Shown: positions 1 through 64,000 of the stretch, piece after piece
Position numbering within the stretch: position 1 is the stretch's first letter
Layout: every line of letters starts with the position of its first letter
Assembly (NCBI GenBank): GCA_034429995.1
Contig: DAOUEZ010000033.1
Location: 22,294-86,293 of the forward strand
Length of the DNA stretch: 64,000 nucleotides
Source of the DNA: Dehalococcoidia bacterium
GTDB taxonomy: Bacteria > Chloroflexota > Dehalococcoidia > SM23-28-2
Direction: 5' to 3'
The notes under the pieces: generated by a model
Databases searched by the model: none
What the model was told of the DNA's origin: nothing
Seen by the model: the letters and a program-made list of their open reading frames with translations, nothing else
Translations under genes and position numbers: made by a program

Positions 1-116
1 ACCGGTCTACCCGACACTGCGAGGGAGGAACGCAGGCTATGTCCGCAGATGCGCTTGCCAGCCTTTCCGTCTGCGCGTACAATAGGGCCGCCAACTTTTA
101 GGTAAGGAGGTCAGTC

Positions 117-1505
117 ATGCGTAACCGGGGAAGGAAACTCGCTCTCTCGCTTCTGGCGGGCACGCTTGCCCTGGGTCTGGTAGCCTTGATCTGGGCCATA
201 GGGATCGGCTCGTCAGAAGCCCAGCAGGACGCCATGCAGAACTGCCCCCAGGCAGGCAAGTGGGCGATATCGGTCTGGAGCGGCGATGACGGCACCGATG
301 CTGACCAGGCTTTCGCCACCTGCAATGAAGCCGGGGTGGCCGCCGCCTACAGCATCGACGCCCAGGAGAACTGGTTGGGGTGGTTCGCCGACCAACCCGA
401 CATCAGCGAACTAACTACCCTGGACGATATGCAGGGCGTCATAGCCCTCGGAGGCACAGAAGTTCCCGCCTCCCCAACGCCCAGCCCGACGGCTTCGCCG
501 ACCGTACCCGACCTCGCGGCGGGCTGGACGAAGATCGAGCCGGGCGGCGACACCATCTGCTCGCTCGGCACACCGTACGCCTACTACGTGCATCCGGGCA
601 CGGTCAACCGCCTGGTGGTCTACTTCCAGGGCGGTGGTGCCTGCTGGAACGACTTCACCTGCTCGAACCCGGACATATACTTCGACAACACCGTGGACGA
701 GAGCGACAACCCGGAGAACTGGACGGAAGGGATCGGCGACCTGGACAACCCAGACAACCCCTTCAAGGACTGGTTCTTGGTTTTCGTCCCTTACTGCACG
801 GCGGACATCCACTGGGGGGATAACACCCAGACCTACACGATAGGGGACGAGGACACCACCCTCTATCACAAAGGGTTCGTGAACGTCAGCGCAGTTCTGG
901 ACTGGATTCAGGCCAACTTCGAAAAGCCGGAAAAGATCTTCGTGTCCGGCTGCAGCGCGGGGAGCTACGGCTCCGTCATGGGCGCTCCCCACATTCACGC
1001 GCTCTACCCCGACGTGTCCCTCTACCAGCTCGGCGACGCGGGCGCCGGCGTGGTCACCGACGATTTCTTCGCAAACTGCTTCCCGAACTGGGGTGCGATA
1101 GAAAACCTCCCGGACTGGATTCCGGCGCTGGACATTCCCTGGACCGAGATTACGATGGCCAAACTCTACACCGCGCTGGCAAACTACTACTCTGACGACC
1201 GCTGGTCGCAGTACAACACGGCCTACGACGAAGCCCAGATCTTCTTCTACGCCGCTATGGGCGGCGACGCCGGCGACTGGAACGACCTCATGCTCGCCAG
1301 CATCCAGGAGATCCAGGACAGCGCTTCCAATTTCCACTCCTACACCGCCCCAGGCGCAATCCACTGCATCACCGGCGACGACATCTTCTACAGCCGCGAG
1401 GTGGAGGGCGTCAAGTTTCACGACTGGGTGGACGCCATGGTCAACGACGAGGCGTGGGACGACGTGATGTGCACGGACTGTGAGACCGACCCCGAGGCGC
1501 AATAA
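117..1505 (+). CDS. Secreted carbohydrate esterase of the pectin acetylesterase (PAE/Notum) family. Has an N-terminal signal peptide, a ~75-aa two-Cys module of unknown function, a P/T/S-rich linker, then the catalytic domain.
   Basis: AGGAGG RBS 8 nt upstream of ATG. Hydrophobic signal peptide (LALSLLAGTLALGLVALIWA). Motifs 'YFQGGGACWNDFTCS' and 'GCSAGSYGS' (GxSxG nucleophile) match PF03283 PAE-family signatures. PT-rich linker 'ASPTPSPTASPTVPD'. Confidence 0.6.
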   Translation: MRNRGRKLALSLLAGTLALGLVALIWAIGIGSSEAQQDAMQNCPQAGKWAISVWSGDDGTDADQAFATCNEAGVAAAYSIDAQENWLGWFADQPDISELTTLDDMQGVIALGGTEVPASPTPSPTASPTVPDLAAGWTKIEPGGDTICSLGTPYAYYVHPGTVNRLVVYFQGGGACWNDFTCSNPDIYFDNTVDESDNPENWTEGIGDLDNPDNPFKDWFLVFVPYCTADIHWGDNTQTYTIGDEDTTLYHKGFVNVSAVLDWIQANFEKPEKIFVSGCSAGSYGSVMGAPHIHALYPDVSLYQLGDAGAGVVTDDFFANCFPNWGAIENLPDWIPALDIPWTEITMAKLYTALANYYSDDRWSQYNTAYDEAQIFFYAAMGGDAGDWNDLMLASIQEIQDSASNFHSYTAPGAIHCITGDDIFYSREVEGVKFHDWVDAMVNDEAWDDVMCTDCETDPEAQ

Positions 1506-1586
1506 ACTCGGCGTCTCTCGCTGGCAGGGTCCGTGCCCCTGAGCCAGTCTTGACAGCTACCAGCCCGCCCTTCCATTGAGGAAGGA

Positions 1587-2675
1587 CTACGACGAGGGGT
1601 CTGCGGGCAGGGGCTCCGGCATGGCCAAGCCGAGTTCGTCCGCCAGTCGCTGTAGCGTACCCACCACCGGCGGATGGAGGGGGATGCCCTTGGCCAGCCG
1701 CTCCTCGCGGGCCTCGAATTCGCGCTGGCCGGCGACTAGCACGCGTTCGGCCCCGGCTACGGTCGGCGCGCTGCGAAACGTCCGGAGCATCTCGTCCATC
1801 ATCGCCTTGAACTCCTCCACCGGACGAAAGCCGTCGACCCGCAGGGCGCCGAAGAAATGTCCCACCTCATGCTTGATGTAATCGATGTGGAGGCTGTAGC
1901 CGAGCCCGGGCAGAACACCGCTGAGGATATCCACCACCATGGCCAGGTCGTAACCTTTGTAGGAGGCGCCTTCAGGCGTCGAGCCCAGGGGCAGCAGCCA
2001 GCCTATCCTCATGATCCGGGTCATGTCGGTCGAGGGGTTGCCCTCCTCATCCGCCCCCCAGGTTGGGGGAATCGGCTTGCCCTCCTTCCTGGCCATCTCG
2101 AACTTTCCGTGGGCGGCGGCGCTGGTGGCCATATCCAGTAGGAAAGGGTAGCCGCTGCCGACAGGTACAGCCACGGCAATAGGGTTGGTACCGAGCATAC
2201 GCCCTCGCCCGAAGGTGGGCGCCACGAAGGGAGGGCTGTTGGTGGAGGCCAGGCCGATCATGTCGTAGGGAACGGCCATCAGCGCATAATACCCAGCAGC
2301 CCCGTAGTGGCGACTCCTGGTCACAGCCACCATGCCCGTGCCGCACTCCTTCGCCTTCTCGATGGCGATGGACATCGCCCGATAGCCAACGACAGGGCCC
2401 AAGCCGCCATCGCCGTCCATCAAGGCCGTCGAAGGGGTCTCATGCACGACACGGATGTTGGGGCGGGGGTTGACCAGCCCCTGCCTAAATCCCAGCGCGT
2501 AACTGGGATGGGTCATGAGGTGAGCGACCCCGTGGGATTCGATACCCATCAGGTCGGCCTCCACTAGGATCTTCGCCGCCAGTCGGGCGTCGTCAGGCGG
2601 CACATCCATCCGCTGCAGGGCCTGGTCGACGAAGTCGCTCAGACTGGCGGCGGAGAATCGCTGCAAATCAGACAT
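1587..2675 (-). CDS. Ldh_2 family (malate/L-lactate/sulfolactate dehydrogenase type 2) NAD(P)H-dependent oxidoreductase.
   Basis: Translation 'MSDLQRF...MGIESHGVAHL...RSRHYGAAGYYALMA' matches the PF02615 Ldh_2 core. Start placed at the internal ATG (2673-2675); the long ORF N-terminal extension is Arg/Gly-rich and improbable. Confidence 0.7.
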   Translation of the reverse strand: MSDLQRFSAASLSDFVDQALQRMDVPPDDARLAAKILVEADLMGIESHGVAHLMTHPSYALGFRQGLVNPRPNIRVVHETPSTALMDGDGGLGPVVGYRAMSIAIEKAKECGTGMVAVTRSRHYGAAGYYALMAVPYDMIGLASTNSPPFVAPTFGRGRMLGTNPIAVAVPVGSGYPFLLDMATSAAAHGKFEMARKEGKPIPPTWGADEEGNPSTDMTRIMRIGWLLPLGSTPEGASYKGYDLAMVVDILSGVLPGLGYSLHIDYIKHEVGHFFGALRVDGFRPVEEFKAMMDEMLRTFRSAPTVAGAERVLVAGQREFEAREERLAKGIPLHPPVVGTLQRLADELGLAMPEPLPADPSS

Positions 2676-2710
2676 TGGGCTTGCTCCTTTGGCCGATGGC
2701 GGATGCCGCC

Positions 2711-3517
2711 CTACTGGTACGAGGGGCCGCCGGCGGCCCCGGCTTCGCCTCGACGAACCGCCCGTACGTCTTCCCCGACCGCTCGGGCCATGGCGCCGGA
2801 GTCGGAGGAGACCAGAACCATACGAAATCCCTCGGCGATGCGCTTGGGTGCGGTCGTAGCGCTGGAGTTGATGCCAGCCACAACGTTGTGGCGCCGGCAC
2901 GCCTCCAGGATGCGCTGGCGCGCTTCGGCATAGGCGGGCAGGTCGCCGTCCATTTGCGGCGGCAGGCCGAGGGAGATGCTCAGGTCCATCGGCCCGATGT
3001 AGACTGCATCAACGCCGTCCACGCTGAGAATCTCGTCCAGGTTCTCGAGGGCGGCCCTCGTCTCTATCTGGGGTATGCAGGACAGCTCCTGGTTGGCGTA
3101 GGCAAAGTAGTCCAGGCCAGCGTAATAAACGGCGCGGATGGGGCCGAAGCTGCGAATGCCCTGAGGCGGATAGCGGCAGGCAGCGACCGCTGCCTCGGCC
3201 TCTGCCCGGCTGTTCACCATGGGCACTATAACTCCGTAGGCTCCTGCGTCCAGCATCTTCATGATGATAGCCGAATCGTTCCAGGGCACGCGCACGAAAG
3301 GGGTTGTCGCTGTGGTGGAGATGGCCTGGAGCATAGCCAAGGCCGTGTCGTAGTCGATGAGCCCGTGCTGCATGTCGATGCACAGCCAGTCGAGGTTCTG
3401 GTGAGCCATCACCTCGGCCGAGAAGCCGCCCGGGATCATGAGCCAGCCCCCGAGCGCCGGTCGGTCCTGCTGCCAGAGCCGCTTAACCGCGTTCTCGCGC
3501 ATGTCTCCTGCCCCCAA
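2711..3517 (-). CDS. HpcH/HpaI family 2-keto-3-deoxy-acid aldolase. Alternative start at 3502 (MRENAV, preceded by AGGAG).
   Basis: 'LMIPGGFSAEVMAHQNLDWLCIDMQHG...VRVP...GAYGVIVPMVNS...IETRAALENLDEILSVDGVDAVYIGPMDLS' matches the HpcH/HpaI aldolase fold. Tandem with the downstream Ldh_2 gene on the same strand. Confidence 0.75.
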   Translation of the reverse strand: MGAGDMRENAVKRLWQQDRPALGGWLMIPGGFSAEVMAHQNLDWLCIDMQHGLIDYDTALAMLQAISTTATTPFVRVPWNDSAIIMKMLDAGAYGVIVPMVNSRAEAEAAVAACRYPPQGIRSFGPIRAVYYAGLDYFAYANQELSCIPQIETRAALENLDEILSVDGVDAVYIGPMDLSISLGLPPQMDGDLPAYAEARQRILEACRRHNVVAGINSSATTAPKRIAEGFRMVLVSSDSGAMARAVGEDVRAVRRGEAGAAGGPSYQ

Positions 3518-3853
3518 TGAACCGCAAATAGCTGTTCATTCCTTAGCACCCCAACGAACGGGTGTCAACTCTGTTCTGCGACGCCGCCAGAGCCAGCCCG
3601 TCCAGAGCGTGCGTCTTCCTGGGACGCGAGTGCCAGTGTATAATCGTCGACGTAGACTAGGCTAGACCGCTTCCCGCCGTCGGGCTTAGCCGGTACCGCC
3701 GGCATGGCGTAGTCGCCGTGTCAGTCCCGAGGAAACCCGGGGAGGCTGTTGAAAGACGCCTCGTTCGCCCTTCGACAGGCTCAGGGCGAGCGGCCCTGAG
3801 TTGGTGTATGCATCTCCGCTCGTGGTGAGCCCGTCGAACCATGAACGGAGACA

Positions 3854-5131
3854 ATGGATATTTTCAACAGCCTGCGGGAGTCACAGGAGGAGGCCATGAA
3901 GATCAAGGTACCGCAGCTTCTCTGGTACGACAATAGCGAGCTGGAGCTGGATTTCCCTGACTCCTGGGACGTTCACTTCTTGCCCCCGAAGGGCCACGAC
4001 CGGCCAAGGCTGAGCCGGCAGGAGATAGAGCGAGCCTTCGCCAATCCCATCGGCACGCAGCGCATTCGCGACCTGGCTCGGGGCAAGAGCGAGGCGGTCA
4101 TCATCTTCGATGACATCACCCGCCCCACCCCGACAGGTGAGATCGCTCCCTTCATCCTAGAGGAACTGAAAGAGGCGGGCATCTCTGACGACCATATCCG
4201 TTTTGTTGTTGCCCTGGGCAGCCACGGCGCTCACGACAACCACGCCCTGCGCAAGAAGCTTGGCCAGGAGATTCTGGAACGCTTCCCCGTCTACAACCAC
4301 AATCCCTGGGAGAACTGCACGCCGGTGGGCACCACCAGCCGTGGCACGCCCCTGGCGGTCAACCGAGAGGTCATGAACTGTGACCTCAAAATCGGCATCG
4401 GCTGCATCCTCCCCCACCCTCAGGTCGGCTTCGGTGGCGGAAGCAAGATCATCCTTCCGGGAGTGGCCCACATCGACAGCATCGCCCATTTTCACAGAGA
4501 GGTCATGGCCAGCGCTCCCCAGACCACGGGCATGGGAAACTATGACGACAACGTCATGCGCTTCGACGCCGAGGAGGCTGCCAGGATGGCCGGCCTCGAC
4601 CTGACGGTCGACGCCCTGTTCAACATGCGGGGGGAGATCTCGGCCCTGTTCGTGGGGGATCCGCCGCTAGAGCATCAAGAGGGAGTGAAGCTGGCCAAGG
4701 AGGTCTACGCAACAGAGGGGCTCTCGGGCGCAGACATAGCGGTGACTAACGCCTTCCTCAAGTCTAGCGAGACGGCCATTTCCATCTTCGTTGCCATACG
4801 CTCCATCAAGCTCCCAGGGGGCACTATAGTGATGATCATGAACGCGCCGGAGGGCCAGATCATCCACTACCTGCTCGGCAGCTTCGGGAAAACCTACGGC
4901 GGCAGACAATACGTCCAGCGGACGATACCGTCCGCATTCAAGGTCATCGTGCTCAACCCTCTGAAGGACTTGACCTGTGTCGACCTTTTCGGCGACGCCC
5001 AGTCCGTCACCTGGGCCAAGGACTGGGGCGAGGTGGTGGACGAGCTGCGAGCCAGCTATCCCGATGGGGCCAAGGTGGCCGTGTACCCCGACGGCACCAT
5101 GCAGTACCTAGTGGGCACCAAGCCCAGCTAG
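3854..5131 (+). CDS. LarA-like nickel-pincer-cofactor racemase/epimerase family protein (DUF2088 N-terminus).
   Basis: 'KIKVPQLLWYDNSELELDFPDSW...AVIIFDDITRPTP' matches the LarA N-terminal architecture. 425 aa is typical of the LarA family. No larBCE in the window. Confidence 0.65.
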   Translation: MDIFNSLRESQEEAMKIKVPQLLWYDNSELELDFPDSWDVHFLPPKGHDRPRLSRQEIERAFANPIGTQRIRDLARGKSEAVIIFDDITRPTPTGEIAPFILEELKEAGISDDHIRFVVALGSHGAHDNHALRKKLGQEILERFPVYNHNPWENCTPVGTTSRGTPLAVNREVMNCDLKIGIGCILPHPQVGFGGGSKIILPGVAHIDSIAHFHREVMASAPQTTGMGNYDDNVMRFDAEEAARMAGLDLTVDALFNMRGEISALFVGDPPLEHQEGVKLAKEVYATEGLSGADIAVTNAFLKSSETAISIFVAIRSIKLPGGTIVMIMNAPEGQIIHYLLGSFGKTYGGRQYVQRTIPSAFKVIVLNPLKDLTCVDLFGDAQSVTWAKDWGEVVDELRASYPDGAKVAVYPDGTMQYLVGTKPS

Positions 5132-5206
5132 CGCCCTGGGTTGTTCTATCACCGAGTTGCAGCGACACCCGCGCGTAGTATGCCATCTGGAGTGAGACCC
5201 CCTTCG

Positions 5207-5340
5207 ACAGCCTCAGGGCAGGCTTCGCTACGCTCAGGGTGACAGCATGGCCTGGCGTCATTCTGAGCGGAGCGAAGAATCTCAGCGGCGATGTGGGCAA
5301 AATGGCGGGAGCCTGTCCTGAGCGAAGCGAAGGGATGCGT
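5207..5340. repeat. Cluster of three copies of a ~20-nt motif YCTGAGCGNAGCGAAG, one inverted. Forms a 15-bp imperfect hairpin (5225-5281) between convergent genes; possible bidirectional terminator.
   Basis: 5226-5241 'ttcgctacgctcaggg' is the reverse complement of 'ccctgagcgtagcgaa'. Direct copies at 5262-5281 'tctgagcggagcgaagaatc' and 5314-5335 'tcctgagcgaagcgaagggatg'. Lies between the stop of the + gene (5131) and the stop of the - gene (5407). Confidence 0.5.
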
Positions 5341-5406
5341 CGCCACATCTTGGAGACAATACAGCCTGGATTTTCGCCCCCCGGCGGCGCTACCGTTGGC
5401 TCAGCG

Positions 5407-7692
5407 TCAATATCGCTGATCAAACCAATCGTAGACGACCCTCGATAACTGCGCGCCGAAGATATACGCCGCATACTCGGAGGGCATCGCCTGCGACAGG
5501 TAGGAGATTGCGTAGGCGATCTGCTTGCCTCCTCGTTCCATCGTCACGATTCCGACGTCATTGTAGACCCAGCCGTCCCAGTCGGGGTGGTAGCCGATCT
5601 TGTGAGCGACCCTTACCTCCGGCGGAAGAAAAAGGGGCAACACATAGTTCAACCCTGGCTTAATATCGAGGAGACGCTCAATGGTATAGGCGGTCCACTC
5701 GGCTGAGAACAGTTCCCCTCGATAGAGCTTGGCCAGTACCATGTTGGTTTCCCTGGCGGTCAGGATGTTCGGCCGCCAGTCTGGCCCCGGATAGAACGGC
5801 ACATAGCCATAAACAGAGTCTCTCATCCCCCAGCTCTGCATCAGCTCGTTGGCTCTTCCCACGCCTTCCTCCAGCGATCCTTTGATGCCCCGGACAAAGA
5901 CCGCCACCTCTGGCGGTGAGCTGTGGCCAATGCCAATCTTTATCCAGTAAGCCCAATCCTCGGGCTTCGCCCTCCCGGCTTCGAACTCCTCCACCGCCAC
6001 GAACAAGGCAAACATGTTGATGGTGCAGCCCGTCCTGTGCAGCGCATCGCCGTTGACGCAGATCGCTTCGCCCGTCTGAAGGTCGCTTACACAAATGGCC
6101 ACGTCGCCGTAGTAGTTGCGGATCCTGTCCTCCAGAACGGCCTGCAGGGCCAGGAATTCCTCCGATACCTCCACTTGGGGAGCTTCGGCCCCCGGCGCTT
6201 GCGGGGTTGGAATCAGAACGATCAGTGGCGAAAAGCCCCGCACGTAGGTCATAGTCGTAAGCTCAGGCCTTCCAGGGATAAACCGCTGCCAGGTGCCATC
6301 GACGGCCAAGCCATAAGCGACTGCGATCTGGTCACCCATTTCCCCTACAGCTACGGTGGCTTCCCTGCTCTCCCCCGAGTAGCATATGCTGTTCCACCCC
6401 GACGCCAGGACGAGATCACCGCCGGCCAGCGATGGCTCCTGCACCCAGGGGGCATAGTCGTCCGCCAAGACGAATAGCGCTTCATGGGGGCGAACAGTGC
6501 TAATGGTGCTCAAGCCCGGCCGGTCCGGGAACCAGCGGTCGTAGCGCCCATCAGGCCCCGGCCGGTAGACGGCCAAGACATTATCGGCGGCGCCTGCCAG
6601 GGCATCGGCCAGAGGCCGCTCATCGCCGAAGTAGCAAGCGTACGTCCAGCCAGGGACCAGCGTGACGCCGGGCATCCAGGAGACGATGGAGAGGCTGGCG
6701 CCGTCGGCGTGGGCCACGTAGACGCCGCCGCTGGCCAAGTCGACGTCAACCGCCGACAGGCCCCCGCCAAGGCCAACCGCCGAGGTCACTACGTTGGTAC
6801 GACCGTCAATAACCCACATGCGGTCGTCAGAGCTGCTACCCCCATAGATGCGACCGCTCGCGGAGTCGACCGCCAGGGCCTCGACCGAGCGGGGAACAGC
6901 GACAGAGTTGATAAGCGAGTTGTTGCTGGCGTCGATTACCAGAATAGTGCCGCCATCAGCGTCGCTCGCCTCCACAGCAGAGGTGGCAACGTACACTCGA
7001 TTGGAACCGCTATCCACCGCAACGTCCCAAGCCCCAACAGGCGAACCGCTAGCCAAGGGCAAGCTAGCAATCAGCAGGTTAGATACCCCATCCACCACCG
7101 CAAGATCGCCGCTTTCGCTACTGGCCACGTAGACGCGGCCCCGGTCGGGGTTCACCGCCACACCTGTCGGCAGATCGCCCACAGCCACGGTGCCGATGAC
7201 AAGATTGTGACGGCCATCGATGACCGAGACAGTGCCGCTACTGCGATTAGTAACGAAAACGCGACCCGTATTAGGGTCGACTGCCAGGTCCCAGGGTTCC
7301 TCGCCTGCAGGGAGAGTGGCGACGACCTCATTGCTTTCGCCATCTATCACCGTCACCTCGTTGCTCCCGCTGTTGGCGACGTAGACCCTGTTCGCCCTCG
7401 CATCGGCGGCTACGCCACGAGGAGCGCTACCTACCGGAATAGTAGCGATGACACTGCCGCTCGCACCGTCAATGACCGATACGTTCTCGCTCTCGGCGTT
7501 CGCCACGTAGATGCGGTTGGTGCTGGAGTTCACCGCCAGGGCCACGGGCTGGGAGCCATCGGGCTCCAGAGTGAGCGTGGTCACCAGGGCTGCGTCCTCG
7601 GGATAGGCAGGCTCGGCGGGGATAGCGGCCCCTACCACCAACAGCGCGAGGCCGACCAGAGCTAGCGCCGCAAACCGTGCTGCGAGTGCCAT
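5407..7692 (-). CDS. Secreted multi-domain protein. N-terminal signal peptide, ~6-7 YVTN-type beta-propeller repeats, and a C-terminal class-A beta-lactamase-like (PF13354-like) domain with a non-canonical active site.
   Basis: Repeated 'RVYVANSGSNEVTVIDG'-type blades. C-terminal 'VAHKIGYHPDWDGWVYNDVGIV' resembles the KTG/'AHKTG...NDxGIV' box of class A beta-lactamases. The S-x-x-K position reads 'GCTIN' (Cys for Ser, Asn for Lys). Confidence 0.55.
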   Translation of the reverse strand: MALAARFAALALVGLALLVVGAAIPAEPAYPEDAALVTTLTLEPDGSQPVALAVNSSTNRIYVANAESENVSVIDGASGSVIATIPVGSAPRGVAADARANRVYVANSGSNEVTVIDGESNEVVATLPAGEEPWDLAVDPNTGRVFVTNRSSGTVSVIDGRHNLVIGTVAVGDLPTGVAVNPDRGRVYVASSESGDLAVVDGVSNLLIASLPLASGSPVGAWDVAVDSGSNRVYVATSAVEASDADGGTILVIDASNNSLINSVAVPRSVEALAVDSASGRIYGGSSSDDRMWVIDGRTNVVTSAVGLGGGLSAVDVDLASGGVYVAHADGASLSIVSWMPGVTLVPGWTYACYFGDERPLADALAGAADNVLAVYRPGPDGRYDRWFPDRPGLSTISTVRPHEALFVLADDYAPWVQEPSLAGGDLVLASGWNSICYSGESREATVAVGEMGDQIAVAYGLAVDGTWQRFIPGRPELTTMTYVRGFSPLIVLIPTPQAPGAEAPQVEVSEEFLALQAVLEDRIRNYYGDVAICVSDLQTGEAICVNGDALHRTGCTINMFALFVAVEEFEAGRAKPEDWAYWIKIGIGHSSPPEVAVFVRGIKGSLEEGVGRANELMQSWGMRDSVYGYVPFYPGPDWRPNILTARETNMVLAKLYRGELFSAEWTAYTIERLLDIKPGLNYVLPLFLPPEVRVAHKIGYHPDWDGWVYNDVGIVTMERGGKQIAYAISYLSQAMPSEYAAYIFGAQLSRVVYDWFDQRY

Positions 7693-7824
7693 AAGGCAGA
7701 CTGCCTTTTCATATTTGAGCGAACCGAGAATAACCCCAGAGCCTTTCTTAACGAATTGACAACGGTTTTGAAACAGTCAGACAATAGCACGTCAATTTAT
7801 CAGAAAGGAAGGAGACATGCTAGG

Positions 7825-8520
7825 ATGCAATACAAGACTATCTTGGTAGAAAAGAAGAACCATATAGCGATTCTCACCCTTAATAGACCGGAGAAATTGA
7901 ATGCCATGAATCTGGAGTTAAAGAACGAGCTCTACCACGCCCTGGATGAGTTGGAGGCTGATGATGATGTTCGAGTTGTAATTATGACCGGGGCTGGGAA
8001 AGCTTTTTCATCAGGCCATGATATGAGCGCCCCTCCTTCCGAACTACCGCAGTTCGTAAGTCTCAAGGAAGAAGAGAAGCTACTCAACCTTGATAAGCCT
8101 GTAATAGCAGCAATACACGGGTATACTCTGGGCGACGGACTTCAACAGGCATTGTTGTGCGATATTATTGTCGCCTCGGAGAATGCTGTCCTTGGTTTCA
8201 TAGGGGCTCGGGTAGGGGGGCTGTGTTATGGCTCCTTCTCGGTTGTTCCCGCTGTCGTAGGCAGGAGTAAAGCCAACGAGCTGCTCTTTACCTGTGACCA
8301 GATAAGCGCCGAAGAGGCTCATAGAATCGGCCTGGTGAACAAAGTGGTACCCCACGAGCAACTTATGCCCGCAGTCTTAGAGATGGCCGAGAAAATCATG
8401 AAATCCCCACCGCTATCGATAAAGTATACCAAGCGTGCGCTGAGGACGGCGTTGGTTAATCATGCTCACCGCAGGGCCCTGGAGGACGGATGGCGTGCCA
8501 TCCTAGAGGCCAGCAGATGA
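7825..8520 (+). CDS. Enoyl-CoA hydratase/isomerase (crotonase) family protein. Lies in a low-GC segment.
   Basis: 'HIAILTLNRPEKLNAMN...VRVVIMTGAGKAFSSGHD' is the crotonase fold signature. RBS 'aaggaaggag' precedes ATG 7825; the upstream in-frame extension was rejected. Local GC is clearly lower than its flanks. Confidence 0.8.
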   Translation: MQYKTILVEKKNHIAILTLNRPEKLNAMNLELKNELYHALDELEADDDVRVVIMTGAGKAFSSGHDMSAPPSELPQFVSLKEEEKLLNLDKPVIAAIHGYTLGDGLQQALLCDIIVASENAVLGFIGARVGGLCYGSFSVVPAVVGRSKANELLFTCDQISAEEAHRIGLVNKVVPHEQLMPAVLEMAEKIMKSPPLSIKYTKRALRTALVNHAHRRALEDGWRAILEASR

Positions 8521-8711
8521 AAGAGATGGTTCAAGCCTCCAGCCTGATGTTGCCTACGTGCTCGGCGCTGTGGCCAATGACCAAGGTCAGGAGGAGCTTA
8601 GCGAGGGTGCCGGATACACCCCAGGGCATGGTCATATCCTTGGCCAGCAGCTCGTCTGAGCTGGGACTATCGTCCGGGGCGAAGTTGCTACTGCGTCGGC
8701 TGAGCAGCAGC

Positions 8712-10088
8712 CTACATCCCCGCGAACTGCTTGATGCAGACGATAGAGCAGTCGCGACCGTGGATTCGCTCTGCCTCGGCCACGGCCTCCTCGACGCTGG
8801 CGGTCGGGATGAAGCCCACGTGTCGTGGCACCGCCGGGTCCTCCGCTCCAGCCACGAATACGCGAGCCGCGTGTCGCAGGCGCTTCAGTGGATGCGTCGC
8901 CAGTATCCCATGCACCGGGTGGAAGGCATAGCCGTTGCGGTAGCGCTCGATATAGTCGGCCCGACTGGCGAACTCGTCCATGAAGCGAGCGGTAATCTCG
9001 TACGGGTCGAGGGTCTCCGGCAGCACTCGGTTCCACACCTCCGGGTACGAGGGATGATGCTCCATATCCCAGTCCTCTGGGCAAGGCGTGGCCATGATCA
9101 CCGAGCAGCCTGGCTTGCCCAGAGCCTCGATGTAGCCCCCCAGGTAGCCAAGCCCGGAAGAGATCAGGGTTAGAATGGGGTTCATACGAGCGAAGGTGGC
9201 ATATGGGCTCCAGGCTGGAAGCCCGTAGATCACCACGTCAGCGGGGTCGGTGGCGGCACGCCGTGGCTGGTACAGCGAAGCCTGTACCTCAAGCGCTGCG
9301 GCCCGCGTCTCGTCCACGCCGCCGGCAAACACACGTCCGATGGTCGCCGGGTTAGCCAGCAACGTCTCCACCTTAAACACTCGGCGGCCCAGCCTTGACT
9401 CCAGATGCCGGCCCATCTCATCGAAGACGGCGTGCATCCGGTTGCCCCGCACAGACATCGTCATGCCGTCCGGCGTATGCGTCCAGCGAATGGAGCGCCA
9501 GGTGGACAGCCCAACGCAGACCGATTTCCAGCCGCCATTGAAGCCCAGGTAGCAGGCGGCATTGATGTACACAGTCAAGTCCGACTCCGCTACCAGGCGA
9601 TGAACCTCCACATCATATCCATTGGGCGTTTTGCCCATGTACACGAGGTTGTCCGGGTCTTCGGCATCCTGGCAGCTCAGACGCGATCCGAAGCGCTGCA
9701 CCAGCTCCTGCCCCAGGATGGTCGCTAGCTCCTGGTGCGTCCACCTGCGGTGGAGTCCGTTGGCGCAAACGAGCGAGACGTTCTCCTCAGGCACACCGGC
9801 TTCCGCCAGCTCTTCCAGGATTGCTTCGATGGCCAATCGCCTGACGGGACCGAACGACGGCGCTGTCGGATCGTCGAAGGCAATAAGCACCCGAGCCCCG
9901 GGACGAACCAGTTGGCCGACGCGGGGCAGGCCCAGCGGCTCCGCCAGCGCAGCTCGAACGGCCGCCTCTTGATCTGCCACCGGCTCCAGACGGGGCCCCC
10001 GACGCTCGCCGCCTACCAGTCGGGTGCGGTCGGGAAGGCTCACGTCTATGTTCGTGTTACCAAAGACCAGCGACTGTTCGATCATCAT
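8712..10088 (-). CDS. Second LarA-like racemase/epimerase paralog (DUF2088 + LarA C-terminal domain).
   Basis: 'RVLIAFDDPTAP...' N-terminal LarA-like core. GGAGGAGG RBS immediately upstream of ATGATG at 10088. Paralogous to 3854..5131. Confidence 0.65.
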   Translation of the reverse strand: MMIEQSLVFGNTNIDVSLPDRTRLVGGERRGPRLEPVADQEAAVRAALAEPLGLPRVGQLVRPGARVLIAFDDPTAPSFGPVRRLAIEAILEELAEAGVPEENVSLVCANGLHRRWTHQELATILGQELVQRFGSRLSCQDAEDPDNLVYMGKTPNGYDVEVHRLVAESDLTVYINAACYLGFNGGWKSVCVGLSTWRSIRWTHTPDGMTMSVRGNRMHAVFDEMGRHLESRLGRRVFKVETLLANPATIGRVFAGGVDETRAAALEVQASLYQPRRAATDPADVVIYGLPAWSPYATFARMNPILTLISSGLGYLGGYIEALGKPGCSVIMATPCPEDWDMEHHPSYPEVWNRVLPETLDPYEITARFMDEFASRADYIERYRNGYAFHPVHGILATHPLKRLRHAARVFVAGAEDPAVPRHVGFIPTASVEEAVAEAERIHGRDCSIVCIKQFAGM

Positions 10089-10328
10089 CGCGCCTCCTCC
10101 CAGTCTGCACCTGATTCTAGCGGCCGACACCTGGTCAGGCAAGAAGTGCGGTTCGTCAGCGACTTCCGAACTCTGTATAAGCGGTTCCTAGTGAGCACCT
10201 GGGGGGGCCGCCTGCTTTTCCCTCAGGCCGTGGTGGGCTGCCGCTAGCCCCCACATTTCGGCCGTGCAAGGCAGCCCGTCCAGCAGGGCGCATCGTGCAT
10301 CCCAGAAATTTCTGGCAACGATTTTCTA

Positions 10329-10356
10329 TTGACACCAACTCGACCAGCGATAACAT
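10329..10356 (+). promoter_or_regulatory. Candidate sigma70-type promoter upstream of the hopanoid operon (TTGACA-N16-TAACAT).
   Basis: 'ttgacaccaactcgaccagcgataacat' lies in the 430-nt intergenic region ~220 nt upstream of hpnC. Sequence match only. Confidence 0.3.
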
Positions 10357-10574
10357 GTTGGCCAAGGAAGAAGAGGGGAGGCATTGCACAGGTAACTTAG
10401 CTTTTAACTGCTCGTCGCACGGATTGGGGCAGAGGCGGAAAGGGTTGGGTGCGTCCTTGGGTGGTGTAGAGGGAAAATCAGTCGCTATCGTTGTTGTGTT
10501 GTCGATGTAATCCCCGAAGTGCCTCCTAGAGACGCCCCGAGTTCTCCTTCCCCGTTGCCCGAACTCCTCGACCG

Positions 10575-11534
10575 TTGATGCCCGCCGTTCGACGGCGGGA
10601 GAAAGTATTGTTTGTGTCTGTCTGCCCGCCCACAAGGAGGCGACCGCTGGAACGGCAACCGGCGAACGCTCACACCACCGCTGAGGCGTTTATCTATTGT
10701 CAGCGGCTCGCTGTGAGCCACTACGAGAACTTCACCGTGGCCTCCTGGCTTCTTCCCAGGGCACTCCGCCAGCACGTCTATGCTGTCTACGCCTTCTGCC
10801 GCCACGTGGACGACCTGGGCGATGAAGCGCCGGGCGACCGGCTGAGCCTGCTGGACGACTGGCAGACGGAGCTGGAGCGTTGCTACCACTCGACGCCCCG
10901 CCATCCCATCCTCATGGCCCTTCGGGAGACCATTCGCTGTTTTGCTATCCCGCCAGAGCCCTTCCTCAAGCTCATCGAGGCCAACCGCATGGACCAGCGC
11001 ACAAGCCGCTACCCCACCTTCGAGGAACTCCTCCACTACTGCGATCATTCCGCCAACCCCGTCGGCCACCTGTTCCTCTATCTCTTCAGCTATGCGGACG
11101 CTGAGCGCCAGGGTCTCGCCGATGCCACCTGCACCGCCTTACAGCTCACCAACTTCTGGCAGGACATCGCTGTCGATCTGGGCAAAGGCCGGGTGTACAT
11201 ACCGCTGGAAGATATGGCCCGCTTCGGCTACTCCGAGGAGGAGCTGGAGCGAGGCATCATAAACGATGGCTTCCGTGCTCTTATGGCCTTCGAGGTCGGC
11301 CGAACAAGGGAGTTGTTCGCCAAAGGGCTGGGGCTCCTGGACATGGTGGATGGCCGTCTGAAGGTGGACCTCAAGCTGTTCAGCCTGGGTGGCCTAGCTG
11401 TCCTGGAAGCCCTCGAGAGGAACGACTACGATGTCTTTCGTCGGCGGCCGCGGCTTTCGCGCTGGCAAAAGGCCGCCCTCTTCGTCCGCGGCCTCCTGCC
11501 CGGCCGGCCAGCAGTGAAAACCTGGAGGAGATGA
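10575..11534 (+). CDS. hpnC: Hydroxysqualene synthase HpnC (squalene/phytoene synthase family). Exact start uncertain.
   Basis: 'YENFTVASWLLP' and 'YCDHSANPVGHL' match HpnC-type signatures (SANPVG). First gene of the tandem hpnC-hpnD pair. Confidence 0.7.
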   Translation: MMPAVRRREKVLFVSVCPPTRRRPLERQPANAHTTAEAFIYCQRLAVSHYENFTVASWLLPRALRQHVYAVYAFCRHVDDLGDEAPGDRLSLLDDWQTELERCYHSTPRHPILMALRETIRCFAIPPEPFLKLIEANRMDQRTSRYPTFEELLHYCDHSANPVGHLFLYLFSYADAERQGLADATCTALQLTNFWQDIAVDLGKGRVYIPLEDMARFGYSEEELERGIINDGFRALMAFEVGRTRELFAKGLGLLDMVDGRLKVDLKLFSLGGLAVLEALERNDYDVFRRRPRLSRWQKAALFVRGLLPGRPAVKTWRR

Positions 11535-11537
11535 TCT

Positions 11538-12398
11538 GTGGAAGGCTCAGTGCAGGGAGCCTACCGATACTGCCAAGAGCTAGCTAAGCGGGAGGCAAGA
11601 AACTTCTACTACGGCTTTATCCTCTTGCCGCCTGCAAAGAGACAGGCTATCTACGCCGTCTACGCATTCGCCCGCCGCTGCGACGACATTGTGGACGACG
11701 ACCTGGAGCCGGAGGAAAAGGTCCGACAACTGGCCGAATATCGTCGCCGGTTGGAGCAATGCCTGCACGGCCAGCCCTCCGGCCCCACCTTCCTGGCCCT
11801 GCAGGATACCATCCGCCGATACGGTATCCCACCTGAGTACTTCTGGCAGCTCATCGACGGTGTGGAGATGGACCTGACCGTACGCCGTTACCCCACCTTC
11901 GCTGAACTGCGCCGCTACTGCTACGGCGTTGCCTCCACTGTGGGCCTCATCAGCATCGAGATCTTCGGCTATCGCGACGGCCAGCAAGCCCGCCAGCACG
12001 CTGAAGACCTGGGTATTGCCTTGCAGCTTACAAACATCCTGCGGGATATCCGCGAGGACGCTCACAGGGGCCGCATCTACATCCCCCAGGACGAAATGGA
12101 GCGCTTCCGCTATTCGGAAGCCGACATCTTTAACGGCATCGTCAATGAACCGTCTCTGCACCTCATGCAGTTCCAGGTGGAGCGAGCGCGCGAGTACTTC
12201 GAGCGGGGGCGAAAGCTGCTGCCTCTCCTCCCTCGTCGCTCCCGCGCCTGCACAGCCGTCCTCCAGGGCATCTACAGCAGGATCTTGGAACGTATCGAGG
12301 CTCAGCCGTCCGCTGTGCTGCGAGAGCGCGTGAGTCTAAGTGGCAGCCAGAAGCTAGCCCTGGCTGGCCGGGAGCTTGTTCGGAGCCTGGTGACGTGA
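11538..12398 (+). CDS. hpnD: Presqualene diphosphate synthase HpnD (squalene/phytoene synthase family).
   Basis: 'YCYGVASTVGLISIEIFG' and DxxxD-containing regions are typical of HpnD/CrtB-type enzymes. GTG start 4 nt after the hpnC stop. Confidence 0.7.
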   Translation: MEGSVQGAYRYCQELAKREARNFYYGFILLPPAKRQAIYAVYAFARRCDDIVDDDLEPEEKVRQLAEYRRRLEQCLHGQPSGPTFLALQDTIRRYGIPPEYFWQLIDGVEMDLTVRRYPTFAELRRYCYGVASTVGLISIEIFGYRDGQQARQHAEDLGIALQLTNILRDIREDAHRGRIYIPQDEMERFRYSEADIFNGIVNEPSLHLMQFQVERAREYFERGRKLLPLLPRRSRACTAVLQGIYSRILERIEAQPSAVLRERVSLSGSQKLALAGRELVRSLVT

Positions 12399-13846
12399 CT
12401 GAGGGGAAGCCGCAGGTAATCATCATCGGCGGTGGCCTGGCTGGCCTGGCGGCGGCCTGTGAGCTAGCGGAGCACGGGTACAAAGCCGTCCTCGCTGAGC
12501 GGCGGCCCTCCCTGGGCGGTCGCGCCTACTCCTTTTCCGACCCTCAGGGGAAGGGAGAGGTAGACAATGGCCAGCACGTGTTCCTGAAATGCTGCACCTA
12601 TTACATCCGCTTCCTCCAGAAGCTAGGTGTTTGGCACAAGGTCGACCTGCAGAAGCAATTGCGGGTGACCGTCATCGATCCCCACACGGGGGCCAGCACC
12701 CTGGCGAGCTCTTCTCTCCCCGCTCCCTTCCATCTCCTGCCCTCCTTCCTGCGCTTTCGCCACCTCTCCCCTCTGGACAAGGCGCGGGCGGCCTACGCCA
12801 TGCTCTCCATCCTTTTCAGCGACCGGACGAGGAACAATAAGCTCGACTCCATCAGCTTCTATCGCTGGCTAAAGAACCACGGCCAGACCGAGGCAGCTAT
12901 CGACCGCTTCTGGAACCTGATCGTTCTCGCTACCCTCAACGACGACATTCGAAGGGTCAGCGCCGACCTGGCGATGATGGTCTTTCAGGAGGGTTTCTTG
13001 AAGCGGGCAGACGGGGCCAACGTTGGCTACGCGGCGGTGGGGCTTACCAGCCTCGTCGGCAGGGAGGCCCGCCGCTACATTGAGGAGCGAGGCGGTCGTG
13101 TCATCCTGGGCCAAAAGACGGAAGAGCTCTTGCTGGAGAGAAAGCGCATAGGGGGCGCCAGGCTCGCCGACGGCAGCATCCTGCAGGGGGAATGGTACGT
13201 CTGCGCGGTGCCCCACGAGATGCTCCTGACCGTCATTCCGCCTAGCCTCCGCAGCGACCCCTTTTTCCGACGGGCGAACAAGCTCACTACAACCCCCATC
13301 GTCAACATCCACCTCTGGTACGACCGGCCGGTCATGGACCTCGACTTCGCCGCCTTCATCAATAGCGAGGCGCAATGGGTGTTCAACAAAAGCAAGATGT
13401 GGCATCTGGCCGGCGATGGCCAGTACTTGGACGTCTCCCTCAGCGGGGCGCGGCACTACATCGACCTACCCAAGGAAGAGCTCATCGAGCGCTTCACGGG
13501 CGAGCTTCGCAGGCTCTTCCCCAGGGCTCGCCAGGCACGGGTAGAGCGCTGCCTGGTGGTGAAGCAGCGACAGGCCACCTTCGCTGCCGTGGCAGGCTCC
13601 GGCAAGTACCGCCTGCCCTGTCGTACGCCCATCGAAAACCTCTTCCTGGCTGGCGATTGGACAGCCACGGGATGGCCGGCCACTATGGAGAGCGCTGTCC
13701 GGAGCGGCGTTGCCTGCGCCAGAGAGATACGTCGTCTCGCGCCTCAGGCCGCACAGAAAGGAGGTGATCAAGAGACTCTCGACACTTCCACCGAGACCCG
13801 ATCAAGAAGCAATCTTCATCTGTCATCCGTTAGGAGCAAGTCATGA
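12395..13846 (+). CDS. hpnE: Hydroxysqualene dehydroxylase HpnE (FAD-dependent amine-oxidase-like).
   Basis: N-terminal 'VIIIGGGLAGLAAACELAEHGYKAVLAERRPSLGGRAYSF' FAD-binding fold. GTGA start/stop overlap with hpnD, implying translational coupling. Position after hpnCD. Confidence 0.7.
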   Translation: MTEGKPQVIIIGGGLAGLAAACELAEHGYKAVLAERRPSLGGRAYSFSDPQGKGEVDNGQHVFLKCCTYYIRFLQKLGVWHKVDLQKQLRVTVIDPHTGASTLASSSLPAPFHLLPSFLRFRHLSPLDKARAAYAMLSILFSDRTRNNKLDSISFYRWLKNHGQTEAAIDRFWNLIVLATLNDDIRRVSADLAMMVFQEGFLKRADGANVGYAAVGLTSLVGREARRYIEERGGRVILGQKTEELLLERKRIGGARLADGSILQGEWYVCAVPHEMLLTVIPPSLRSDPFFRRANKLTTTPIVNIHLWYDRPVMDLDFAAFINSEAQWVFNKSKMWHLAGDGQYLDVSLSGARHYIDLPKEELIERFTGELRRLFPRARQARVERCLVVKQRQATFAAVAGSGKYRLPCRTPIENLFLAGDWTATGWPATMESAVRSGVACAREIRRLAPQAAQKGGDQETLDTSTETRSRSNLHLSSVRSKS

Positions 13847-15174
13847 AGATCAAGAAAGCTAAAGCCCTAGGTTTTTGCTTCGGAGTGCGCCGAGCCATCG
13901 AGGTCGTAGAACGAGGGGCGGAAGAGTATGGGCCTATCGACAGCCTGGGCTCAATAGTGCACAATCCGGAAGTGGTCAAACGCCTGGCTGCCAAGGGCGT
14001 TGATGTAGTGAATGGGCTAGAGCATGTCCAGAACGGCACCGTCGCTATCACCGCCCATGGCGCCAGACCCGAAGTGACGCACGAGGCGGCGGCGCGAGGG
14101 CTACACCTGGTCGATGCCACCTGCCCCATCGTGCGCAGGTTGCAGAAGATGGCCCAGCGCCTGCAGGCCGGCGGCTTCCAGGTGTTGATCTACGGTGACG
14201 AGCATCACCCAGAGGTGCGAGCCGTCCTGGCCTGGACCAATGGCGATGGCTCTGCCTTGCAGGACCCGGAGGCGCCTCTGGCGATTCGCCGACGCAAGGT
14301 GGCTCTCCTCTCCCAGACCACCAAGAGCGCGGAATCCTTCACTGCTTTCGTGGCCAAGTTCATGACCAAACATATCGGCTGCATAAACGAACTGCGGGTC
14401 ATCAACACCACCTGTCCCGAGACCGAGGAGCGTTACCAGGCGGCGCGCGAGCTGGCCAAGGAATGCGACCTCCTTATCGTTGTAGGCGGCAGGACCAGCG
14501 CTAACACCCGCAAGCTGGCCGATACCTGTATCGCTACGGGCGTGGAGACCCAACAGGTGGAGACGGCTGCCGAGATCGACCCTGCCTGGCTGGTGGGCAA
14601 AGACTCGGTTGGGGTGACCGCCGGCGCTTCCACCCCCGACGAGTCCATCGACCAGGTTGTGCAGCACCTTCAGGAGCTGGCCAGCCAGCGCCATAGAGCC
14701 GTGAGCGAACAGCGCGAGGGCTTGCCGGGTGTGAAGTTTTCCTTCCGCAGCCTTACGATTCGCACAGACAAGGGGCCGCAGTTCATCGACATCACCGACG
14801 GGGTCGCTAGCCTTGCCCAAGAGTCGACCATCCGCAACGGGTTTGCCATCGTCTTCACTCGCCACACGACGGCAGCCATTCGCATCAACGAGAACGAACC
14901 CCTGCTCTTACGTGACATGGAGGAGTTCCTAGGGAAGGTTGCTCCCGCCCATGTCTACTACAACCACAATGACTTCAGTCGTCGCACCGCCAACATGACC
15001 GATAACGAGCAGCCCAACGGCCATGCCCACTGCCAGCAACTCCTCCTGGGGGCAAGCGAGGCCATCCCTATCGTCGCTGGCCAGCTCCTCCTCGGGCAGT
15101 GGCAACGCCTCTTCCTGGTGGAGCTCGACCGGGGCCGGGAGCGGGAGGTCGTGGTTCAGTTGGTGGGAGAGTAG
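13843..15174 (+). CDS. ispH: 4-hydroxy-3-methylbut-2-enyl diphosphate reductase (IspH/LytB) fused to a C-terminal YjbQ/UPF0047 domain; 443 aa.
   Basis: N-terminal ~300 aa has IspH hallmarks ('GFCFGVRRAIE', 'ATCPIV', 'NTTCPETEE'). The C-terminal ~130 aa ('IVFTRHTTAAIRINENEPLLLRDMEEFL...HAHCQQLLLGASEAIPIVAGQLLLGQWQRLFLVELDRGREREVVV') matches the YjbQ/UPF0047 pattern. AGGAG RBS upstream. Confidence 0.75.
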   Translation: MKIKKAKALGFCFGVRRAIEVVERGAEEYGPIDSLGSIVHNPEVVKRLAAKGVDVVNGLEHVQNGTVAITAHGARPEVTHEAAARGLHLVDATCPIVRRLQKMAQRLQAGGFQVLIYGDEHHPEVRAVLAWTNGDGSALQDPEAPLAIRRRKVALLSQTTKSAESFTAFVAKFMTKHIGCINELRVINTTCPETEERYQAARELAKECDLLIVVGGRTSANTRKLADTCIATGVETQQVETAAEIDPAWLVGKDSVGVTAGASTPDESIDQVVQHLQELASQRHRAVSEQREGLPGVKFSFRSLTIRTDKGPQFIDITDGVASLAQESTIRNGFAIVFTRHTTAAIRINENEPLLLRDMEEFLGKVAPAHVYYNHNDFSRRTANMTDNEQPNGHAHCQQLLLGASEAIPIVAGQLLLGQWQRLFLVELDRGREREVVVQLVGE

Positions 15175-15175
15175 G

Positions 15176-16204
15176 ATGGAACTGCCCAACCTTTTCGCCC
15201 GTTATCGCATCGAGCTGGAGGAGTATCTCCGATCGGCCCTGCCAGAGAGCAGCCCGGCGCTCCTCTATCGCATGATGCGCTACCACCTTGGCTGGGAGGA
15301 CGAGCAGGGCCGCCCCCTGGCCGAGGGCGCGGGGAAGGCTCTCCGTCCCACCCTTTGTCTCTGGGCCTGTCAGGCAGCAGGCGGTGACTGGCGAACCGCC
15401 CTACCAGCGGCCGCTGCCCTGGAACTGGCGCACAACTTCTCCCTCGTACATGACGACATCCAGGATGCCGACAGAGAGCGGCGCCATCGACCGACCGTCT
15501 GGAGCCTGTGGGGCCAGCCCCAGGCGATCAATGCCGGCGATAGTCTGCTGATCTTGGGCCGTCTTGTCATGTTGCGATTGGAGGAGCGAGGCGTAGCCCC
15601 GGCTAAGGTCATCGAGGCCTGTCGCGTACTGGACGAGGCCTGCCTGGAGATGATCAAAGGACAATGCTTGGATATCAGCTTCGAAGATGAGCGAGAGGTG
15701 AGTGTGGAGGCCTACCTGGACATGATCGCCAGGAAGACGGGCGCCCTCCTGGGAGCTTCCCTGCATCTGGGTGCCCTCGTGGCCATCGATGACGAGCCGC
15801 AGGTGAAACGCTTCGCCCGCTGCGGCCACCTCCTCGGCCTAGCCTTCCAGATTCGCGATGATATCCTGGGCGTCTGGGGCGCTGCCGATGTCACCGGCAA
15901 GCCAGTCGCGGCCGATATTCGCCGCCGCAAGAAGTCACTGCCGGTAGTCTACGCCATGGCCGTGGCCCAGGCTGAGGAGCGCGAGCAGTTGCTCCGAGTC
16001 TACAGCCAGGGGACGCCAAGTGACGAGGAGGTAAGTATTGTCCTCCAACTGTTAGACAGCCACAGAGCCTACGACTACTGCCAGCAGATGGCTCAAGAGC
16101 GCATTGAGGAAGCCCTGGCGGAGCTGGCACAGGTGGACATGGAGCCGACAGCCCGGCGCGAGTTCGAGGCGGTGGCCAAGTTCCTGCTGGAGCGAGAATT
16201 CTAG
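15176..16204 (+). CDS. Polyprenyl diphosphate synthase (FPP/GGPP synthase family).
   Basis: Two Asp-rich motifs, 'LVHDDIQDAD' and 'FQIRDDILG'. ATG 1 nt after the ispH stop; the ORF-track N-terminal extension overlapping ispH was rejected. Confidence 0.8.
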   Translation: MELPNLFARYRIELEEYLRSALPESSPALLYRMMRYHLGWEDEQGRPLAEGAGKALRPTLCLWACQAAGGDWRTALPAAAALELAHNFSLVHDDIQDADRERRHRPTVWSLWGQPQAINAGDSLLILGRLVMLRLEERGVAPAKVIEACRVLDEACLEMIKGQCLDISFEDEREVSVEAYLDMIARKTGALLGASLHLGALVAIDDEPQVKRFARCGHLLGLAFQIRDDILGVWGAADVTGKPVAADIRRRKKSLPVVYAMAVAQAEEREQLLRVYSQGTPSDEEVSIVLQLLDSHRAYDYCQQMAQERIEEALAELAQVDMEPTARREFEAVAKFLLEREF

Positions 16205-16240
16205 GAGCATGGCGAATCCGCCGATGTCGAGGGGAGTTGC

Positions 16241-17257
16241 ATGGCCGGACAACCTGTGGAGCTAGCTCTGAAGCTGACCCGCTACCTTATCGAGAACAAG
16301 ATTCGAGGGCGCCGCCGCTTTCCCCTTACCATGATCCTCGAGCCCTTGGAGAAGTGCAATCTGGCCTGCGAGGGCTGCGGCCGCATTCGAGAGTACGCGC
16401 CGGTCATCGACCGGATGATGACAGTGGAAGAGTGCCTGACCGCGGTGGAGGAATGCGGGGCACCGGTGGTCTCTATCGCTGGAGGCGAGCCCCTAATGCA
16501 CCCCGATATCGACCGGATCGTAGAAGGCATCGTCCGCCAGAAGCGCTTCGTCTACCTGTGCACCAACGCCCTCCTCATGAAGCGAGCGCTGACAACCCTA
16601 GACCCGTCTCCTTACCTCAGCTTTGTCGTCCATCTCGACGGCCTGCGCGAAACCCATGACCGCTCGGTGGGCCGCCGGGGCGTCTACGACGTGGCGGTCA
16701 CCGCCATCCGGCTGGCTCGCCGGGCAGGCTTCCGAGTCTGCACCAACACCACCCTCTATAGCGGCGTCCAGCCGCGGGAGTTTCAGGCGCTGTTCGCCAT
16801 GCTCACCAGAATGGGCGTCGAGGGGATCATGGTCTCGCCGGCGTTCCAATTTGAGGAGGTCGCTACGAAGGACATCTTCCTGGCCCGCCAGCAGGCCATC
16901 GAGTTCTTTCAGTCCATCTTTGAAGGATGCCGAAACGGTACCCGCTTCTACAACAACCCCCTCTATCTGGACTTTCTCCAGGGCAAGCGCCGCTACCAGT
17001 GCACGCCGTGGACGGTCCCCACCCGCACGCCCTTGGGCTGGCGCCAGCCCTGCTATCTCATCGCCGACCAGCACGTGGGCACCTTCGCTGAGCTTATGGA
17101 GAGCACCCCCTGGGAACGCTACGGCTTTGGCCGAGACCCCCGCTGTGCCAGTTGCATGATGCACTGCGGCTACGAGGGCTCGGCGATCCTGGAGGCCCTG
17201 GAGAAGCCAGCAGCGGCATGGGAAATGGCGAGGCGAGTGCTCTTCCCTTCTAGGTAA
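16241..17257 (+). CDS. hpnH: Hopanoid-associated radical SAM protein HpnH (adenosylhopane synthase).
   Basis: 'CNLACEGCG' radical SAM cluster motif. N-terminal 'LTRYLIENKIRGRRRFPL' is typical of HpnH. Lies within the hopanoid locus. Confidence 0.75.
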   Translation: MAGQPVELALKLTRYLIENKIRGRRRFPLTMILEPLEKCNLACEGCGRIREYAPVIDRMMTVEECLTAVEECGAPVVSIAGGEPLMHPDIDRIVEGIVRQKRFVYLCTNALLMKRALTTLDPSPYLSFVVHLDGLRETHDRSVGRRGVYDVAVTAIRLARRAGFRVCTNTTLYSGVQPREFQALFAMLTRMGVEGIMVSPAFQFEEVATKDIFLARQQAIEFFQSIFEGCRNGTRFYNNPLYLDFLQGKRRYQCTPWTVPTRTPLGWRQPCYLIADQHVGTFAELMESTPWERYGFGRDPRCASCMMHCGYEGSAILEALEKPAAAWEMARRVLFPSR

Positions 17258-17267
17258 GAGCGAGACG

Positions 17268-18056
17268 ATGATCGCCATCGTCGCCGCCCTGGACACAGAG
17301 CTATCGGCCCTGGAAAGAAGGGCGAGGGTCAGGCGCTGGCCTTCGCCTGCTTGGCCACTCATCGGCGAAGGGACGCTCGCCGGAAGGCAAGTCCTGCTGG
17401 TGCGGACGGGGATGGGCTCTGCCCGCGCGCAGGAGGCCACCGCCGTCCTGATACAGCGCCACAATCCAGAGGCTATCCTGTCGATTGGTTTCGCTGGCTC
17501 CCTGGTGGACGGACTTCGGGCGGGCCATCTAGTCATCGCCCGCCAGGTATATGTCCTCTCGGAACCCCTCCATGGGGGACCGCTGGCGGTGTCCAATGGG
17601 CTAGCCTGCGACCCTGCACTGGTGGCATTGGCCCTGGCGGCGGCTGGACAAAGGAGACTGGCCTTCCGCGAGGGCGCATCTCTCACCGTCCCCCAGGTGG
17701 TCAGCCAGCCCGAAGTCAAGGTGCGAATTGGAGACAGTTTGCCAGTCGAGGTGGTGGAGATGGAGAGCTATTGGGTGAGCCGCGTTGCCGCCGACCAGGG
17801 CATTCCCTTCTTGGTTGCGCGAGCCGTCCTGGATGAAGTTGGCGACCGTCTGCCTGACCTGCCCAACATAGTCGACGAGGCTGGAGCGGTCGCCAAGGGT
17901 CGAGCCTTGCGCCAACTCCTCTCGCGACCACGGGAGGCACCAGGCCTCATCCGCCTGGCCGCCAGCGCCCGTCGGGCAAGCCAGAGGCTAGCCGTCTTCG
18001 CTGAAGCCTTTGTGGACGTCCTCGCCGCTTCGCGTTCGCTCGGGAGGCACCAATGA
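17268..18056 (+). CDS. hpnG: Hopanoid-associated nucleoside phosphorylase/nucleosidase HpnG.
   Basis: PNP/MTAN-fold-like 'MIAIVAALDTELSAL...' N-terminus. Sits between hpnH and shc, as in known hopanoid side-chain loci. Confidence 0.6.
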   Translation: MIAIVAALDTELSALERRARVRRWPSPAWPLIGEGTLAGRQVLLVRTGMGSARAQEATAVLIQRHNPEAILSIGFAGSLVDGLRAGHLVIARQVYVLSEPLHGGPLAVSNGLACDPALVALALAAAGQRRLAFREGASLTVPQVVSQPEVKVRIGDSLPVEVVEMESYWVSRVAADQGIPFLVARAVLDEVGDRLPDLPNIVDEAGAVAKGRALRQLLSRPREAPGLIRLAASARRASQRLAVFAEAFVDVLAASRSLGRHQ

Positions 18057-19972
18057 AAGAGACTCAACCAGAAACTGCCTCCAACAAGACCACTGCCGAT
18101 ATCTCTGAAGCCGTAGACCTGGCCATCCAGCGTGCCCAGAACTATTTGCTGAGCATCCAATACCCCGAGGGCTACTGGTGGACCGAGCTGGAGACCAATG
18201 TCTGCATGGCCGCTGAATACCTGCTGCTGACCCACTTCCTCGGTGCAGCCGACCGCCGGCGCTGGGACAAGATCGTCAACTATCTGCGTCGCCAGCAACT
18301 CCCCGACGGCACCTGGAACATCTACCACGACGGCCCCAGCGATCTCAATGCCACCGTGGAAGCCTACTTCGCCCTCAAGCTGGCCGGCGTCTCCCCCGAC
18401 GAGCCAGCCATGGACAAGGCCCGCCAGTTCGTCCTCTCGCGGGGTGGCGTCCCTAAGGTCCGCATCTTCACCAAGATCTGGTTGGCCCTCTTCGGCCAGT
18501 GGGACTGGCGGGGCGTGCCTGTCCTGCCACCAGAGCTTATGCTCCTACCCTCCTGGTTTCCCATCAACATCTACGAGTTCGCCTCCTGGGCACGGGCCAC
18601 GATCGTCCCCATGCTCATCATCCTCACCCGACGCCCCGTTTGCCCTATCCCTGGCGAGGCCCGCATCGATGAGCTGTACCCTGCCCCTCGCGACCAAGTG
18701 GACTATTCCCTCTCCAAGAGCGCCAGACTCCTGAGCTGGAAGGCCTTCTTCCTCACTACCGACAAGTTCCTTCGTTTCTACGAACGCTGGGGCTGGAAGC
18801 CTTTCCGCCGACGGGCCACCCTCGCTGCCGAGAAGTGGATCGTCCAGCATCAGGAGGCCGACGGCAGCTGGGGCGGCATCCAGCCGCCGTGGGTCTATTC
18901 CCTCATCGCCCTCAAGCTCCTGGGCTACCCCCTGGACCACCCGGTGATGGCCAAAGGCCTTCGTGGTTTCGAAGGCTTTGCCATCGAGGATGAGGAGACC
19001 TTCAACCCTCAGGCCTGCCTATCCCCCCTATGGGACGCCTGCCTGGCTATGAACGCCCTGCTTGATTCGGGCCTGCCGCCGGATCATCCAGCCCTGGTCA
19101 AGGCCGCCCGCTGGCTGCTGAAGGAACAGATCCTCAGCGGCGGCGACTGGCAGGTGAAGAACGGCAAGGGCCCGCCCGGCGGCTGGGCCTTCGAGTTCGC
19201 CAACGACCTCTACCCCGACACCGACGACACGGCGGAGGTGATGATGGCCCTCCTCGGCACCCGAATCCCCGAAGAGGACGAGAAGGCTGAAGCCCTGGAG
19301 CGAGGCCTTCAGTGGCTCCTGAGCATGCAGAGCAAGAACGGCGGCTGGGGCTCCTTCGACGTCAACAATACCAGGCGTTTCATCACTCAGATCCCCTTCT
19401 GCGACTTCGGGGAGGTCATCGACCCTCCCAGCGAGGATGTCACCGCCCACATCGTGGAACTCCTGGGACGGCTCGGCTACGACAAGACCTTCCCGCCTGT
19501 CCGTCGCGCCCTTGCTTACCTGCGGCGTGAGCAGCAGCCCGACGGCTCCTGGTTCGGCCGCTGGGGGGTGAACTACGTCTACGGCACGGGAGCAGTCCTC
19601 CCAGCCCTGCAAGCCGTCGGCGAGGACATGGGGCAGGACTGCGTCCGCAGGGCCGTACGCTGGCTGATAGAGCACCAGAACGAGGACGGCGGCTGGGGCG
19701 AGACCTGCGCTTCCTACGCCGACCCAGCCCTGCGAGGCAAGGGCTCCAGCACCGCCTCCCAGACGGCATGGGCCCTGCTCGGTCTATTGGCTGGCGGTCA
19801 GGGAGCCAGTGAGGCTGCATTGCGAGGCGTCAACTACCTCTTGGAGACCCAAGCAGAGGACGGCTCCTGGGATGAACCGTACTTCACAGGCACAGGCTTC
19901 CCGCGCGATTTCTTCATCAACTACCACATGTACCGCAACTACTTTCCCCTCATGGCCCTGGGACGGCTATAG
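18053..19972 (+). CDS. shc: Squalene-hopene cyclase.
   Basis: 'DTDDTAEVMMAL' DxDDTA catalytic motif. Multiple QW-type repeats ('DGSWGG', 'DGGWGE', 'DGSWFGRWG'). 639 aa. Confidence 0.9.
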   Translation: MKETQPETASNKTTADISEAVDLAIQRAQNYLLSIQYPEGYWWTELETNVCMAAEYLLLTHFLGAADRRRWDKIVNYLRRQQLPDGTWNIYHDGPSDLNATVEAYFALKLAGVSPDEPAMDKARQFVLSRGGVPKVRIFTKIWLALFGQWDWRGVPVLPPELMLLPSWFPINIYEFASWARATIVPMLIILTRRPVCPIPGEARIDELYPAPRDQVDYSLSKSARLLSWKAFFLTTDKFLRFYERWGWKPFRRRATLAAEKWIVQHQEADGSWGGIQPPWVYSLIALKLLGYPLDHPVMAKGLRGFEGFAIEDEETFNPQACLSPLWDACLAMNALLDSGLPPDHPALVKAARWLLKEQILSGGDWQVKNGKGPPGGWAFEFANDLYPDTDDTAEVMMALLGTRIPEEDEKAEALERGLQWLLSMQSKNGGWGSFDVNNTRRFITQIPFCDFGEVIDPPSEDVTAHIVELLGRLGYDKTFPPVRRALAYLRREQQPDGSWFGRWGVNYVYGTGAVLPALQAVGEDMGQDCVRRAVRWLIEHQNEDGGWGETCASYADPALRGKGSSTASQTAWALLGLLAGGQGASEAALRGVNYLLETQAEDGSWDEPYFTGTGFPRDFFINYHMYRNYFPLMALGRL

Positions 19973-20097
19973 GAACCTTTCTCTTGCCAATCATCGCGCC
20001 TGGGAGTAGCATGGGGCTGCCCCGATTGTTAGGACTATCAACCTCCCGGCCATGGGAAACAGGCAGGAAATATCCAACTAAGGAGGCTGATGCAGCC

Positions 20098-21396
20098 GTG
20101 TGGAAGCTAAGTAAATTCTGGCCGATGTTCCTTGCCCTGGCAGCGCTCTTGCTGGTGATGCTAGCAGTGGCTTGCGAGGAGGAAGAAGAGGAGGGAGCTC
20201 CTACTGGCACACCTACCGCTACCGTGACCGGCACTCCTACCGCCGCAGCGGAGGCGCCGGGCATCACAGACACAGAGATAATCCTGGGAGCGGATGTCAT
20301 CCTCGCCGGGGCCATGGGGGCGGTCTACGCCACGATCCCCCAGACCACGGAAGCCTACTTCAACTACATCAACGACACCCAGGGAGGCGTCTGCGGGCGC
20401 AAGATCGTCTATAAGCTGGAGGACAACCAGGACGACCCGGCCAAGGCCATCGAGGCGGTGCGCAAGCTGGTGGAGCAGCACAAGGTGTTCGCCATCGTCG
20501 GTTCCTTGGGCGACGCTCCCCACTCCGCCGTTTGGGAGTATCTGAACGAAAATGAGGTGCCCGACATCTTGTGCTCCGCCGGGTGTCACATGTACAGCGC
20601 CGACCCCGAGGGGCACCCCTGGACGGTCCAGATGATCCCCGGCTACCGGATGGAGGGGACGTTCTTCGCCCAGTACATCTCCGAAAACCTGCACGGCAAG
20701 AAGGTGGCCGTCCTCTACCCGAATCTCATGATGGGCACCGACCTCCTGCAAGGGGTGAAGGACGGCCTGGACCCCGACAAGAACGAGATCGTCTCCGAGC
20801 AGATCTACGAGATCACGGCGGTCTCCATTGCCTCCCAGGTGAGCAACATGAAGAACGACGGCGCTGAGGTGGTCGTCACCAATGCCACCCCCGGCTTCAG
20901 CGCTCAGGCCATTAAGCAGGCCGACCGCCTGGGCTGGCATCCCGAGTGGTTCCTGAGCTACATCAATGCCGACGAAATGATGTTTCAGTTCGTTTCGCCT
21001 GAGCTCCTGGAGGGTGCCATTACCCTCCAGGCCCTCAAGCTGGCGGCCTGGACCGACGACCCGGCTGTAGCTCGACACTATGAGATCATGGATCAGTACG
21101 GCGGGCCTACGCCCACCAACTTCACCATCTATGCCCAAGTGCTGGCGGAAGTGGCGGTGGAGGTGCTCAGCAGGTCCTGCGATAACCTCACGCGAGAGGG
21201 GCTCATGGATGCGCTGGAGTCGATTAAGGACTTTCACAGCGACTTGTTCATAGACGAAGTGAATGTCTCCTTCTCCGACACCGACCACGCGGCCTTTCAA
21301 ACCGCCAGGATGCTGCGGGCCGCCGTAGAGGATGGGAAGGGTAAGTGGGAGTACTTCGGCCCGCTACTTGAGTTCGAAGAGAAAGCGCTGGAATAA
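20098..21396 (+). CDS. ABC transporter substrate-binding lipoprotein of the Leu/Ile/Val-binding type (Peripla_BP_6). Paralog of 60921..62222.
   Basis: GTG start preceded by aggagg. 'KFWPMFLALAALLLVMLAVAC' lipoprotein signal, then an acidic EEEEEE linker. ~80% amino-acid identity to the second copy. Confidence 0.65.
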   Translation: MWKLSKFWPMFLALAALLLVMLAVACEEEEEEGAPTGTPTATVTGTPTAAAEAPGITDTEIILGADVILAGAMGAVYATIPQTTEAYFNYINDTQGGVCGRKIVYKLEDNQDDPAKAIEAVRKLVEQHKVFAIVGSLGDAPHSAVWEYLNENEVPDILCSAGCHMYSADPEGHPWTVQMIPGYRMEGTFFAQYISENLHGKKVAVLYPNLMMGTDLLQGVKDGLDPDKNEIVSEQIYEITAVSIASQVSNMKNDGAEVVVTNATPGFSAQAIKQADRLGWHPEWFLSYINADEMMFQFVSPELLEGAITLQALKLAAWTDDPAVARHYEIMDQYGGPTPTNFTIYAQVLAEVAVEVLSRSCDNLTREGLMDALESIKDFHSDLFIDEVNVSFSDTDHAAFQTARMLRAAVEDGKGKWEYFGPLLEFEEKALE

Positions 21397-21428
21397 GGTC
21401 AGCGGCGCCTGTGCGCGTGCTGCCAACC

Positions 21429-22088
21429 TTAGCTCGGCAGCACGTAGATCAGCACCAGAGAGTAGTGGAGGGTACTGCCGAGGACCACCAGCAGATGGAA
21501 GATCTCATGGTATCCCAACACCCGCGGCCATGGGTTCGGCCTCCTGACCGCGTACACCACGCCGCCCAGCGTATACAGCGCCCCGCCGAGCACCAGCAAC
21601 ACCAGAGGGCTGGCCGTGAACCAGGCCGCCAGCTCCCACGCCGAGATAAGGCCCAGCCAGCCGAGGACGACGTAAAATGTCACCCGGAGCCACCTCGGAC
21701 TCGCCGGCCAGGCCAGGTTCATGAGGATTCCGGCACCTGCGACTCCCCAGATGACGGACAGCATGCTGATCCCCCACGCGTTGTTCAGCACAACGAGGCA
21801 GAAGGGCGTGTAGGTGCCGCCGATCAGCACCAGAACCATCGAGTGGTCCAGCCGGCTGATGATCGCCCGGAAGAGGGGCGTCCAGGTAATGCGGTGATAG
21901 CTCGCGCTCGTCCCGTACAGGAGCATCAGGCTCGCCGCGAAGATCGCCCCGCCGACATACGCCCGTGGGGAGTCCGCAGCGAGCAAAAGCAAGGGTGTCC
22001 CAAGCGTCGCGGCGATCGCCCCATAAACGTGAAACATGCCCCTTAGTGCAGGCCGTTGCCTGGGGGCGCTGTCAGCGATAGCGTGCAT
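21429..22088 (-). CDS. Hemolysin III / PAQR-family integral membrane protein.
   Basis: Seven hydrophobic segments. 'SASYHRI' and C-terminal 'LGYHEIFHLLVVLGS' motifs are typical of the HlyIII family. Confidence 0.75.
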   Translation of the reverse strand: MHAIADSAPRQRPALRGMFHVYGAIAATLGTPLLLLAADSPRAYVGGAIFAASLMLLYGTSASYHRITWTPLFRAIISRLDHSMVLVLIGGTYTPFCLVVLNNAWGISMLSVIWGVAGAGILMNLAWPASPRWLRVTFYVVLGWLGLISAWELAAWFTASPLVLLVLGGALYTLGGVVYAVRRPNPWPRVLGYHEIFHLLVVLGSTLHYSLVLIYVLPS

Positions 22089-22189
22089 CTGCGGCTAACT
22101 ACCTGCCGCCGACGGCCGGAGAGTCGGCGCTCGATCCCAACAAAGGCATGAATTATCCTGAGAGCCCTACATCGCCCGGGCTGGGGCGA

Positions 22190-22516
22190 CTACCAGCGGC
22201 GGCCTCCCGTTCGACCACCACCACCACCACCACCGCCGCCGGGACGCCGGCCGCCCCCTCCCCTGTCCTGGGGCGGACGCGCCTCGTCCACGGTGATCAT
22301 GCGCCCGTCCAGAGTCTTGCCGGTCAGCTCCCCGATCGCCTTACGAGCCTCGGCTGCCGTGGACATCTCCACGAACCCGAATCCCCGCGAGCGCCCGGAG
22401 AACCTGTCCACCACCACGGACGCCGAGTCCACCTTGCCAGCCTGCTCGAAGAAGGCACGGAGACTCTCATCGGTTGTATCAAATGAAAGGCCGCCTACGT
22501 ACAGCTTTCTCGCCAC
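22190..22516 (-). CDS. RNA-binding protein with one RRM domain and a Gly/Arg-rich C-terminal tail.
   Basis: RNP2 'KLYVGGL' and RNP1 'RGFGFVEM' motifs. C-terminal 'GGGGRRPGGGGGGGGGRTGG'. Confidence 0.85.
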   Translation of the reverse strand: MARKLYVGGLSFDTTDESLRAFFEQAGKVDSASVVVDRFSGRSRGFGFVEMSTAAEARKAIGELTGKTLDGRMITVDEARPPQDRGGGGRRPGGGGGGGGGRTGGRRW

Positions 22517-22804
22517 AGTATCCTCCTGCTCCCCTCCGATCTGTCGTCGGGGGCAAATCTCCCACTCTTGGATTGCCTGCCTCTACGTCGGGAGATGATC
22601 CGCAGGAGGCAGCAACTGTTCAGAGTATATACCCTTCTCCTAGGATTAGGGAAGTAATTAACTAACCAAGCCCCCCGGCGTCCCTTTTCCAGGTTGTCGA
22701 TTTGGGAGGTTGGAGCCATCGCCACTCCTAACCAACGAAGGGGGGGAGGGCGGAGGTTCCACCCTCCCCCCGGAGCAGATGTCCCTGGCAATCGAGCGCC
22801 GCTC

Positions 22805-23887
22805 CTAGTGTCCGAGGGTGAAGATCGCCTGCATGTCGCTGAGGGTCAGCAGGGTGTTGAAGTCCGACCCCGGGAAGTAACGCGACCAAGTGTTGCTTAT
22901 GCGGTCAAGCGAGTAGGCGGCATCTATGGTGACGCCTGTGCAGGTGGCCAGGGCGGTGCCGGTCGCCGTGCTTGGGCCGTCCCACACGGACATCGCCCAC
23001 CTCCCCGACAGCGGGCAGTCAAGGAGCTGGCCGGGAGCAGGCGTTGGCGTGGGTGTCGGTGTGGGTGTGGCCGTGGGTGTTGGCGTGGGCGTGACCGTTG
23101 GCGTCGGTGTCGGCGTGGGCGAAGGGGTTGGCGTGGGCGTAACGCCGGTGCAGTCCATGCCGACGGCGACGAGACCGTATACCGTGGTGTACGTGCTATC
23201 GAGAATGAGGTCCTCGTCCACGCTGCCGTCAGAATCCTGGTCCACGGTGTCCGCCTCGTTCTTGCCGGGGTCGTAGATGTCGGCGGCGGGCGCTCCGTCG
23301 TCCTTCACCACAATGGTGTCCAGACCCAGAGGGTAGATGCCAGGGGCAGCGCCGGTAACCACCTTCAAGGTGTAGCGGCCGAGCACGCCCTCGGTGTAGG
23401 TTGGAGGGCCCTCGGCTGCGTTCGTGCCCGTGTCATCTACCGTCGCCGCGTAGCTGCCGTCGGTGTCGGTGGGAGTGTCGCTGCCAGTGTCATCCGGAAT
23501 GCTGTCGGTGTCCTCGGCGATCAGCACCACGCCGCTGGTCATGTGAACCGCGTCGGTGATCTGCATGGGAGCGAGAGCGCTGGCATCGGGATAGGTGAGG
23601 TTGTAGCTATAGCTGTCGAGGTTCCCGACGGTGGGGATATTCATCAGGAAAACGTCGATCTCGCGGCTCTGGCCGGCGTTGATACGCACGCACCTGTCAA
23701 TATCGCCGAGCGAGTCCGCCGTGTTGCCGGTGGGGACCATATCGATGCCGACAGTGGTGACAGTGGCGACCGCAGACGCCTCGTCGCCGCGGAGCAGCCA
23801 CACGCCGGCTAGCGCCAGCACCGCTGTGAGTCCAACTGCCAGGGCCAGGGCCAGCGCCCCACCCCGACGAAATGGCAATCCTTTCAT
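22805..23887 (-). CDS. Secreted/surface protein. Signal peptide, acidic N-terminal domain of unknown function, long PT-linker (TPTPTPSPTPTPTPTVTPTPTPTATPTPTPTPTP), and a C-terminal ~75-aa two-Cys module homologous to the N-terminal module of the PAE esterase at 117..1505.
   Basis: N-terminal hydrophobic 'ALALALAVGLTAVLALAGVWLL'. C-terminal 'CPLSGRWAMSVWDG...LATCTG...AAYSLD...LSDMQAIFTLGH' aligns with 'CPQAGKWAISVWSG...FATCNE...AAYSID...LDDMQGVIALGG' of ORF 117..1505. Confidence 0.5.
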   Translation of the reverse strand: MKGLPFRRGGALALALAVGLTAVLALAGVWLLRGDEASAVATVTTVGIDMVPTGNTADSLGDIDRCVRINAGQSREIDVFLMNIPTVGNLDSYSYNLTYPDASALAPMQITDAVHMTSGVVLIAEDTDSIPDDTGSDTPTDTDGSYAATVDDTGTNAAEGPPTYTEGVLGRYTLKVVTGAAPGIYPLGLDTIVVKDDGAPAADIYDPGKNEADTVDQDSDGSVDEDLILDSTYTTVYGLVAVGMDCTGVTPTPTPSPTPTPTPTVTPTPTPTATPTPTPTPTPAPGQLLDCPLSGRWAMSVWDGPSTATGTALATCTGVTIDAAYSLDRISNTWSRYFPGSDFNTLLTLSDMQAIFTLGH

Positions 23888-24188
23888 GATTCTACCCTCC
23901 TACCACTAAAGGCCTCAAAGGAGAAGCCGAGCATACGATCGCTCAAATTTTACCCCAAACAATCAGAATGTCAATACGCACAAGCCCAACGCGAGCAAGG
24001 AAGCCCCCTGGTGGCGGATCATCCTGCCCGCGCAGCTAATCCGCCCACTTCCAGCGGGCCTGCTCCCCCGCCAACAGAAAGGGAGCTTTCAGGTGGGTGC
24101 GAGACTCCGAGATGGCGGCGGTATAATACGTACATCTTTCATCGGCCCTACGAGCCGCCATACCAAAGGAGCAAGAGGGAGGGCAGCG

Positions 24189-25082
24189 ATGCTCAGACAC
24201 GAGTACGCTGATCTGAACGGCATCCGACTGCACTACGTGACCGCGGGAAAGGGCGAGCTGATAGTGTTCCTCCACGGCTTTCCCGAGTTCTGGTACGAGT
24301 GGAAGAACCAGCTCGCCGAGTTCGAACGCGACCACCAAGCTGTGGCTCCCGACATGCGCGGCTACAACCTGTCATCAAAACCCGCAGACGTTGGTCAGTA
24401 TCGGGTCGAGCACCTAATCGAAGACCTGCGCGCGCTCGTGGAGCACCTCGGCCACAAGAAGCTCGTCCTCGTCGGTCACGACTGGGGCGGCGCCATCGCC
24501 TGGGCATTCGCAATCTACCATCCCCATTATGTTGAGAAGCTCATCATCATAAACGCGCCGCATCCGGGCGTGTTCGAGCGCGAGCTGCGAGAGAACCCGG
24601 CTCAACAACGGGCCAGCCAGTACATGCTGGTGTTCCGCAGCCCGCAGGCCGAGCAGACTCTCTCGGCGAACAACTACGCTGCGCTGGTGGATGCCGTCCT
24701 GGGCGAGGGGCTCAAGCAGGGTTACTTCACCGAAGAGGACCGCAAGGCGTACATCGAAGCATGGTCGCAGCCAGGCGCTCTCAGCGGCGGCCTGAATTAT
24801 TACCGAGCCGCGGGCATCGGCCCGCCCACGAGTGAAGGCGCTCATTGGCGAGCCACGCACAACACGGCCCCCGGTCTGTCCTCGCTGACGGTGAGGGTGC
24901 CGACGCTGGTGATCTGGGGCGAGAAGGACCAGGCTCTACTCATCGGCAACCTCGAAGGGCTTGGCAGGTTCGTGCCCGATTTGACAGTCAAGCGCATCCC
25001 CGACGGCTCGCACTGGGTCATCCACCAGAAGCCGGGGCTCGTTAACTCGCATATACGAGACTTCGTCGAGGGCAAGCGGTAG
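24189..25082 (+). CDS. Alpha/beta-hydrolase fold enzyme (epoxide hydrolase / haloalkane dehalogenase-like).
   Basis: 'HGFPEFWYEW' and 'LVGHDWGGAIAW' (nucleophile elbow GHDWG). ATG at 24189 preceded by 'aaggagcaagaggga'. Confidence 0.75.
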   Translation: MLRHEYADLNGIRLHYVTAGKGELIVFLHGFPEFWYEWKNQLAEFERDHQAVAPDMRGYNLSSKPADVGQYRVEHLIEDLRALVEHLGHKKLVLVGHDWGGAIAWAFAIYHPHYVEKLIIINAPHPGVFERELRENPAQQRASQYMLVFRSPQAEQTLSANNYAALVDAVLGEGLKQGYFTEEDRKAYIEAWSQPGALSGGLNYYRAAGIGPPTSEGAHWRATHNTAPGLSSLTVRVPTLVIWGEKDQALLIGNLEGLGRFVPDLTVKRIPDGSHWVIHQKPGLVNSHIRDFVEGKR

Positions 25083-25205
25083 AATAAAGGCTCCCGCACC
25101 GCCGTTGCCCTACGGCTGGGCGGATGGTAGATTTGGGCTGCGGCGGAAGGCCGCCGGCAAACATCGTGGAAGCACCATCGTCCTAGCCCACAGCGGAGGA
25201 GCCCA

Positions 25206-25841
25206 ATGGACCTTAGCATCCTCAAGCAGGCGCTCATAGAGGGCGACGACCAGACGGTCGCTGACCTGACCCAACGTGCTCTGAAGGAAGATCATTCAGC
25301 CGAGACGATCCTCAACGACGCCCTGATCAGCGGCATGGAGAAAGTGGGGGGGCTCTTCGAGCAGGGCGAGTACTTCGTGCCCGAACTGCTACTGGCAGCA
25401 CGGGCTATGCAAGGTGCCATGGAGGTGCTGCGCCCTCTTCTCACCGCCAGCGACTATCAGCCAATGGGCAAGGTAGTCATGGGAACAGTCCAGGGTGACC
25501 TCCACGACATCGGCAAAAAGCTGGTGGCGATGATGCTGGAGGGCAGCGGCTTCGAGGTGATTGACCTGGGGGCGAACGTCCCGCCCGAGCGCTTCGTTGG
25601 GGCCGTGGAAGAGAGCGGAGCCCAGCTAGTGGGACTGTCGGCTCTCCTCACCACCACCATTCCCGCCATGCAGGCGACTGTAGGCGCGCTGCGAGAGGCA
25701 GAGCTGCCGACGCAGGTGAAAGTCATGATTGGGGGCGCCCCCGTTACCTCCGCGTTCGCCCAGGACGTCGGCGCCGACGGCTACGCCCCCGATGCCTCCA
25801 GCGCCGTGGCCCTGGCCCGCAGGCTTGTGGCCTCCGACTAA
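25206..25841 (+). CDS. Cobalamin-binding corrinoid protein (B12-binding cap + Rossmann domain) of a methyltransferase system.
   Basis: 'GDLHDIGKK' DxHxxG cobalamin-ligand motif. 'SALLTTT' and 'KVMIGGAPVT' B12-binding domain motifs. Confidence 0.8.
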   Translation: MDLSILKQALIEGDDQTVADLTQRALKEDHSAETILNDALISGMEKVGGLFEQGEYFVPELLLAARAMQGAMEVLRPLLTASDYQPMGKVVMGTVQGDLHDIGKKLVAMMLEGSGFEVIDLGANVPPERFVGAVEESGAQLVGLSALLTTTIPAMQATVGALREAELPTQVKVMIGGAPVTSAFAQDVGADGYAPDASSAVALARRLVASD

Positions 25842-25943
25842 CTGGCTTGAAGAGCAGGCCTCCGGTTCGCCCGTTTGAAGGCATCAGCTACAGGCTGTAG
25901 ACGCGCTGCAAGCCCACAGTCAACGGATACGAGAGGTAGCATC

Positions 25944-26870
25944 GTGCGAGCAGACCCCGCTCCTCGCCAGGCGAAGCTCCTGAAGATCGGCGCATCCCCG
26001 AGGCCAGCCATCTACGATGGCGCCAAAGGCGTCTACCTGAGTCCCAGCCTGGCGCAGGTGGGCAAGCGACCTTCGGACCTCACTGAGTGGCTGAACCTCC
26101 TGGCCCCGGATATCGTCGGCCGAGCACATCGGGAGTATGTAGCTGCCGGTTCGCAGATCATTCAGACCAACTCCTTCAACGGAAATCGCTTCCGCCTGCA
26201 GGCCTGCGGCCTCGACTCCCGGGTGGAGGAAGTGAACGTCCTGGCGGCCCAGATCGCTCGCCAGGCCGCGGGGGACGACGTGCTTGTAGCGGGCGTCATC
26301 GGCCCCAGCGGGAAGCTGCCGACTGTGGGAGAAGTGGCAAAGGACGAGCTGGTGGCGGCCTTCGCTGAGCAAGCCAGGGCCCTGGACAAAGGAGGCGCGG
26401 ACTTCTTCCACATCGAGACCATGTCCGATATGGACGAGGCAGTAGCGGCTGTAGAAGGCGTCCGAAGCGTCTCGGGCCTGGCGGTAGCGCTCACAATGTC
26501 CTTCGACGCCGGGAATGTGGAGCGAGGCCTGCGCACCATGATGGGCGTTCCCCCCAAGGCGCTGGTGGAGAAGGCGAATGAGCTCGAACTGTTCGCTGTG
26601 GGCGCCAACTGCGGCTTGGGCCTGGAGGGCTATCAGCCGCTCGTCCGCGACCTGATTGAGTCAGCGCCGACCGCCCTCGTTATCGCCAAGCTGAATGCGG
26701 GCAGGCCGAGGATTGAGGGCGGACGGGCAGTGTACGAGGCCTCGCCAGCCAGCATGGCAGACTATGCTGTCTGGTGCGCCCGCAACGGAGTTCGCATCGT
26801 CGGTGCTTGCTGCGGCAGCACGCCCGAGCACATCAAGGCGATAGCCAAAGCGCTGACCCGCGAGCTGTGA
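25944..26870 (+). CDS. Homocysteine S-methyltransferase-domain (PF02574, MetH N-terminal-like) zinc methyltransferase; candidate methylcorrinoid:thiol(homocysteine) methyltransferase.
   Basis: 'IYDGAKG', 'AGSQIIQTNSF', 'GANCGLG' and 'GACCGSTPEHI' match the Hcy-binding Zn site pattern (GLNCALG / GGCCGTTPEHI in MetH). GTG start chosen after a 'gagagg' RBS; the upstream TTG of the long ORF was rejected. Confidence 0.65.
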   Translation: MRADPAPRQAKLLKIGASPRPAIYDGAKGVYLSPSLAQVGKRPSDLTEWLNLLAPDIVGRAHREYVAAGSQIIQTNSFNGNRFRLQACGLDSRVEEVNVLAAQIARQAAGDDVLVAGVIGPSGKLPTVGEVAKDELVAAFAEQARALDKGGADFFHIETMSDMDEAVAAVEGVRSVSGLAVALTMSFDAGNVERGLRTMMGVPPKALVEKANELELFAVGANCGLGLEGYQPLVRDLIESAPTALVIAKLNAGRPRIEGGRAVYEASPASMADYAVWCARNGVRIVGACCGSTPEHIKAIAKALTREL

Positions 26871-26873
26871 GGC

Positions 26874-28508
26874 CTACGGCTCCGGAAAGCCAAGGTAGGC
26901 CGCGAAGCGCGACGAAAAGTCGGGGCTTTCCGCCAGGGAGACGTGCCGGATGCGCCGGGCCAGGCGCCTCGCTTCTCGCAGTCGCTGGGGGAAGATGAGG
27001 GCAAGCTTGGCCCCCATGCCGGCCACGTTGCCGACGGGATGTATCCGCCCCTGCAGCGCCTGGGGGAGCATCCCCAGGGCGAGCAGACTCTCGGCTCGCA
27101 TGGAACTGCCGAAGGCACCGCCAACGAACACGCGCTCGATGGACTCCGGCTCCACCCCCGCTTCCTCCAGAACGCTCTCGGCGCCCGTGCGGACGGCCGC
27201 CTTCGCCAACTGCACCTGGCGAATGTCCGCTTGGGTCAGCAGGATGGGCTTTGCCAACTGGTCCCCGTGAAGAACGAAGTAGCGCTGTCCTCCCTCCTCT
27301 CGCAGGCGGGCACGCAGGTCGGATGGCACGTCGGCTGGGACCTGGCCCGGCCCCAAGAGGCGCCCGCTGGGCAAGAGGAGACCGCGGCGCAGGAGAACAG
27401 TCACCGCATCCGCCAGCCCAGAGCCGCACAGGCCCTGCGGCGGCGCTCCGTCGATGGTGTCGAGCCGCAGCCGCCCGTCCTCCTCCTCCACCCACTCCAC
27501 CGCGCCAGCGACGGCCGCCATCCCCGAGGAGATATGCACCCCCTCGAAGGCCGGCCCCGCGGCGCAGGAGCAGCCCACGGCCGTCCGGCGAGATAGCAGC
27601 ACTATCTCGCCGTTGGTGCCTAGATCGATGAAGAGGCTTGGCTTCCGCCAGCCAGCGAGCCCCAGGGCGAGCAGCCCCGCCACGGCGTCCGAGCCGATTT
27701 GCCCACCCACGCCTGGCAGGAGCCTCACCCGGGCGTGAGCCAGTCGCTGAAAGCCGAGAACGCCAGCGGCCACCGGCGGCGTCTCGGTGAAGACCGGACG
27801 GTAGGGTGCTACACCAAGGGGCCAGGGGTCCACCCCTCGGAAGAGATGCATCATCGTCAGGTTCCCCACGGCTGTCAAGTTGGAAACCGCCTCAAGGGGA
27901 ACGCTGTGGCGGGAGCACAGCTCCACCAGGTGCTCCTCTATAGCCCTGACGAGGCAGCTCTGAATCTCGGCCAGTCGCTCGCGGCCCTGGTGGGCATAGA
28001 CGATGCGAGAGACGACATCGGCTCCGAAGGCCCGCTGCGGATTAGCGAAGGCGGTGGCCCCAATCTGACGCGCCCGGGCCAGGTCTACCAGATAGCAGAC
28101 CACCGTAGTGGTACCGATGTCGATGGCCGCCCCGTAGCCAGTGGCCAGCCGCCGCCCGCCGCGCCGCTCTCTGGCTGACTCCGGTACGGCAGCCTCCGTA
28201 AGGATGCGAAGGGTAGCAGCAGGTGCCAGCGCCGGGATGACGATGCGGCAGTCGCGTTCGACCGATGCCTGGCAAGCCAGCCGCCAGCCAGCCTTTACAG
28301 CCGCGGCTCCCAGGAGGAGGTGATCTTCCGGAGCCGCTGGAGGAGCCCCCTCCAGGAAGCGGACGCGGCAGGCACCACACGTCCCTCGTCCGCCGCACTC
28401 GGAATCAATGCCCAGGCCGGCTGCCCTCACCGCTGCAAAGAGATTGTCGCCCCGCCGCACCTCGATCTCCGACTGAAAGCCGTGCAGAACGACGCGCACA
28501 AGATCCAT
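26874..28508 (-). CDS. RACo-type reductive activator of corrinoid enzymes (N-terminal 2Fe-2S ferredoxin + ASKHA ATPase domain).
   Basis: 'CGGRGTCGACRV' plant-type ferredoxin motif at the N-terminus. ~540 aa, as expected for a DUF4445/ASKHA body. GGAGGAG RBS before ATG 28508. Confidence 0.65.
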   Translation of the reverse strand: MDLVRVVLHGFQSEIEVRRGDNLFAAVRAAGLGIDSECGGRGTCGACRVRFLEGAPPAAPEDHLLLGAAAVKAGWRLACQASVERDCRIVIPALAPAATLRILTEAAVPESARERRGGRRLATGYGAAIDIGTTTVVCYLVDLARARQIGATAFANPQRAFGADVVSRIVYAHQGRERLAEIQSCLVRAIEEHLVELCSRHSVPLEAVSNLTAVGNLTMMHLFRGVDPWPLGVAPYRPVFTETPPVAAGVLGFQRLAHARVRLLPGVGGQIGSDAVAGLLALGLAGWRKPSLFIDLGTNGEIVLLSRRTAVGCSCAAGPAFEGVHISSGMAAVAGAVEWVEEEDGRLRLDTIDGAPPQGLCGSGLADAVTVLLRRGLLLPSGRLLGPGQVPADVPSDLRARLREEGGQRYFVLHGDQLAKPILLTQADIRQVQLAKAAVRTGAESVLEEAGVEPESIERVFVGGAFGSSMRAESLLALGMLPQALQGRIHPVGNVAGMGAKLALIFPQRLREARRLARRIRHVSLAESPDFSSRFAAYLGFPEP

Positions 28509-28649
28509 ATACGCTCCTCCAACCCACAGGGACCACAAGTGGCGTCCGAGGGACCACCTGCTCGCTTTCACAGGACATCCTGAATATACTATTGGCTTAG
28601 CTCTCAGGCAAAGCCGATGACTGCTGGAGGGCTGGGGGGAGTGACCGCC

Positions 28650-29849
28650 ATGCTGGCCCGCGAGAGGGTGCTCACGGCCCTCAACCACGAGGAGCCGGAC
28701 AGGGTGCCCATCGACCTTGGCAGCACCCCAGTGAGCGGCATCTGCCGCAATGCTTACGCCGACCTCCTCGCCTGCCTGGGCCTCTCACGACGGGAGATCC
28801 AGATAGCCGACATGGTCCAGCAGCTGGCGGGCGTCGACGAGGACGTCCTTCGGGCTCTGGAGGTGGACTTCCGGCCTATTAAGATGAACCCACCGGCCAG
28901 CTTTCGTCTTCAGATTCGTGACGAGGGGGACTACGAGACCTACTACGATCAGTGGGGGGCCAAGCTAAGCCGACCGAAAGTCGGCGGCTATTACTTCGAC
29001 TATGTCGAATATCCAATCAAGGAATCCACCCTGCGGGCTCTGGAGCGCTACCCCTGGCCCGATCCCGACGATCCCAGCCGCTATGAGGGGCTGCGCGAGC
29101 GAGCGCGAGCCCTCCGTGAGCGAACGCCCTACGCACTGGTGGGCACCTGCGATTTGGGCACCGACATCCTGGCCAGGCCACAGTGGATCCGCGGCTACGC
29201 CGCGTCCATGCTTGACCTTGCGGCCAACCCCGACTTCGCTGAAGCCTTCCTGGAGCGGCTTACCGAGATCGCCGTGCGGGCCTGGAGCCACTTCCTCGAC
29301 GAGGTGGGCGAATACCTGGACGTGGCGGCCTTCTACGACGACCTGGGGATGCAAGACCGTCCTCTCATCTCACCGGGCATGTACCGCCGCCTCGTCAAGC
29401 CGCGGCACGCCCGCATCATCGAGACCATCAAGGCCCGAACGAAGGCCAAGGTCTTCATGCATTCCTGCGGCGCCGTAAGCGAGTTCATCCCCGATATCAT
29501 CGAGATCGGGGTGGACATCCTCAATCCCATCCAGGTATCGGCCGCCGGGATGGGCGACACGGCAGAACTGAAGCACCGCTACGGCCAGCGTCTGGCATTC
29601 TGGGGCGGCGCCTGCGACTCCCAACGGGTGCTTCCATTCGGCACGCTGGCAGAAATACAGGAGGAAACACGGCGGCGCATCGCCGATCTGGCGCCTGGCG
29701 GCGGCTTCGTCTTCGCCCCTGTCCACAACATCCAGGACGACGTGTCGGGCGAGAAAACGCTAGCGCTCTATCGCACGGCTCTGGAGCAGGGACGCTATCC
29801 CATCGGGCGAGCACCCACGGGACGCGAACGACAGTGGGGGCAGCAATGA
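28650..29849 (+). CDS. URO-D-fold (MtaA/CmuA-like) methyltransferase.
   Basis: 'ERVLTALNHEEPDRVPID' N-terminus and overall length are typical of uroporphyrinogen-decarboxylase-fold corrinoid methyltransferases. RBS 'gggggag' before ATG 28650. Confidence 0.65.
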   Translation: MLARERVLTALNHEEPDRVPIDLGSTPVSGICRNAYADLLACLGLSRREIQIADMVQQLAGVDEDVLRALEVDFRPIKMNPPASFRLQIRDEGDYETYYDQWGAKLSRPKVGGYYFDYVEYPIKESTLRALERYPWPDPDDPSRYEGLRERARALRERTPYALVGTCDLGTDILARPQWIRGYAASMLDLAANPDFAEAFLERLTEIAVRAWSHFLDEVGEYLDVAAFYDDLGMQDRPLISPGMYRRLVKPRHARIIETIKARTKAKVFMHSCGAVSEFIPDIIEIGVDILNPIQVSAAGMGDTAELKHRYGQRLAFWGGACDSQRVLPFGTLAEIQEETRRRIADLAPGGGFVFAPVHNIQDDVSGEKTLALYRTALEQGRYPIGRAPTGRERQWGQQ

Positions 29850-29887
29850 CCACGGGCCAGGTGAGGCGGGCGTCTATGCAGCCAGGT

Positions 29888-31051
29888 TTAGCTGGTGCCG
29901 AAATGCTCTCGGTTCCAGCGACGCCCCTCGTCCAGCATGGCTAAGTAGTTCTGCTTGGGGATGTAGTTGGCGGCGGTGTTGCCGCTGCCCAGGCAGTAGC
30001 CAGTGCCCTTGACGCCGCAGACCTCCAGGATCTCTCGGGTGCGGGCGCGCACCTGCTCCTCTGTGCCCCCGCCGAGTAAGTGCATGTCCACGCCGCCCAA
30101 GATGGCAATGCGGTCGCCCCAGCGCCGGTAGACCTCCTCCACCGGCATGATCTTGTCCTCGAAGGAGTGCTTGGCGTCGATGCCGATATCGTCGATGGCT
30201 TCGTCCATCATCTTGTAGACGTTGCCGCAGGAGTGGAAGATGAGCAGCCTGCCGGCCTGGTGGGTGATGTCGGTGATCTTCTTGTAGTGGGGAAAGATAT
30301 AGCGACGGATGACGTCCGGCGAGACAAGGGTGCCGCTATAGAAGCCGAGGTCGTCGCTGAGGAGCATCATGGCCGCGTTGTCAATGGTGGCGGCCTGGGC
30401 GAAGGTGGCAGTCACGAGCTCTCCCACCCGCTGGCAAATGGCCTCTACCAGGTCTGGCTGATCGTGGAGGGCATAGGAGAAGGACTGCAGGCCCATGAGC
30501 CAGCTAGCGTTCTCGAAGATGCCGCCGTAGTGAAAGACAGCGACCTTCATCCCCTCCGGCACGCGGGCGCTGACGTACTCCAGGGCTATGTGCCTGATCT
30601 CTTCGGCCTTTGGCCACGGATAGGCCTCGAAGTCGGCCCAGCTCTGGATGGGGCCGCTGGCCTCGTCCTGCCAGTGGCGCTGGCCGTCGGGCCAGTTCTG
30701 GACCCCGGCGGTATCAGCGGCGGCCTTCAAGCTCCGTGGAAAGCTGAGACCCGTCACCATGAACACGTAATCGTAGCCCATCTCATAGCAGAAGCGGACG
30801 TACATATCGAGGGACTTCATCAAACCCGGGAGTTCATCCGCGGGAAGCTCAAGGGTAGGCTCCTCGACGTAGCGGTGCAGGTTGACGGGGAATTTCTCAT
30901 CGAGGACGGCCTCGACCATGCCAGGGTCGGCGAACAGCTCGAAGAAGGGCACCGGGCCTGGTGGCCCCTGGCGCAGGATGGTGCGGCGCAGATTCTCGAA
31001 ATCGGGCTGGCGCTGCACGGCAAATCGCGGTCCGGGAGACTGGGAATTCAT
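29888..31051 (-). CDS. Second URO-D-fold (MtaA/CmuA-like) methyltransferase.
   Basis: URO-D-like length and pattern ('ILGGVDMHLLGGGTEEQVRARTREILEV'). AGGAGGGG RBS before ATG at 31051. Confidence 0.65.
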   Translation of the reverse strand: MNSQSPGPRFAVQRQPDFENLRRTILRQGPPGPVPFFELFADPGMVEAVLDEKFPVNLHRYVEEPTLELPADELPGLMKSLDMYVRFCYEMGYDYVFMVTGLSFPRSLKAAADTAGVQNWPDGQRHWQDEASGPIQSWADFEAYPWPKAEEIRHIALEYVSARVPEGMKVAVFHYGGIFENASWLMGLQSFSYALHDQPDLVEAICQRVGELVTATFAQAATIDNAAMMLLSDDLGFYSGTLVSPDVIRRYIFPHYKKITDITHQAGRLLIFHSCGNVYKMMDEAIDDIGIDAKHSFEDKIMPVEEVYRRWGDRIAILGGVDMHLLGGGTEEQVRARTREILEVCGVKGTGYCLGSGNTAANYIPKQNYLAMLDEGRRWNREHFGTS

Positions 31052-33668
31052 CGTGACCCCTCCTGACAGGCGGCCGAACCTCACTGGCCCTTGAAGCCAT
31101 TATAGCGATGCGCTGCCACCAGGCAACAGCCTGGCCGCTGACCCGCAGAACGAAGGGTTGATGGTGCCCAGCCGCCTCCCCGTCGCCACCCCGGCTAGGC
31201 CGAGAGGTGACCTGCCGACGAGGCGGCGAAGAGTCCGGCCCTCAGCGGAGGACGCAGCCCCTAGAGCACATCCTTTCGCTTCCGGGCGAGGAAAGGCGGC
31301 CTTTGCTTGCGACATGGCCTAGCCCTCGAAGAAGACGGTGAACAGCGCCTGCTGAGGAAGGGTCAGGCGCACCGATAGCAGGCCGTCGGGGCGGCGAGCC
31401 ATGCTGGCTGCGGGCGCATCGCTCTCTAGCCTCTGCTCCTGGTAGGGCGGCGGCACGTGGATGATCACCTCGCCCTGCTTCTTGGCGGGCGGCGTCAGTC
31501 GCACTGTCAGAGCCCGCTGAGCGGCGTCAAAGCGGGCGTCTTCGATCTCGACGGCGCCCTGGCTGAAATGGAATGTGCTCGATACTATCTGAGGTTCGTT
31601 GGTGGCCGGGCGCAGGGAGAGGAGCTTGGCCGAGTGGGGCGGCATGACCGAGAGGCGAATCTCATGCTGGTGCACACCGAAGTAGCAGTCCTGCCACAAA
31701 TCGAAGACGTGGACGGGCTCGGCGGGCAGGGGGACTGTCACCTCGCTGGGCTCATCCTCCCACTGGAACACGCCCAGGAGCCACCACCGCTGGAAGGAAC
31801 GCTCGATGGCGAGGCGAAGGAAGCGAGGGAACGAGCGCTCGAAAAGGTCCAGGGGAATCGCCGAGGAGCCGTAGGGCGGCAGGAGGAGGCTGGCGATCTG
31901 CCACCGCTCGGGCGGCAGCTTGGGCATGGCATCGCTGAGGACGACCATTCCGCCGCTGAGGGCAATGGCAGTGGCCAGGGAGTGCACCTCGTCGAGGGAG
32001 AGGGCGGTCTCGCTGTCCCGAGCGAGCAGGCAGTCGGGGTCGTTGAGCCAGAGACGGCCGTGCGTCCAGAAGCGGTTGACGACGTTACGGATGGCGTTCT
32101 CGCAGGCGGGCAGCGACTCGACGGGTTGCCGATTCACAGCGGTGACCTCAAGCGGAACCAGCTCGCTGGATAGCCGCCAGTAGGGCGCCACGTCGGGCCC
32201 GATACGCTGGGCGTTGACCAGACCAACGGACGGGCCGAGGGGGGCACCGCAGCCCAGGATGAAGGCGTCGCTGGCCCCCCGGCGGATGGCTTCCAGGCCC
32301 CGCCGGTAGGCCTGGGCGCGAGTGGCCTGGCGGTCATAGCGCCTGCCCTCCACAGCGCCGGCGTAGATGAAGTCCAGCTTCAGATAGTCGAAGCGGCATT
32401 GGCCTACCAGCGTCTCGGCTACATGATCCAGCCAAGCCTGAGCGCCGGGATGGGTGCAGTCGAGGGCATAGCACTCCTTGCCCCAGTTGTGGATGGCCAC
32501 CACCGGCCTGCCGGCGCCGTCGCCCACCATCCACTCGGGGTGCTCGCGGTAGAGAGCGGAGGTGGAGGCGGCCAGAAAGGGAGCCAGCCACAGGCCAGCC
32601 TTAAACCCTTTGTGGTGAATGCGTTCAGCGAGCCAAGGCAGGCCGTGGGGAAACTTGTCGTTGGTGGTGACCCAGTCGCCTATGTCCGCCTGGTAGCCAT
32701 CGTCAACCTGGATGTACTCCACAGGCAGCTCATCACGATGAGCGTGCAGGAACTCCAGATTTTCCAGCACCGCCTGTTCGCTCACACCGCCGAAGTAGTA
32801 GTACCACGAGGACCAGCCGCTGGGCACGTGCTGCCAGCCCAGGGCACCCATCTGGCGGCCCAGAGCATCGCCGTAGCGAGCCAGGGCGTCCAGGGGCGGT
32901 CCCGTCACATCGACCAGCAGCTTCTCCGACGAGAGGCTCTGCCCAGGCGCGACGGTGAGGCCATCGGCGTAGGACACGGCAGATAGGGTGCGGGACGCCT
33001 GCCTGCCGCCGGGCAGCTCCAGGCGGACCTGGGAGAGCTGATCGGCGGCGGTGATGAAGCCGGCCAGGAGTGAGGCGCCGGTCGTCGGGTCGGCCACCAG
33101 GCCCACGAGGTCGCTGGTGAAGCATCCCTTTTGGGGGGTAGCCGAGGACGGCCCGATAATCGGCGAGGGAGCCGGCGGGTCATCCTGGGCGCAGCTCAGG
33201 CTAAGCGTGGGGCTCCAGGACTGCCAGCCGTGCTTGTAGAACTGCCAGCGGCGGCAGGAGCGGCCCAGGCCGAGGCGGCCGCGGCCAGCAGTCGGCGTGG
33301 CCAGCACCCGAAAGCTCGCCACGCCTATAGGCTGCGAGGAGCCGTTGACCAGTTCCATCTCCATGACGGCGAAGGGTTGGCCTTCGTACAGGGTCAGAAA
33401 TAGGCGGAGCCCAGGGCGATCCCGGACGGCAAGGGTAGACAGGCGAACGGTGATGCCTTGGCCGTGGACGTCGCTGAGCGGCTGGACGTCGTACTCTTTG
33501 CGGAAGCCACTATCCAGGGTGCTGACGACATCGCCGCCCACCAGCTCCACGGCGGCATGGGCTCGACGGATGACCGTTCGGCCAGCGGAACGATCTCTGA
33601 AGGCCAAGCTGCCCCGGTCGAGCCGGCAGCGCACCTCCAGCCACCGATTGGCTATCAGCAGGCCATAT

Positions 33669-34895
<1,227 letters not shown>

Positions 34896-34909
34896 CGGCT
34901 GGTAGCTCG

Positions 34910-36283
34910 TTACTCGCCCAGGCGGCGGTTGTAGTTCTCTATGATGTCATTGGCTTCGGCCGCCGCGTCAGCGAGGGCCTCGATGGGGTCTTTGGACCCG
35001 ACCACCGTCTCCTCGATAGCGGTAGCGACAACCTCTCGCACGTCCCTGATGGGGCCGAGGAGCGGGCCGAGGGACTCCTGAGTCGATGGCGTCTCCAGGA
35101 CAAGGTCGACGGGGACACGGAACTGCGGGTACTCGGCCACGACGTTCTGTGCCGCCGGCAGGTCGTAGGCAGAGATTCGCACCGGCAGGAGGCCAGTGCC
35201 AGCGTACCATTCGGCCTGCTGTTCCGGTTCCAAAAGCCACTTGATGAACTTCCAGGCTGCCTCCTGCTCCGCCTCGGGGCGTCCCTTCAGGATCCAGAGG
35301 CCCCGGCTGTACACCCCCGGCAAGCCTGTCCCGCCGGGAACGCCGGGCTGACCGACCACCCCCAATTCCACGTTCATGCCCCCGCGCTCCAGAACATCCA
35401 CCACCGAACGCAGGGCTTGTGAGCTGGCGAAACTCATAGCGGCCCGGCCGACTCCCATCGACAGGAGAGCAGCGTCGCCGCCGGGGTTGCGACCAACGTT
35501 GAGGGCTGACCCGTCCTTGACCATTTCGTGCCACCAGCGGAAGAAGGCCTGCCCTGTCGGACTGTCGAAGAGGACCTCCGTGGCTCGTCCCTGGCGGCCG
35601 TTGCTGTTGTTCACATAGAAGTCGCCGTGCTCGGCCACGGTCAGTTCGACGTACCAGGGGTCGATGTCAAGGGCGATGCCGCTGCGGAGGAGGTTGCCGT
35701 GGGCGTCCCGCTTTACCAGCTTCTGGGAGAATTCTCGCACCTCCTCCAGATCCCTGGGTGGCTGCTCGGGATCGAGCCCCACCTCGCTGAAATCCAGCTT
35801 ATTGTAGTAGAGCAAGGGGACGGCAATGGAGAAGGGCATCCCGTGGAGCTGGCCGTCCACGGTGTAATACTGTATGGCCTTCTCATCGAAGTCGGAAAGG
35901 TCGTAGTCCTCACCATCGATGAACTCCTGCACCGGCCTTGCGGCCCCGCTGTCCATGACTCTCTGGGCATCGACCTCGGCCAGATAGATGAGGGCTGGCA
36001 CGTCCCCCGAACCGAGGGAGGCGATGAACTTGAGCATCGTTTCCTCGTCGTTTCCCTGGAAGGCCATCTTGACCTCAACCTCGTCCTGCTCGGAGTTGAA
36101 GCGGCGTGCCAGTCCCTGGATGGTGTCCAGGTTGCTGGCCACCTCCGAGTGCCAGAAGCTAATCTCCACCGTCCCCGCCGCCGGTGTCGCACTGCCTTCT
36201 GGCTCTCCTTCCTCCTCGCCACCACAGGCGGCCACGCTTACTCCAACAATGAGCAGCATCAGGAAGATCAGAGCCTTCTTCAT
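34910..36283 (-). CDS. Carbohydrate ABC transporter substrate-binding lipoprotein (SBP family 1). Paralog of 59336..60709.
   Basis: 'MKKALIFLMLLIVGVSVAACGG' lipobox. SBP_bac_1-like. Last gene before galK in the operon. Confidence 0.8.
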   Translation of the reverse strand: MKKALIFLMLLIVGVSVAACGGEEEGEPEGSATPAAGTVEISFWHSEVASNLDTIQGLARRFNSEQDEVEVKMAFQGNDEETMLKFIASLGSGDVPALIYLAEVDAQRVMDSGAARPVQEFIDGEDYDLSDFDEKAIQYYTVDGQLHGMPFSIAVPLLYYNKLDFSEVGLDPEQPPRDLEEVREFSQKLVKRDAHGNLLRSGIALDIDPWYVELTVAEHGDFYVNNSNGRQGRATEVLFDSPTGQAFFRWWHEMVKDGSALNVGRNPGGDAALLSMGVGRAAMSFASSQALRSVVDVLERGGMNVELGVVGQPGVPGGTGLPGVYSRGLWILKGRPEAEQEAAWKFIKWLLEPEQQAEWYAGTGLLPVRISAYDLPAAQNVVAEYPQFRVPVDLVLETPSTQESLGPLLGPIRDVREVVATAIEETVVGSKDPIEALADAAAEANDIIENYNRRLGE

Positions 36284-36298
36284 GGCTATCCCTCCTCG

Positions 36299-37168
36299 TT
36301 AGCCTTTGAGAGCACCAGCGGTGAGGCCCCTCACCAGCTGGCGCTGGAACAGGACGAGCAAGATCAGTATTGGCAGCGCCGAGATCACTGTCGCTGCCAT
36401 GGTTATATTGAACGTGTCGACCTCTCGGCCGCGCAGAGCGGCCAGACCGATCTGTACCGTGCGCATGCTGTCCTCGTTGGTCACCAGCAACGGCCACAGG
36501 TACTGGTTCCAGGCCTGAAGGAAGCCGAACACGGCCAGCGCGGCCAGCACCGGCCGTGAAAGGGGCAGCACCACGAAAGTGAGGAAGCGAATGTGACCGT
36601 AGCCGTCGATGGCGGCAGCGTCCCGCAGTTCTTGAGGGATGGTGAGGAAGTGCTGTCGCAGCAGGAATGTACCCAGGCCGGTGGCCAAGAAGGGCACGGT
36701 CAGCGCCTGGTAGGAATCCAGCCAGCCGAGCCACCGAATGGTCTGGAAATTGGGAACGATGGAGACCTCCCAGGGCACCATGAGGGTGGAGAGGAAGAGG
36801 ACGAACAGGAAGGTTCGGCCGGGGAAGCGGAGGAAGGCAAAGGCGTAGGCGGCGAGGGCGGAGGTAACCAGCTGGCCAACCACGATGACGCCAGCCATGA
36901 TAAGGCTGTTCAACATGTACCTCATGAGGGGCACTTCATCCAGCGCCTTTTTGAAGTTGCCCCACTGCGGATCGAAGGGGAACAGCTCGGGCGGCCAGGC
37001 AATGATGGTCGTTGACGATAGCAGGCTGTTGACCACCGTCATGTAAATGGGAAAGACGACTATGCCTCCCACCACTATCAGAACGGCATAACGCAAGGCG
37101 TAGCTCGCCCAGCGCCGATAGCGCTCGACCCCTCGTTTCCTTGCGGGCGTTGCTATGTCCACGCTCAT
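36299..37168 (-). CDS. Carbohydrate ABC transporter permease (MalG-like).
   Basis: Six TM segments. EAA-like loop 'AAIDGYGHIRFLTFVVLP'. Confidence 0.8.
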   Translation of the reverse strand: MSVDIATPARKRGVERYRRWASYALRYAVLIVVGGIVVFPIYMTVVNSLLSSTTIIAWPPELFPFDPQWGNFKKALDEVPLMRYMLNSLIMAGVIVVGQLVTSALAAYAFAFLRFPGRTFLFVLFLSTLMVPWEVSIVPNFQTIRWLGWLDSYQALTVPFLATGLGTFLLRQHFLTIPQELRDAAAIDGYGHIRFLTFVVLPLSRPVLAALAVFGFLQAWNQYLWPLLVTNEDSMRTVQIGLAALRGREVDTFNITMAATVISALPILILLVLFQRQLVRGLTAGALKG

Positions 37169-37171
37169 GGC

Positions 37172-38119
37172 CTACTGATAGAACACTCGTCGCTCCAAGA
37201 AGCGAAGCTGAACTACGGTCAGGCCTAGCACCAGCAGGAAGAGGGCTACGGCCTGCACCGAGGCTACCCCGTAGTCGAAGCGCTGGAAGGCGTCCTGCCA
37301 GATGGAGTAGACGATAACGGTAGTGGCGTCCACGGGGCCACCTCGGGTCAGGATATGGATCTGGCCGAAGGACTGGAAGGCGAGGATGGTGCCCACCACC
37401 GACACGAAGAAAAGCGTTGGCGAAAGCATGGGCAGCGTCACGTGGCGGAAGAGGGACCAGTTGCTGGCCCCGTCGATACGGGCGCTCTCATAGAGCTCTT
37501 CGGGAATTGTCTGCAGGCCGGCGAGGATGACGATGAAGGCCAAGCCCAGATTGAGCCAGACGGTGGTCGCCGACACGGCGGGCAGAGCCCAGTCCAAGTC
37601 ATTGAGCCAGTCGATCCTGGGCTGGCCAGCCTCGACCAGGAAGTAGTTCAGCAGGCCAACGCTGGGGTTGAGCAGCGTGAGCCACATCAACGATGCCACG
37701 GCCACCGACGTGGCCACTGTCGAGGAGAACATGAGACGGAAGATCGATATCCCCCGCAGCTTCTGGTTAGCCAGCAGGGCCAGGGCCAGGCCCAGCAGAA
37801 TGCCCGGGGGCACCGTGTACAGGGCGAAGAGAAAGGTGACCCACAGGCTGTGGCGGAAGGACTCGGAGGAAAGGACAGTACGATACTGGTCGAGCCCAGC
37901 GAAGTCGCCTTGGTTGCCGAAGGGATCGGTCTCGTAGAAACCGAGGTAAAGGGCCTTGACCAGAGGGTAGAAGACGAAGGCGCCAAAGATGAGCAACGAG
38001 GGCGCGAGGAAGATGAGGGCGAACCCCAAGCGGTTGACACCCTTGAGCCGCTGAAGCAGGCGTCCTGCTGCGGCTATCAGTGGCAAGCGCTGGTTTGCGG
38101 TGACATCCGTCGCGTCCAC
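37172..38119 (-). CDS. Carbohydrate ABC transporter permease (MalF-like).
   Basis: TM-rich. 'ESARIDGASNWSLFRHVTLP' EAA motif. Confidence 0.8.
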   Translation of the reverse strand: MDATDVTANQRLPLIAAAGRLLQRLKGVNRLGFALIFLAPSLLIFGAFVFYPLVKALYLGFYETDPFGNQGDFAGLDQYRTVLSSESFRHSLWVTFLFALYTVPPGILLGLALALLANQKLRGISIFRLMFSSTVATSVAVASLMWLTLLNPSVGLLNYFLVEAGQPRIDWLNDLDWALPAVSATTVWLNLGLAFIVILAGLQTIPEELYESARIDGASNWSLFRHVTLPMLSPTLFFVSVVGTILAFQSFGQIHILTRGGPVDATTVIVYSIWQDAFQRFDYGVASVQAVALFLLVLGLTVVQLRFLERRVFYQ

Positions 38120-38151
38120 GGGCAGACTCTGTGCTCGGGCCTAGCCTGTAC

Positions 38152-39249
38152 TCACTCTATGCGCTGACCGGTGTCAGGGTCAAAGAAGTGCATATGCGCT
38201 CGGTCAATCCTCAAGCGGAGCCTTTCGCCCTCTCGCAGGCGTCGTCTGGCATCGAGACGAGCTACGATGGTGGTATCGCCAGCGGAAAAGGTGACGTGCT
38301 GCTCGTGCCCCATAGACTCCACGGTATCGACGACCACATCGAGGCAGGCTTCGGAATTCTCTTCTGCCTCCCAGTCCAGCAGGACGTGCTCAGGGCGCAC
38401 ACCAATGATCGCCTTTTCCCCGCCTAGAGCAGCCAACGCTCGAGCCTGCCCCTCGGTCAGAGGGAAGGAGGCACCGGCGCTGTGAGCTACTAGCTGGCCA
38501 TCCTGCAGTCGGAGCTCGCTGTGGAAGAAGTTCATGGCCGGGCTGCCGATGAAGGAAGCCACAAACAGGTTAGCGGGGTGCTGGTAGACCTCCTGAGGGT
38601 CGCCGACCTGCTGAAGGGCGCCTTCGTGGATGATGGCTATGCGCGCCCCCATGGTCATCGCCTCCACCTGATCGTGGGTCACGAAGATCACCGTCGTCTC
38701 GAGTTGGCGGTGGAGCTTGATGAGCTCACGGCGCATCTGGACACGCAGCTTGGCGTCAAGGTTTGATAGGGGCTCATCCATGAGAAAGACCGAGGGGCTG
38801 CGAACGATGGCGCGGCCCAGGGCGACCCGCTGGCGCTGGCCGCCGGAGAGCTCTCCTGGCCTTCGCCGCAGCAGATCGTGCAAGCCGAGCATACGGGCGG
38901 CGTCCAGCACCTTCTGGTGACGCTCTCGCCTGGGGACGTGCCGCATTCGCAAACTGAAGCCCATGTTGTCCTGCACGGACATATGGGGATAAAGGGCGTA
39001 GCTCTGGAATACCATCGCCACGTCTCGGTTCTTCGCCTCCACGTTGTCGACGATGCGGTCGCCGATGATGATGCTGCCCTTGGTCGGCTCCTCCAGGCCG
39101 GCAACCAGTCGCAGGGCGGTAGACTTGCCGCAGCCGGAAGGTCCCAGAAGGACGAGGAACTCCTTGTCGTGCACCTCCAGGGAGAGGCCGTCTACGGCCA
39201 CTACATCCCCGAAGTGCTTAGTGACTTGATCGAAAACAACACGACTCAT
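38152..39249 (-). CDS. Sugar ABC transporter ATP-binding protein (MalK/MsmK-like).
   Basis: Walker A 'GPSGCGKST'. Signature 'LSGGQRQR'. Walker B 'FLMDEPLS'. C-terminal TOBE-like domain. Confidence 0.9.
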   Translation of the reverse strand: MSRVVFDQVTKHFGDVVAVDGLSLEVHDKEFLVLLGPSGCGKSTALRLVAGLEEPTKGSIIIGDRIVDNVEAKNRDVAMVFQSYALYPHMSVQDNMGFSLRMRHVPRRERHQKVLDAARMLGLHDLLRRRPGELSGGQRQRVALGRAIVRSPSVFLMDEPLSNLDAKLRVQMRRELIKLHRQLETTVIFVTHDQVEAMTMGARIAIIHEGALQQVGDPQEVYQHPANLFVASFIGSPAMNFFHSELRLQDGQLVAHSAGASFPLTEGQARALAALGGEKAIIGVRPEHVLLDWEAEENSEACLDVVVDTVESMGHEQHVTFSAGDTTIVARLDARRRLREGERLRLRIDRAHMHFFDPDTGQRIE

Positions 39250-39338
39250 CTTTGTCTAGAAGTCACTGCTCACTGGCCCCTGTCCTTGGGGCAGACACAT
39301 CCCCCTCCACTGCCATCGTGGTAGGGCTACCGTAGCAC

Positions 39339-39365
39339 GATTATATCATTGTATAGGCACTGCTA
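39339..39365 (-). promoter_or_regulatory. Candidate promoter for the galactoside ABC operon (minus strand TTAGCA-N15-TATAAT).
   Basis: Minus-strand 'TTAGCAGTGCCTATACAATGATATAATCG' lies ~90 nt upstream of ATG 39249. Confidence 0.35.
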
Positions 39366-39446
39366 ACGCCGAGAGTCTGACCGGCGACGAGGCTCGCGAC
39401 GCCGAGGCCTGAGAAGAGGTCGGTGTTAGCGATGTGCTGGGCTGTG

Positions 39447-39583
39447 GGATCTGGAGGGCCGGGTGGGATTCGAACCCACGACTCCCAGCTTGTCAATCAG
39501 GACGTTGTTAGGCAATCAAGGCCGGCCCAAACAGCTCACCGCGTCAACCCTCCGGAGACGCACGACATTCTGGCACCCCACAG
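39447..39583 (-). repeat. Copy A of a four-member conserved noncoding element family. The minus-strand 3' end forms a tRNA-like T-arm and 7-bp acceptor ending CCA, but the body does not fold as a canonical tRNA.
   Basis: Minus strand reads '...GTGGGTTCGAATCCCACCCGGCCCTCCA'; 5' partner 'GGGCCGG' is present. Shares 'TTGTCAATCAGGRCG', 'GGCYRGCCCARAYAGCTSAS...GTCAACYCT' and 'TGGCACCCCACAG' blocks with copies C and D. Immediately 3' of the GT-C/PA14 gene. Confidence 0.5.
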
Positions 39584-39606
39584 CCCTCGGCGGAACCGCC
39601 GACGGC

Positions 39607-42477
39607 TTAACCGGGCCGCAGGAACTGATTTCCGAGCGTCTCCAGCTCCACCCCCGGCCGCTCCCATGCTAAGAACACCCGGGAGAACCACGTCCTCCCC
39701 ACGTACTGCACCTCGATGTCGTGCAGCCCCTCCTCCAGCCGCACACCCCCCTCCGCGACACCTGCTTTTTCCACACTCACCACCTTGCTCCCGTCGATGA
39801 TCAATGTTGACTCGTCGATGGAGTCCAGCCGGAAGCGATACTGCCCACTGCTCGGCGCTAGCAGCTTCCCTGTCCAGCGAACGCTGAAGGGCTCGGGCAA
39901 CGGCGGGTCATAAAAACGGTATGCCACAAATGGGTCGATCTGCTCCAGCACTGGCTGCCCCGACAGCCCCGCTCCCTGATAGTAGCGCCCGAGCAATCCT
40001 GCCGCTGTCACTGGTGGGCCGAACAGAGCCGAGGCCGGCACCGCTCCCCACGGCACCGACTGGCTGCTCCAGTATAACCGTACCCGTCCAAGCTCCTCGA
40101 TTTGTGCCGCCACCTCCAAGTCATGGATGCCCCGCGCCAGACTGCCCCGCCATTCGGCCCGGCCCGTCCCCTCGGCTAGGAGCTGCCCGTCCAGCAGAAG
40201 TCGTGCCCTCCCTGGCGCCTCCACCCCCAGTGCGTACTCCTCGAACCCGGGCACCTTCAATACCCCTGACCACGTTGCCGAGAATGGAGGCTCCAGCGGC
40301 GCCTGTTCCGACCAGTCGAAGTCCACCGTCGCCGCCCGCTCCTCGACCTCTTCCCCTCGATCCGCCATCGACACGTACCTTGCGTCCAGCCCCTGCGCTC
40401 TCCGCACGGCGCCGGCTTCGATGATGGCTTCATACACCGTCGCCAATCCCTCCTGGGCCGACACCTTCGGCGGTCGAAACTCCTGAAGTTGCGCCGTCGG
40501 GTAGTACTGGCTCAGCAGACGGAACGTCTCCCAGGCTTCCCAGTCGAGCAGGAAGACGGTAGGCTGCTCCCCACCGATGGGCACATCCTTCACCAGCTCC
40601 AACGCCTTTGCCCGCTCCGGTTCGTCCGCCACGAACAGCAGCGTTGGGTGCCCCGTCATCATCGGCGATATTAAGAACTGATATGTGTCCCCCAGGCGGT
40701 TCATCTCCTTCGCTGCAATGGTCTGTTCAGGTGAGAAGCAGGCCCACACCGCCGTGTCCTCTAACTGCTTGTTGAAGAAGGTATCGTAATTCCGCTCCGC
40801 TACCAGCGAGAGCAGCGCCAGCAGCCCCACCACCGTCCCCCCCAGTAGGATCAGCCCCACTGACCGACTCCGCAGTGTTGTCAGCGCCAACCCTGGCAGA
40901 CGCCAGCCATGTCCGTCCAGCGTCGCTGCCTCCTCCTGCGCCCGCTGCTCCGACGCCAGACGCCATGCCAGCCACAATGGCACCGCCGCCGCCAGCGCCA
41001 CTCCCGGCGTCACCAACAGCGACCGCACCGCATGCGGTGCCTCGGTCTCGGCCGTCCCGATCCCAGCCCAGAGCGGGACCGCCACCCACAGCAGGATCAA
41101 GAAGTAGCCCGGCCGCCGGACATTGTACAGGCTGATGCCCAGCCCGAGCACAAAGGCGATCCCGGTGAACGTGTCTAACATCGGCGCCCACGGCAGATTG
41201 TGCCGACCGTTTCGGTCACCCTCTGCGTTGAACATGAGCGCGTGCCTCTTCGTGTTGCGCAGCAGCGCTTCGACGGTCTCGACGGTCGAATTCCCCTCGG
41301 TGATCGAGACCGCGCTCGCCCGCTCCGTGAACTCCGACGGATGCTGCGTCGCCCAGGCTGCGACGGGCGAAAAGGCCGCGAAGGCCGCCAGTGCCAGCAG
41401 CGCCATCCCGATGAAGGAACGGCGCAGCTTCACCGCCCGCTGGAAGATAGCTGTGTGCGCCCAATACAGCACCATGATGACGGGCACCAAGTACACCGCC
41501 CAATAGAATTGCAGCCCCAGCCCCAACAGGAGACCCGAAGCCAGGAAGTTCGGCCAACTGCCCCGCTTCAGCCCCCGCACAAGGAAGTACATGCTCGCGA
41601 CCACGAACAGCGGTGAGAAGATGGGCTCCGTAGCGATGCGGCTGAAGTTGACGTGCCAGCGCATCACGGCAAACAGGAACGTGGCTATGCCAGCGAGCCG
41701 AGTATCGAAAAGCTCCCGCGCCAGCAAGAACACGAAGGGGATCGTCAGGATCGCTCCCACCGTCGTCGCCGCCCGCAGGGACAGGATGTGCCGCCCGAAG
41801 AACTGTATTGCCCCGGCGAAAACGTACAGTGGCAGCGCCGCCCGATTGGCTCCCCAGACTCCTGTGATGAATACCGGGCGATAGCTGCTGTCGTCCAGGA
41901 TCCGCTCGGCAATGATCCCGTTCTCCGCCTCGTCTAGCCACACCCCGAAGGGATGGCTCGACAGCAGGTATGTCCGAAAGGCAATTCCGAGCCCCAGTGC
42001 CACGAAGAGCAGCCAGTATCGCCCGACGAGGCCCCACGCCCGCTCGACCAGCGGCAGCCTCGGATACAGATGCGAAACATGTGCGATAGGGCTTGCTCTC
42101 GGAGCCTCGGCCTCTGAGAAGTGGTGCCCCGCAATCGCTGCGATCGCCAACCCCGTCGCGATCGCGAATAGAATTAACCCCTGGCGCAAGTCCTCGGCGC
42201 CCTCTGTCGCCGCCTGCGCCAAGTACCCCACGCCGAAAGCCGACGCTAGCACCAGCAGCCGGACAGGAAAGCCCACAGGCGAACCCACCAGCCGTACGGC
42301 CGGGCCCCAGCTCTGACCCGAAAGACTGCCGCCTTGGCCGAAATAGCGAGGGCGTCTCATCGACTGTCCCGCTCCATGCTCGCCGCCCTCGACGTACCGT
42401 CCCTCCAAAATTCCGGCAGGGCCGCCGGGCGGCCCACTGGTTCTGGAATTTGTGCGCTTCGCAGTTTTCGTGACCAC
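39607..42477 (-). CDS. Polytopic membrane GT-C fold glycosyltransferase (ArnT/PMT GT39/GT83-like) with a large C-terminal extracytoplasmic region containing tandem PA14 domains.
   Basis: DE motif 'WLDEAENGIIAERIL' in the first extracytoplasmic loop. More than 10 predicted TM helices. C-terminal 'GLLGRYYQGAGLSGQPV...FSVRWTGKLLAPSSGQYRF...IDG...ERPG' matches PA14 domains. Candidate promoter TTGACA-N17-TACTGT 60 nt upstream supports ATG 42477. Confidence 0.6.
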   Translation of the reverse strand: MVTKTAKRTNSRTSGPPGGPAGILEGRYVEGGEHGAGQSMRRPRYFGQGGSLSGQSWGPAVRLVGSPVGFPVRLLVLASAFGVGYLAQAATEGAEDLRQGLILFAIATGLAIAAIAGHHFSEAEAPRASPIAHVSHLYPRLPLVERAWGLVGRYWLLFVALGLGIAFRTYLLSSHPFGVWLDEAENGIIAERILDDSSYRPVFITGVWGANRAALPLYVFAGAIQFFGRHILSLRAATTVGAILTIPFVFLLARELFDTRLAGIATFLFAVMRWHVNFSRIATEPIFSPLFVVASMYFLVRGLKRGSWPNFLASGLLLGLGLQFYWAVYLVPVIMVLYWAHTAIFQRAVKLRRSFIGMALLALAAFAAFSPVAAWATQHPSEFTERASAVSITEGNSTVETVEALLRNTKRHALMFNAEGDRNGRHNLPWAPMLDTFTGIAFVLGLGISLYNVRRPGYFLILLWVAVPLWAGIGTAETEAPHAVRSLLVTPGVALAAAVPLWLAWRLASEQRAQEEAATLDGHGWRLPGLALTTLRSRSVGLILLGGTVVGLLALLSLVAERNYDTFFNKQLEDTAVWACFSPEQTIAAKEMNRLGDTYQFLISPMMTGHPTLLFVADEPERAKALELVKDVPIGGEQPTVFLLDWEAWETFRLLSQYYPTAQLQEFRPPKVSAQEGLATVYEAIIEAGAVRRAQGLDARYVSMADRGEEVEERAATVDFDWSEQAPLEPPFSATWSGVLKVPGFEEYALGVEAPGRARLLLDGQLLAEGTGRAEWRGSLARGIHDLEVAAQIEELGRVRLYWSSQSVPWGAVPASALFGPPVTAAGLLGRYYQGAGLSGQPVLEQIDPFVAYRFYDPPLPEPFSVRWTGKLLAPSSGQYRFRLDSIDESTLIIDGSKVVSVEKAGVAEGGVRLEEGLHDIEVQYVGRTWFSRVFLAWERPGVELETLGNQFLRPG

Positions 42478-42543
42478 AGGAGAGGCAGAGCGACCGTCCC
42501 TCCCCCCCAGCCAAGCCAGAAGTCGCCCACGGAGATGGCTAAA

Positions 42544-42571
42544 CAGTAACTGGCAGGGGGCAGGTTGTCAA
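42544..42571 (-). promoter_or_regulatory. Candidate sigma70-like promoter (minus strand TTGACA-N17-TACTGT) for the GT-C/PA14 gene.
   Basis: Minus-strand 'TTGACAACCTGCCCCCTGCCAGTTACTGT', 60-90 nt upstream of ATG 42477. Confidence 0.35.
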
Positions 42572-42597
42572 AGGAGCGCTGCTGAACGGAAACGCCT

Positions 42598-42720
42598 CCC
42601 GAGGGGCCCTTTTCCGTATCTGGAGTCTGGAGGGTCGGGGGGGATTCGAACCGACGACTCCTGCATTGAGAGTCAGGAGTTCTTTCGCTGAGTTAGCAAC
42701 TCAACGGCATCAACCGTCGC
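42598..42720 (-). repeat. Copy B of the conserved noncoding element family (tRNA-like T-arm/acceptor-CCA at the minus-strand 3' end). Shares a 3' tail with copy D. Ends in a 6-bp hairpin 'CTCCTG...CAGGAG'.
   Basis: Minus strand '...GGAGTCGTCGGTTCGAATCCCCCCCGACCCTCCAGACTCCAGATACGGAAAAGGGCCCC'. ~40-nt block nearly identical to copy A ('GGAGTCGTGGGTTCGAATCCCACCCGGCCCTCCAGA'). Confidence 0.5.
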
Positions 42721-43007
42721 CAGTGGGGACACGAGATGATGTAGCACTCGACCAAGCGAGCCCCGACGACCTGCTTGGAGGGAAGAAGGTCACCCCGAAA
42801 CGCAGGCCTAATTGTTAACCCCTTAGATTCAAAAATCGGGATGGATTTCGAGGGCATGCGGCCGGCGGCGGCCGAACCCTCACCCCAGGCGCTCGCCCAT
42901 CCGGTCCGCCGGGCTTAACCGCACCATGCGCTGCTTATTCCCCTTGCCATGGCGAACCTGAATGCGCTGGCTCTCGAAGTCTACGTCCTTGAGTCGAAGG
43001 CTGTCGC

Positions 43008-44231
43008 CTACAGGGTAAGCTCAACGCCGCTGAGGGAGAGTTCCTCCTCTGTGACCATCCTCAATGGGGGGGCGGCGCTGACATCCATTCCGGGCTCGTA
43101 CTTGAAGATGGGGGCGAGTTGCCTATTGAGCATGAAGATCAGGCGGGACAACGGGATCTCCACAGGACAGGCATCCTCGCACTGACCGCAGTTCACGCAG
43201 GAATCCATGACGTGTACGGCCCGGATCATGTGGAACATGGCGTCAGGCGGGATCTCGCCCCTGGGCACTACGCCTCTGTCTGCCTCCAGATAGCAGTCCT
43301 TGCAGTAGCAGATGGGGCAGGCGTCCCTACAGCCAAAGCACTTGGTGCACTGGCTGAACTGGCCGGAAGGTCCGAACCAGTAATCGAACCGCTCCTCAAG
43401 ACTCATCGCCTGGAACTCGCCGAAATCTCTCTCCTGCCACTGCCGCGCCAGTTCGGTGGCCGCCCTGTCCTGTGCTCTCCTCGATTCGAGGGCCTCGGCG
43501 CTCGGCTGCTCCACTTTGATGTGGCCGCCTTCGACCGCCCTGTCGATGAAGTCGGCTCCTCTCTCGGAACAGACCTCTATGAACGTGGCCTCCCTACCCT
43601 CTGCTCCCCACTTCCCGCAGGCTATATCCGCCATGGTCGGGATGTTGATGTCGCATCTGCGGCAGTTCTCCCTCCGCCCGAGCCCTTTGGCCTCCAGCTC
43701 TGCCAAATCCCTTTCTTTCTCGCTGCCGTCCCGCAGCCTTATCTTCAGCTTGTCGTCCTCGATGTCCTCACTGGCAACATCGAAGGGATCCACGCCGAAT
43801 TCCTCTTCCATCATCCGCTGGGCTACCACCGGACGCATGGTGCCGGTGCAGTTCAGGCCGATGAGGAGTACATTCTCAAGGTTGATCTGGTTGCGCTTGA
43901 CCAGCTCGATGATCGCCTTGGCGTCGCACGGCTTGCAAGTCACGGCTACCCTCAAGTCGGAAGCACCGTCGAGGAATTCCTTGAGGCAGCGGGCCATGTT
44001 GGGGGAAACGCAGTGCAACGCTCCTGCCGTCGCCGCTACCTCTTCAGGATCATCGATCAGCACAGGGATGCCATCATACCTGTTGCCATCTCTTGCCTTG
44101 ACGGCAAGCACGGCATCGACCTGGTTACTCTCCAGGGCAAACTTGAGGAGCGAGGTAACCGCACCCCCGCTTTCGGCCCTGTCCACTATTGCCGGGTCTG
44201 GGGACCAAGCCCAGTAGGTATCCCCCTTCAT
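43008..44231 (-). CDS. FrhB/FdhB-family (coenzyme F420 hydrogenase/dehydrogenase beta-like) subunit with C-terminal 2x[4Fe-4S] ferredoxin domain; formate dehydrogenase beta subunit.
   Basis: N-terminal FrhB_FdhB-like region. C-terminal 'CTKCFGCRDACPICYC...CVNCGQCEDACPVEI' cluster motifs. Immediately downstream of fdhA. Confidence 0.65.
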   Translation of the reverse strand: MKGDTYWAWSPDPAIVDRAESGGAVTSLLKFALESNQVDAVLAVKARDGNRYDGIPVLIDDPEEVAATAGALHCVSPNMARCLKEFLDGASDLRVAVTCKPCDAKAIIELVKRNQINLENVLLIGLNCTGTMRPVVAQRMMEEEFGVDPFDVASEDIEDDKLKIRLRDGSEKERDLAELEAKGLGRRENCRRCDINIPTMADIACGKWGAEGREATFIEVCSERGADFIDRAVEGGHIKVEQPSAEALESRRAQDRAATELARQWQERDFGEFQAMSLEERFDYWFGPSGQFSQCTKCFGCRDACPICYCKDCYLEADRGVVPRGEIPPDAMFHMIRAVHVMDSCVNCGQCEDACPVEIPLSRLIFMLNRQLAPIFKYEPGMDVSAAPPLRMVTEEELSLSGVELTL

Positions 44232-44233
44232 GC

Positions 44234-46258
44234 CTACACCTCTTCCTTGACGGCGCACACCTTGAACTCTGGCATCTTGCTTTTGGGATCAAGAGCGGGG
44301 TTGGTGAGGATGTTGGCGCATGACTCCGAGAAATGGAAGGGCACAAATATGGACCCTTGTGGCACACGGCCGGTCACCTTGGCGGTGACCTCTATCCTCC
44401 CTCGCCTTGTCTCCAGGGTGATCCGACTGCCGCTACTGATGCGCAACCTGGTGGCGTCCTCGGGGTTGATCTCGGCGTACGCTTCAGGCACCTCGCTGTT
44501 CAGCGTATCTGTCCTCCGGGTCATTGTCCCTGTGTGGTAATGAAAGAGATTCCTGCCGGTGATGAGCACGTCGGGATAGTCTGCGTCCGGCACTTCCGCC
44601 GGAGGCTTGTACTCCACCGCCTGAAAATGACCCAGCTTGTCAGGCGTGCCGAAGGCCTCAACGAACATGGTAGGAGTGCCTGGGTGGTCCTCGGAAGGGC
44701 AGGGCCACTGAATGCCCCCCGCCTTCTTCTCCAGTCTCTCGTAGGTGATCCCCTTGTATTGGGGGACGCAGCTCCTGATCTCTTCGAATATCTCTCCCGC
44801 CGAGGCATAGTTGAACTTGTCCTTGTAGCCCATCTTCTCCGCCACTCTGCAAATGATCCACCAGTCGGGCATGGCCTCGCCGGGAGGGTCGATGACCTTG
44901 TTGATCTTCTGCACCCTCCTGTCCACCCAGGCGTGGATGCCTTCTCTTTCTACCCAACAGGCAGCTGGCAGCACCACGTCGGCGTGCTTGGCTGTCTCGG
45001 TCAGGAATATGTCCTGAACCACGAAGAAGTCGAGGTTATCCAGAGCCCTCTTGACGTTCGTAGAGTCGGGGGCAGCCATGACGGGGTTTGTGCCCACTAG
45101 GTAGATAACTTTGCATTTGTGAATAATGTCCATGTAGGTAAGGCCGGGTTCAGTGGGTAGGTGCTCTACCCCCCAGGCGTTCTGGAAGAACTCGGCGGAT
45201 TCCTGGCCTACTTGCTTGAATCCGGGGTAAAAGACATTGACGCAGCCCATGTCCCCTGCGCCCTCACCGTTGATCTGCCCTCTCATGGGGTTCACACCGG
45301 TCCCCGGCTTGCCGATGTGCCCGGTCAGAAGGGCCAGGTCGGCGAGGGCCGCCACATTGTCTGAGCCGGTGGTGTGCTGAGTGATGCCTTCATCAAAGAG
45401 GATGCAGCCCCTCTCTGCCTTGGCGTAGGCGATAGCCGCCTCTTTGATCTTTTCCGCTGCCACGCCGCTGATATCTGCGGCCTGCTCAGGGGAGGTGGCG
45501 GACAGAGCAGCGCGAAGCTCATCGAACCCCGCAGTCCTCGTCTCAATGAACTCTTTGTTCTCAAGGCCCTCGGCAAGGATAGCGCTCATCATGCCGTTGA
45601 TGAGCGCTACATCCGTGCCCGCTTGCAGTTGCAGGTGGAGGTCGCCCAGGTAGCTCACGGTCACGGTCCTTCGGGGGTCTATGACGATGACCGTGGCCCC
45701 CTTCCTCTTGGCCCGAAGCACCTTCTTGGCGATCATGGGGAAGGTCTCTTTGATGTTGACGCCAGCGATGAGTATGCAGTCGGCCCGCTCGATGTCGAGC
45801 TGGGAGGTCTCCATGGTGCCCGAGCCCACCGTGGGCAGGAGGCCGGCCACCGACGCCGAGTGGCAGAACCTGGCGCAGTATTCGATGCTGTTGGTGCCCA
45901 TGATGACCCGGGCGAACTTCTGCAGGACGTAAGCTTCCTCGTTGGTGCCCTTGCCGGAGGCGATGGCACCGAAGGACTCCGGCGGAACCCCCTTCAGCTT
46001 CTCGGCGACGAGGCTCAGCGCCTCTTCCCAAGAAGCCTCCCTGAACGTCCCATTCTTTCGAATCAAGGGCTTCTTGAGCCGATCGTCACTGTAGAGGAAT
46101 TTGTAGGCATTTTTCCCCTTGGGACAGTTTGTCCCTTCGTTGACCGGGTGTTCCTTCCACGGTTCCTCGCCCACTATCCTCCCGTCTTTCAGTACGAGGT
46201 ACATTCCGCAGCCGCAACCGCAGTAGGGACATATCGTCGGCACATATTGCAGATTCAC
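44234..46258 (-). CDS. fdhA: Molybdopterin (bis-MGD) formate dehydrogenase catalytic subunit, Cys-type (no in-frame TGA).
   Basis: N-terminal 4Fe-4S 'CPYCGCGCG'. 'ARFCHSAS' active-site region with Cys. MopB and C-terminal molybdopterin dinucleotide-binding regions. GTG start overlaps the upstream stop (GTGA). Confidence 0.85.
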   Translation of the reverse strand: MNLQYVPTICPYCGCGCGMYLVLKDGRIVGEEPWKEHPVNEGTNCPKGKNAYKFLYSDDRLKKPLIRKNGTFREASWEEALSLVAEKLKGVPPESFGAIASGKGTNEEAYVLQKFARVIMGTNSIEYCARFCHSASVAGLLPTVGSGTMETSQLDIERADCILIAGVNIKETFPMIAKKVLRAKRKGATVIVIDPRRTVTVSYLGDLHLQLQAGTDVALINGMMSAILAEGLENKEFIETRTAGFDELRAALSATSPEQAADISGVAAEKIKEAAIAYAKAERGCILFDEGITQHTTGSDNVAALADLALLTGHIGKPGTGVNPMRGQINGEGAGDMGCVNVFYPGFKQVGQESAEFFQNAWGVEHLPTEPGLTYMDIIHKCKVIYLVGTNPVMAAPDSTNVKRALDNLDFFVVQDIFLTETAKHADVVLPAACWVEREGIHAWVDRRVQKINKVIDPPGEAMPDWWIICRVAEKMGYKDKFNYASAGEIFEEIRSCVPQYKGITYERLEKKAGGIQWPCPSEDHPGTPTMFVEAFGTPDKLGHFQAVEYKPPAEVPDADYPDVLITGRNLFHYHTGTMTRRTDTLNSEVPEAYAEINPEDATRLRISSGSRITLETRRGRIEVTAKVTGRVPQGSIFVPFHFSESCANILTNPALDPKSKMPEFKVCAVKEEV

Positions 46259-46710
46259 GATGCTGCCCTCCTGAATGGGCTCGGCCCGAGCTGCTTGAGG
46301 GTCTCGACGAAGCTAGTGACGGTTTCCACCACCTTCGGCCCGTCGGAGGTTGAGATCCACTCCAGCCTGAGCCTGTCGCCGCCGATTCCTACGGCCTCGA
46401 GGAAGGGCTTCAAGCCTACCACTCTCCTCCTGGCGCTCAGATTGCCGCTATGATAGTGGCAATCTCCCGGGTGACAGCCGCAGACCAGGACGCCATCTGC
46501 GCCCAGTGCGAACGCCTTGAGCACCAGCCGTTCGTCTACCCTGCCAGAGCACATCACCCTGACTATTCTCAGATTCGGTGGGTACTGCAATCGCGCTGTG
46601 CCTGCTACATCGGCCCCCGCGTAGGAGCACCAGTTGCAGAAGAACCCCACTATGGTTGGCTCAAACCCGTTCGTTCTTGCCTCAACGTCATCCATGACTA
46701 TGCCTTTCAC
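46255..46710 (-). CDS. MvhD-like (methyl-viologen-reducing hydrogenase delta subunit family) iron-sulfur electron-transfer protein.
   Basis: 'FFCNWCSYAGADVAG...RVMCSGR...LVCGCHPGDC' Cys pattern of MvhD/FlpD. Confidence 0.7.
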   Translation of the reverse strand: MKGIVMDDVEARTNGFEPTIVGFFCNWCSYAGADVAGTARLQYPPNLRIVRVMCSGRVDERLVLKAFALGADGVLVCGCHPGDCHYHSGNLSARRRVVGLKPFLEAVGIGGDRLRLEWISTSDGPKVVETVTSFVETLKQLGPSPFRRAAS

Positions 46711-46838
46711 ATCGACGCTGCTTGGTCAGTCTGACCCGCGTATTCAGGCCCAGACTTATGGACGTATGCCCATAACATCCTAGGCAAGCAGGCGCTAAGG
46801 GTCAAGCCTCTTCTGGAGGTTGTCAGGAAGGTATTCGC

Positions 46839-47606
46839 CTAGAGCTCCGGCCTCCGTCGGCGTGTCTCTGCGACATCGATAGGCGTCACTTCGGGCCTGG
46901 GAGCGTCGTAGACGGTGACTACATTCGGAAGCCTGCCGAACTCCTCCCGTATCGCAGCCATCTCGTCCGCCGTCAAAGGCTTGACCGGGCAGGGGCGTAG
47001 CGGAGTGTTGATCTGCACCTCATCGGGGGACAATCTGCTGGCGATGGCGGCCAATCTGCCTGCGGCCTCTCGGTTGGCCTCAACGAACATGATCTGGAGC
47101 GCCAGCTTTCCCTTGTACGTTGCCCTGAAGAGCTCGATGGCCTCCACGATCTCCGCCAGGGAGAAGCGGGCCACCGGCCTGTTGATCCGCCGGAACAGTT
47201 GCTCATCGGGGGCGTCCAGCTTGGCAACGACCACGTCGGCACAGGCCAGGTCCCGCCGCACATCTTCCCGTGCCATGAGCGAAGAGTTCGTCAAGACCGC
47301 GCTAGGCAGACCTAGCACATCCCGAGCCAATCGTAGGGCGTCCCCCAGGTTGCTGGCCAGGGTGGGTTCGCCCATTCCTGAGAAGGTAACGTAATCAGCC
47401 GCTATGTTCCTGGCTGCCTCTAGCTCGCGAGCCAGAACACTCAGAGCGACGAAGTCGGCCCGCACCGTCAGCCGCCGCGCCGTCCTACCCAACTGGCAGT
47501 AGATGCAATCGAAGGAGCAAGTCGTCCCGCCAGCGGGCAAAAGATCGACGCCGAGCGACCTTCCCAGTCGCCAGGACGGGACAGGGCCGTAGAGGATCGA
47601 ACCCAT
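46839..47606 (-). CDS. Radical SAM domain protein (CxxxCxxC); candidate maturation/activation factor for the downstream Fdh-MvhD module.
   Basis: 'CSFDCIYCQ' cluster motif 30 aa from the N-terminus. 'GMGEPTL' SAM-binding motif. 255 aa. Confidence 0.55.
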   Translation of the reverse strand: MGSILYGPVPSWRLGRSLGVDLLPAGGTTCSFDCIYCQLGRTARRLTVRADFVALSVLARELEAARNIAADYVTFSGMGEPTLASNLGDALRLARDVLGLPSAVLTNSSLMAREDVRRDLACADVVVAKLDAPDEQLFRRINRPVARFSLAEIVEAIELFRATYKGKLALQIMFVEANREAAGRLAAIASRLSPDEVQINTPLRPCPVKPLTADEMAAIREEFGRLPNVVTVYDAPRPEVTPIDVAETRRRRPEL

Positions 47607-48036
47607 TTCCTTACTTTATGGTCGCCTCAGGGGCCCTGCCCGCCGAGCCCGCGTCTACCGCCCGGCCCTCGCAAGGCAGGGCCAGCAGGCCGAACGGGGA
47701 GCACGCTTGCGCTATCGCAACGCAGGCAAGAACCTCTGCCGGCTTGAAGTAGGCCACCTGCGGCATAAAAGCCACCCGTTGCCACTTGGTTGATCTTGGC
47801 GCGGCGTAGTATCAAGCAAGTTATGAAACTATGTCCATAATCACTTTACCACCAAGCACATGCGTTGTCACCGGGTTTGGAGGCCGGAGAAATTATCGCT
47901 GCCACGTTGAGGCAGCTCGCGGAGGCTCCCGCTCGTGGCAGACCCTGTCAACTCGTTCTGACTGACCGAGTCGACGTTCCCTGAAGTATAATGACCCGCA
48001 GGACATGGCTGTCTTAGTGGCAGAAGGGGAGACCTC

Positions 48037-48687
48037 ATGCAGGCTCTCGACCTAGAGCAGGCCGAGCGCTATGAAGCTTGGTACACCACTCCTTTCGGTC
48101 GGCGAGCGGATCGAGTGGAGAAGGAGATGCTGCAAGGGCTCCTGGCAGACTTTGGTGAATCTCACTCCCTCCTTGAGGTGGGTTGCGGCACTGGGCACTT
48201 CACGGACTGGTTCGCTTCTCTGGGACTACCGGTGATGGGCCTCGACCGGCTTCCTTCTATGTTGACCTTCGCTCGAGACCGGCGGCCCGATCTCCCTTTC
48301 GTGCTGGCTGACGTCGCCCATCTCCCGTTCGGCGAGGCGGCCTTCGATGTCGTGGCCTTTGTCACGGTACTCGAGTTCTTGGACGCCCCTGAGGCAGCGT
48401 TGCGGGAAGCCGAGCGGGTGGCCCGCCACGGGCTGATCCTGGTGAGTCTCAATCGCCTCAGCCCGGTAGCTGTGTGGCGCCGGCTTCGGAGGGCGGCCTC
48501 CTATCGCCGCGCCCGCTTCCTCTCACCTGGCCAACTGGAGCGCCTGGTTCGCAATTCCCTGGCATCCCGACCGATGACGATCCGCTGGCGCACAGGCCTC
48601 TACCCTATGCACTGGCTGGATCAATGCACGGCTCTCCCCTTTGGTGCCTTGGTCGCCCTGAGCGTTCGATTTGAGGAAGGAGGCTGA
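48037..48687 (+). CDS. Class I SAM-dependent methyltransferase.
   Basis: 'LLEVGCGTGHFT' motif I. Acidic motif II 'VLADVAHLPF'. Confidence 0.7.
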   Translation: MQALDLEQAERYEAWYTTPFGRRADRVEKEMLQGLLADFGESHSLLEVGCGTGHFTDWFASLGLPVMGLDRLPSMLTFARDRRPDLPFVLADVAHLPFGEAAFDVVAFVTVLEFLDAPEAALREAERVARHGLILVSLNRLSPVAVWRRLRRAASYRRARFLSPGQLERLVRNSLASRPMTIRWRTGLYPMHWLDQCTALPFGALVALSVRFEEGG

Positions 48688-48690
48688 AGC

Positions 48691-48942
48691 ATGGAGGTGG
48701 CAGCACAGGTTAGCCTGTATCCCCTGCGCCAACCGGGGCTGTCCTCGGCGATCGAGCGCGCCCTTGCTGTCTTCAGGGAGCACGAACTGACAGTCAGCCC
48801 TGGCTCCATGAGCACTGTGGTGTCGGGGGACTATGACAGGCTGTTTGATGCCCTCAAACAGGCATTCCGGCAGGCGGCGGAGCAGGGAGAGACAGTGATG
48901 GTAGTCACCCTTTCCAACGCTTGTCCCATCCCCGGCAGTTGA
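48691..48942 (+). CDS. MTH1187/YkoF-like (DUF77) small ligand-binding protein.
   Basis: 83 aa. 'VSLYPLRQP...SSAIERALAVFREHELTVSPGSMSTVVSGD' follows the MTH1187 beta-alpha-beta-beta-alpha-beta pattern. 4 nt after the methyltransferase stop. Confidence 0.45.
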   Translation: MEVAAQVSLYPLRQPGLSSAIERALAVFREHELTVSPGSMSTVVSGDYDRLFDALKQAFRQAAEQGETVMVVTLSNACPIPGS

Positions 48943-49071
48943 GGCCGGCTTCCATCCAAGAGGTGTGTGCCATGCGACCCATCTGGGATTATCGGCCCTT
49001 GACCACTGGCCAGTTTACGGCTCGGCGATGGTTGGATAGCTTGGGGGGCCGCAGGTCTTGCGCGCTCGTGC

Positions 49072-50715
49072 TCACTCCAGCACCGCGCCCTTTGCGGCCG
49101 AGCTCACCAGCTTGACGTAGCGCCGCATGAAACCGGACGGGATCTCCCGTTCCACGGGCTTCCAGCCCTTCAGGCGGTTCCTGATTTCCTCGTCGTTCAG
49201 CTTCACCTCGAGCTTCCTGGCCGGGATATCAATGAAAATCTCGTCCCCGTCCCTCACGGCGGCAATGGGCCCGCCGACATAGGCCTCAGAGGAGACATGG
49301 CCAATGCAGGGACCGGCCGTGGCGCCTGAAAACCTACCGTCGGTGATCAGGGCCACGCGCCTGAAGCCAGCCAACTCCAATCCCAGAGTCACCGCCAGGG
49401 TCTCCGCCATCCCGGGGCCGCCCTTGGGCCCTTCGTTCCGGATCACGACTACCTCCCCCTCCTGGATAGTCCTTTCCCGGATGGCCTTCAGGCAGTCGTG
49501 CTCCGACTCGAAGACGCGCGCCTTCCCGGAGAAGACAAGCATATCCTTGGCGACAGCCGATTGCTTCACTACAGCGCCCTCCGGCGCCAGGTTCCCCGTT
49601 AGAATGACCGTACTCCCCTCCGGCATATGGGCATTCGCCTTGTCAGGAATGATCGTCTCATTCAGGATAACAGCCCCGTTGATGATATCACCGGTGGTCT
49701 TACCGGTGACGGTGAGGGCGTCGAGGTGGAGATCCTCTGCCAGCCGCCTCATTACCGCGGGAATGCCCCCGGCCATGTAGAGGTCGGTGACGCCATAAGG
49801 CCCGTTGGGCGATATGGCGCAGAGGGTGGGGATTCTCTTGTTGAAGTCGTTGAAGACCTTCAGCGGGAGGTCGAAGCCGACCTCATGAGCCAGAGCCGGC
49901 AAGTGAAGGGTGGAATTCGTCGAGCCGCCGATGGCCAGGTCTACCATGACCGCGTTCTCGATGGCCTTGGGAGTCAGAATCTTGTCCGCTGTGAGCTCCT
50001 CTTCCACCATCTCCACGATCCGCTTTCCCGCCATCCGAGCGAAAAGGAGCTTCTCCACATGATAGGCAGGGACGTTCGCCGAACGGGGCAGGGAGAGGCC
50101 CAACGCCTCGGTGAGGCACTGCATGGTGTTGGCGGTTCCCATCAGCTCACACGCACCGCAGGTTGCGGGCGTGGCCGTCGCGAGCTTGTCCCCCAGGTCC
50201 TCGTAAGAGTCGCGGTCGACGCTCCCCTTAAAGGTGTTCTTGAAGCGGATGCTCCATGCGCTGGGACCGCCCGTGATGAAGATGGCGGGGAGATTCAGCC
50301 GGGCCGCCGCCATCAGCATCCCAGGGACGATCTTGTCGCAGCCGGCAATGAACACGACACCGTCGTACATCATGCTTCGCACGTGGGTTTCGACGATATC
50401 CGCAATCAGGTCCCGCTGGGCCAGGACAAACCGCATCCCCTCATGCCCCTCGGTGATCCCGTCGCAGGGGGCTGGCACGCTGAACTCGAAGGGGATGCCC
50501 CCAGCAGCATGCACCCCTTCCCTCACCCGCTGGGCGATGGTGTCCAGGTGCATATGGCCCGGGTTGATTTCCGTCTGAGAATTGGCGCTGGCGATGATGG
50601 GCTTCTGCTTCCCCTCCTCGATATCGATCCCCGTACCCTGGAGAATGCACTTGCGGACTAAGCTGATAGGGAAGTCTTTGTCATCAAAAATAAGATTACT
50701 CTTGGGTTTCTTCAC
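49072..50715 (-). CDS. IlvD/EDD-family dehydratase (short type; sugar-acid or dihydroxy-acid dehydratase).
   Basis: 'PCDGITEGHEGM' and 'CDKIVPGMLMAAARLNLP' Fe-S cluster ligand regions. 547 aa. Confidence 0.8.
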   Translation of the reverse strand: MKKPKSNLIFDDKDFPISLVRKCILQGTGIDIEEGKQKPIIASANSQTEINPGHMHLDTIAQRVREGVHAAGGIPFEFSVPAPCDGITEGHEGMRFVLAQRDLIADIVETHVRSMMYDGVVFIAGCDKIVPGMLMAAARLNLPAIFITGGPSAWSIRFKNTFKGSVDRDSYEDLGDKLATATPATCGACELMGTANTMQCLTEALGLSLPRSANVPAYHVEKLLFARMAGKRIVEMVEEELTADKILTPKAIENAVMVDLAIGGSTNSTLHLPALAHEVGFDLPLKVFNDFNKRIPTLCAISPNGPYGVTDLYMAGGIPAVMRRLAEDLHLDALTVTGKTTGDIINGAVILNETIIPDKANAHMPEGSTVILTGNLAPEGAVVKQSAVAKDMLVFSGKARVFESEHDCLKAIRERTIQEGEVVVIRNEGPKGGPGMAETLAVTLGLELAGFRRVALITDGRFSGATAGPCIGHVSSEAYVGGPIAAVRDGDEIFIDIPARKLEVKLNDEEIRNRLKGWKPVEREIPSGFMRRYVKLVSSAAKGAVLE

Positions 50716-51174
50716 AACGGCCTCCTGCTCAAACGCTTATGAACACCTTCCCGTCGCCATTGACATCACCCACAGCCACTGACCGCCCAAAGTAGGCGTC
50801 TACCTGGGGGTTAGGGATATCCTAAGTGAAGATTGGGCTATGATTCCAATCCCAATGCATTGCTCCATGGACGTCTCTGTGAGATCTCCTCATCGGAAGA
50901 GAGCAAACCTAGCATGAAGGAATCGACACACTACGCTTTCACGTGGAGAGAGCGGCTGAGCGGTCTTATCAAGGCAGCGAGCCGGGCAAGATCGTTCATG
51001 GTCCTGGATTCGACTTATGAGTCATAGGCAAGAATAGCACATTAGGACAGAGGCCGGGTTTGCAGATGTCGACAACATTCGCTGCACGACATTAGCGCCG
51101 GAGCCAAACAGGTAGAGAGCCTGCCTCAGAAGCAGAAAATCATCGGTCGGCGATCAGTGCCGTCAGGCGACCCG

Positions 51175-51299
51175 GATTGTCAATCAGGACGTGCTGGCCA
51201 GATGGATCATGCGGGCGGGTACCCCACAGCCTCGTGGCTAGCCCAAATAGCTCAGCACGTCAACCCTCCAGATATGGCTAACATTTTGGCACCCCACAG
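51175..51299 (-). repeat. Copy C of the conserved noncoding element family; lacks the tRNA-like T-arm portion. Sits at the edge of a low-GC island.
   Basis: Contains 'ttgtcaatcaggacg', 'ggctagcccaaatagctcagcacgtcaaccctcc' and 'ttggcaccccacag' blocks shared with A and D. Confidence 0.45.
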
Positions 51300-51334
51300 G
51301 TATATGATCTGAAGATGGTAGCGAGGGGCCGGGG

Positions 51335-51988
51335 ATGCATGCTTATTATCCAGAGTCGAAGGTTGAAGTCACCGGGTTTATAGCAAAACATTATGATCTA
51401 GTAATGGATATTATAACGTTGGGTAAGTATTCTTCTTTCATACGAAAAGCTGTTCGATTAATGGCAATTAGGCCAGATGATAAAATTCTTGATTTAGGGG
51501 CAGGGACAGGTAGGAATGCCTGTTTGATGATGAGATATCTTTCTGCAAGAGGAGAATTGGTAGCACTTGATATCTCTGAAGAGATGATTTCGCAATTCAA
51601 AAAGAATTGCGGCCATTTTTCCAATGCTGCAATCATCAATAAGAGGATCGACCAGGATCTAAGCTATGAAGGGTATTTTGAGAAGGTTTTTATTTCTTTT
51701 GTGTTGCATGGATTTCCTCAGGAGGCTAGGGACCAGATTATTAGGAATGCCTTTAAGGCATTAAAAAAGGATGGGACATTTTTTATCCTGGACTACAATG
51801 AATTTTCGCTAAAAGAAATGCCTTTCTATCTAAGGATTCCTTTTAAACTCATAGAGTGCCCTTACGCGTTTGATTTTATCGAAAAAGATTGGAAAGAGCT
51901 ATTGTCCTCGCAAGGGTTCAGCAATTTTAGGGAGCATCCCTTCTTCGGCGGTTATGGACGATTGCTTAGCGGGGTAAAATCGATATGA
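51335..51988 (+). CDS. Class I SAM-dependent methyltransferase, encoded in a low-GC (~40%) island.
   Basis: 'ILDLGAGTGRNA' motif I. AT-rich codon usage contrasts with the rest of the window. Confidence 0.65.
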   Translation: MHAYYPESKVEVTGFIAKHYDLVMDIITLGKYSSFIRKAVRLMAIRPDDKILDLGAGTGRNACLMMRYLSARGELVALDISEEMISQFKKNCGHFSNAAIINKRIDQDLSYEGYFEKVFISFVLHGFPQEARDQIIRNAFKALKKDGTFFILDYNEFSLKEMPFYLRIPFKLIECPYAFDFIEKDWKELLSSQGFSNFREHPFFGGYGRLLSGVKSI

Positions 51989-52485
51989 TAGAGCAACTGA
52001 GCTTTAAGTTGAAGCGGATTGGGGTCATTCGCACCCCGTATATAGACAACGCACCATATCAGCCGCTGGATGAAGCCAAAGGAGATTTCCGTGTAGTCGT
52101 TGATTCCCAATATGCGGACGGGCTTTATAAGCTTGCGAAATTCCATTATATCTACGTCATCTATTACATACACCACATTGTGCGAAGATTGTCAATGATT
52201 GTATCTCCTCCATGGGCCGGCGGTGCGAGGGTTGGCCTGTTTGCAAGCAGGTCACCAGTCCGCCCAAATCCCATTGGTCTTAGCGTTGTTCGCATAAAAT
52301 CCATTGTAAATAACGAAATCCACACATCAGGCTTGGACGTGTTTGATGGAACCCCGCTTCTTGATATCAAACCCTACATAAACGATCTGGATTCCAAATG
52401 TGATGCCAATTATGGCTGGATTGAAGAGATGGATGACAAGGAACATCTCCTTTTACATATCAAGGGTATTCCTCATGACTACTGA
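51985..52485 (+). CDS. TsaA/TrmO (YaeB, UPF0066)-like SAM-dependent methyltransferase domain protein.
   Basis: 'IGVIRTPY', 'FHYIYVIYY', 'GLFASRSPVRPNPIGLSVVRI' and 'DGTPLLDIKPYI' match TsaA family motifs. ATGA overlap with the upstream methyltransferase. Confidence 0.65.
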   Translation: MIEQLSFKLKRIGVIRTPYIDNAPYQPLDEAKGDFRVVVDSQYADGLYKLAKFHYIYVIYYIHHIVRRLSMIVSPPWAGGARVGLFASRSPVRPNPIGLSVVRIKSIVNNEIHTSGLDVFDGTPLLDIKPYINDLDSKCDANYGWIEEMDDKEHLLLHIKGIPHDY

Positions 52486-52681
52486 GATAATGCAGATGAG
52501 AGCAACTTCATATAACGGCGAGTATGCGGTTCGCTTACGCTCGGTCAAGTCCCGGAAGTTGTTGAAATTGGTTGAAGGGCGGCTCCCCTCCAGATACGAT
52601 TCATGTCCTGCGCGACAGCAGCAAAGATGCGCAGGACCGATGTGGGTGGTCAGCAACTTTCGGAATCTGTATAAGCAGTTC

Positions 52682-53623
52682 CTAATGGACACCTGGAGGC
52701 TTGCTCTTGCTCCCCAGGAGGCGATAGCGTATCGCCCAAGGGAAAGGAGCAGGCAATGCCACAGGAACGTCCTCCAGGGGATAGTCGGAGCCGGGCCACC
52801 AGAACTGAAGCTCATCGAGCGTATCGCCGAACTTCTCCGTTACGAAATCGAGATCAGGCCTGGGACCACAGAAATGGGTTGTAACCGGCACATCGCGGCC
52901 CATCACCTCTCTGACCCTCTCTTTGATCCTCTCCAGGCCCTCCATCTCCAGCCGGGCTATCTCCTCCTTGAACTCCGGGAGGGCGAGGTCCTTATCCAGG
53001 CTGGCGAAACCGTAGTTGATATTCGTTAGCCTGTCTTTCCAGGGCTCAAGGCTGCCCAAGTAATAATCTACGGTCCAATCCATCATCACTCTTTCTACCG
53101 CCCCGAAGACGGCTTCCGGAAAGAGGATCAGGTCCCTCAGGGCCTCTTTTACTCCCACTAGGAGGGCAAGGTTGGACACCGGCCCATAGCCTCCCTGCCT
53201 GAAGGCGACTTTGTCGCCGATTTCGTCGGAAACGATCTCGGAGGCCTTGGCCAGCACTTTGGCTCTCTCTCCTGCGAAGGGGTCGCGATATTCGAGCTCC
53301 TCGTAGACCTTCGGGTCGGGCCTCGTGCGGTCGGCGAGCGTCTTCTTGGGGTAGATGAGGCTGTCAGTGATGTAGACCTCCACCCCGTACGGCTCCAACG
53401 CCCACCACAGGTCGGAGTTCACCACGGACACGTCCGTCTTGTACTTCTGCACGTACCTGATGTGGCCAAGGGCTATCTTATCTGGATCGAAAGCAAACTG
53501 GCGCATGGAAACGCCCGACAGAGCCAGAGCCAGGTCAACCGACCAGTGCAGGAGCGGCACCTTGTCGGGCGTCTCTCCATGCAGATAGCACAGTAACCTT
53601 TCTGCCCCCGTCATCTCAGCCAT
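52682..53623 (-). CDS. URO-D-fold MtaA-like methyltransferase homolog. 313 aa (somewhat short); possibly decayed.
   Basis: 'ERLLCYLHGETPDKVPL' N-terminus resembles MtaA-like enzymes at 28650 and 29888. The opposite-strand ORF 52400..53029 was judged spurious. Confidence 0.4.
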   Translation of the reverse strand: MAEMTGAERLLCYLHGETPDKVPLLHWSVDLALALSGVSMRQFAFDPDKIALGHIRYVQKYKTDVSVVNSDLWWALEPYGVEVYITDSLIYPKKTLADRTRPDPKVYEELEYRDPFAGERAKVLAKASEIVSDEIGDKVAFRQGGYGPVSNLALLVGVKEALRDLILFPEAVFGAVERVMMDWTVDYYLGSLEPWKDRLTNINYGFASLDKDLALPEFKEEIARLEMEGLERIKERVREVMGRDVPVTTHFCGPRPDLDFVTEKFGDTLDELQFWWPGSDYPLEDVPVALPAPFPWAIRYRLLGSKSKPPGVH

Positions 53624-53970
53624 TAGACTCCCTCCCTAAGTTCGCGCAGCAATCTGTTCGCCTCTTCCACCGCCTGGGGAGCGTTTGGGGCCCAGCCATC
53701 GGCTCCTATCTCCGCCGCCCATCTATCGGAGGTTACGGCGCCGCCGACGATGACCTTAAGGTTGTCTCTCAGGTCTCTGGCCTGCAGCATCCCTATCGTC
53801 GCTCTCTGCAAGGGGAGGCAGGCTATGATCATGCTGGCCAGAGCCCGCTTTGCTGCCGCCTCGGCCTCAAAGTAGTTGAAGGCCAAGAAACTCTCGACTA
53901 TGTCTTCTAGATGTTGTTTCATATCCTGCTCCAGCTCTTGAACCTCCGCTGGTGCTCTTCGGCAGCCCAT
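53623..53970 (-). pseudogene. Remnant of a cobalamin-binding corrinoid protein. Cap helix plus C-terminal half of the Rossmann domain; DxHxxG segment missing.
   Basis: 'KVIVGGAVTSDRWAAEIGADGWAPNAPQAVEEANRLL' parallels 'KVMIGGAPVTSAFAQDVGADGYAPDASSAVALARRLV' of 25206..25841. Only 115 aa and no His-ligand motif. Confidence 0.4.
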
Positions 53971-54159
53971 TCTAATCCCTCCACGCTCTCCTTGGGAAGG
54001 CCGCCTGCTGGAGAGAACTGCGAGAAGTCGAGCAGGCGGGGCCTGAATCCGGCATCATCAACGCTCTGGCTTCTGGCTCCTATGGCTAGGTGGTATTATC
54101 GGAGAGGCGGCTGGAATGGCTGGGGCAACACGAGCAAGCACGGCTGGTGGGAACTAAGT

Positions 54160-54564
54160 ATGCTGTATTGCGAAGCGATCAAACGTCAGCCGGCCGATCT
54201 GTCACGTGTGCTTGAGGAGGCAAGACCAGTCGCGGCTCAGGCCGCGGAGCGGCTGGCGCAAGCGACTCGTCTCTATCTGTGTGGGGTAGGCACCAGTTTC
54301 CATGCCGCCCAAGTTGGGGAGGCACTCTTCAGGGCATTTGGAGTTGACGCCTGGGCAGTCCATTCCTTCGACTTTGCTGTCCACCCGCCGCCGCTCTCCA
54401 CAGACCACGCGGTCTTGGTCATCAGCCACGAGGGAACCACGACCTATTCTGTGGAGGCGATGCATCTCGCCGAACGGCGTGCGGGGAAAGGAGATAAGTT
54501 GCCAGCGCAAGCTGCGGGTATTATTCTGAGCACATCCGGAGGAGATGTAGCACCATGCTTCTGA
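54160..54564 (+). CDS. SIS (sugar isomerase) domain protein. Short, possibly truncated.
   Basis: 'LYLCGVGTSFHAAQVGEALF...VLVISHEGTT' phosphosugar-binding SIS signature. 134 aa. Overlaps the start of the TPP enzyme by 10 nt. Confidence 0.35.
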   Translation: MLYCEAIKRQPADLSRVLEEARPVAAQAAERLAQATRLYLCGVGTSFHAAQVGEALFRAFGVDAWAVHSFDFAVHPPPLSTDHAVLVISHEGTTTYSVEAMHLAERRAGKGDKLPAQAAGIILSTSGGDVAPCF

Positions 54565-56354
54565 CGGGCGGAGAGATCGTCGCCGAGCATCTTGTTGGTA
54601 GGGGCGTTCCCTATCTAGTGGGTATCCCCGGCCACGGCTGCCTGGGGCTCCTGGACGCCTTCAAATCGCGCGAGGGGCAGATAAGGGTCATCCAGGTTCG
54701 CCACGAGCAGAGCGCTGTCCACCTGGCCGACGGCTTCTATCGGGTGAGCGGGCAGCCCCTGGCGGTGTTCACCTCCATCGGCCCAGGGGCGGCCAACGCG
54801 GTGGTCGGGCTGGCTACTGCCTTCGTCGACTCCACGCCGGTCCTCGTCCTCTGCGGCGATGTACACACCTACATGTTCGGCCGTGGTGTCCTCCAGGAGG
54901 TGGAGCGCCAGCACTGGGCCGATTTGGCTCGCATCTTCCAGCCGGTTACCAAGCGCTACTGGCAGGTCACCCGGGTGGAACAGCTTCCCCAGGTGATGAA
55001 CCGCGCCTTCAGCGAGATGCTGACTGGCCGCCGCGGTCCGGTGGTCGTCTCGCTGCCTATGGATGTCCAGGCGGAGGCGGCTGAGGTTGAGCTAACGTTA
55101 ACGATGACGGAGCTGCCCCGTCCGACGGGCGCGGACCCAGCAGACGTGCGGCGGGCTGTCGAGCTGCTGCTCGCCGCCAAGCGGCCGCTGATCCTGGCCG
55201 GCGGCGGCGTTCTCGCTGCCGAGGCATCGGAGCCGTTGCAAGCCCTGGCCGAGCACCTGGGTGCGGCCGTTATTACCACCTTCGCTGGCAAGAGCTGCTT
55301 CCCCGAGGATCACCCCCTGTACGGCTGGCATGCCGGCTCCAAGGGCACTACCTGTGGCAACTATCTGGCCCGCTCGGCCGATGTTCTCCTGGCTGTGGGT
55401 TGCCGTTTTGCCGACCAGACTACCTCCTCCTTCCGCCAGGGCATCAGCTTCGCCATCCCGCCCACTCAGCTCATCCACGTGGACATCGACCCCGGCGAGA
55501 TAGGGAAGAACTATGCGGCTGCCGTCGGGCTGGTCGGCGACGCCCGCGCCGTCCTCCAGCAACTGGTGGAAGAAGTACGGGCGCGCGCCCCCAAGCGGGA
55601 GTATGAGGGCAGTCCCTACTTCGAGGAGATCCAGCGGATTAAGGAGGACTGGCTTCGGGAGCTGAGCCCCTTCCGCGATTCCGAGCGGGTGCCAGTCACC
55701 ATTTCTCGCTTCATCCGCGAGCTGCGGGCGTCCCTGAAGCGAGATGCTATCGTCGTCACCTCCGCCGGTCATCCCCAGGCCCAGGTCTTGCAGGAGTTTG
55801 CCTTCTATCAGCCGCGCAGCAACGTCACCGCCGCCGGTTTCTCCACCATGGGATTCACCCTGCCCGCCGCCATCGGCGCTAAACTGGCGGCGCCCGACCG
55901 CCAGGTGGTGGGCGTGGTGGGCGACGGCGACTTCATGATGACCATGCAGGAGCTGGCTACCGCCGTTCAGTACAAGGTGCCGGTGGTCATCGCCGTTCTC
56001 AACAACATCGGCTGGCAGTCCATCCGTGACCTCCAGATCGCCACCCTCGGGCCGGAGCGGGTGCTGGCCACCGAGTTCCTGCGGGAGGGCCAGCCCTACA
56101 GCCCCAACTTCGCCGATATCGCCGCCGCCTTCGGTTGCCACAGCGAGCGCATCCAGTCGGGAGAAGAGGTGGGCCTAGCTCTGGCCCGCGCCTTCCAGTC
56201 GGGTCGCCCCAGCCTTATCGAGGTGATGGTCAACCGCGAGTACCCCTACTCCGGCGGCCTGGTGACTGGCTGGTGGGATGTGCCCGTCCCCGCCTACCTC
56301 AAAGAGCGGCGACAGGCCTATGAGCAGGAGCGCAGGGAGGAGAGGCTGAGCTGA
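54555..56354 (+). CDS. Thiamine diphosphate-dependent enzyme of the acetolactate synthase / sulfoacetaldehyde acetyltransferase-like family.
   Basis: N-terminal '[25 protein letters not shown]' Pyr domain. '[15 protein letters not shown]' TPP-binding GDG(x)24-27N region. Confidence 0.8.
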
Positions 56355-56434
56355 GGGGCGGAGGCAAGAAGGGGGGCAGCAGAGGCCTTCTGGAGGGCCT
56401 GACGGGCGCCTATCCGCGCGCCCTCTATCGGGCT

Positions 56435-58021
56435 GTGGGCTTCAGCGAGCGAGACTTCACCAGGCCTACGGTCGCCATCGTTAACTCCTGGAGCGAGACG
56501 ACGCCCGGCCATCACCACCTGCGCGACCTGGCGATGGCGGTGAAGGAGGGCGTGCGGGAGGCGGGCGGCATGCCGGTCGAGTTCAACACCGTCGCCCCCT
56601 GCGACGGCATCGCCCAGGGGCCCGGCATGCGCTACGTCCTACCCTTGAGAGACGTGATCGCCGCCTCCATCGAGCTGATGATCGAGGCTCACCGCTTCGA
56701 TGCCGTGGTCATGCTGGGCACCTGCGACAAGATCGTCCCCGCTATGCTGATGGCCGCCGCCCGAGTCAACCTGCCGACCATCTTCTTGACCGGCGGCCCT
56801 ATGCTCCCCTGGTACAAGGAGGGGCGAGCGGTCGTTCTGAGCGATGTGAAGGAGGGGATGGGCCACCGCCAAGCCGGCAAGATGAGCGAGGAGGAGTTCT
56901 ACTCGCTGGAGTGCAATGCCTGCGGCGGGCCCGGGGCTTGCGCCTTCATGGGGACGGCCAATACCATGAACTGCCTGGTGGAGGCCATGGGCCTGTCCCT
57001 GCCTGGCTGCGGCACCCTGCCCGCTGTAGCACCTGAGCGTCTCGAACTCGCTCGCGCCAGCGGCCGCCGCATCGTGGAGCTGTGGCAGAAGGATCTGCGG
57101 TTCAGCCAGGTCGCCAGCCTGGGCGCTCTGGCCAACGCGGTGAGGGTATTGCAGGCCATCGGTGGCTCCACCAATGCCGTGCTGCACCTGCTGGCCCTCG
57201 CGGAAGAATTGGACGTGGAGCTTGACCTCCAGACCTTCGACGATATCGGGCGGCAGGTTCCCCTGGTGGGGAAGTTCAAGCCGGCCTCGCCCCTGACGGT
57301 GGTCGACCTGCACGAAGCGGGCGGCGTGCCGGGGGTGCTGCGTCGGCTAGCACCCCTGCTGGATGGCGACCTGCCCAGCGTGAGCGGCCAGACCATTGGC
57401 CAGATCGCGGCGGCCGCCGCCGACTGTCATCCGGATGTCCTGCGGCCTTTGGATGACCCCCTGGCCCCAGAAGGCGGCATTGCCATCCTTCATGGCTCGC
57501 TGGCGCCGGCAGGGGCGGTGGTCAAGCAAAGCGGCGTAGAGCCGCGGATGATGCGTCACCGCGGCCCCGCTCGCGTCTTCGAGAGCGAGGAAGACCTGCG
57601 CGACGGGCTGCTCGCTCAGAAGGTGCAGGCCGGCGACGTGCTAGTCATTCGCAACGAGGGGCCCCGGGGTGGGCCGGGCATGAGGGAGCTGTCTATTCCC
57701 GCCGCCCTGCTGGTGGGCATGGGCCTGGCTGAAAGCGTGGCTATGGTCACCGATGGCCGCTTCTCGGGGGCTACTCGCGGCCCCTGCATCGGCCACGCAG
57801 CGCCGGAGGCCCACGACGGCGGGCCCATCGCCCTGGTCCACGACGGGGATCTCATCGAGATCAACATCCCCCAGCGCAGGCTCGACCTGCTGGTCGAGGC
57901 GGACACGCTGGCGCAGCGGCGGCGCCGCTGGCGACGGCGGCAATCGCCTCTCGCCGACGGTTTCCTCGCCCTCTATGCCCAGCGGGTGGGCCCAGCGGAC
58001 CGAGGGGCCGTGCTCCGCTAG
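56435..58021 (+). CDS. Second IlvD/EDD-family dehydratase. True start probably upstream of the annotated GTG at a non-standard initiation codon.
   Basis: '[10 protein letters not shown]' and '[20 protein letters not shown]'. Upstream in-frame '[18 protein letters not shown]' is the conserved N-terminal helix of this family but has no ATG/GTG/TTG. Confidence 0.75.
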
Positions 58022-58030
58022 GGAGGCGTC

Positions 58031-59104
58031 ATGGACAAACTACGGGTAGGATTCATTGGGGCAGGAAGAATAGCCGACCTGCACGCCCTCGTTTACCGGG
58101 ACAACCCCGAGGCCGAGATCTATGCCGTCTGCGATAGCCAGGAGGAGGTGGCCCGTCAGCGAGCGCAGGAGTGGGGAGCGCAAAGGTGGCTCAATGACTA
58201 CAGCGAGCTTCTCCGCGACGAGGCCCTGGATGCGGTGGAAATCCTCACGCCGCACCATCTCCACGCCGAGATGACCATCGCCGCCCTGGAGGCAGGCAAA
58301 GACGTCTCTCTCCAGAAGCCGCCAGCCGTCAACCTCGGTGAGGTCGACGCCATGATCGCCGCCGCCCAGCGCTCGGGTAAGCTGTTTCGGGTCTGCGAGA
58401 ACTTCCGCTATTATCCCCCCTACGTCAAGGCGAAGAAGCTGCTGGACGAGGGGGCCATCGGCGAGCCCCTGTCCATCCGGGTGAAGGTCATCGACGGCTC
58501 GCCTCAGTTCGGCTGGCCTGTCCCTCCTGAGGCCTGGCGCTGGCGTCTGACTGAGGCCGAATGCGGCGGTGGGCCAGCCATCTTTGACCACGGCTACCAC
58601 ATTTTCTCTATAGTGATGTACTTCCTCGGGCCAGTGGAGAAGGTCTTCGCCTGGATCGAGTGGCGGGACGTGGGACAGGGGCTGGTGGCCGATATCCCAG
58701 CCATGATCGTCTGGAAGCACCGCCAGGGGATGCGCTACGGCTCCTGGGAGACCGTGGGCTCAGCCGAACTGATGGTGCGCTCTGAATTCTATGCTAACGA
58801 CGAGTGGGTGGAGATCACGGGTAGCAAGGGCGTGATCTGGATCAACCGCTGTTCGGGGATGATGCTGGAAGGGCCGCCGCTGGTGCTCTATCGGGATGGC
58901 CAGACGAGGTCCTTCCACACGGTGGAGTCCGACTGGGGCGTGAGCTTTGTTCACGCCGGTCGAGACTTTCTGGCCGCTATCAGGGAGGGGCGCCAGTGCT
59001 CCCTCAGCGGCGGCGAGGCGCGAGAGATCCTTCAATTCTCCCTGGCTGCCCACCGCTCGGCGCGGGAGGGGCGGCAGGTGTGTCCGGAGGAGGTGACCGC
59101 CTAG
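58031..59104 (+). CDS. Gfo/Idh/MocA-family NAD(P)-dependent oxidoreductase.
   Basis: 'LRVGFIGAGRIADLHA' Rossmann N-terminus. C-terminal alpha/beta domain typical of the family. Confidence 0.8.
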   Translation: MDKLRVGFIGAGRIADLHALVYRDNPEAEIYAVCDSQEEVARQRAQEWGAQRWLNDYSELLRDEALDAVEILTPHHLHAEMTIAALEAGKDVSLQKPPAVNLGEVDAMIAAAQRSGKLFRVCENFRYYPPYVKAKKLLDEGAIGEPLSIRVKVIDGSPQFGWPVPPEAWRWRLTEAECGGGPAIFDHGYHIFSIVMYFLGPVEKVFAWIEWRDVGQGLVADIPAMIVWKHRQGMRYGSWETVGSAELMVRSEFYANDEWVEITGSKGVIWINRCSGMMLEGPPLVLYRDGQTRSFHTVESDWGVSFVHAGRDFLAAIREGRQCSLSGGEAREILQFSLAAHRSAREGRQVCPEEVTA

Positions 59105-59335
59105 CCCGACGGGGCGTGCTTGTGCCTGTCGGCGAGGGCCAGAGCGTCACGCCTCGGGGCAGGGTAACACGTGCGCTATCGCATAGGAAGGGAGAGCTGA
59201 GATGAAGGCCGCGTGTTTTGCTCGGTCATTCGGGAGGGTTTGGGCTGTGGGCGCGTCAGCCGTCTCTGCTCCCCGGGCGGGCGGTGTGCCCATCGTCCGG
59301 ACCCACTGCGGCGACGTTCACGGGCTGGTGGCTCG

Positions 59336-60709
59336 CTACTCGCCCAGGCGGCGGTTGTAGTTCTCTATGATGTCGTTGGCTTCGGCGGCTGCATCGTCGA
59401 GGGCCTCGATGGGGTCTTTCGAACCCACCACCGTCTCCTCCATAGCGGTGGCGACGACCTCTCGCACGTCCCTCATAGGGCCAAGAAGCGGGCCGAGAGA
59501 CTCTTGGGTCGATGGCGTCTCCAGGAAGAGGTCAACGGGGAGGCGAAAGAGCGGATACTCAGCTATGGCGTTCTCGGCCGCCGGCAGGTCGTAGGCAGAG
59601 ACTCGCACTGGTAGGTACCCGCTGCCAGCGAACCATTCGGCCTGCTGCTCGGGTTCCAGAAGCCACTTGATGAACTCCCAGGCCGCCTCCTGCTCCCCCT
59701 CGGGACGGCCCTTCAGGATCCAGAGGCTCCGGCCGTATACTCCCGGCAAGCCTGTCCCGCCGGGGACGCCGGGCAGACCGACCACCCCCGGCTCCACGTT
59801 CAGTCCCCCGCGCTCCAGAACGTCCACCACCGAACGCAGGGCTGATGAGGCGCTCAAGCTCATAGTGGCTCGACCGGTTCCCATCGCCAGGAGGGCATCG
59901 GCATAACTGGGGTTACGACCGACGTTGATGGCTAGCCCCTCCTCAATCATTTCGTGCCACCAGCGGAAGAAGGCCTGCCCTGCTGGACCGTCGAAGAGAA
60001 CCTCGGTGGCTCGTCCCTGGCGGCCGTTGCTGTTGTTCACATAGAAGTCGCCGTGCTCCGCCAGGGCCACGTCAAGGTACCAAGGGTTGATGTCGAGGGC
60101 AACGCCAGCGCGGAGGATGTTGCCGTGGCTGTCCTGCTTCACCAGCTTTCGGGAAAATTCTCGCACCTCCTCCAGATCCTTGGGTGGCTGCTCGGGATCG
60201 AGCCCTACCTCGCTGAAATCCAGCTTGTTGTAGTAGAGCAAAGGGACGACAATGCCGAAGGGCATCCCGTAGAGCTGACCGTCCACGGTGTAGTACTGTA
60301 TCGACTTCTCATCGAAGTCGGAAAGGTCGTAGTCCTCACGGTCGATGAACTCCTGCACCGGCCTTGCGGCCCCGCTGTCGACGAGTTTCTGAGTGTCGAC
60401 CTCGGCCAGATAGATGAGGGCTGGCACGTCCCCCGAGCTCAGAAAGGCCGTGAGCTTGAGCATCGTTTCCTCGTCGTTTCCCTGGAAAGCCATCTTGACC
60501 TTAACCTCGTCCTGCTCGGAGTTGAAACGGCGTGCCAGTCCCTGGATGGCATCCAGGTTGCTGGCCACCTCGGAGTGCCAGAAGCTGATCTCCACCGGCC
60601 CCGCCGCCGGTGTCGCACTGCCTTCTGGCTCTGCTTCCTCCTCACCACCACAGGTGGCCACGCTTGCTGCAACAATGAGCAGCATCAGGAAAATCAGAGC
60701 CTTCTTCAT
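59336..60709 (-). CDS. Second copy of the carbohydrate ABC substrate-binding lipoprotein; no adjacent permeases or ATPase.
   Basis: Same length and near-identical N-terminus ('MKKALIFLMLLIVAASVATCGG') as 34910..36283; ~85-90% amino-acid identity. DNA ~90% identical to copy 1 from ~59270 to ~60908. Confidence 0.8.
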   Translation of the reverse strand: MKKALIFLMLLIVAASVATCGGEEEAEPEGSATPAAGPVEISFWHSEVASNLDAIQGLARRFNSEQDEVKVKMAFQGNDEETMLKLTAFLSSGDVPALIYLAEVDTQKLVDSGAARPVQEFIDREDYDLSDFDEKSIQYYTVDGQLYGMPFGIVVPLLYYNKLDFSEVGLDPEQPPKDLEEVREFSRKLVKQDSHGNILRAGVALDINPWYLDVALAEHGDFYVNNSNGRQGRATEVLFDGPAGQAFFRWWHEMIEEGLAINVGRNPSYADALLAMGTGRATMSLSASSALRSVVDVLERGGLNVEPGVVGLPGVPGGTGLPGVYGRSLWILKGRPEGEQEAAWEFIKWLLEPEQQAEWFAGSGYLPVRVSAYDLPAAENAIAEYPLFRLPVDLFLETPSTQESLGPLLGPMRDVREVVATAMEETVVGSKDPIEALDDAAAEANDIIENYNRRLGE

Positions 60710-60724
60710 GGCTATCCCTCCGCT

Positions 60725-60949
60725 CTAGCCCTTGAGGGCACCAGCGGTGAAGCCCCTCACCAGCTGGCGCTGGAACAGGACGAGCAAGATCAGTATTGGC
60801 AGCGCCGAGATGACTGTCGCTGCCATGGTTATATTGAACGTGTCGACCTCGCGACCGCGCAGAGCGGCCAGACCGATCTGCACCGTGCGCATGTTGTCCT
60901 CGTTGGTCACTGCGCCCGCCTTATTCCAGTTCCTGCTCCTCGAACACAA
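60725..60949 (-). pseudogene. 3'-terminal remnant (C-terminal ~65 aa) of a MalG-like permease gene, duplicated from 36299..36520.
   Basis: 'VTNEDNMRTVQIGLAALRGREVDTFNITMAATVISALPILILLVLFQRQLVRGFTAGALKG' is nearly identical to the C-terminus of 36299..37168. Homology stops abruptly at ~60908, where the Liv-type SBP 3' end begins. Confidence 0.6.
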
Positions 60950-62222
60950 GTAGTGGGCCGAAGTACTCCCACCTGCCCTTCCCGTCCTCCACGACAGCCC
61001 TCAGCATCCTGCCGTCCTCCAGGCCCCTGTGGTCAGTGTCGGAGAAGGAGACATTCACTTCGTCTATGAACAAGTCGCTGTGAAAGTCCTTAATCGACTC
61101 CAGGGCGTCCATGAGCCCCTCTCGCGTCAGGTTATCGCAGGTTCTGCTGAGGGCCTCCACTGCCACTTCTGCCACCGTCTGGGCATAGACGGTGAAGTTG
61201 GTGGGGCTGGGCCCGCCGTACTCGCGCATGAGCCGGTAGTGCTCGGCCACGGCCGGCTCGTCAGTCCAGGCCGCCAGCTTGAGGGCCTGGAGGCTAATGG
61301 TACCTTCCAGGAGCTCAGGCGAGACGAACTGAAACATCATTTCGTCGGAATTGTTGTAGCTCAGCATCCACTGGGGATGCCAGCCCAGGCGGTCGGCCTG
61401 TTTGATGGCCTGAGAGGTGAAGCCGGGAGTGGCGACGGTAGTGACCACCTCAGCGCCGGAGTTCTTCATGTTGGTGACTTGGGAGCTGATGGAGACCGCC
61501 GCGAACTCGAAGCTCTGCTCGGAGACGATCTCGTTCTTGTCCGGGTCCAGGCCGTCCTTCACACCTTGCAGGTGGTCGAAGCCCAGGGTGATGTTCGGAT
61601 AGAGGACGGCCACCTTCTTACCAGGCAGGTTCTCAGAGATGTACTGGCCGAAGAATACCCCCTCGATCCCGCAACTGGGGATCATCTGGACCGTCCAGGG
61701 GTGCCCCTCGGGGTCGGTGCCGAACATGTGAGACCCGGCGGACAGCAGGATGTCGGGCACTTCATTTTCGTTCAGGTAGTCCCAAGTGGCGGGATGGGTT
61801 TCATCTCCCAAGGAGCCAACCATGGCGAACACCTTGTCCTGCTCCACCAGCTTCCGCACGACCTCCATGGCCTTAGCCGGGTCGTCGTTGTTGTCCTCCA
61901 CCTTGTAGACGATCTTGCGCCCGCAGACGCCCCCCTGGGTGTCGTTGATGTAGTTGAAGTAGGCTCCTGTGGCCTTGGGAATCGTGGCGTAGACCGCCCC
62001 CATGGCACCGCTAAGGGGTACATCGGCTCCCAGGAGTATCTCTGTGTCCGTGATGCCCGGCACCTCTGCCACGGCGGTAGGAGTAGCGGCCGCCGTGGCT
62101 GTGAGCGTGCCGCCAGGGGTAGGTGTCGCCTCCTCTTCTTCATCTCCGCAGGCCACTGCCAGTACCAGCAGCAGCGCTGCTAGGGCTAGGAAGATCGGCC
62201 AGAATTTGCCTAGCCTCCGCAC
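60921..62222 (-). CDS. Second copy of the Leu/Ile/Val-type ABC substrate-binding lipoprotein.
   Basis: 'MRRLGKFWPIFLALAALLLVLAVAC' + acidic linker. ~80% identity to 20098..21396 over the full length. Confidence 0.7.
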   Translation of the reverse strand: MRRLGKFWPIFLALAALLLVLAVACGDEEEEATPTPGGTLTATAAATPTAVAEVPGITDTEILLGADVPLSGAMGAVYATIPKATGAYFNYINDTQGGVCGRKIVYKVEDNNDDPAKAMEVVRKLVEQDKVFAMVGSLGDETHPATWDYLNENEVPDILLSAGSHMFGTDPEGHPWTVQMIPSCGIEGVFFGQYISENLPGKKVAVLYPNITLGFDHLQGVKDGLDPDKNEIVSEQSFEFAAVSISSQVTNMKNSGAEVVTTVATPGFTSQAIKQADRLGWHPQWMLSYNNSDEMMFQFVSPELLEGTISLQALKLAAWTDEPAVAEHYRLMREYGGPSPTNFTVYAQTVAEVAVEALSRTCDNLTREGLMDALESIKDFHSDLFIDEVNVSFSDTDHRGLEDGRMLRAVVEDGKGRWEYFGPLLVFEEQELE

Positions 62223-62410
62223 GGCTGCATCAGCCCCCTTTCTTCATCCCCTTGTTCTCAGCATGCTGGACAGTCGAGTTAGCCCCATCCTACTCACAGG
62301 CGCGAGGGTTGGCAAGGACGTAGGGATGTCCAGCTGCGCCGCTATTCGCCCTGGATCGACTGGCGGGACCGGCCTAGGCGTCTCGTTAGCAAACGGCAAG
62401 CAAATGATAA

Positions 62411-62620
62411 GGCCCCCAAGGAGGAACGCACCGTGAGGGGGCCTTTTCCGTATCTAGAGCCTGGAGAGCGGGATGGGTTTCGAACGCGTCACTGCCGAAT
62501 TGTCAATCAGGGCGTGATGGCCGCAGGGACCCCGTGGGCGGTAGCCCGCAGCCTCAAGGCTGGCCCAGATACCTGAGCCTGTCAACTCTTCAGATACAGA
62601 TGAGGTCTTGGCACGCGGCG
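62411..62620 (-). repeat. Copy D of the conserved noncoding element family, including a stable GC hairpin (62411-62446, 'GGCCCCC...GGGGGCC' + TTTT on the plus strand) and a degenerate T-arm/acceptor-CCA.
   Basis: Minus strand '...GTGACGCGTTCGAAACCCATCCCGCTCTCCAGGCTCTAGATACGGAAAAGGCCCCC' is shared with copy B. Core 'ttgtcaatcagggcg' and the 'ggctggcccagatacctgagcctgtcaactct' block are shared with A and C. Confidence 0.45.
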
Positions 62621-62637
62621 GGTTAGAGGCCTATGCC

Positions 62638-63267
62638 TTACCCAAGGGCGCCCGCCTGGGTCGTGCGAAGGAAGTTCTCATAGAGGCGAAGGCCAGACTC
62701 GGCGCTCTTCTCCGGATGGAACTGGGTGGCCACGATATTGTCCTTGGCCACAACAGCGGGGAAGGTGACACCATAATCGGTCTCGCCTACCACAATCGAA
62801 GGGTCCTCAGGCTGGGCATAGTAGCTGTGAACGAAGTAGAAGAAGGCACCGTCAGAGATGCCCTCGAAGATGGGGTGGGAGCAACGCTGTCCCACACTAT
62901 TCCAGCCCATGTGGGGCACCTTCAGACCGTCAGGGAGCCGCCGTACCCGTCCTGGCAGAATGCCCAGACAGGGGTGCTCACCGCCCTCCTCGCTCACCGA
63001 GAACAAGACCTGAAGCCCCATACAGACCCCCAGGAAGGGCCGACCGCTGGCGATGTACTCACGGATGGGCTCCACCAGGTGCCGCTGGGCCAGGTTGCTC
63101 ATGGTGTCCGCGGCGGCTCCTACCCCGGGCACGATCACGGCGTCGGCACTGTCTACTGCCCTGGGCTCGGAGGTCACCAACGGGTCGAAGCCCAGCCGCG
63201 CCAGCGCTATGGCCACGCTGCGCAGATTGCCTGCTCCGTAGTCGACGACGATGAGCTTCATATTCAT
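62638..63267 (-). CDS. hisH: Imidazole glycerol phosphate synthase glutamine amidotransferase subunit.
   Basis: 'KLIVVDYGAGNLRSV', 'GVCMGLQ' catalytic Cys, and a C-terminal His/Glu region; class I GATase of HisH type. Confidence 0.85.
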   Translation of the reverse strand: MNMKLIVVDYGAGNLRSVAIALARLGFDPLVTSEPRAVDSADAVIVPGVGAAADTMSNLAQRHLVEPIREYIASGRPFLGVCMGLQVLFSVSEEGGEHPCLGILPGRVRRLPDGLKVPHMGWNSVGQRCSHPIFEGISDGAFFYFVHSYYAQPEDPSIVVGETDYGVTFPAVVAKDNIVATQFHPEKSAESGLRLYENFLRTTQAGALG

Positions 63268-63394
63268 CCTTGTTCCAGAGTGTACTGTATCAGCCCAGCT
63301 ATGCGACAGCCGAACACCCCCGCTCGCTATCGCACCAGCGGGCGGGTGCTCCGCTAGAGACTCGTCATTGCACTCTCACCAGGGAGCGCAGATT

Positions 63395-63604
63395 CTAAAC
63401 ATCGAAGTAAAGATAGAACTCCCACGGGTGGGGGCGCAGCCGCACGGGGTCCAGCTCGTGCTGTCGCTTGTACTCCAGCCAGACCTCCAGGACATCGCTG
63501 GTGAACACGCCGTCCTTCAGAAGGAACTCGTGGCCCTCTTCTAGGGCACGCAGGGCTTCCTCCAGCGAGCCGGGGACGGTGGCGATGGTGCACTTTGGAC
63601 GCCT
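63395..63604 (-). pseudogene. C-terminal remnant (~55 aa) of a glutamine synthetase (GlnA) gene, without start or upstream body.
   Basis: Minus-frame translation '...IATVPGSLEEALRALEEGHEFLLKDGVFTSDVLEVWLEYKRQHELDPVRLRPHPWEFYLYFDV*' matches the conserved GS-I C-terminus (VPGSLEEAL...DHEFL...GVFT...W...K...PHPxEFxLYxDV). In-frame TAG ~70 codons upstream. An MFS gene on the opposite strand begins at 63678. Confidence 0.5.
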
Positions 63605-63677
63605 CCCTTGGGGGAAGTCAGCAACAGCAGCCGGGGTCGGTTTGGCCTAAGGGCGGGCGACAGGTATTATCTAGCGG

Positions 63678-64000
63678 GACTGAGAGTATGGAGCGGCGAA
63701 CTGCTGCGCTGGTTCGGGCAGTGCCTTTCTTCTACGGCTGGTGGGTGGTCATCGCCGCGGGCACCATCATACTCATCGCCAGTGTCGCGCCGCTATACCT
63801 TTTCAGCACCCTAGTCGACCCCCTGGAAGACGAGTTTGGCTGGTCGCGAGCGGCTATCGGCGCCGGCCCCTCCATCGCCGCAGTCATGGCGGGACTGACT
63901 ATGCCTGTCGCTGGCTATCTGGTGGACCGTGTCGGTGCGCGCCGTCTGCTGCTGGCGGGCGTGACGCTAGTGGGTGGTGGCTTTCTGGCCATGAGCCAGA
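63678..64000 (+). CDS. MFS transporter, N-terminal part (runs off the window).
   Basis: 'MERRTAALVRAVPFFYGWWVVIAAGTIILIAS...DEFGWS...AGYLVDRVGARRLLLAGV' TM1-TM2 with the MFS 'G-x-L-x-D-R-x-G-x-R' motif. No stop before the window end. Confidence 0.5.

Follow-up and report, generated by a model that had tools for sequence, protein, structure and literature searches.

Accessory modules of extracellular proteins are a familiar class, and the domain reported here belongs to it conceptually. SLH (PF00395) and CWB2 (PF04122) modules are short and autonomous, occur N- or C-terminally on many unrelated secreted proteins, often in tandem and as many paralogues per genome, and retain exoproteins on cells that lack an outer membrane. 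SLH modules consist of helices only and act in threes to bind a pyruvylated secondary cell-wall polymer. Type I dockerins (PF00404) comprise ~70 aa, have a terminal position, are joined by Pro/Thr linkers to varied enzymes and non-enzymes, and are encoded dozens of times per genome. CBMs are small, aromatic-rich accessory domains that are separated from their partners by linkers.

The domain reported here has the architectural traits of SLH and CWB2 modules, and its sequence context suggests that it may share their retaining role as well, but hmmscan revealed no sequence similarity to either family; unlike SLH, it is predicted to be an alpha/beta domain, has an invariant Cys pair and is mostly present in one or two copies. 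With type I dockerins it has length, terminal position, linkers, variety of partners and number of paralogues in common, but it contains no duplicated Ca-binding F-hand segment, gives no PF00404 match, frequently follows the leader directly and also occurs in tandem. The general traits of CBMs are found in it too, and one of its partners is a PAE-like esterase; however, the partners are dominated by non-CAZymes and no CBM family was matched. It represents an uncatalogued superfamily of ~76-residue extracytoplasmic domains with a clear signature, of which full-text literature searches retrieved no description. Most of its carriers can be assigned to the Dehalococcoidia, a group with high abundance in sediments, aquifers and the deep ocean but hardly any cultures, in which the attachment of surface proteins is poorly understood.

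Carrier genes in the window

The window (the whole stretch of DNA that was analysed, 64 kb) contains three carrier genes. Carrier gene 1 (nt 117..1505, forward strand) encodes a secreted PAE-like alpha/beta-hydrolase of 462 aa with the module at its mature N-terminus; an identical product has been called on at least 24 metagenome contigs. Its Sec-type leader (aa 1-35, nt 117..221, forward strand), which follows a pattern common to 112 N-terminal carriers, consists of the n-region MRNRGRK, a hydrophobic core of ~24 residues and the c-region G-I-G-S-S-E-A, and is probably cleaved between SEA and QQ. The first module copy (aa 38-115, nt 228..461, forward strand; HMM envelope, i-E 2.5e-35) has the CP...C signature that defines type A, with the two Cys at C43 (nt 243-245) and C69 (nt 321-323), and is followed by a Pro/Thr/Ser linker visible in the translation (aa 115-132, TEVPASPTPSPTASPTVPD, nt 459..512, forward strand). 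The PAE-like esterase domain occupies nt 552..1502 on the same strand. It contains the GCSAGS nucleophile motif and is a member of Pfam PAE (PF03283), which matched aa 146-311 (nt 552..1049) with an E of 3.4e-20 and 72.9 bits, the cut-off being 26.6.

Carrier gene 2 (nt 22805..23887, reverse strand) codes for a secreted protein of 360 aa composed of a leader, a ~210-aa domain, a Thr/Pro linker with a 37-residue (T/P)n run (aa 249-285, nt 23033..23143, reverse strand) and a second type-A (CP...C) module (aa 286-360, nt 22808..23032, reverse strand; HMM envelope, i-E 3.2e-27), which closes the protein at the C-terminus and has its Cys at C291 and C316. Relatives of this protein have the same leader (MKRLPFRRG...) and a C-terminal module, but contain three DUF11/CARDB repeats. 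Pfam did not match any domain in the ~210-aa N-terminal part and reported the linker only (0.19, low-complexity), and a single-sequence AF2 model of this part was unusable (pLDDT 34.7). A cohesin-like nature of the N-terminal domain was considered and dropped, as neither Pfam nor phmmer against the PDB revealed one.

BLASTP paired aa 40-112 of the first with aa 288-359 of the second of these products (29/73 identities, 40%, one gap, E = 2e-12) and found no other similar segments beyond the module, and when the whole window was searched by tblastn with either module, the other copy was recovered with an E of about 3e-14. Common to both copies are the two Cys, the CP dipeptide, W12, W17, G19 and the AAY, W and MQ positions, and Pro/Thr-rich linkers border both of them. 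The identity of ~40% and the neighbouring linkers had already been noted in the preliminary description and were confirmed; the extent that it gave for the first copy, nt 117 to 420, was revised. It is the signal peptide, not the module, that begins with the start codon at position 117, and an end at 420 cuts off the last 14 residues of the HMM envelope. Its count of two copies was too low, as the superfamily actually has four in the window, including two divergent ones without the Cys pair. The first sign of this divergent pair were weak tblastn matches (E 0.002) to two tandem repeats in carrier gene 3 (nt 5407..7692, reverse strand), whose product of 761 aa consists of a leader, a YVTN/NHL beta-propeller, two tandem modules, here termed type C, and a class-A beta-lactamase-like domain. 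A combined HMM detected the two repeats (nt 6454..6681 and 6202..6417, both reverse strand) with an i-E of 4.3e-16 and 5.5e-15, respectively, and an HMM of type A only with 1.2e-05 and 3.9e-05. The other genes in the window are unrelated and metabolic, and code for Ldh_2, Lar_N, ECH, a periplasmic binding protein, RRM and an alpha/beta hydrolase.

Size and distribution of the superfamily

A word-indexed search with both window copies returned only five metagenomic fragments. The profile search of sequence collections that had been proposed earlier was carried out as an exhaustive hmmsearch with a five-sequence profile against 1.84 billion cluster representatives. It yielded 415 proteins with E <= 1e-3, among them 266 with E <= 1e-10 and 127 with E <= 1e-30, and thus revealed a domain family. 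A pattern scan covering one genome per GTDB species located 39 loci in about a dozen MAGs, with the source labels Dehalococcoidia (nearly all), Chloroflexota or Chloroflexia; the one exception was a locus on a contig of 3.3 kb that had been binned as Bathyarchaeia. The complete genome CP070630.1 (2.18 Mb), sampled in 10-kb pieces, contains at least 22 modules in 14 ORFs.

A census of carriers, comprising 150 listed representatives, the ORFs of the loci and the window proteins, counted 313 modules in 196 carriers. N-terminal copies, defined as beginning within the first 75 residues, were the most numerous (n = 149), followed by internal copies (n = 132), which mostly were the second of a tandem pair, and by C-terminal copies ending within 15 residues of the C-terminus (n = 32). 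Proteins with one (n = 90) or two copies (n = 100) prevailed, whereas three copies were found once and four copies in five proteins. In one conserved carrier family (7 members from at least 5 genomes), four positionally distinct modules are arranged around a small central Ig-like segment. As far as sampled, the superfamily is confined to the Chloroflexota, mainly uncultured Dehalococcoidia.

Conserved residues and subtypes

C6, P7 and C32 are found in every one of 290 non-redundant copies (100%), and W12, W17, G19, A28, Y41 and W50 are conserved to at least 96%. The type-C repeats of carrier gene 3 align with the two-Cys modules column for column, but both Cys are absent; an HMM built from only these two repeats finds two-Cys modules at nearly all loci, and the reverse search was equally successful. 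A further variant at the loci, type B, mostly occurs in tandem at the C-terminus of its carriers; it retains a Cys behind the helix and has a new one at its very C-terminal end (AFAC...PVSC). Alignment of the type-A profile with the type-B/C profile by hhalign resulted in a probability of 99.3% and an E of 2.1e-20. Judged by these profile comparisons, types A, B and C are one superfamily, with a unit of ~75 aa and a core formed by W12, W17, G19, A28-L29, A40-Y41, W50, R52, R57-P58, S61 and L75. The polar/aromatic motif W..R-[YW]-[FV]..R-P.[IL]-S is kept in all subtypes. Type A is probably stapled by a C6-C32 disulfide, which would connect the Cys of the N-terminal C-P motif to the Cys behind the helix; the joint loss of both Cys in type C and the re-partnering of one of them in type B are what a structural disulfide would lead one to expect.

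The window has a G + C content of 62% and many spurious antisense ORFs, and a similarity between two GC-rich ORFs could in such DNA arise by chance or composition without any real domain behind it. This explanation is contradicted by the pairwise E of 2e-12, the hundreds of homologues from the profile search that keep the invariant residues in 290 copies, the confident structure prediction of the module (see below) and the identical gene call on at least 24 contigs, and is regarded as refuted, with a negligible residual probability.

Predicted fold and comparison with known families

Searches of Pfam and NCBIfam with either window module gave no relevant match even at E <= 10, and their full proteins were matched only by PAE or in their low-complexity linkers. 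Among the curated models that were looked for, those of CBMs, dockerin, cohesin, SLH, LysM, SH3b, GW, CWB2, Por_Secre_tail and choice-of-anchor domains did not match the module, nor was a model of the module found among the 25 most frequent of the 57 Pfam families matched in 91 carriers. Instead of the two ~22-residue Ca-binding loop-helix segments of a dockerin, the module consensus is a single non-repetitive unit with beta-strand patterns. A search of all PDB sequences with the module profile had a best E of 1.6.

In the scan of the 91 carriers, marginal matches of DUF3564 and DUF5926 overlapped parts of some module copies. The DUF3564 (PF12087) matches were limited to some copies in four-module proteins, reached 20-27 bits at a cut-off of 25, and were located in the second half of the module (AAYW.DP.TQ.W.RYF...). 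They covered 40-60 of the 120 profile positions (19-61 or 19-78), and none was a full-length match over 120 positions at >25 bits. The profile never matched the N-terminal half with the CP...C signature, and did not match the window copies at E <= 10. Membership in DUF3564 or DUF5926 was rejected because the matches were marginal, partial and inconsistent, and the DUF3564 match is treated as a probable sub-threshold motif coincidence.

Structure prediction, which the preliminary description had also recommended, was confident for the isolated module (AF2 with a 21-row alignment; pLDDT 94.1, pTM 0.83). The type-A module is predicted to be an alpha/beta mini-domain with six strands and one short helix: DSSP assigned strands to residues 4-6, 14-20, 39-45, 51-55 and 72-77 plus a two-residue strand at 66-67, and the helix to 27-31. 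Foldseek comparison of this model with the PDB gave a best E of 0.34 and TM <= 0.36, and the best E in BFVD was 0.34 as well. The earlier view of an autonomous module is consistent with this model and with the occurrence of the ~76-aa unit in N-terminal, internal-tandem and C-terminal positions on unrelated partners; its affiliation with no recognised family, including any CBM or dockerin/cohesin family, holds after the HMM and PDB sequence searches. It is almost certain that these sequences jointly represent a domain, a family, mobility between proteins, an extracytoplasmic context and a confidently predicted fold.

Leaders and linkers of the carriers

The leaders of 112 N-terminal carriers were characterised by heuristic counts. 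K or R is present within the first 12 aa in 93% of them, the uncharged stretch has a median length of 25 aa, and 69% contain S-x-A-[QEAV]. The carriers thus display the basic n-region, the hydrophobic h-region and the small residues at -3/-1 that characterise Sec substrates, and, as far as such counts can indicate, the N-terminal leader is consistent with a Sec signal peptide that is cleaved at S-x-A. The long hydrophobic stretch could also be an uncleaved signal anchor. A lipoprotein reading of the Cys in the CP motif was rejected, as the preceding M-H/Q-N is no lipobox and the same Cys is never missing from internal or C-terminal copies. Within the 25 residues after the module P, T, S and A account for 54% on average, compared with a background of 34%. 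The module has a net charge of about -5 and a pI of 4.3; these values are uninformative about a ligand, because the remainder of the carriers is equally acidic.

The transition from leader to module has the consensus G-x-G-S-S-E-A-Q-Q-G-x-M-H-N-C-P, and the invariant Cys is residue 43 in 66/112 N-terminal carriers. Such co-conservation of the leader and the first module residues across paralogues with unrelated cargo would be expected if both formed an export, sorting or folding cassette for a dedicated secretion or processing system, or a pro-domain or intramolecular chaperone that is removed later; some cargos are proteases (S8, M4), and proteases often carry pro-domains. However, the 32 C-terminal and 132 internal or tandem copies lie far from any leader, most cargos are not proteases, and no dedicated sorting gene is conserved nearby in the 41 sequences inspected for neighbours (see below), which makes such a cassette improbable.

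Partner domains and gene neighbourhood

Partner domains were determined by Pfam analysis of 91 carriers, in which 57 families were matched and the 25 most frequent listed. PD40/TolB-like propellers were found in 18 of the 91 carriers, DUF333 and the InlB B-repeat in 5 each, subtilases (S8) in 4, NosD/beta-helix, CAP and metallo-beta-lactamase domains in 3 each, TSP3 in 2, and GH5, thermolysin (M4) and RCC1 in 1 each. The 25 most frequent families include neither PAE nor a known anchoring domain (SLH, LysM). The source annotations of the carriers give only the name of the partner domain or "hypothetical protein".

In view of the PAE-like esterase next to the first copy, it had been suggested that the module could be a CBM, which would direct the attached enzyme to pectin or another polysaccharide in the environment. 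The module is indeed a small Trp-rich domain (4.9% Trp vs. 2.3% in the carrier remainder) behind PT linkers, and a PAE-like esterase is its partner in the window carrier and at two further loci (L002 and L003), with GH5 as partner in one case. A CBM would mostly be found on carbohydrate-active catalytic domains, but among the 91 carriers few partners act on carbohydrates and most are non-CAZymes (PD40 propellers, proteases, CAP, MBL, DUF333, DUF11). In addition, no CBM family was matched in Pfam, module-only proteins exist, and CBMs are not usually located at the extreme N-terminus, immediately after a leader that is conserved along with them. The pectin-binding suggestion is therefore not favoured, and a CBM function appears quite unlikely.

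Docking in the manner of dockerins is another conceivable function: the modules would bind a protein receptor or each other and thereby assemble an extracellular multi-enzyme complex, with the four-module protein as its hub. The size of ~70 aa, the terminal and PT-linked position on many unrelated enzymes and the many paralogues per genome agree with this idea, as does the existence, in at least 5 genomes, of a protein that consists of little more than four positionally distinct modules. On the other hand, the module itself has neither a dockerin Pfam match nor a duplicated Ca-binding loop. When the 421 ORFs of 40 loci and the window (41 sequences) were clustered all against all, no recurrent non-carrier neighbour family or operon partner emerged, and hence neither a cohesin-like receptor nor any other partner gene conserved beside the carriers was found in this set. 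Docking of this kind is considered unlikely.

Proposed role in retention at the cell surface

The reading favoured here, to which a probability of roughly 0.45 is assigned, is that the module may be a shared retention or docking device at the surface of monoderm cells. The Dehalococcoidia are monoderms with an S-layer, and peptidoglycan has been lost in many of their orders (PMC10284905). Since such cells have no outer membrane to hold secreted enzymes, these would need a retention device. The domain has been shuffled onto many unrelated secreted proteins, where it stands directly behind a conserved Sec leader, as a tandem pair or at the C-terminus and is usually joined to its partner by Pro/Thr linkers. 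According to this proposal, the module would, after export and cleavage of the leader, bind one common ligand on the surface of its own cell, possibly an S-layer protein or an envelope glycan, and would thereby keep soluble exoproteins such as the esterase, proteases, beta-propellers and DUF11 proteins on the monoderm cell; tandem copies would raise the avidity.

A general retention or docking role is favoured because the partners are highly diverse and mostly not carbohydrate-active and because no known anchor is present among the 25 most frequent partner families. It is further suggested by the extracytoplasmic setting, the terminal positions, the linkers and the tandem duplication, by the many paralogues per small genome together with the restriction to one lineage, by the existence of module-only proteins and of a motif common to all subtypes, and by the lack of a conserved operon partner of the carriers. 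Several observations argue against retention: the charge of the module does not point to an anionic polymer as ligand, the type bound by SLH/CWB2, some partners (PAE, one GH5) are carbohydrate-active, and N-terminal carriers would not need a retention module if their long leader were an uncleaved membrane anchor.

The finding has several implications beyond this locus. The module would merit a new entry in domain databases and, as its confident model is unmatched in the PDB, offers a clearly delimited object for structural work. It could also be used as an affinity tag to pull down its ligand or receptor from the envelope. Because this one domain is common to a large part of the secreted proteins, with at least 14 module-bearing genes in one genome of 2.2 Mb, its sequence can help to predict which proteins make up the surface proteome of the Dehalococcoidia. 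The finding would be more interesting if the module proved to be a general surface-display system of this uncultured clade. In its most far-reaching form, which is speculative and rather doubtful, the module would have a new fold and act as the universal surface-docking device of a large uncultured clade of Dehalococcoidia, with the four-module protein or the S-layer as the hub that displays changeable esterases, proteases and propellers. If true, the clade would possess its own equivalent of the SLH or dockerin systems, specific to the lineage, on monoderm cells whose wall is thin or missing.

Architecture of the module-bearing proteins

The PAE-like esterase encoded by ORF 117..1505 (+) of the window has an orthologue (L002 3567..6239) in which it is fused C-terminally to an N-terminal region of roughly 470 amino acids; this region holds TSP3-like repeats rich in Asp, and a tandem pair of modules lies mid-protein. 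This protein shows the module moving jointly with its cargo. The exact 462-aa esterase was called on at least 24 contigs of up to 130 kb (L041-L043; several JGI and SRA metagenomes), and its gene has the same neighbours across those JGI and SRA contigs. Therefore, the source organism is recurrent and abundant in the samples concerned.

An unusual fusion is encoded by ORF 5407..7692 (-), which comprises, in this order, a leader, a YVTN/NHL beta-propeller, two type-C modules (without the C6/C32 pair), and a domain resembling class-A beta-lactamases (PF13354, E 2.5e-16); L036 6565..8973 is an orthologue. For the N-terminal domain of the second carrier (ORF 22805..23887 (-), aa 36-248, roughly 210 amino acids), whose position is occupied by DUF11 repeats in relatives, the PDB search gave no match and Pfam gave no domain match, the sole match (0.19) being of low complexity and lying on the linker. 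Single-sequence AF2 modelling of this domain reached a pLDDT of only 34.7, too low for a usable model. The Asp-rich stretch DQDSDGSVDED that closes it looks like a Ca-binding loop.

Among the N-termini of 112 carriers, the leader peptides, with the motif G-x-G-S-S-E-A-Q-Q, are kept in paralogues with unrelated cargo (for example at window positions 117..245, the N-terminus of carrier 117..1505), and residue 43 is a Cys in 66 of them. Because the leaders are conserved despite the unrelated cargo, the pattern suggests either that a leader-plus-module cassette was duplicated en bloc or that the leader is a specialised processing signal. A Gln at the predicted N-terminus of the mature protein could form pyroglutamate by cyclisation.

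Genomic neighbourhood

Carrier genes tend to cluster. In the window, three lie within a span of 24 kb (117..23887), and several clusters were found in the complete genome CP070630.1, including 296-333 kb (L016, L024, L015) and 681-704 kb (L019, L008); another is located on JAUWYP010000004 at 52-72 kb (L002, L036). In the window, the carrier genes are flanked by two Lar_N (lactate-racemase-like) genes (3854..5131 (+) and 8712..10142 (-)) and an Ldh_2 dehydrogenase gene (1587..2900 (-)), which have no relation to the module and may form a small metabolic cluster.

Several CP070630.1 carrier ORFs (L008, L015, L029, L031) are broken by runs of masked bases, read as X, and some apparent fusions in this genome, such as the alanyl-tRNA-synthetase-like N-terminus of L029, are artefacts of translation continued through the masks. 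A typical type-A carrier on the 3.3-kb contig CAYHEV010000121.1 (L013), from a MAG labelled 'Candidatus Bathyarchaeia', probably reflects a binning error and not an archaeal occurrence.

A third subtype and a four-module family

A third subtype, type B, has one Cys after the helix and a second at the extreme C-terminal end (signature ...AFAC...PVSC-x-MPVAP). Type-B modules (L005 2709..4442; L006 6392..7822; L021 7833..9563; three ORFs of L015 (-); P0170-P0253) usually occupy protein C-termini, mostly in tandem, and often follow the 'EPDNFDCTSH' motif of DUF11-type repeats. Their matches comprised 84 database fragments, all hypothetical and part of them from Anaerolineae.

Four positionally distinct modules flanking an Ig-like segment of roughly 100 amino acids, which bears its own Cys pairs, characterise a conserved family with seven members in five genomes (L026, L027, L029, L032; P0006). 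This layout makes the four-module protein a candidate hub or cross-linker.

Follow-up and report, generated by a model that had tools for sequence, protein, structure and literature searches.

A propeller-fused domain of the penicillin-binding-protein fold with cysteine in place of the catalytic serine, a member of a conserved family in Chloroflexota and CPR

Within a 64,000-nucleotide stretch of a Dehalococcoidia bacterium contig, hereafter the window, one gene encodes a protein whose C-terminal part resembles class A beta-lactamases and reads Cys and Asn where the catalytic Ser and Lys of the SxxK motif are expected. Is this domain a pseudo-enzyme or a thiol variant, the two options left side by side by an earlier note on this DNA? 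The gene (761 aa and stop, 5407..7692) has an ATG start and forms a single transcription unit. Like all features described below it lies on the minus strand, and the motif coordinates were all confirmed by translation. The same 761-aa gene was called by JGI on 23 contigs, and the JGI environmental metagenome samples 3300031654, 3300031351 and 3300031278 contain the gene. It is flanked upstream by a divergent enoyl-CoA hydratase (ECH) gene and downstream by a convergent LarA-like gene. The window holds many uptake and catabolic genes, i.e. those for ABC sugar and amino-acid binding proteins, GH31, LarA-like racemases and corrinoid methyltransferases.

Based on hydrophobicity, residues 1–25 (MALAARFAALALVGLALLVVGAAIP; 7618..7692) form a signal peptide or signal anchor, with a hydrophobic segment at residues 7–24 (mean KD of 2.72 in an 18-aa window), in agreement with the signal peptide reported earlier. 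Next, residues 40–335 (6688..7575) are predicted to form a YVTN-type beta-propeller, identified by TIGR02276, PF21783 YNCE and PF01436 NHL. TIGR02276 (the ~42-aa YVTN repeat) matches the protein in five stretches and scores 139 bits (cut-off 27.85; E-value 2.8e-41), and a Methanosarcina surface-layer protein (PDB 1l0q) matches the propeller with an E-value of 7e-52. Blade motifs of the type 'R[IV][YF]V' occur at residues 60, 102, 144, 186, 232, 281 and about 323. Since six of these blades are clear and the seventh is degenerate, the propeller counts about seven blades; the propeller itself was recognized correctly in the earlier note, its count of about six was too low. The 7-bladed YVTN repeats of the Methanosarcina mazei MM1976-type surface-layer protein (PDB 1l0q) and of YncE match this propeller. 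However, the domains joined to the repeats there are PKD or others and not a PBP fold, unlike in the 761-aa protein.

Between the propeller and the Cys domain, self-alignment revealed two tandem copies of an unannotated domain of about 70 aa, at residues 341–415 (6448..6672) and 425–497 (6202..6420), with a local score of 112 versus 27.8 ± 5.6 for shuffles. These repeats had been overlooked before. A Pfam search gave no match for them, and they are seen only in close orthologues, P0001 and P0002 among them. An AF2 model of the repeats from a 3-sequence alignment reached a pLDDT of 38.7, and the N-terminal domain of P0004/5/7/32 shows no relationship to them (z <= 2). As part of the explanation preferred below, propeller and repeats may well be binding or spacer modules specific to the protein's own sub-lineage.

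The C-terminal domain (residues 511–761; 5410..6162) was assigned using PF13354, AF2 and Foldseek. Pfam PF13354 (Beta-lactamase2) matches these approximately 250 aa with an E-value of 2.5e-16 and 60–65 bits, above the gathering cut-off of 22. The AF2 model of residues 499–761 has a pLDDT of 96.2 and a pTM of 0.92, and Foldseek retrieved more than 50 class A/PBP-A structures with this model (probability 1.0, TM 0.72–0.79), including LRA-5, PBP-A, TLA-1 and PER. At the level of the predicted structure, a penicillin-binding-protein/class A beta-lactamase fold, with its two domains (alpha/beta and all-alpha), is thereby confirmed rather than an unrelated one, and the fusion of a YVTN propeller to such a domain, as first proposed, stands. 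The NCBIfam class A models remain below their curated cut-offs (NF033103, 29 bits versus 200; NF012099, 33 bits versus 320), and hhalign against an approximate TEM-1 sequence aligned the KTG region only, with low probability. The closest characterized relatives are PBP-A-type DD-peptidases and LRA-5, both devoid of Glu166, and not true beta-lactamases.

Three alignments agree on the register of the SxxK motif. G555-C556-T-I-N559 (6016..6030) is the counterpart of S70-x-x-K73, with C556 as the putative nucleophile. C556 falls on Ser70 and N559 on Lys73 both in a phmmer alignment to LRA-5 and in profile alignments to TLA-1 and PBP-A, which bears out the two replacements read from this motif earlier. 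Opposite A-S61-T-I-K64 of PBP-A, the spacing and the middle T-I are the same and both catalytic positions differ. In the AF2 model, C556 is placed at the N-terminus of helix alpha2 (57–73, domain numbering), corresponding to the Ser70 site of class A enzymes. Profile alignments identify S591-S-P (5914..5922) as the counterpart of S130-D-N, with the Ser kept and Asp131 and Asn132 lost. The Omega-loop segment V631-P-F-Y634 (5791..5802) contains an invariant Pro; allowing for a loop alignment uncertain by about 2 residues, Y634 lies opposite Leu158 of PBP-A (the Glu166 equivalent), with no acid there, and the 'EEE' region of TLA-1 is aligned to V-P-F-Y634. On strand beta3, H697-K698-I-G700 (5593..5604) aligns to [H/D]-K-T-G and is the counterpart of K234-T-G, as HKIG had been interpreted. 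H, K and G are invariant, and Ile at position 235 replaces the Thr/Ser hydroxyl residue. N-D-V-G-I-V falls on the beta4 'NDxGI' of LRA-5 and TLA-1. Of the Ambler class A features, SxxK, the complete S130-D-N and Glu166 are thus absent; of the PBP-A-type features, Ser61-T-I-Lys64 is absent and a non-acidic residue at the Glu166 position (Tyr634) is present.

PBP-A of Thermosynechococcus elongatus (Tll2115; PDB 2j7v, 2j8y, 2j9o) is a low-molecular-weight DD-peptidase that shares this fold (Foldseek E-value ~4e-13, TM 0.75–0.79; sequence identity ~19–20 %). Both proteins have the Ser130 equivalent, a K-x-G on beta3 and 'xDxG' on beta4, and in both Glu166 gives way to a hydrophobic or aromatic side chain, Leu158 in PBP-A and Tyr634 here. 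The 761-aa protein differs from PBP-A in four replacements (Ser to Cys, Lys73 to Asn, Asn132 to Pro and KTG to KIG) and in its fused propeller, repeats and signal or anchor. LRA-5 (PDB 8eo5), a metagenomic class A beta-lactamase 'precursor' without Glu166 (Val166), is the top PDB match in both structure and sequence (E-value 9e-15, TM 0.77, 22 % identity). It retains Ser70, Lys73, S-D-N and K-T-G, whereas five of these residues are missing in the 761-aa protein, and it becomes an active beta-lactamase after two substitutions.

A comparison of 244 related domains showed that the Cys is no peculiarity of this protein; it characterizes a large family in Chloroflexota and CPR. The homologue hits number 2713. 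Position 70 is Cys in 215 domains and Ser in the other 29, so that the survey of homologues suggested earlier comes out in favour of conservation. The Cys is kept in all 69 close homologues and down to ~30 % identity in the wider set, and in orthologue L010 its codon carries a synonymous TGC/TGT change. The Cys-type domains comprise 160 with CxxN and 48 with CxxK, and each of Ser130, Lys234 and Gly236 is present in 215/215. Nine columns are at least 97 % identical, four of them on the eight canonical catalytic positions (hypergeometric p 5e-5). Asn132 occurs in 10/215 Cys-type versus 24/29 Ser-type domains (Fisher p 1e-20); its loss accompanies the change from Ser to Cys, indicating coordinated remodelling of the active site. 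Residue 235 is Ile, Asn or Val. The 48 CxxK domains are intermediates that retain Lys73 beside the Cys, and the Ser-type sisters nearest to the CxxK query (46–50 % identical to it) read ASTIK/SDN, with the same A-S-T-I-K as PBP-A. As to a single origin of the Cys clade, a midpoint-rooted neighbour-joining tree has SxxK groups scattered among the Cys clades.

The family is distributed over Dehalococcoidia, other Chloroflexota and CPR, and the closed chromosome CP070630.1 is one of the genomes that carry it. CxxN genes fall into two groups, (a) and (b), and MAGs with the CxxK type include those of Roseiflexaceae, Herpetosiphonaceae and Thermomicrobiaceae, families with cultured relatives. Its members are membrane-anchored and extracytoplasmic, with a hydrophobic anchor in 140 of the 159 that have an N-terminal extension; most members have no propeller and consist of a TM anchor, a Pro/Thr linker and the domain only. 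As a non-curated definition, we propose a Cys-type clade with [GA]-C-x-x-[NK], Ser130, H-K-x-G, 'ND' on beta4 and an N-terminal anchor, all of which are found in the 761-aa protein. Databases wrongly label the family "serine hydrolase". In the literature covered, outside which most subscription journals lie, only engineered S70C enzymes and no natural Cys-type member of the fold were found; with no paper describing it, the family is apparently undescribed.

Two other roles for the Cys were considered and rejected. C556 is the sole conserved Cys of the domain (C533 and C545 are not conserved), which argues against a structural disulfide. An obligatory Cys-His dyad through the His of the pre-Omega 'D-H-x-P' is not supported by the CxxN domains, where this position is H in 103/138 and Q in 23; in the 761-aa protein and its orthologues it is Tyr.

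Purifying selection acts most strictly on the Cys domain, whose dN/dS lies below that of the other two gene regions in 4/5 orthologue comparisons (0.12–0.35, versus 0.37–0.50 for the propeller). Together with the invariant Cys, Ser130, Lys234 and Gly236, this favours a thiol variant with putative catalysis over a decayed pseudo-enzyme, and of the two options in the earlier note the former is therefore preferred. A functional but non-catalytic domain is a different matter, as a high-specificity binding module would also be expected to conserve its pocket residues strictly. Such a ligand-binding or sensor module, whose PBP-A pocket would accommodate a small ligand such as a peptide or muropeptide, is possible, though on the unlikely side. 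The Cys would then be kept for binding, redox sensing or reversible covalent capture instead of turnover, and the protein would be a surface receptor or adhesin. It would fit the loss of Lys73, Asn132, Glu166 and Thr/Ser235, four of those that normally serve acylation, deacylation and carboxylate binding, as well as the generic binding modules found as fusion partners in the family (YVTN, PD40, F5/8-type-C) and the monocistronic gene without a metabolic partner. Enzymatically inactive class-A-fold proteins also exist, such as BlaB of Streptomyces cacaoi (2wuq), which is among the Foldseek matches. However, the nucleophile position of a pseudo-enzyme usually drifts, which the 215/215 Cys does not, and Lys73 beside the Cys in the CxxK subgroup would be hard to understand if the site did no more than bind. 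Moreover, Cys is the one replacement known to leave this fold active (PMC6391942).

The explanation preferred here, with a probability of roughly one in two, is that PBP-A-type DD-peptidases gave rise to a peptidase or transpeptidase that works through a thiol acyl-enzyme. In this scheme, propeller and repeats would serve as a stalk that presents the domain on the outer side of the cytoplasmic membrane. Because the dipole of helix alpha2 would favour a thiolate at Cys556, placed at its N-terminus, Lys73 may have become dispensable as general base and been replaced by Asn. The thiolate would attack a peptide, amide or ester carbonyl, held in an oxyanion hole made of two backbone NH groups, those of residue 556 and of the residue after K-I-G, and the invariant pair Ser591-Lys698 (Ser130/Lys234) would pass a proton to the leaving group. 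Breakdown of the thioester by water or by an amine acceptor would then need no Glu166-type base. The enzyme would accordingly be a peptidase or transpeptidase rather than a beta-lactamase, and its target a peptide of the cell envelope or the extracellular space. A D-Ala-D-Ala substrate should not be assumed, since Ile, Asn or Val at position 235 removes the carboxylate-binding hydroxyl. Against the thiol peptidase or transpeptidase, Lys73 is Asn in 160/215 with no universal His or acid as replacement, and there is neither a conserved operon partner nor, in 20 long relatives, a peptidoglycan-binding fusion.

L,D-transpeptidases (YkuD) and sortases are membrane-anchored, extracytoplasmic enzymes in which Cys is the nucleophile and an amine resolves the thioester. 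The parallel with the present domain is one of analogy only, as their folds are unrelated, they use Cys-His catalytic pairs and there is no homology. The earlier view that a thiol nucleophile would be unusual outside the cell nevertheless fails on these two groups of enzymes (PMC6391942). Within the fold itself, engineered S70C variants of TEM-1, KPC-2 and OXA-48 use Cys70 as nucleophile and form a thioester acyl-enzyme (PMC6391942). Those of KPC-2 and OXA-48 stay active, and the fold therefore tolerates a thiol nucleophile. These enzymes are laboratory point mutants keeping Lys73, Glu166, SDN and KTG, whereas the Cys-type family is natural and ancient, with a remodelled site.

Could the domain then be a natural thiol beta-lactamase, or a protein binding beta-lactams, with the task of shielding the cell from these drugs or alerting it to them, possibly by degradation through the thioester fragmentation route of the engineered S70C enzymes? 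Beta-lactamases and the 'precursor' LRA-5 do head the structural matches, and penicillins are both hydrolysed and fragmented by S70C KPC-2 and OXA-48 (PMC6391942). Still, such a function is very improbable. The domain lacks a Glu166-type base as well as Asn132, neither Thr/Ser235 nor any other residue evidently suited to carboxylate binding is present, and even wild-type LRA-5, missing only Glu166 and Gln69, gives MICs equal to those of control strains (PMC12777564). Anchoring on a large surface stalk is also unlike resistance enzymes. Furthermore, peptidoglycan genes are lost in Dehalococcoidales and SAR202 (PMC10608941), leaving those lineages without a beta-lactam target, although the host's own order may differ.

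A secreted or surface amidase or esterase with a Cys nucleophile would share the chemistry of the preferred peptidase or transpeptidase and differ from it in substrate and physiological role only. It would act on D-amino-acid-containing peptides of necromass or on other recalcitrant amides, releasing amino acids in sediment while the propeller binds the polymer. The environmental metagenome source, the richness of the window in uptake and catabolic genes, and the propeller and discoidin fusions, which suggest polymer binding, speak for this rather unlikely role. On the other hand, most members are TM-tethered and not secreted, and no transporter or catabolic operon is linked across lineages. 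A conserved operon of any kind was rejected, as the neighbouring genes change from lineage to lineage, with LarA-like, ECH and HpcH in the window and GlcDEF and FGGY kinase in P0055/59/44/40.

A further, improbable extension of the thiol transpeptidase is that the Cys-type clade constitutes a new class of transpeptidases that act outside the cytoplasm through thioesters. Derived from PBPs, they would have found a new use in peptidoglycan-less Dehalococcoidia, namely the cross-linking or anchoring of S-layer or surface glycoproteins. In that case, selection for the switch from Ser to Cys would have come from the preference of thioesters for aminolysis. If true, the clade would play a part like that of sortases and L,D-transpeptidases, but on a penicillin-binding fold.

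Few enzyme families have been studied as much as the SxxK acyl-serine transferases (PBPs and serine beta-lactamases); to our knowledge, a "thiol beta-lactamase" has until now been a laboratory mutant only. With its CxxK and CxxN stages and its Ser-type sisters, the Cys lineage offers a natural experiment on Ser versus Cys in one fold. It also means that hundreds of "serine hydrolase" or "beta-lactamase class A" annotations refer to proteins without an active-site serine, which is relevant to resistome surveys. Finally, in Chloroflexota and CPR, among them lineages with a reported lack of peptidoglycan, the family is a pointer to unexplored chemistry of the cell envelope.

The gene at 5407..7692 on the minus strand is an ATG-started ORF of 761 aa, and an identical gene was called by JGI on 23 metagenomic contigs, the longest being 130 kb. 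Five parts can be distinguished in its product, all part and motif coordinates being confirmed by translation. Residues 1-25, basic and then hydrophobic (KD 2.7), form a signal peptide or signal anchor, followed by a YVTN beta-propeller (residues ~40-335; TIGR02276, E 2.8e-41) with a count of six clear blades plus a seventh that is degenerate; the propeller matches the Methanosarcina surface-layer protein 1l0q at E 7e-52. Next, self-alignment detected a tandem module of ~70 aa in two copies (residues 341-415 and 425-497; window 6202-6672, minus strand), with a score ~15 SD over shuffles. Each copy starts with G-W-x-x-x-C-Y and ends with a hydrophobic 'L/I-V-L'. A Pfam search of the protein gave no match for this module, AlphaFold2 obtained no fold from a 3-sequence alignment, and the repeats are seen only in close orthologues (homologues P0001, P0002 and P0072, and loci L009-L013 of GTDB species representatives). 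A short Pro/Ala linker separates the second repeat from the C-terminal PF13354 (Beta-lactamase2) domain (residues 511-761; 60-65 bits in Pfam vs a cut-off of 22), here called the Cys domain.

Residues 499-761 were modelled with AlphaFold2 from an alignment of 58 homologues (mean pLDDT 96.2, pTM 0.92). A Foldseek search of the PDB with this model retrieved class A beta-lactamases and PBP-A only, with a probability of 1.0 and TM of 0.72-0.79, among them LRA-5 (8eo5), Sphaerobacter 4ewf, TLA-1, PBP-A (2j7v) and PER. Three independent alignments, one by phmmer to LRA-5 and two of the family profile, to TLA-1 and to PBP-A, yielded the same register: G555-C-T-I-N559 aligns to x-S70-x-x-K73 (class A numbering), S591-S-P to S130-D-N, H697-K-I-G700 to [H/D]-K234-T-G and 'NDVGIV' to the beta4 'NDxGI'. 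Helix 57-73 of the model (domain numbering) begins with Cys556, where class A enzymes have Ser70. The earlier note had described a YVTN propeller with a class A beta-lactamase-like domain reading G-C-T-I-N at the S-x-x-K position, and this is borne out, since the register is concordant and Cys556 takes Ser70's place. Tyr634 in 'V-P-F-Y' aligns to Leu158 of PBP-A, the Glu166 equivalent, and the profile alignment against PBP-A revealed no acidic residue nearby.

A search with the Cys domain identified 69 homologues, most of them from Dehalococcoidia/Chloroflexota MAGs and named 'serine hydrolase'. The Cys, Ser130 and H-K-x-G are present in 69/69 and Asn73 in nearly all. An exhaustive HMMER search over 1.84 billion cluster representatives gave 2713 relatives at E <= 1e-3, of which 442 reached <= 1e-10 and 119 reached <= 1e-30. 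Among 244 pooled domains, admitted when every motif column was present, position 70 is Cys in 215 and Ser in 29. Position 73 of the Cys-type domains is Asn (160), Lys (48), His (4) or Asp (3), while Ser130, Lys234 and Gly236 each occur in 215/215. Nine columns are >=97 % identical in this set (D39, C58, S93, P134, N144, H199, K200, G202 and D214), four of which coincide with the eight canonical catalytic positions (p 5e-5). Asn132 is retained in 10/215 Cys-type vs 24/29 Ser-type domains (Fisher p 1e-20), its loss going with the Ser-to-Cys change. As judged from these sequences, the Cys at position 70 is a family trait and no accident. Three subtypes were distinguished: (a) GCTIN / GxS[YS]PP / AHKIG, to which the window protein belongs, (b) GC[VT][MI]N / WSSNA / SHKNG and (c) ACTIK / GPSNT / YHK[IV]G, which retains Lys73. 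The nearest Ser-type sisters of subtype (c) carry ASTIK / SDN / HKPG and share 46-50 % identity with P0119, the CxxK query. A crude NJ tree is compatible with a single or several Cys origins. One HMMER relative, P0212 (4384 aa), holds two divergent domain copies, 'GSLIH' and 'ASTIH' (His at position 73), with degenerate SDN/KTG motifs; here the fold is put to a different and possibly truly degenerate use.

Selection was assessed against the five full-length orthologues L009-L013 (72-85 % identical), one of which lies on the closed chromosome CP070630.1. The dN/dS is 0.12-0.35 for the Cys domain, 0.23-0.41 for the repeats and 0.37-0.50 for the propeller, the Cys domain being the most constrained region in 4/5 comparisons. 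The Cys codon differs synonymously (TGC/TGT) in L010. A disulfide role for this residue was ruled out because no other Cys of the domain is conserved.

The most likely reading, with a probability of roughly 50%, is that the Cys domain works by a thiol acyl-enzyme mechanism. This is based on the fold, the Cys at the helix N-terminus, the invariant Cys/Ser130/Lys234/Gly236 quartet and the extracytoplasmic placement. Engineered S70C beta-lactamases stay active via thioesters (PMC6391942), and PBP-A and LRA-5, like the Cys domain, are without a Glu166-type base. The helix dipole would lower the thiol pKa, so that Lys73 might be dispensable, and Ser591-Lys698 could serve as proton relay. A thioester would favour transfer to an amine, and the domain would then be a transpeptidase or peptidase and not a beta-lactamase. 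As position 235 is Ile, the substrate need not be a C-terminal D-Ala-D-Ala; a variant of this explanation, a scavenging amidase, seems quite improbable. The main rival, a non-catalytic binding or sensor module, is rather unlikely. It is supported by the fact that four classical residues are lost and by fusion partners of generic binding type, and weakened by the CxxK forms and by one particular residue being absolutely conserved at the nucleophile site.

Members of subtype (a) come from 40 GTDB species, each a Chloroflexota/Dehalococcoidia MAG except for a 34 %-identical match in a 'Gammaproteobacteria' MAG; Microgenomates (CPR) hold one subtype-(a)-like member. Subtype (b) is found in Dehalococcoidia, Tepidiformaceae and CPR (Woykebacteria), and subtype (c) in Herpetosiphonaceae, Roseiflexaceae and Thermomicrobiaceae. 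Since Dehalococcoidia also carry subtype (b), one genome can hold several Cys-type paralogues. One Dehalococcoidia MAG has two near-identical subtype-(a) copies with the same upstream sequence (L020 and L022, contigs 1 and 2 of CAXXTF01). Most members are built of the domain behind a TM anchor and a Pro/Thr-rich linker, and a hydrophobic segment is present in 140/159 Cys-type proteins with an N-terminal extension. The propeller-and-repeat architecture is restricted to the window protein's own sub-lineage; in other long members a PD40 propeller or F5/8-type-C domain is found, and LysM, SPOR or PG_binding fusions were found in 0/20 long members examined.

The window gene is monocistronic, and Cys-type genes have no conserved neighbours across the lineages compared. 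Peptidoglycan genes are absent from the 64-kb window, which is uninformative for the whole genome. The dcw/peptidoglycan genes are reported to be lost in Dehalococcoidales and SAR202 and kept in basal Dehalococcoidia (PMC10608941), the window organism being placed to class only. LarA-like (Lar_N / DUF2088) paralogues lie on either side of the gene (3854-5131, plus strand; 8712-10142, minus strand), and with a nearby enoyl-CoA hydratase (7825-8520), HpcH/HpaI aldolase (2711-3517) and Ldh_2 dehydrogenase they may form a small neighbourhood for organic-acid racemisation and catabolism. A complete-looking hopanoid cluster of this Dehalococcoidia genome follows at ~10600-19972, with two SQS_PSY genes (HpnC/HpnD-like), an amine-oxidase (HpnE-like), a polyprenyl synthase, a radical-SAM DUF3463 gene (HpnH-like), PNP_UDP_1 (HpnG-like), squalene-hopene cyclase (18053-19972) and an unusual LytB(IspH)-YjbQ fusion of 443 aa (13843-15174). 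Metabolism of methyl groups (O- or S-demethylation) is suggested by a corrinoid-dependent methyltransferase set (~25200-31050 and 52682-53623), which comprises three URO-D (MtaA/MtbA-like) genes, an S-methyl_trans gene and genes for a B12-binding protein and a RACo reductive activase. A 917-aa protein with PMT_2 (GT39/ArnT-like glycosyltransferase) and PA14 domains (39607-42360, minus strand) may glycosylate surface proteins and so bear on an S-layer-type envelope. The stretch 50001-54000 (GC 0.52-0.55 vs ~0.62 elsewhere), with a UbiE-type methyltransferase, a TrmO-like gene, a URO-D gene and a 115-aa ORF without Pfam match, may be recently acquired.

The Cys domain is a PF13354 member with the class A/PBP-A fold, and it carries none of the class A residues Ser70, Lys73, Asn132 and Glu166 and scores far under the cut-offs of the NCBIfam class A models. 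By sequence it falls outside the class A beta-lactamases, and a role as true beta-lactamase or beta-lactam sensor is highly improbable. The PBP-A-type DD-peptidases are closest, sharing the T-I tetrad core and the absence of Glu166; the first motif of PBP-A, A-S61-T-I-K64, differs from G-C-T-I-N in only the two catalytic residues of the tetrad, and the Ser/Lys pair that defines these peptidases is absent here. Engineered thiol beta-lactamases have only the Cys in common with the window domain, and the likeness to sortases and L,D-transpeptidases is functional analogy only. Full-text searches of a literature collection of incomplete coverage turned up no account of naturally occurring Cys-type members of this fold, so that an earlier description is possible. 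In PGAP and IMG, Cys-type members go under the names 'serine hydrolase' or 'beta-lactamase class A', even though the active-site serine is absent. This is a systematic mis-annotation, which could inflate environmental resistome counts.

What the first reader, a model, noticed from the sequence alone, without database searches (positions are those of the whole stretch)
24189..31084. Modular cobalamin-dependent methyltransferase system with a MetH-type homocysteine-binding module
The cluster holds a corrinoid protein (DxHxxG), a RACo-type reductive activase (2Fe-2S + ASKHA) and two URO-D/MtaA-fold methyltransferases. Instead of the pterin-binding MT2 usual in bacterial O-demethylase-type systems, it has a stand-alone PF02574-like Zn/Hcy-binding domain protein (motifs GANCGLG / GACCGSTPEHI). 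That suggests methyl transfer from an unidentified methylated substrate via cobalamin directly to homocysteine or another thiol, i.e. a split MetH-like methionine-forming demethylation pathway. An alpha/beta hydrolase lies immediately upstream. The substrate of the two MtaA-like enzymes cannot be inferred from sequence.
Basis: partly seen in the sequence, partly recalled or inferred. Interest (0 to 1): 0.65.

Follow-up and report, generated by a model that had tools for sequence, protein, structure and literature searches.

The report
Corrinoid methyl-transfer module ending in homocysteine
A soil or peat Dehalococcoidia bacterium carries a conserved five-gene vitamin-B12 methyl-transfer module whose acceptor enzyme is a stand-alone homocysteine methyltransferase, so methyl groups taken from other compounds probably go to methionine without a folate step encoded in the module; this is a new variant of recently described split methionine-synthase systems.

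Summary
Window 25206-31051 encodes five genes:
- a corrinoid protein;
- a full-length PF02574 homocysteine methyltransferase (HcyMT), with no pterin-binding match;
- a RACo-type reductive activase;
- two divergent URO-D/MtaA-fold methyltransferases (UroA, UroB).

The same five genes recur with different flanks in related Dehalococcoidia MAGs. In 12 of 13 clustered loci HcyMT sits directly beside RACo, in four of them overlapping it by 4 bp. The donor-side genes vary: UroA, UroB, a third URO-D subfamily, MtaB and MttB. No folate-type methyltransferase appears in any island or in the 64-kb window.

UroB has the invariant His-Cys-Cys zinc signature of thiol methyltransferases. UroA swaps Cys for Asp and lacks the third Cys, as O-demethylases do.

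The alpha/beta hydrolase and the sugar genes are not conserved neighbours.

The best reading is donor, then Co(I)-corrinoid protein, then homocysteine, giving methionine, with ATP-dependent reactivation by RACo. The concept has precedents: three-part split MetH with RamA, MtgBCDE, and mlp clusters. I therefore rate it a new variant of a known kind.

Three things are unresolved:
- whether a folate module lies elsewhere in the genome;
- the donor substrates;
- whether UroB is a donor-side or acceptor-side enzyme.

The parts
25206..25841 (+). Corrinoid (B12-binding) methyl-carrier protein, 211 aa, with the DxHxxG motif (DLHDIG)
   Evidence: PF02607 plus PF02310. The best NCBIfam models are MtgC_2 (205 bits), TIGR02370 (187) and MtbC (183), against MetH (143); all are below their cutoffs. 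It is conserved next to HcyMT in most related loci.
25944..26870 (+). Stand-alone homocysteine S-methyltransferase module (HcyMT), 308 aa, MetH/MtgE-like, with three zinc cysteines
   Evidence: PF02574 at 1.6e-60, full length. NF005718 scores 225.6 bits, YitJ 218, MetH 160 and MmuM only 80. The 1q7m alignment shows E158, C223 and C289-C290 conserved, and they are invariant in 28 homologues. The 308-aa gene call is confirmed on 9 contigs.
26874..28508 (-). RACo/RamA-type ATP-dependent reductive activase of corrinoid proteins (2Fe-2S plus ASKHA), 544 aa
   Evidence: Fer2 plus Raco_middle plus RACo_C_ter. AcsV-like at 328 bits, below the 800-bit cutoff. It is immediately adjacent to HcyMT in 12 of 13 clustered loci, with a 4-bp overlap in L006, L017, L020 and L023.
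28650..29849 (+). UroA: URO-D/MtaA-fold corrinoid methyltransferase, 399 aa, with an atypical metal site (His271, Cys273 replaced by Asp in orthologues, no third Cys, invariant His359-Asn360). Proposed donor-side (MT-I) enzyme for an O-methyl-type donor
   Evidence: PF01208 at 62 bits. The AF2 model has pLDDT 91.3. The top PDB fold match is MtaA 4ay7, E 8.7e-14, TMt 0.72. The MtaA alignment places Gly at the position of the third Cys.
29888..31051 (-). UroB: URO-D/MtaA-fold methyltransferase, 387 aa, with invariant HSCGN and GYC (His-Cys-Cys, 78 residues between the two Cys). It is thiol/selenol-type and the most conserved gene of the module
   Evidence: PF01208 at 76 bits. Invariant columns are listed, and motif counts. 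The best PDB sequence match is MtaA 4ay7, 2e-4. The 120 best homologue clusters are all at least 74% identical. Its orthologue in L006 is 81% identical, against 58-71% for the other four genes.
24189..25082 (+). Alpha/beta hydrolase, adjacent but not a conserved member of the module
   Evidence: Abhydrolase_1 at 1.8e-36. It is present upstream only on contigs of the same population (L033). It is replaced by peptidase S8 in L002 and by creatininase in L004/L005.

Best explanation
This is a self-contained, modular corrinoid-dependent methyl-transfer system.

Proposed mechanism:
1. The corrinoid protein (CP) in its Co(I) state is methylated by donor-specific URO-D-fold methyltransferases.
2. UroA, whose metal site resembles that of O-demethylases, is proposed to take methyl groups from an O-methyl-type donor.
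3. UroB, with a His-Cys-Cys site, is proposed to handle a methyl-thiol or methyl-selenol compound. It could alternatively act as a second, thiol-directed acceptor enzyme.
4. The stand-alone MetH/MtgE-like homocysteine methyltransferase takes the methyl group from methyl-Co(III)-CP and makes methionine. Here it plays the role that a folate methyltransferase plays in acetogen O-demethylases.
5. RACo re-reduces CP that has been inadvertently oxidised to Co(II), at the expense of ATP.

Shown here: the domain identities, the catalytic-residue signatures, and the conserved gene linkage.
Inferred: the direction of methyl flow, the donor substrates, and that CP (rather than a free onium compound) is the methyl donor for HcyMT.
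For: 1.
2. The five-gene set is conserved with unrelated flanks in L002, L004/L005, L008 and L009.
3. Across 13 distinct clustered Dehalococcoidia loci, HcyMT is directly next to RACo in 12. In L006, L017, L020 and L023 the two genes overlap by 4 bp, which implies co-transcription and probably coupled translation.
4. The donor-type genes around this constant core vary. They include UroA, UroB, a third 389-aa URO-D subfamily, a full-length MtaB immediately downstream of HcyMT (4.9e-162) and MttB (4e-115). This is the pattern expected if HcyMT is the shared terminal methyltransferase.
5. No PF00809 or PF02007 protein was found in the 40-odd large ORFs of the window, in the precomputed annotations of L002, L004 and L006, or among 82 neighbour ORFs of 9 clustered loci.
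6. HcyMT scores far better against MetH/MtgE-type models than against the cobalamin-independent MmuM model.
7. Published precedent exists. A stand-alone Hcy module, a corrinoid protein and a RamA-like activase act together in methionine synthesis in P. inhibens and R. pomeroyi, and the corrinoid protein there is shared with a donor methyltransferase (PMC5764234, PMC12478193).
8. The rule used to read UroA and UroB comes from PMC10418091: His-Cys-Cys marks S/Se-methyltransferases, and Cys replaced by Asp/Glu or lost marks O-methyltransferases.
Against: - No experiment exists for any of these proteins.
- The rest of the genome could not be read. A pterin/MtrH-type methyltransferase, MetF, MetH or MetE may be encoded elsewhere. 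In R. pomeroyi, mtgC, mtgD and mtgE have widely separated locus tags (SPO2160, SPO1863, SPO1884).
- In one syntenic lineage HcyMT stands without CP or RACo nearby (L012, L014, L016, L019, L022).
- The homologous stand-alone module of P. inhibens can methylate homocysteine directly from DMSP or betaine in vitro, without cobalamin (PMC12366255).
- Methionine can be only a stoichiometric methyl sink, so a purely Hcy-directed system cannot support energy metabolism.
- UroB is the most conserved component, and its thiol-type site would also suit an acceptor-side (MtaA-like) role.
- The O-type versus S-type reading of the zinc sites rests on a rule stated in a preprint. The UroB model is of low confidence around the third Cys.
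Confidence: 0.55

Rival explanations
1. Housekeeping split methionine synthase within an MtgBCDE-like network. CP, HcyMT and RACo are the cell's B12-dependent methionine synthase. Its methyl-tetrahydrofolate:corrinoid methyltransferase (pterin-binding) is encoded elsewhere. The URO-D enzymes merely share the same CP, and most donor-derived methyl groups go to folate for oxidation rather than to homocysteine.
For: - The published systems have exactly this logic, and their genes carry widely separated locus tags (PMC12478193, PMC5764234).
- The best NCBIfam model for HcyMT is the PRK07534 'BHMT' model. I take this to be the MtgE/Bmt family, because PMC12478193 describes MtgE as homologous to the S. 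meliloti Bhmt.
- Related islands carry MtaB and MttB, genes normally used for growth on methanol or methylamines, which needs a folate route.
- A lineage with HcyMT away from any CP exists, so the Hcy module is not tied to one CP locus.
Against: - No folate-type methyltransferase lies within 10 kb of HcyMT in any of 13 clustered loci, nor in the 64-kb window. Published bacterial donor-methyltransferase clusters usually carry it (statement in PMC10418091).
- The CP is methylotroph-type, not MetH-type.
- D. mccartyi, the studied Dehalococcoidia member, lacks MetF and AcsE (PMC7857596), so a folate route cannot be assumed for the class.
Confidence: 0.25
2. Methyl-sulfur or methyl-selenium recycling, as proposed for mlp gene clusters. 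UroB (and possibly UroA) demethylates or methylates small thiols or selenols such as methanethiol, dimethylsulfide, methylthio-metabolites or methylselenide. UroB may be the true acceptor-side enzyme, and HcyMT only salvages the methyl group into methionine.
For: - The architecture matches the mlp clusters (PMC10418091): several MtaA-like proteins, a CP and a RACE-type activase, with no folate methyltransferase.
- UroB has invariant HSCGN and GYC with MtaA-like spacing.
- UroB is the most conserved gene of the module.
- A Cys/Met-metabolism PLP enzyme lies next to the islands in L006 and in one other clustered locus.
Against: - UroA lacks the His-Cys-Cys triad.
- Orthology of UroA and UroB to Mlp1-3 was not tested, because no reference sequences were available.
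- No selenium or methionine-salvage genes (SelABCD, MarHDK-like) were seen in the window or in the neighbour ORFs.
- UroB is absent from several islands that keep CP, RACo and HcyMT (L020, L024, L028).
Confidence: 0.12
3. HcyMT is a cobalamin-independent BHMT/MmuM-like enzyme that uses an onium donor (S-methylmethionine, DMSP or betaine) directly. Its position beside the corrinoid genes has no mechanistic meaning.
For: - The P. inhibens homologue does this in vitro (PMC12366255).
- PF02574 includes such enzymes.
- One lineage has HcyMT without corrinoid neighbours.
Against: - Adjacency to RACo in 12 of 13 clustered loci, with 4-bp overlaps in four, is hard to explain without functional coupling.
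- The MmuM model scores 80 bits, against 160-226 bits for the MetH/MtgE/YitJ-type models.
Confidence: 0.05

Closest known systems
MtgBCDE / three-part split MetH of Roseobacters (P. inhibens PGA1_c13370/c13350/c16040 plus RamA-like; R. pomeroyi MtgB, C, D, E) - PMC5764234, PMC12478193
   Same: - A stand-alone PF02574 homocysteine module.
- A separate, non-MetH-type corrinoid protein that is shared with a donor-specific methyltransferase.
- A RamA/RACo-type activase instead of the MetH reactivation domain.
   Different: - Here the Hcy module is physically clustered with CP, RACo and the donor methyltransferases.
- The donors are URO-D-fold enzymes (plus MtaB or MttB in relatives) rather than only MttB-family MtgB.
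- No pterin-binding MtgD was found nearby.
- No DUF1638 was seen.
- The host is Dehalococcoidia, not aerobic marine Proteobacteria.
- The NF005718 score is below its cutoff (225.6 against 338).
Type 1 mlp gene clusters (Kountz and Balskus, PMC10418091)
   Same: - Two or more divergent MtaA-like URO-D proteins, a corrinoid protein and a bacterial RACE activase.
- No folate methyltransferase.
- A proposed link to methionine recycling.
- UroB shares the His-Cys-Cys site.
   Different: - The mlp clusters as described have no PF02574 gene. Here an explicit homocysteine methyltransferase is the constant partner.
- UroA lacks the His-Cys-Cys triad.
- Orthology to Mlp1-3 was not tested.
Acetogen/Desulfitobacterium O-demethylase and Cdm/Mto systems (MT-I of the UroD superfamily, CP, MT-II of the MtrH/pterin type, activating enzyme) - PMC13222342, PMC8630106
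   Same: - Four-component logic.
- A URO-D-fold donor methyltransferase.
- An MtxC-type corrinoid protein.
- A 2Fe-2S RACo-type activase.
   Different: - The acceptor-side enzyme is a homocysteine methyltransferase, not a tetrahydrofolate or H4MPT methyltransferase.
- UroA and UroB gave no PDB match to any deposited O-demethylase or Cdm MT-I. MtaA is the nearest solved structure.
Core methionine synthases MesA-D / core-MetE (PMC7857596, PMC7005905)
   Same: Folate-independent methionine synthesis in which a zinc enzyme takes the methyl group from a methyl-corrinoid protein. One example, MesB, is from Dehalococcoides.
   Different: Those enzymes have the MetE fold (PF01717). This one has the MetH N-terminal fold (PF02574) and is clustered with its presumed corrinoid donor and the donor-loading enzymes.

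Membership tests
PF02574 homocysteine S-methyltransferase (MetH N-terminal module type) | Full-length profile match above the gathering score | tested here: met
   205.9 bits against a cutoff of 22, covering profile positions 2-283 of 283.
PF02574 homocysteine S-methyltransferase (MetH N-terminal module type) | Three zinc-ligand cysteines (xNCx and xCCx) and the Glu that binds the homocysteine amino group | tested here: met
   C223, C289, C290 and E158 align with the corresponding motifs and with Glu146 of T. maritima MetH 1q7m. They are invariant in 28 homologues. The role of the Glu comes from my own knowledge of MetH structures.
PF02574 homocysteine S-methyltransferase (MetH N-terminal module type) | Methylcobalamin (methyl-CP):homocysteine methyl transfer | not testable with these tools
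   This needs an enzyme assay.
MtgE/Bmt-type stand-alone Hcy module of split MetH (which I equate with NF005718 PRK07534) | Score at or above the NCBIfam curated cutoff | tested here: not met
   225.6 bits against a cutoff of 338. It is still the best-scoring model.
MtgE/Bmt-type stand-alone Hcy module of split MetH (which I equate with NF005718 PRK07534) | Works with a separate corrinoid protein and a RamA-like activase | tested here: met
   This was tested only as gene linkage. CP and RACo are adjacent in the window and in 12-13 related loci.
MtgE/Bmt-type stand-alone Hcy module of split MetH (which I equate with NF005718 PRK07534) | Partner pterin-binding methyl-THF:corrinoid methyltransferase (MtgD, PF00809) | tested here: inconclusive
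   None was found in the 64-kb window or within 10 kb in the related loci. The rest of the genomes could not be searched.
O-demethylase-type four-component corrinoid methyltransferase system | URO-D-superfamily MT-I, corrinoid protein and RACo-type activating enzyme | tested here: met
   The MT-I role of UroA and UroB is itself inferred.
O-demethylase-type four-component corrinoid methyltransferase system | MT-II that methylates tetrahydrofolate (MtrH/pterin-binding type) | tested here: not met
   There is no such gene in the cluster. A PF02574 protein stands in its place.
Soluble CoM methyltransferases MtaA/MtbA (NF040654, NF041608, TIGR01463) | Score at or above the curated cutoffs | tested here: not met
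   UroA scores 30.8 of 400, 18.9 of 600 and 42.8 of 235. UroB scores 38.1 of 400, 31.8 of 600 and 56.7 of 235.
Soluble CoM methyltransferases MtaA/MtbA (NF040654, NF041608, TIGR01463) | His-x-Cys ... Cys zinc triad | tested here: met
   Met for UroB only: HSCGN in 24 of 24 sequences and GYC in 22 of 24, with 78 residues between the two Cys. Not met for UroA: HxC in 14 of 24 and HxD in 10 of 24, with Gly at the third position in the MtaA alignment.
Type 1 mlp gene cluster | Orthology of the URO-D proteins to Mlp2 and Mlp3 | not tested
HemE uroporphyrinogen decarboxylase | Match to the HemE equivalog model over the full length | tested here: not met
   No HemE model appears among the NCBIfam hits at E up to 0.01. 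The PF01208 hits are partial and weak.
RACo/AcsV reductive activase of corrinoid proteins | N-terminal 2Fe-2S ferredoxin domain, then the middle domain, then the ASKHA C-terminal domain | tested here: met
   PF00111, PF17651 and PF14574 occur in that order. The AcsV exception-level cutoff is not reached (328 against 800).

The most novel reading that the evidence does not exclude
In this Dehalococcoidia lineage the module may be the only route to the methyl group of methionine. The cells would lack methyl-tetrahydrofolate formation, as D. mccartyi does, and would build methionine and SAM from environmental methyl donors (methoxylated aromatics, methanol, methylamines, methyl-sulfur compounds). 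These donors would be captured by interchangeable MT-I modules and passed through one corrinoid protein directly to homocysteine. Methyl groups would then be a required nutrient, and the module would be a folate-independent, PF02574-based counterpart of the MesB/CoFeSP system.
Probability: 0.15. Interest if true: 0.75.

Novelty: new variant of a known kind. Interest (0 to 1): 0.5.

Why it matters
If the reading is right, an abundant but uncultured group of soil, peat and sediment Chloroflexota links the demethylation of environmental methyl compounds directly to methionine and SAM supply, through vitamin B12 and with no folate step encoded in the module.

- This extends the recently recognised principle of one corrinoid protein serving several plug-in methyltransferases, with homocysteine as acceptor. 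That principle was known from aerobic marine Proteobacteria; here it would apply to a different phylum and to URO-D-, MtaB- and MttB-type donor enzymes.
- It gives a concrete acceptor enzyme to test for the unexplained clusters of MtaA-like genes that lack a folate methyltransferase.
- It affects how B12 demand, methyl-group budgets and predicted methionine auxotrophy are read from Dehalococcoidia genomes.

Tried and rejected
- **Riboswitch or other RNA control of the cluster.** Rfam found nothing in the whole window at gathering scores, and nothing at E up to 1 in 23500-31500.
- **Single-sequence PDB searches of UroA and UroB.** No hits. Profile searches reached only MtaA 4ay7, weakly.
- **AF2 model of UroB.** The alignment is shallow and the model poor (pLDDT 68.9, disordered around the third Cys). 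Its fold search does not separate MtaA from UroD. I did not use it for the metal site.
- **Alpha/beta hydrolase as a member of the module.** Rejected, because it is not conserved in the closest relatives. The weakly similar hydrolases near HcyMT in other loci are only 24-31% identical.
- **GH36-like, galactokinase and sugar ABC genes as a hint of methylated-sugar substrates.** Rejected. The downstream neighbours in relatives are an acyl-CoA dehydrogenase or pyruvate:ferredoxin oxidoreductase genes.
- **UroA and UroB as true HemE.** Rejected.
- **Literature.** I found no paper describing this cluster type in Dehalococcoidia.
- **Genome-wide presence of folate-module, MetF or MetE genes.** This could not be tested, because only one genome scan was allowed and loci are limited to 10-kb flanks.
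- **Phylogeny of UroA and UroB against OdmB, VdmB, MtvB, MtoB, CdmB, MtsA and Mlp1-3.** This could not be done for lack of reference sequences.

Full report
**1. Observation**

| Coordinates | Strand | Assignment | Evidence |
|---|---|---|---|
| 24189-25082 | + | alpha/beta hydrolase | Abhydrolase_1, E 1.8e-36 |
| 25206-25841 | + | corrinoid protein (CP) | PF02607 plus PF02310, motif DLHDIG |
| 25944-26870 | + | homocysteine methyltransferase (HcyMT) | PF02574, E 1.6e-60, profile 2-283 of 283, no pterin-binding hit |
| 26874-28508 | - | RACo activase | Fer2 plus Raco_middle plus RACo_C_ter |
| 28650-29849 | + | UroA | PF01208, 62 bits |
| 29888-31051 | - | UroB | PF01208, 76 bits |

- The best NCBIfam models for UroA and UroB are MtaA/CmuA-type, far below their cutoffs. 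No HemE model matches.
- UroA and UroB are only 24% identical to each other.
- I refined the gene starts from homologue lengths and from gene calls on nine metagenome contigs that carry the identical HcyMT.

**2. The homocysteine module**

- Model ranking: NCBIfam ranks the PRK07534 'BHMT' model first (225.6 bits, below its 338 cutoff). Next come the YitJ N-terminal half (218), MetH (160) and the cobalamin-independent MmuM model (80).
- Why PRK07534 matters: PMC12478193 describes MtgE as homologous to the S. meliloti Bhmt, so I take PRK07534 to be the family of the MtgE/Bmt stand-alone modules.
- Closest solved structure: the Hcy domain of T. maritima MetH (1q7m, 7.6e-45). The alignment pairs query E158 with Glu146 (my numbering, counted from the printed alignment). 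It also pairs GANCG and GACCGSTPEH with the zinc-cysteine motifs.
- Conservation: D25, G26, E158, C223, C289 and C290 are invariant in 28 homologues. The protein therefore looks like a homocysteine-specific zinc methyltransferase of the MetH type.
- Wider distribution, from an exhaustive search of 1.84 billion representatives:
  - The whole Dehalococcoidia clade collapses into one 50% cluster at 397 bits.
  - The next hit is at 217 bits.
  - Of the next 149 representatives, 86 are stand-alone proteins of 270-360 aa and 20 are multi-domain MetH-like proteins.
- A stand-alone Hcy module is therefore common in nature. This clade is distinct.

**3. The module is conserved and the flanks are not**

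- All close homologues come from Dehalococcoidia MAGs.
- The arrangement CP, HcyMT, RACo (reverse), UroA, UroB (reverse) recurs in L002, L004/L005 and L008 at 82-91% identity, and rearranged in L009.
- Upstream, the neighbour in those loci is a peptidase S8 or a creatininase. Downstream, it is an acyl-CoA dehydrogenase or pyruvate:ferredoxin oxidoreductase genes.
- The window's alpha/beta hydrolase and its GH36-like, galactokinase and sugar ABC genes therefore do not belong to the module.

**4. What is constant and what varies**

I mapped the window proteins onto 32 loci by tblastn. This gave 13 distinct clustered loci: L002, L004, L006, L008, L009, L017, L018, L020, L023, L024, L025, L026 and L028.

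- In 12 of them RACo is immediately next to HcyMT.
- In L006, L017, L020 and L023 the two genes are co-directional and overlap by 4 bp.
- CP is present in most of them.

The donor-type genes vary from locus to locus:
- UroA and UroB orthologues;
- a third URO-D subfamily of 389 aa;
- in L020 and L023, a full-length MtaB directly downstream of HcyMT (E 4.9e-162);
- MttB nearby (E 4e-115);
- L006 has six URO-D paralogues plus MttB and MtaB.

No PF00809 or PF02007 protein was found in any of these places:
- the precomputed annotations of L002, L004 and L006;
- the strong Pfam hits of 82 further neighbour ORFs;
- the roughly 40 large ORFs of the window.

A constant CP, RACo and HcyMT core with interchangeable donor methyltransferases is what one expects if HcyMT is the shared terminal methyltransferase.

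One lineage is an exception. L012, L014, L016, L019 and L022 (the last identical to L001) share the synteny acetyl-CoA-synthetase-like gene, HAD hydrolase, HcyMT, an unknown 376-aa protein, and an alpha/beta hydrolase. HcyMT there has no corrinoid genes nearby.

**5. The two URO-D proteins differ in kind**

UroB family:
- HSCGN is present in 24 of 24 sequences and GYC in 22 of 24. There are 78 residues between the two Cys, which I recall as close to the MtaA spacing.
- A profile search aligns HSCGN with the HICGN of M. mazei MtaA.
- UroB is the most conserved gene of the module. Its 120 best clusters are all at least 74% identical. Its L006 orthologue is 81% identical, against 58-71% for the other four genes.

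UroA family:
- The His is invariant, but the following Cys is Asp in 10 of 24 orthologues. The position of the third Cys is Gly in the MtaA alignment. A GGGFVFxPVHNIQ motif is conserved instead.
- The UroA model is confident (pLDDT 91.3). Its nearest solved fold is MtaA (4ay7, E 8.7e-14, TMt 0.72).

Interpretation:
- According to PMC10418091, His-Cys-Cys marks S- or Se-methyltransferases of this superfamily. O-methyltransferases replace one or both Cys by carboxylates or by non-ligands.
- I therefore read UroB as thiol/selenol-directed and UroA as O-demethylase-like. This is an inference from a sequence rule, not a demonstration.

**6. Mechanism proposed**

1. Donor methyl groups are loaded onto Co(I)-CP by UroA and possibly UroB.
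2. HcyMT moves the methyl group from methyl-Co(III)-CP to homocysteine and forms methionine.
3. RACo repairs CP that has been oxidised to Co(II), using ATP.

The domain identities, catalytic signatures and gene linkage are shown. The direction of flow, the donor identities and CP as the donor for HcyMT are inferred.

The CP scores higher against methylotroph corrinoid proteins (183-205 bits) than against MetH (143 bits). The system is therefore not a simple fission of MetH. The same conclusion was drawn for MtgC in PMC12478193.

**7. Rivals**

- (a) The trio is a housekeeping split MetH, with its pterin module elsewhere in the genome as in Roseobacters. I could not search the genomes, so this stays at about 0.25. 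It is partly compatible with the main model.
- (b) It is an mlp-like methyl-sulfur or methyl-selenium system in which UroB is the key enzyme, or even the acceptor-side enzyme (about 0.12).
- (c) HcyMT uses onium donors directly, as P. inhibens Bmt does in vitro (PMC12366255). The tight RACo linkage argues against this (about 0.05).

**8. Comparison with known systems and novelty**

Published precedents:
- a three-part split MetH plus a RamA-like activase (PMC5764234);
- MtgBCDE, in which one corrinoid protein serves both a donor methyltransferase and the Hcy module (PMC12478193);
- clusters of MtaA-like genes lacking a folate methyltransferase (PMC10418091);
- core methionine synthases fed by corrinoid proteins (PMC7857596, PMC7005905).

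What I did not find described:
- a PF02574 homocysteine module physically embedded in, and constant across, islands of URO-D, MtaB and MttB donor methyltransferases with CP and RACo;
- this arrangement in Dehalococcoidia;
- no folate methyltransferase nearby.

I rate this a new variant of a known kind, with interest of about 0.5. The most novel reading not excluded is that the module is the lineage's only source of methionine's methyl group (probability about 0.15).

**9. Limits**

- All functional statements are sequence-based.
- The locus map rests on tblastn with the window proteins and on a simple longest-ORF gene picker.
- L001 and L022, L006 and L021, and L004 and L005 are duplicate or near-duplicate records. 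Each pair was counted once.
- No regulatory RNA was found.

Noticed in passing
window 52682-53970 (- strand), inside the low-GC patch 50000-54000: This looks like the remnant of a second corrinoid methyltransferase pair. A 115-aa ORF (53623-53970) resembles the cap and the C-terminal end of a corrinoid protein (38% identity to CP residues 146-208) but lacks the DxHxxG core. It is followed by a 313-aa URO-D-like ORF (52682-53623; Pfam profile 3-247 of 346) that ends soon after an HFCG motif. GC here is 0.52-0.55, against 0.60-0.69 elsewhere in the window.
   Followed up: partly
window 10575-19972 (+ strand): A hopanoid-type biosynthesis cluster in a Dehalococcoidia-like genome. It holds two squalene/phytoene synthase paralogues, an amine-oxidase-type flavoprotein, a LytB fused to a YjbQ/UPF0047 domain (13843-15174), a polyprenyl synthetase, a radical-SAM plus DUF3463 protein, a PNP_UDP_1 phosphorylase and a squalene-hopene cyclase (E 1e-154).
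   Followed up: no
L020:8289-12239 and L023:8292-12242; L023:14791-16278; L006:18540-20915: In related Dehalococcoidia, RACo, HcyMT and a full-length MtaB (methanol:corrinoid methyltransferase, E 4.9e-162) form a tight co-directional run. MttB-family genes lie nearby. In L006 (gene calls), and apparently in one other clustered locus, a Cys/Met-metabolism PLP enzyme lies next to the island.
   Followed up: partly
L012, L014, L016, L019, L022 (L022 = L001), around position 10000: A separate lineage keeps HcyMT in a conserved run: acetyl-CoA-synthetase-like gene, HAD hydrolase, HcyMT, an unknown 376-aa protein with no Pfam match, and an alpha/beta hydrolase. There are no corrinoid genes within 10 kb.
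   Followed up: partly
L006:3072-4241, L020:6922-8091, L024:3652-4821, L026:4316-5488, L018:15684-16808: A third URO-D subfamily of about 389 aa recurs in the islands. The L006 and L020 members are 80% identical to each other, and the subfamily is barely similar to UroA or UroB. Pfam matches only profile positions of about 74-195.
   Followed up: partly
window 3854-5131 (+) and 8712-10142 (-): Two paralogues with the lactate racemase N-terminal domain (Lar_N) lie near an Ldh_2 dehydrogenase, an HpcH/HpaI aldolase and an enoyl-CoA hydratase. Lar_N genes also lie near the module in L002 and in other loci (3 of 82 neighbour ORFs).
   Followed up: no
window 22805-23887 (-) and 22190-22516 (-): A 360-aa protein with no Pfam match has an N-terminal hydrophobic segment and a long Thr-Pro linker (TPTPTPSPTPTP...). 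Next to it is a 108-aa RRM_1 RNA-binding protein with a Gly-rich tail.
   Followed up: no
window 31319-39249 (- strand): A sugar-utilisation block lies directly downstream of the module. It holds a 797-aa melibiase/GH31-like glycosidase, a galactokinase and a four-gene sugar ABC transporter. It is not conserved next to the module in relatives.
   Followed up: yes
window 39607-42477 (-); 43008-46258 (-); 49072-50715 (-) and 56435-58021 (+): Other notable genes in the window: a 956-aa PMT_2 glycosyltransferase with a C-terminal PA14 domain; a molybdopterin oxidoreductase (formate-dehydrogenase-like) beside an FrhB/FdhB-type subunit; and two dihydroxy-acid/6-phosphogluconate dehydratase paralogues.
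   Followed up: no

Follow-up and report, generated by a model that had tools for sequence, protein, structure and literature searches.

Repeat units carrying a tRNA-Lys 3' end around a glycosyltransferase gene in Dehalococcoidia: possible scars of site-specific recombination

Genomic islands and prophages located in tRNA genes reportedly fall into sublocation classes, among them one with crossover in the anticodon loop, a division said to have been drawn up by Williams in 2002. In Dehalococcoides, which belongs to the same class as the bacterium studied here, tandem genomic islands at ssrA are delimited by repeated 3' ends of the tmRNA gene, and a conserved, island-derived motif lies upstream of each repeat (McMurdie et al. 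2011, PMC3146451). An integration module is missing from some of these islands, for which mobilization in cis was proposed (PMC3146451). A comparable family of repeats was found in a 64-kb stretch of Dehalococcoidia DNA (the window, meaning the whole stretch analysed), where two copies, A and B, bracket a single gene:

39607..42360, minus strand: gene for a GT-C-type glycosyltransferase (PMT_2) with two C-terminal PA14 stretches, 917 aa from ATG 42360
39439..39586, minus strand: copy A, a repeat unit with outer inverted repeat, 5' arm, pseudo-acceptor, hairpin and tRNA-Lys block; the outer inverted repeat is 10 bp long and perfect, GGGCTGTGGG(G)/CCCACAGCCC
39543-39576, minus strand: 5' arm of copy A
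39520-39528, minus strand: pseudo-acceptor GGGCCGG of copy A
39483-39503, minus strand: hairpin of copy A
39452..39486, minus strand: tRNA-Lys-identical block of copy A, 35/35 against positions 41-75 of tRNA-Lys(UUU)
42588..42749, minus strand: copy B, the most diverged of the copies
42700-42749, minus strand: weakly recognisable 5' arm of copy B
42658-42679, minus strand: degenerate hairpin of copy B
42628-42661, minus strand: tRNA-Lys-like block of copy B, 31/34 against tRNA-Lys
42588-42627, minus strand: tail of copy B, with CTCCAGA duplicated and then AGATACGG and a hairpin

The bracketing of the gene by direct repeats, already noticed in a sequence-only reading of this DNA, was confirmed, as both copies are present and both lie on the minus strand. 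The distances given there had to be revised. Copy A had been placed 10 nt past the stop codon, and with the outer inverted repeat included the gap is 20 nt (TAA at 39607-39609, 5' end of A at 39586). Copy B had been placed about 120 nt before the start; its CCA end (42628) lies 150 nt from GTG 42477, to which the longest open reading frame extends, and 267 nt from ATG 42360 or 351 nt from GTG 42276, the two starts used in JGI annotations.

The block shared by A and B had been taken for a tRNA 3' end of about 40 nt. It is indeed the 3' end of tRNA-Lys(UUU): a genuine tRNA-Lys(UUU) was called by ARAGORN in a related metagenome (locus L138), and this tRNA matches A at 35/35 (E 4e-15) and B at 31/34 positions (E 2.5e-7). 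It is also identical to the copies at loci L122, L124 and L125 over 40 nt and to that at L136 over 49 nt. In copy A the block covers the variable loop, T arm, 3' acceptor strand, discriminator and CCA. The near-identity of the core was upheld (GGAGTCGTSGGTTCGAATCCC..CCGRCCCTCCA, 31/34 identical in a 34-nt block); the limit of 40 nt was not, the units being about 150 nt long. A repeat search aligned 39445-39502 with 42621-42678 (58 nt, 79% identity, direct orientation). The 12-mer GGTTCGAATCCC has only two sites in the 64 kb, those of A and B, which is weak when taken alone (0.38 expected by chance, at least two occurrences in 5/100 shuffles). It is the match to tRNA-Lys, not the 12-mer count, that decisively settles the reality of the two blocks. 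A and B are not tRNA genes. Rfam tRNA-clan matches to copy A do not exceed 18 bits (gathering score 47), and ARAGORN called no tRNA in the window, in L122-L125, L036, L136 and L145 or in the 6.7 kb beyond copy D. The array is not headed by an intact tRNA-Lys, and a tRNA-Lys 5' half is absent.

Only two copies had been recognised before. Two more lie on the same strand, accompanied by possible remnants:

51171..51299, minus strand: copy C, with full 5' arm and hairpin; after AATCCGGG it has a different right arm and no tRNA 3' end
51045-51090: possible decayed tRNA 3' end near copy C
52586..52606, minus strand: solo 5'-arm motif ACATGAATCGTATCTGGAGGG, 21 nt, at the far edge of a low-GC cassette abutting C (tentative, E 0.41)
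62423..62614, minus strand: copy D, full length; its tRNA-like 3' part has decayed, and its tail holds AGATACGG and a terminator-like hairpin

The window thus holds at least four copies (39-63 kb), all on one strand and spread over 23 kb. Units measure 150-210 nt, and further copies occur in a few related Dehalococcoidia contigs, the family being restricted to one Dehalococcoidia lineage. A 14-base pattern gave 120 matches in genome contigs, mostly by chance as the pattern is too short, of which L036 alone is real, and a 23-base pattern gave four loci in metagenome contigs and no match in viral contigs. Translation of the element in four frames against a protein database led, through three matches, to L136, L137 and the genuine tRNA-Lys in L138. 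By blastn the family arm was absent from phages and plasmids, where the matches were ordinary tRNAs only. No literature on tRNA-like repeats in Dehalococcoidia was found.

Each unit starts with a non-tRNA 5' arm, followed by a hairpin resembling an anticodon arm, then by the tRNA-Lys 3' end and last by a tail with an inverted copy of an arm motif. The conserved arm is about 100-130 nt long. The imperfect hairpin CCTGA-TTGACAA-TCCGG mimics an anticodon arm (5-7-5 symmetry), and the genuine tRNA-Lys(UUU) 3' end begins at its last two loop bases (AATCCGG...); the core sequence of the sites is CCTGATTGACAATCCGG. An inner inverted repeat pairs the arm motif CCGTATCTGGAGGG with CCCTCCAG..AGATACGG in the tail, and an outer one has the form GTGGGG.. 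/ ..CCCCAC. About 40 nt present in C, D and L122 are deleted from the interior of copy A. The 5'-arm homology of copy B is rated as probable only, because a profile built without B fails to detect the arm. Copy D is orthologous to the copies of L124/L125, which have an intact 3' part. Copy A, the distal one, is pristine, whereas B, an internal one, is decayed. A, B and D each follow a co-oriented gene at a distance of 20-250 nt, and terminator-like hairpins follow B, D and L122. Other segmental duplications in the window show 85-89% identity.

The sequence-only reading had explained A and B as attR and attL, left when a single integration of a one-gene glycosyltransferase cassette duplicated the tRNA-like site. 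This is improbable, even though two tRNA 3' ends in direct orientation enclose a single, accessory-looking gene and a circularised segment would rebuild a complete unit from the tail of B and the 5' arm of A. Over their 3' 56 nt, A and B share 77% identity, compared with 93-95% between A and copies from other metagenomes; A is thus nearer to these than to B, and the two are no matched attL/attR pair. Both carry the non-tRNA arm, neither contains an intact tRNA, and they are two of four same-strand copies. No intact target tRNA, empty site or recombinase was found either. What survives of the earlier idea is the tRNA origin of the block, the bracketing of one gene by direct repeats, the accessory look of that gene and junction-like behaviour at a tRNA anticodon arm, not the creation of A and B by one insertion.

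The gene itself looks like an accessory gene. Its nearest homologues outside the species show 44-46% identity, with none above 46%, whereas the adjacent FrhB has dozens of relatives at 82-92%. Its codon usage, which the sequence-only reading had proposed to compare with that of the neighbours, is the most atypical among the long genes (distance 0.232, others 0.08-0.16), whereas GC and GC3 are typical. Comparison of orthologous loci, suggested as a check, did not yield an empty site with a single element. Every same-species contig that reaches the locus carries the gene, and relatives with an FrhB 87-91% identical have other genes downstream and neither elements nor glycosyltransferase nearby, so that they offer no comparable site for an empty-site test. 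Lying between two att-like sites, the accessory-looking glycosyltransferase gene is a candidate cis-mobilizable cassette.

The earlier statement that no integrase lies nearby holds for the whole window and for 6.7 kb past its right end. A Pfam scan of essentially all open reading frames of at least 180 aa in the window detected no integrase, resolvase or transposase, and neither did the same scan of the 6.7 kb beyond and of the flanks of the other copies. The search for a cognate recombinase elsewhere, proposed at the outset, thus gave none at any copy-bearing locus, and a DsiB-type serine recombinase module was not found anywhere examined.

A recombination origin is suggested by where the parts of the units meet. 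All junctions lie in or beside the anticodon arm, at the common AATCCGG, and in no fewer than six independent loci one and the same nucleotide marks the passage from the shared non-tRNA arm to the tRNA 3' end. Of the four arm combinations to be expected, three were seen: tRNA on the left and right (L138), arm on the left with tRNA on the right (A, B, D, L122 and L124), and arm on the left with another right arm (C, L137 and L063). The other right arms are mutually homologous, and that of C is homologous to spacer sequence of L137 and L138. The fourth junction type, a tRNA 5' half followed by AATCCGG and a non-tRNA right arm, was not seen. Partial tRNA-Lys copies beginning at position 26/27 are present in L136 and L138. 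The L036 copy continues into a tRNA-Gly 3' end, as expected at a native tRNA-Lys-tRNA-Gly cluster such as that of L138. Between loci the 3' ends are 93-96% identical and the 5' arms just 66-81%, and the 3' part is perfectly conserved across five loci. Synteny with L124/L125 stops exactly where the 3' end of the element lies, foreign DNA is present at copies, and a low-GC block of 1.2 kb (38-48% GC) abuts copy C.

Plain decay of duplicated or rearranged tRNA clusters into pseudo-tRNAs, with no dedicated recombination or transposition system, might be plausible given that the L137 and L138 tRNA clusters contain degenerate tRNA-Lys/Asn-like copies with common spacers and that the window has other segmental duplications. 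It would hardly produce an identical arm-tRNA junction in independent loci or intact copies that are identical between different genomes, and is regarded as a poor prospect.

The intact copies might also act as RNA. Transcribed in a 3'-UTR or between genes, they would mimic a tRNA and signal RNase P/Z processing or stabilisation, or else they would be small RNAs. The predicted fold of A, a 7-bp acceptor stem and a T arm inside a long closing stem, would be in line with this, as would the positions of A, B and D behind co-oriented genes, the terminator-like hairpins and the perfectly conserved 3' part. ARAGORN and Rfam, however, gave nothing above threshold (the best sub-threshold matches in Rfam 15 being Plastid-ycf2 at 21.9, mascRNA at 20.2 and tRNA-Sec at 18 bits), folding z-scores were weak (-1.25, -2.7 and -0.5), and the pseudo-acceptor is mismatched in L122 and L124. 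Variation between copies breaks pairs (83.6% of cells paired versus 83.0% in shuffles), with changes on both sides in one pair only, and covariation is absent. No sigma-70-like promoter was present at a sensible distance. A functional RNA is considered very unlikely. As individual candidates, tmRNA, two-piece tmRNA, Y-RNA-like (YrlA), tRNA-Sec, T-box and riboswitch were rejected, since neither Rfam nor ARAGORN supported them and the 5' sequences misfit. A sigma-70 promoter TTGACA...TCGAAT was rejected as well, its -10 hexamer being without the essential A at position 2.

Somewhat better placed, though still unlikely, is a MITE-like non-autonomous element with long imperfect terminal inverted repeats that captured a tRNA-Lys 3' end and whose transposase is encoded elsewhere. 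The inner and outer inverted repeats (the latter a perfect 10 bp in A), the unrelated intergenic contexts occupied by the copies in several genomes and the existence of internally deleted and truncated copies would all suit such an element. Against it, the ends of A, B, D, L122 and L124 show no recognisable target-site duplication, no filled/empty pair was found, and a transposase was not seen. All four window copies lie on one strand, clustered in 23 kb. Divergence is very uneven, the tRNA part being identical to a real tRNA and the arms 66-81% identical, and truncations and arm swaps fall at the anticodon-arm core, not at the element ends.

The best explanation, held tentatively and at slightly less than an even chance, is that the units are att-type scars of site-specific recombination at tRNA-Lys and the glycosyltransferase gene a possible cis-mobilizable cassette. 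Recombination within the tRNA-Lys anticodon arm would produce hybrid att-type junctions, the units, and accreting islands or cassettes would leave them behind, partly decayed and perhaps still usable in cis by a recombinase encoded elsewhere. A and B would then not have been made together by insertion of the gene between them. The observations comprise the copies with their anatomy and tRNA-Lys identity, the place of the junction, the arms that replace one another, and a lack both of covariation and of a recombinase; from these, a recombination origin and perhaps a continued ability to mobilise DNA may be proposed. Counted in favour of att-type scars were the same-strand copies, tRNA-Lys identity, shared junction, arm combinations and tRNA-Gly continuation in L036, further the uneven 3'/5' divergence, the end of synteny at the element, the low-GC block, the accessory gene and the element-free FrhB relatives, and finally the precedent from the same class, the Dehalococcoides ssrA islands (PMC3146451). 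Counted against them were the missing recombinase, an array without intact tRNA-Lys, the unseen fourth junction type and the unrelated contexts of the copies. The genes between copies are mostly ordinary metabolic ones of typical composition, a pristine distal A with a decayed internal B is the opposite of what simple accretion predicts, and the long arm and terminal inverted repeats also fit a transposon-like unit.

A bolder reading, which is doubtful, takes the units as the working ends of a cassette system with a recombinase acting in trans, or as a tRNA-Lys-derived non-autonomous mobile element. Sites of 150-210 nt would then bracket single metabolic genes or small blocks and permit excision, exchange and accretion without an integrase of their own, and ongoing use of the sites would account for a tRNA part that is perfectly conserved from genome to genome.

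If the units are recombination junctions, they would mark a plastic region in which an uncultured sediment lineage of Dehalococcoidia gains and shuffles accessory genes, here a cell-surface glycosyltransferase, a low-GC methyltransferase/TrmO pair and duplicated transporter genes, and the target would be tRNA-Lys as opposed to the ssrA site known from Dehalococcoides. A new molecular principle would be at hand only if the sites prove active without a linked recombinase. In practical terms, short-read assemblies break at the elements, which can also be misread as fragments of tRNAs or as small RNAs.

Of the known systems, bacterial MITEs share the length of 150-210 nt, the terminal inverted repeats, the intergenic location and the deleted variants, and differ from the present units in that these have no target-site duplication, a single orientation, an embedded exact tRNA 3' end and breakpoints at an internal core. 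As in cis-mobilizable elements (CIMEs) and accretion in ICE/IME biology, DNA without recombination or transfer genes is flanked by putative att-like sites, and the geometry fits, but the sites on either side of the glycosyltransferase gene differ strongly in sequence. Islands and prophages with anticodon-loop crossover resemble the units in a direct repeat running from the anticodon arm to the CCA end, matched here by the 5-7-5 hairpin and by the partial tRNA-Lys copies from position 26/27; unlike in those islands, an integrase was not found, the copies have an extra pseudo 5' half, and the DNA between them consists of single metabolic genes or ordinary operons. The ssrA islands of Dehalococcoides differ in the junction, which is in the T loop there and in the anticodon arm of tRNA-Lys(UUU) here, in the repeated part (20 bp versus 35-40 nt of tRNA), in the upstream sequence (15 nt versus an arm of about 100-130 nt), and in that the present array has neither an intact target gene at its head nor a detected DsiB-type module. 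With these islands, found in the same class, the array nevertheless shares same-orientation repeats of a tRNA-type 3' end over tens of kb, a conserved sequence directly upstream of the repeats and breaks of synteny at the repeats.

Two minus-strand repeats, copies A and B, flank a glycosyltransferase gene and were paired by a repeat search of the window (58 nt, 79% identity). With A and B as queries, blastn and nhmmer added two further copies, C and D, and found no family copy in the 1-39 kb part. The features are:

39445-39502, minus strand: copy A, segment matched in the repeat search
39607 to 42360 or 42477, minus strand: glycosyltransferase gene (2.75-2.87 kb), PMT_2 (GT-C type) with two PA14 stretches
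42621-42678, minus strand: copy B, segment matched in the repeat search
about 51171-51299, minus strand: copy C
62423-62614, minus strand: copy D

For comparison, four related metagenome loci (L122-L125) were found by a 23-base pattern, one real genome match (L036) lies in a Dehalococcoidia MAG, and three more loci (L136-L138) were reached through a protein-database search. In L138 (154-535), ARAGORN called a genuine tRNA-Lys(UUU) clustered with a tRNA-Gly(UCC), and a partial tRNA-Lys after them. The genuine tRNA-Lys reads GGGCCGG TA GCTC AGCGGTA GAGC T CCGGA CTTTTAA TCCGG GAGTC GTGGG TTCGAAT CCCAC CCGGCCC T CCA, and the family matches it as follows:

Copy A: tRNA-Lys positions 41-75, 35/35 identical
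Copy B: 31/34 identical
L122, L124, L125: positions 36-75, 40/40 identical
L136: positions 27-75, 49/49 identical

The block that a sequence-only reading had called tRNA-3'-end-like is therefore, in the literal sense, the 3' end of tRNA-Lys, exact in A. That reading's observation of two flanking repeats was correct (the core block common to A and B is 31/34 identical), and better founded than its author could know because of this exact match. Its distances need correction: A starts 20 nt past the stop codon, outer inverted repeat included, rather than 10 nt, and the CCA end of B lies 150 nt from the longest-ORF start, or 267 or 351 nt from the JGI-annotation starts, rather than about 120 nt.

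The full unit begins with a 5' arm, (C)TGTGGGGTGCCAAAATGTCATCCGTATCTGGAGGGTTGAC...GGGCCRGCC, and about 40 nt of variable middle sequence, missing from A. A hairpin (GTCCTGA-TTGACAA-TCCGGGA), the tRNA-like part (GAGTC GTGGG-TTCGAAT-CCCAC CCGGCCC T CCA) and a tail (0-14 nt, then AGATACGG) follow. Reverse-complementing the arm motif CCGTATCT gives the tail motif, so the unit has long-range inverted repeats; A has an extra outer pair, GGGCTGTGGG/CCCACAGCCC. Such transposon-like repeats would suit a MITE-like element with a captured tRNA end, an origin we consider unlikely.

The family's own left part meets the tRNA at the last two anticodon-loop bases (..TTGAC followed by AATCCGG..). Rightward of AATCCGG comes tRNA-Lys sequence in most copies; C, L137(i) and a further related locus, L063, instead carry a different right arm (..GCACNGATCGCC..CCGAT..TGCTTYTGAGGCAGG..) that is homologous among the three and also to spacer DNA in the tRNA cluster of L138. 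Three kinds of sequence occur leftward: the 5' half of the genuine tRNA in L138, the family arm, and, in L123, L036 and L136, other sequence. Of the four combinations that attB x attP exchange should yield, the compared copies thus show three and lack the fourth. In L036 (47-147), a tRNA-Lys variable loop runs on into the T arm and acceptor of tRNA-Gly, a chimera that deletion inside a native Lys-Gly cluster would give. In L137 (1-450), a truncated element, a tRNA-Asn-like pseudogene and a new element lie in tandem on one strand. This lineage appears to have rearrangement hot spots at its tRNA-Lys loci; that the family reflects undirected decay of tRNA-cluster duplications seems improbable to us.

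In the 3' 56 nt, A shares 93-95% identity with L122, L123 and L124 and only 77% with B, the most diverged copy. Judged by these identities, A and B are not products of one recent duplication, and the strict one-event attL/attR model proposed earlier has little probability. The 5' arms of different loci share 66-81% identity. D matches its orthologue L124, which carries the canonical tRNA-part sequence, at 94% in the arm and 80% in the tRNA part, so the tRNA part either stayed the same as the real tRNA or decayed, independently of the arm. Synteny between the window and L124 stops exactly at the 3' end of the element.

A functional tRNA-mimic RNA was also considered. Terminator-like hairpins 3' of B, D and L122 are compatible with transcription, which they do not demonstrate. 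ARAGORN called zero tRNAs in the window and Rfam gave no match at gathering score; sub-threshold matches of A to mascRNA and tRNA-Sec reflect only its acceptor and T-arm shape. Folding z-scores are weak (A -1.25, L122 -2.7, L125 -0.5). An 11-sequence alignment of hairpin and T arm had 83.6% of its cells paired versus 83.0% in shuffles, and just one pair changed on both sides; elsewhere, differing copies break the pair. Both results argue against such an RNA, and we rate it a poor candidate.

Outside its own species, homologues of the glycosyltransferase reach at most 46% identity, in contrast to the adjacent FrhB with its many homologues at 82-92%. In synonymous codon usage the glycosyltransferase gene deviates more than any other long gene (0.232 versus 0.08-0.16), although its GC and GC3 are typical. 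The same species (Dehalococcoidia MAG GCA_964608485.1) occurs in several estuarine or sediment metagenomes, and all same-species contigs reaching the locus have the gene. Three relatives with FrhB 87-91% identical carry different genes downstream and no family element within 10 kb, so synteny gives no comparable empty site in them. Logan contigs of several sequencing runs begin within the tRNA-Lys block of A (about 39480), and four others all stop exactly 197 nt past the stop codon of FrhB, some 60 nt short of B (about 42811); these ends look like assembly-graph branch points, from repeats or population variants.

A 1.2-kb low-GC block at 51335-52485 (38-48% versus about 61% background) encodes, on the plus strand, a SAM methyltransferase and a TrmO-like protein and is clearly foreign. 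One edge adjoins the 5' end of C and the other lies beside a tentative solo 21-nt arm-motif copy (52586-52606). A sequence of about 190 nt without Rfam match is kept at about 77-83% in three loci (window 52580-52770, minus strand; L125 4526-4700; L063 6700-6870), in each of them near a family element or such an element's hairpin. The window copy overlaps the final 88 nt of a URO-D ORF; the Pfam match of this gene ends at position 247 of the 346 in the model, which shows the gene to be truncated. Just downstream of D lie transporter-gene duplicates, 85-89% identical to genes elsewhere in the window: a solute-binding-protein gene (59307-60910 versus 34881-36484, 88.8%, direct) and a Peripla_BP_6 gene (60919-62240 versus 20080-21398, 85%, inverted). 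A 180-nt fragment at 63395-63573 is 81% identical to the 3' end of the glutamine synthetase gene that stands directly 5' of the family element in L122; upstream of the fragment this genome has no full glnA and an MFS transporter gene instead. At 10575-19972, this Dehalococcoidia genome has a hopanoid-type cluster (two squalene/phytoene synthases, amine oxidase, LytB, polyprenyl synthetase, radical-SAM protein with DUF3463, nucleoside phosphorylase-like protein, squalene-hopene cyclase).

We tentatively favour, at a little under an even chance, att-type junctions from site-specific recombination within the tRNA-Lys anticodon arm, which would now be scattered in one orientation over a plastic 23-kb region. 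The glycosyltransferase would then be a candidate cis-mobilizable cassette between two att-type sites. Integration at a tRNA-like site, as first proposed, would thus be right in kind and wrong in detail. Several points weigh against att-type junctions: no intact tRNA heads the array, ordinary metabolic genes make up much of the cargo, B is decayed whereas A is pristine, and the unit has its inverted repeats. A further point against them is that, as noted earlier, no integrase is nearby, and no recombinase or transposase domain was found in the window, in the 6.7 kb past D, or near the other copies. The nearest precedent comes from Dehalococcoides, whose tandem ssrA islands are bounded by ssrA 3'-end repeats with a conserved island-derived motif ahead of every repeat; some of these islands have no integration module, and it was suggested that they are cis-mobilizable (PMC3146451).
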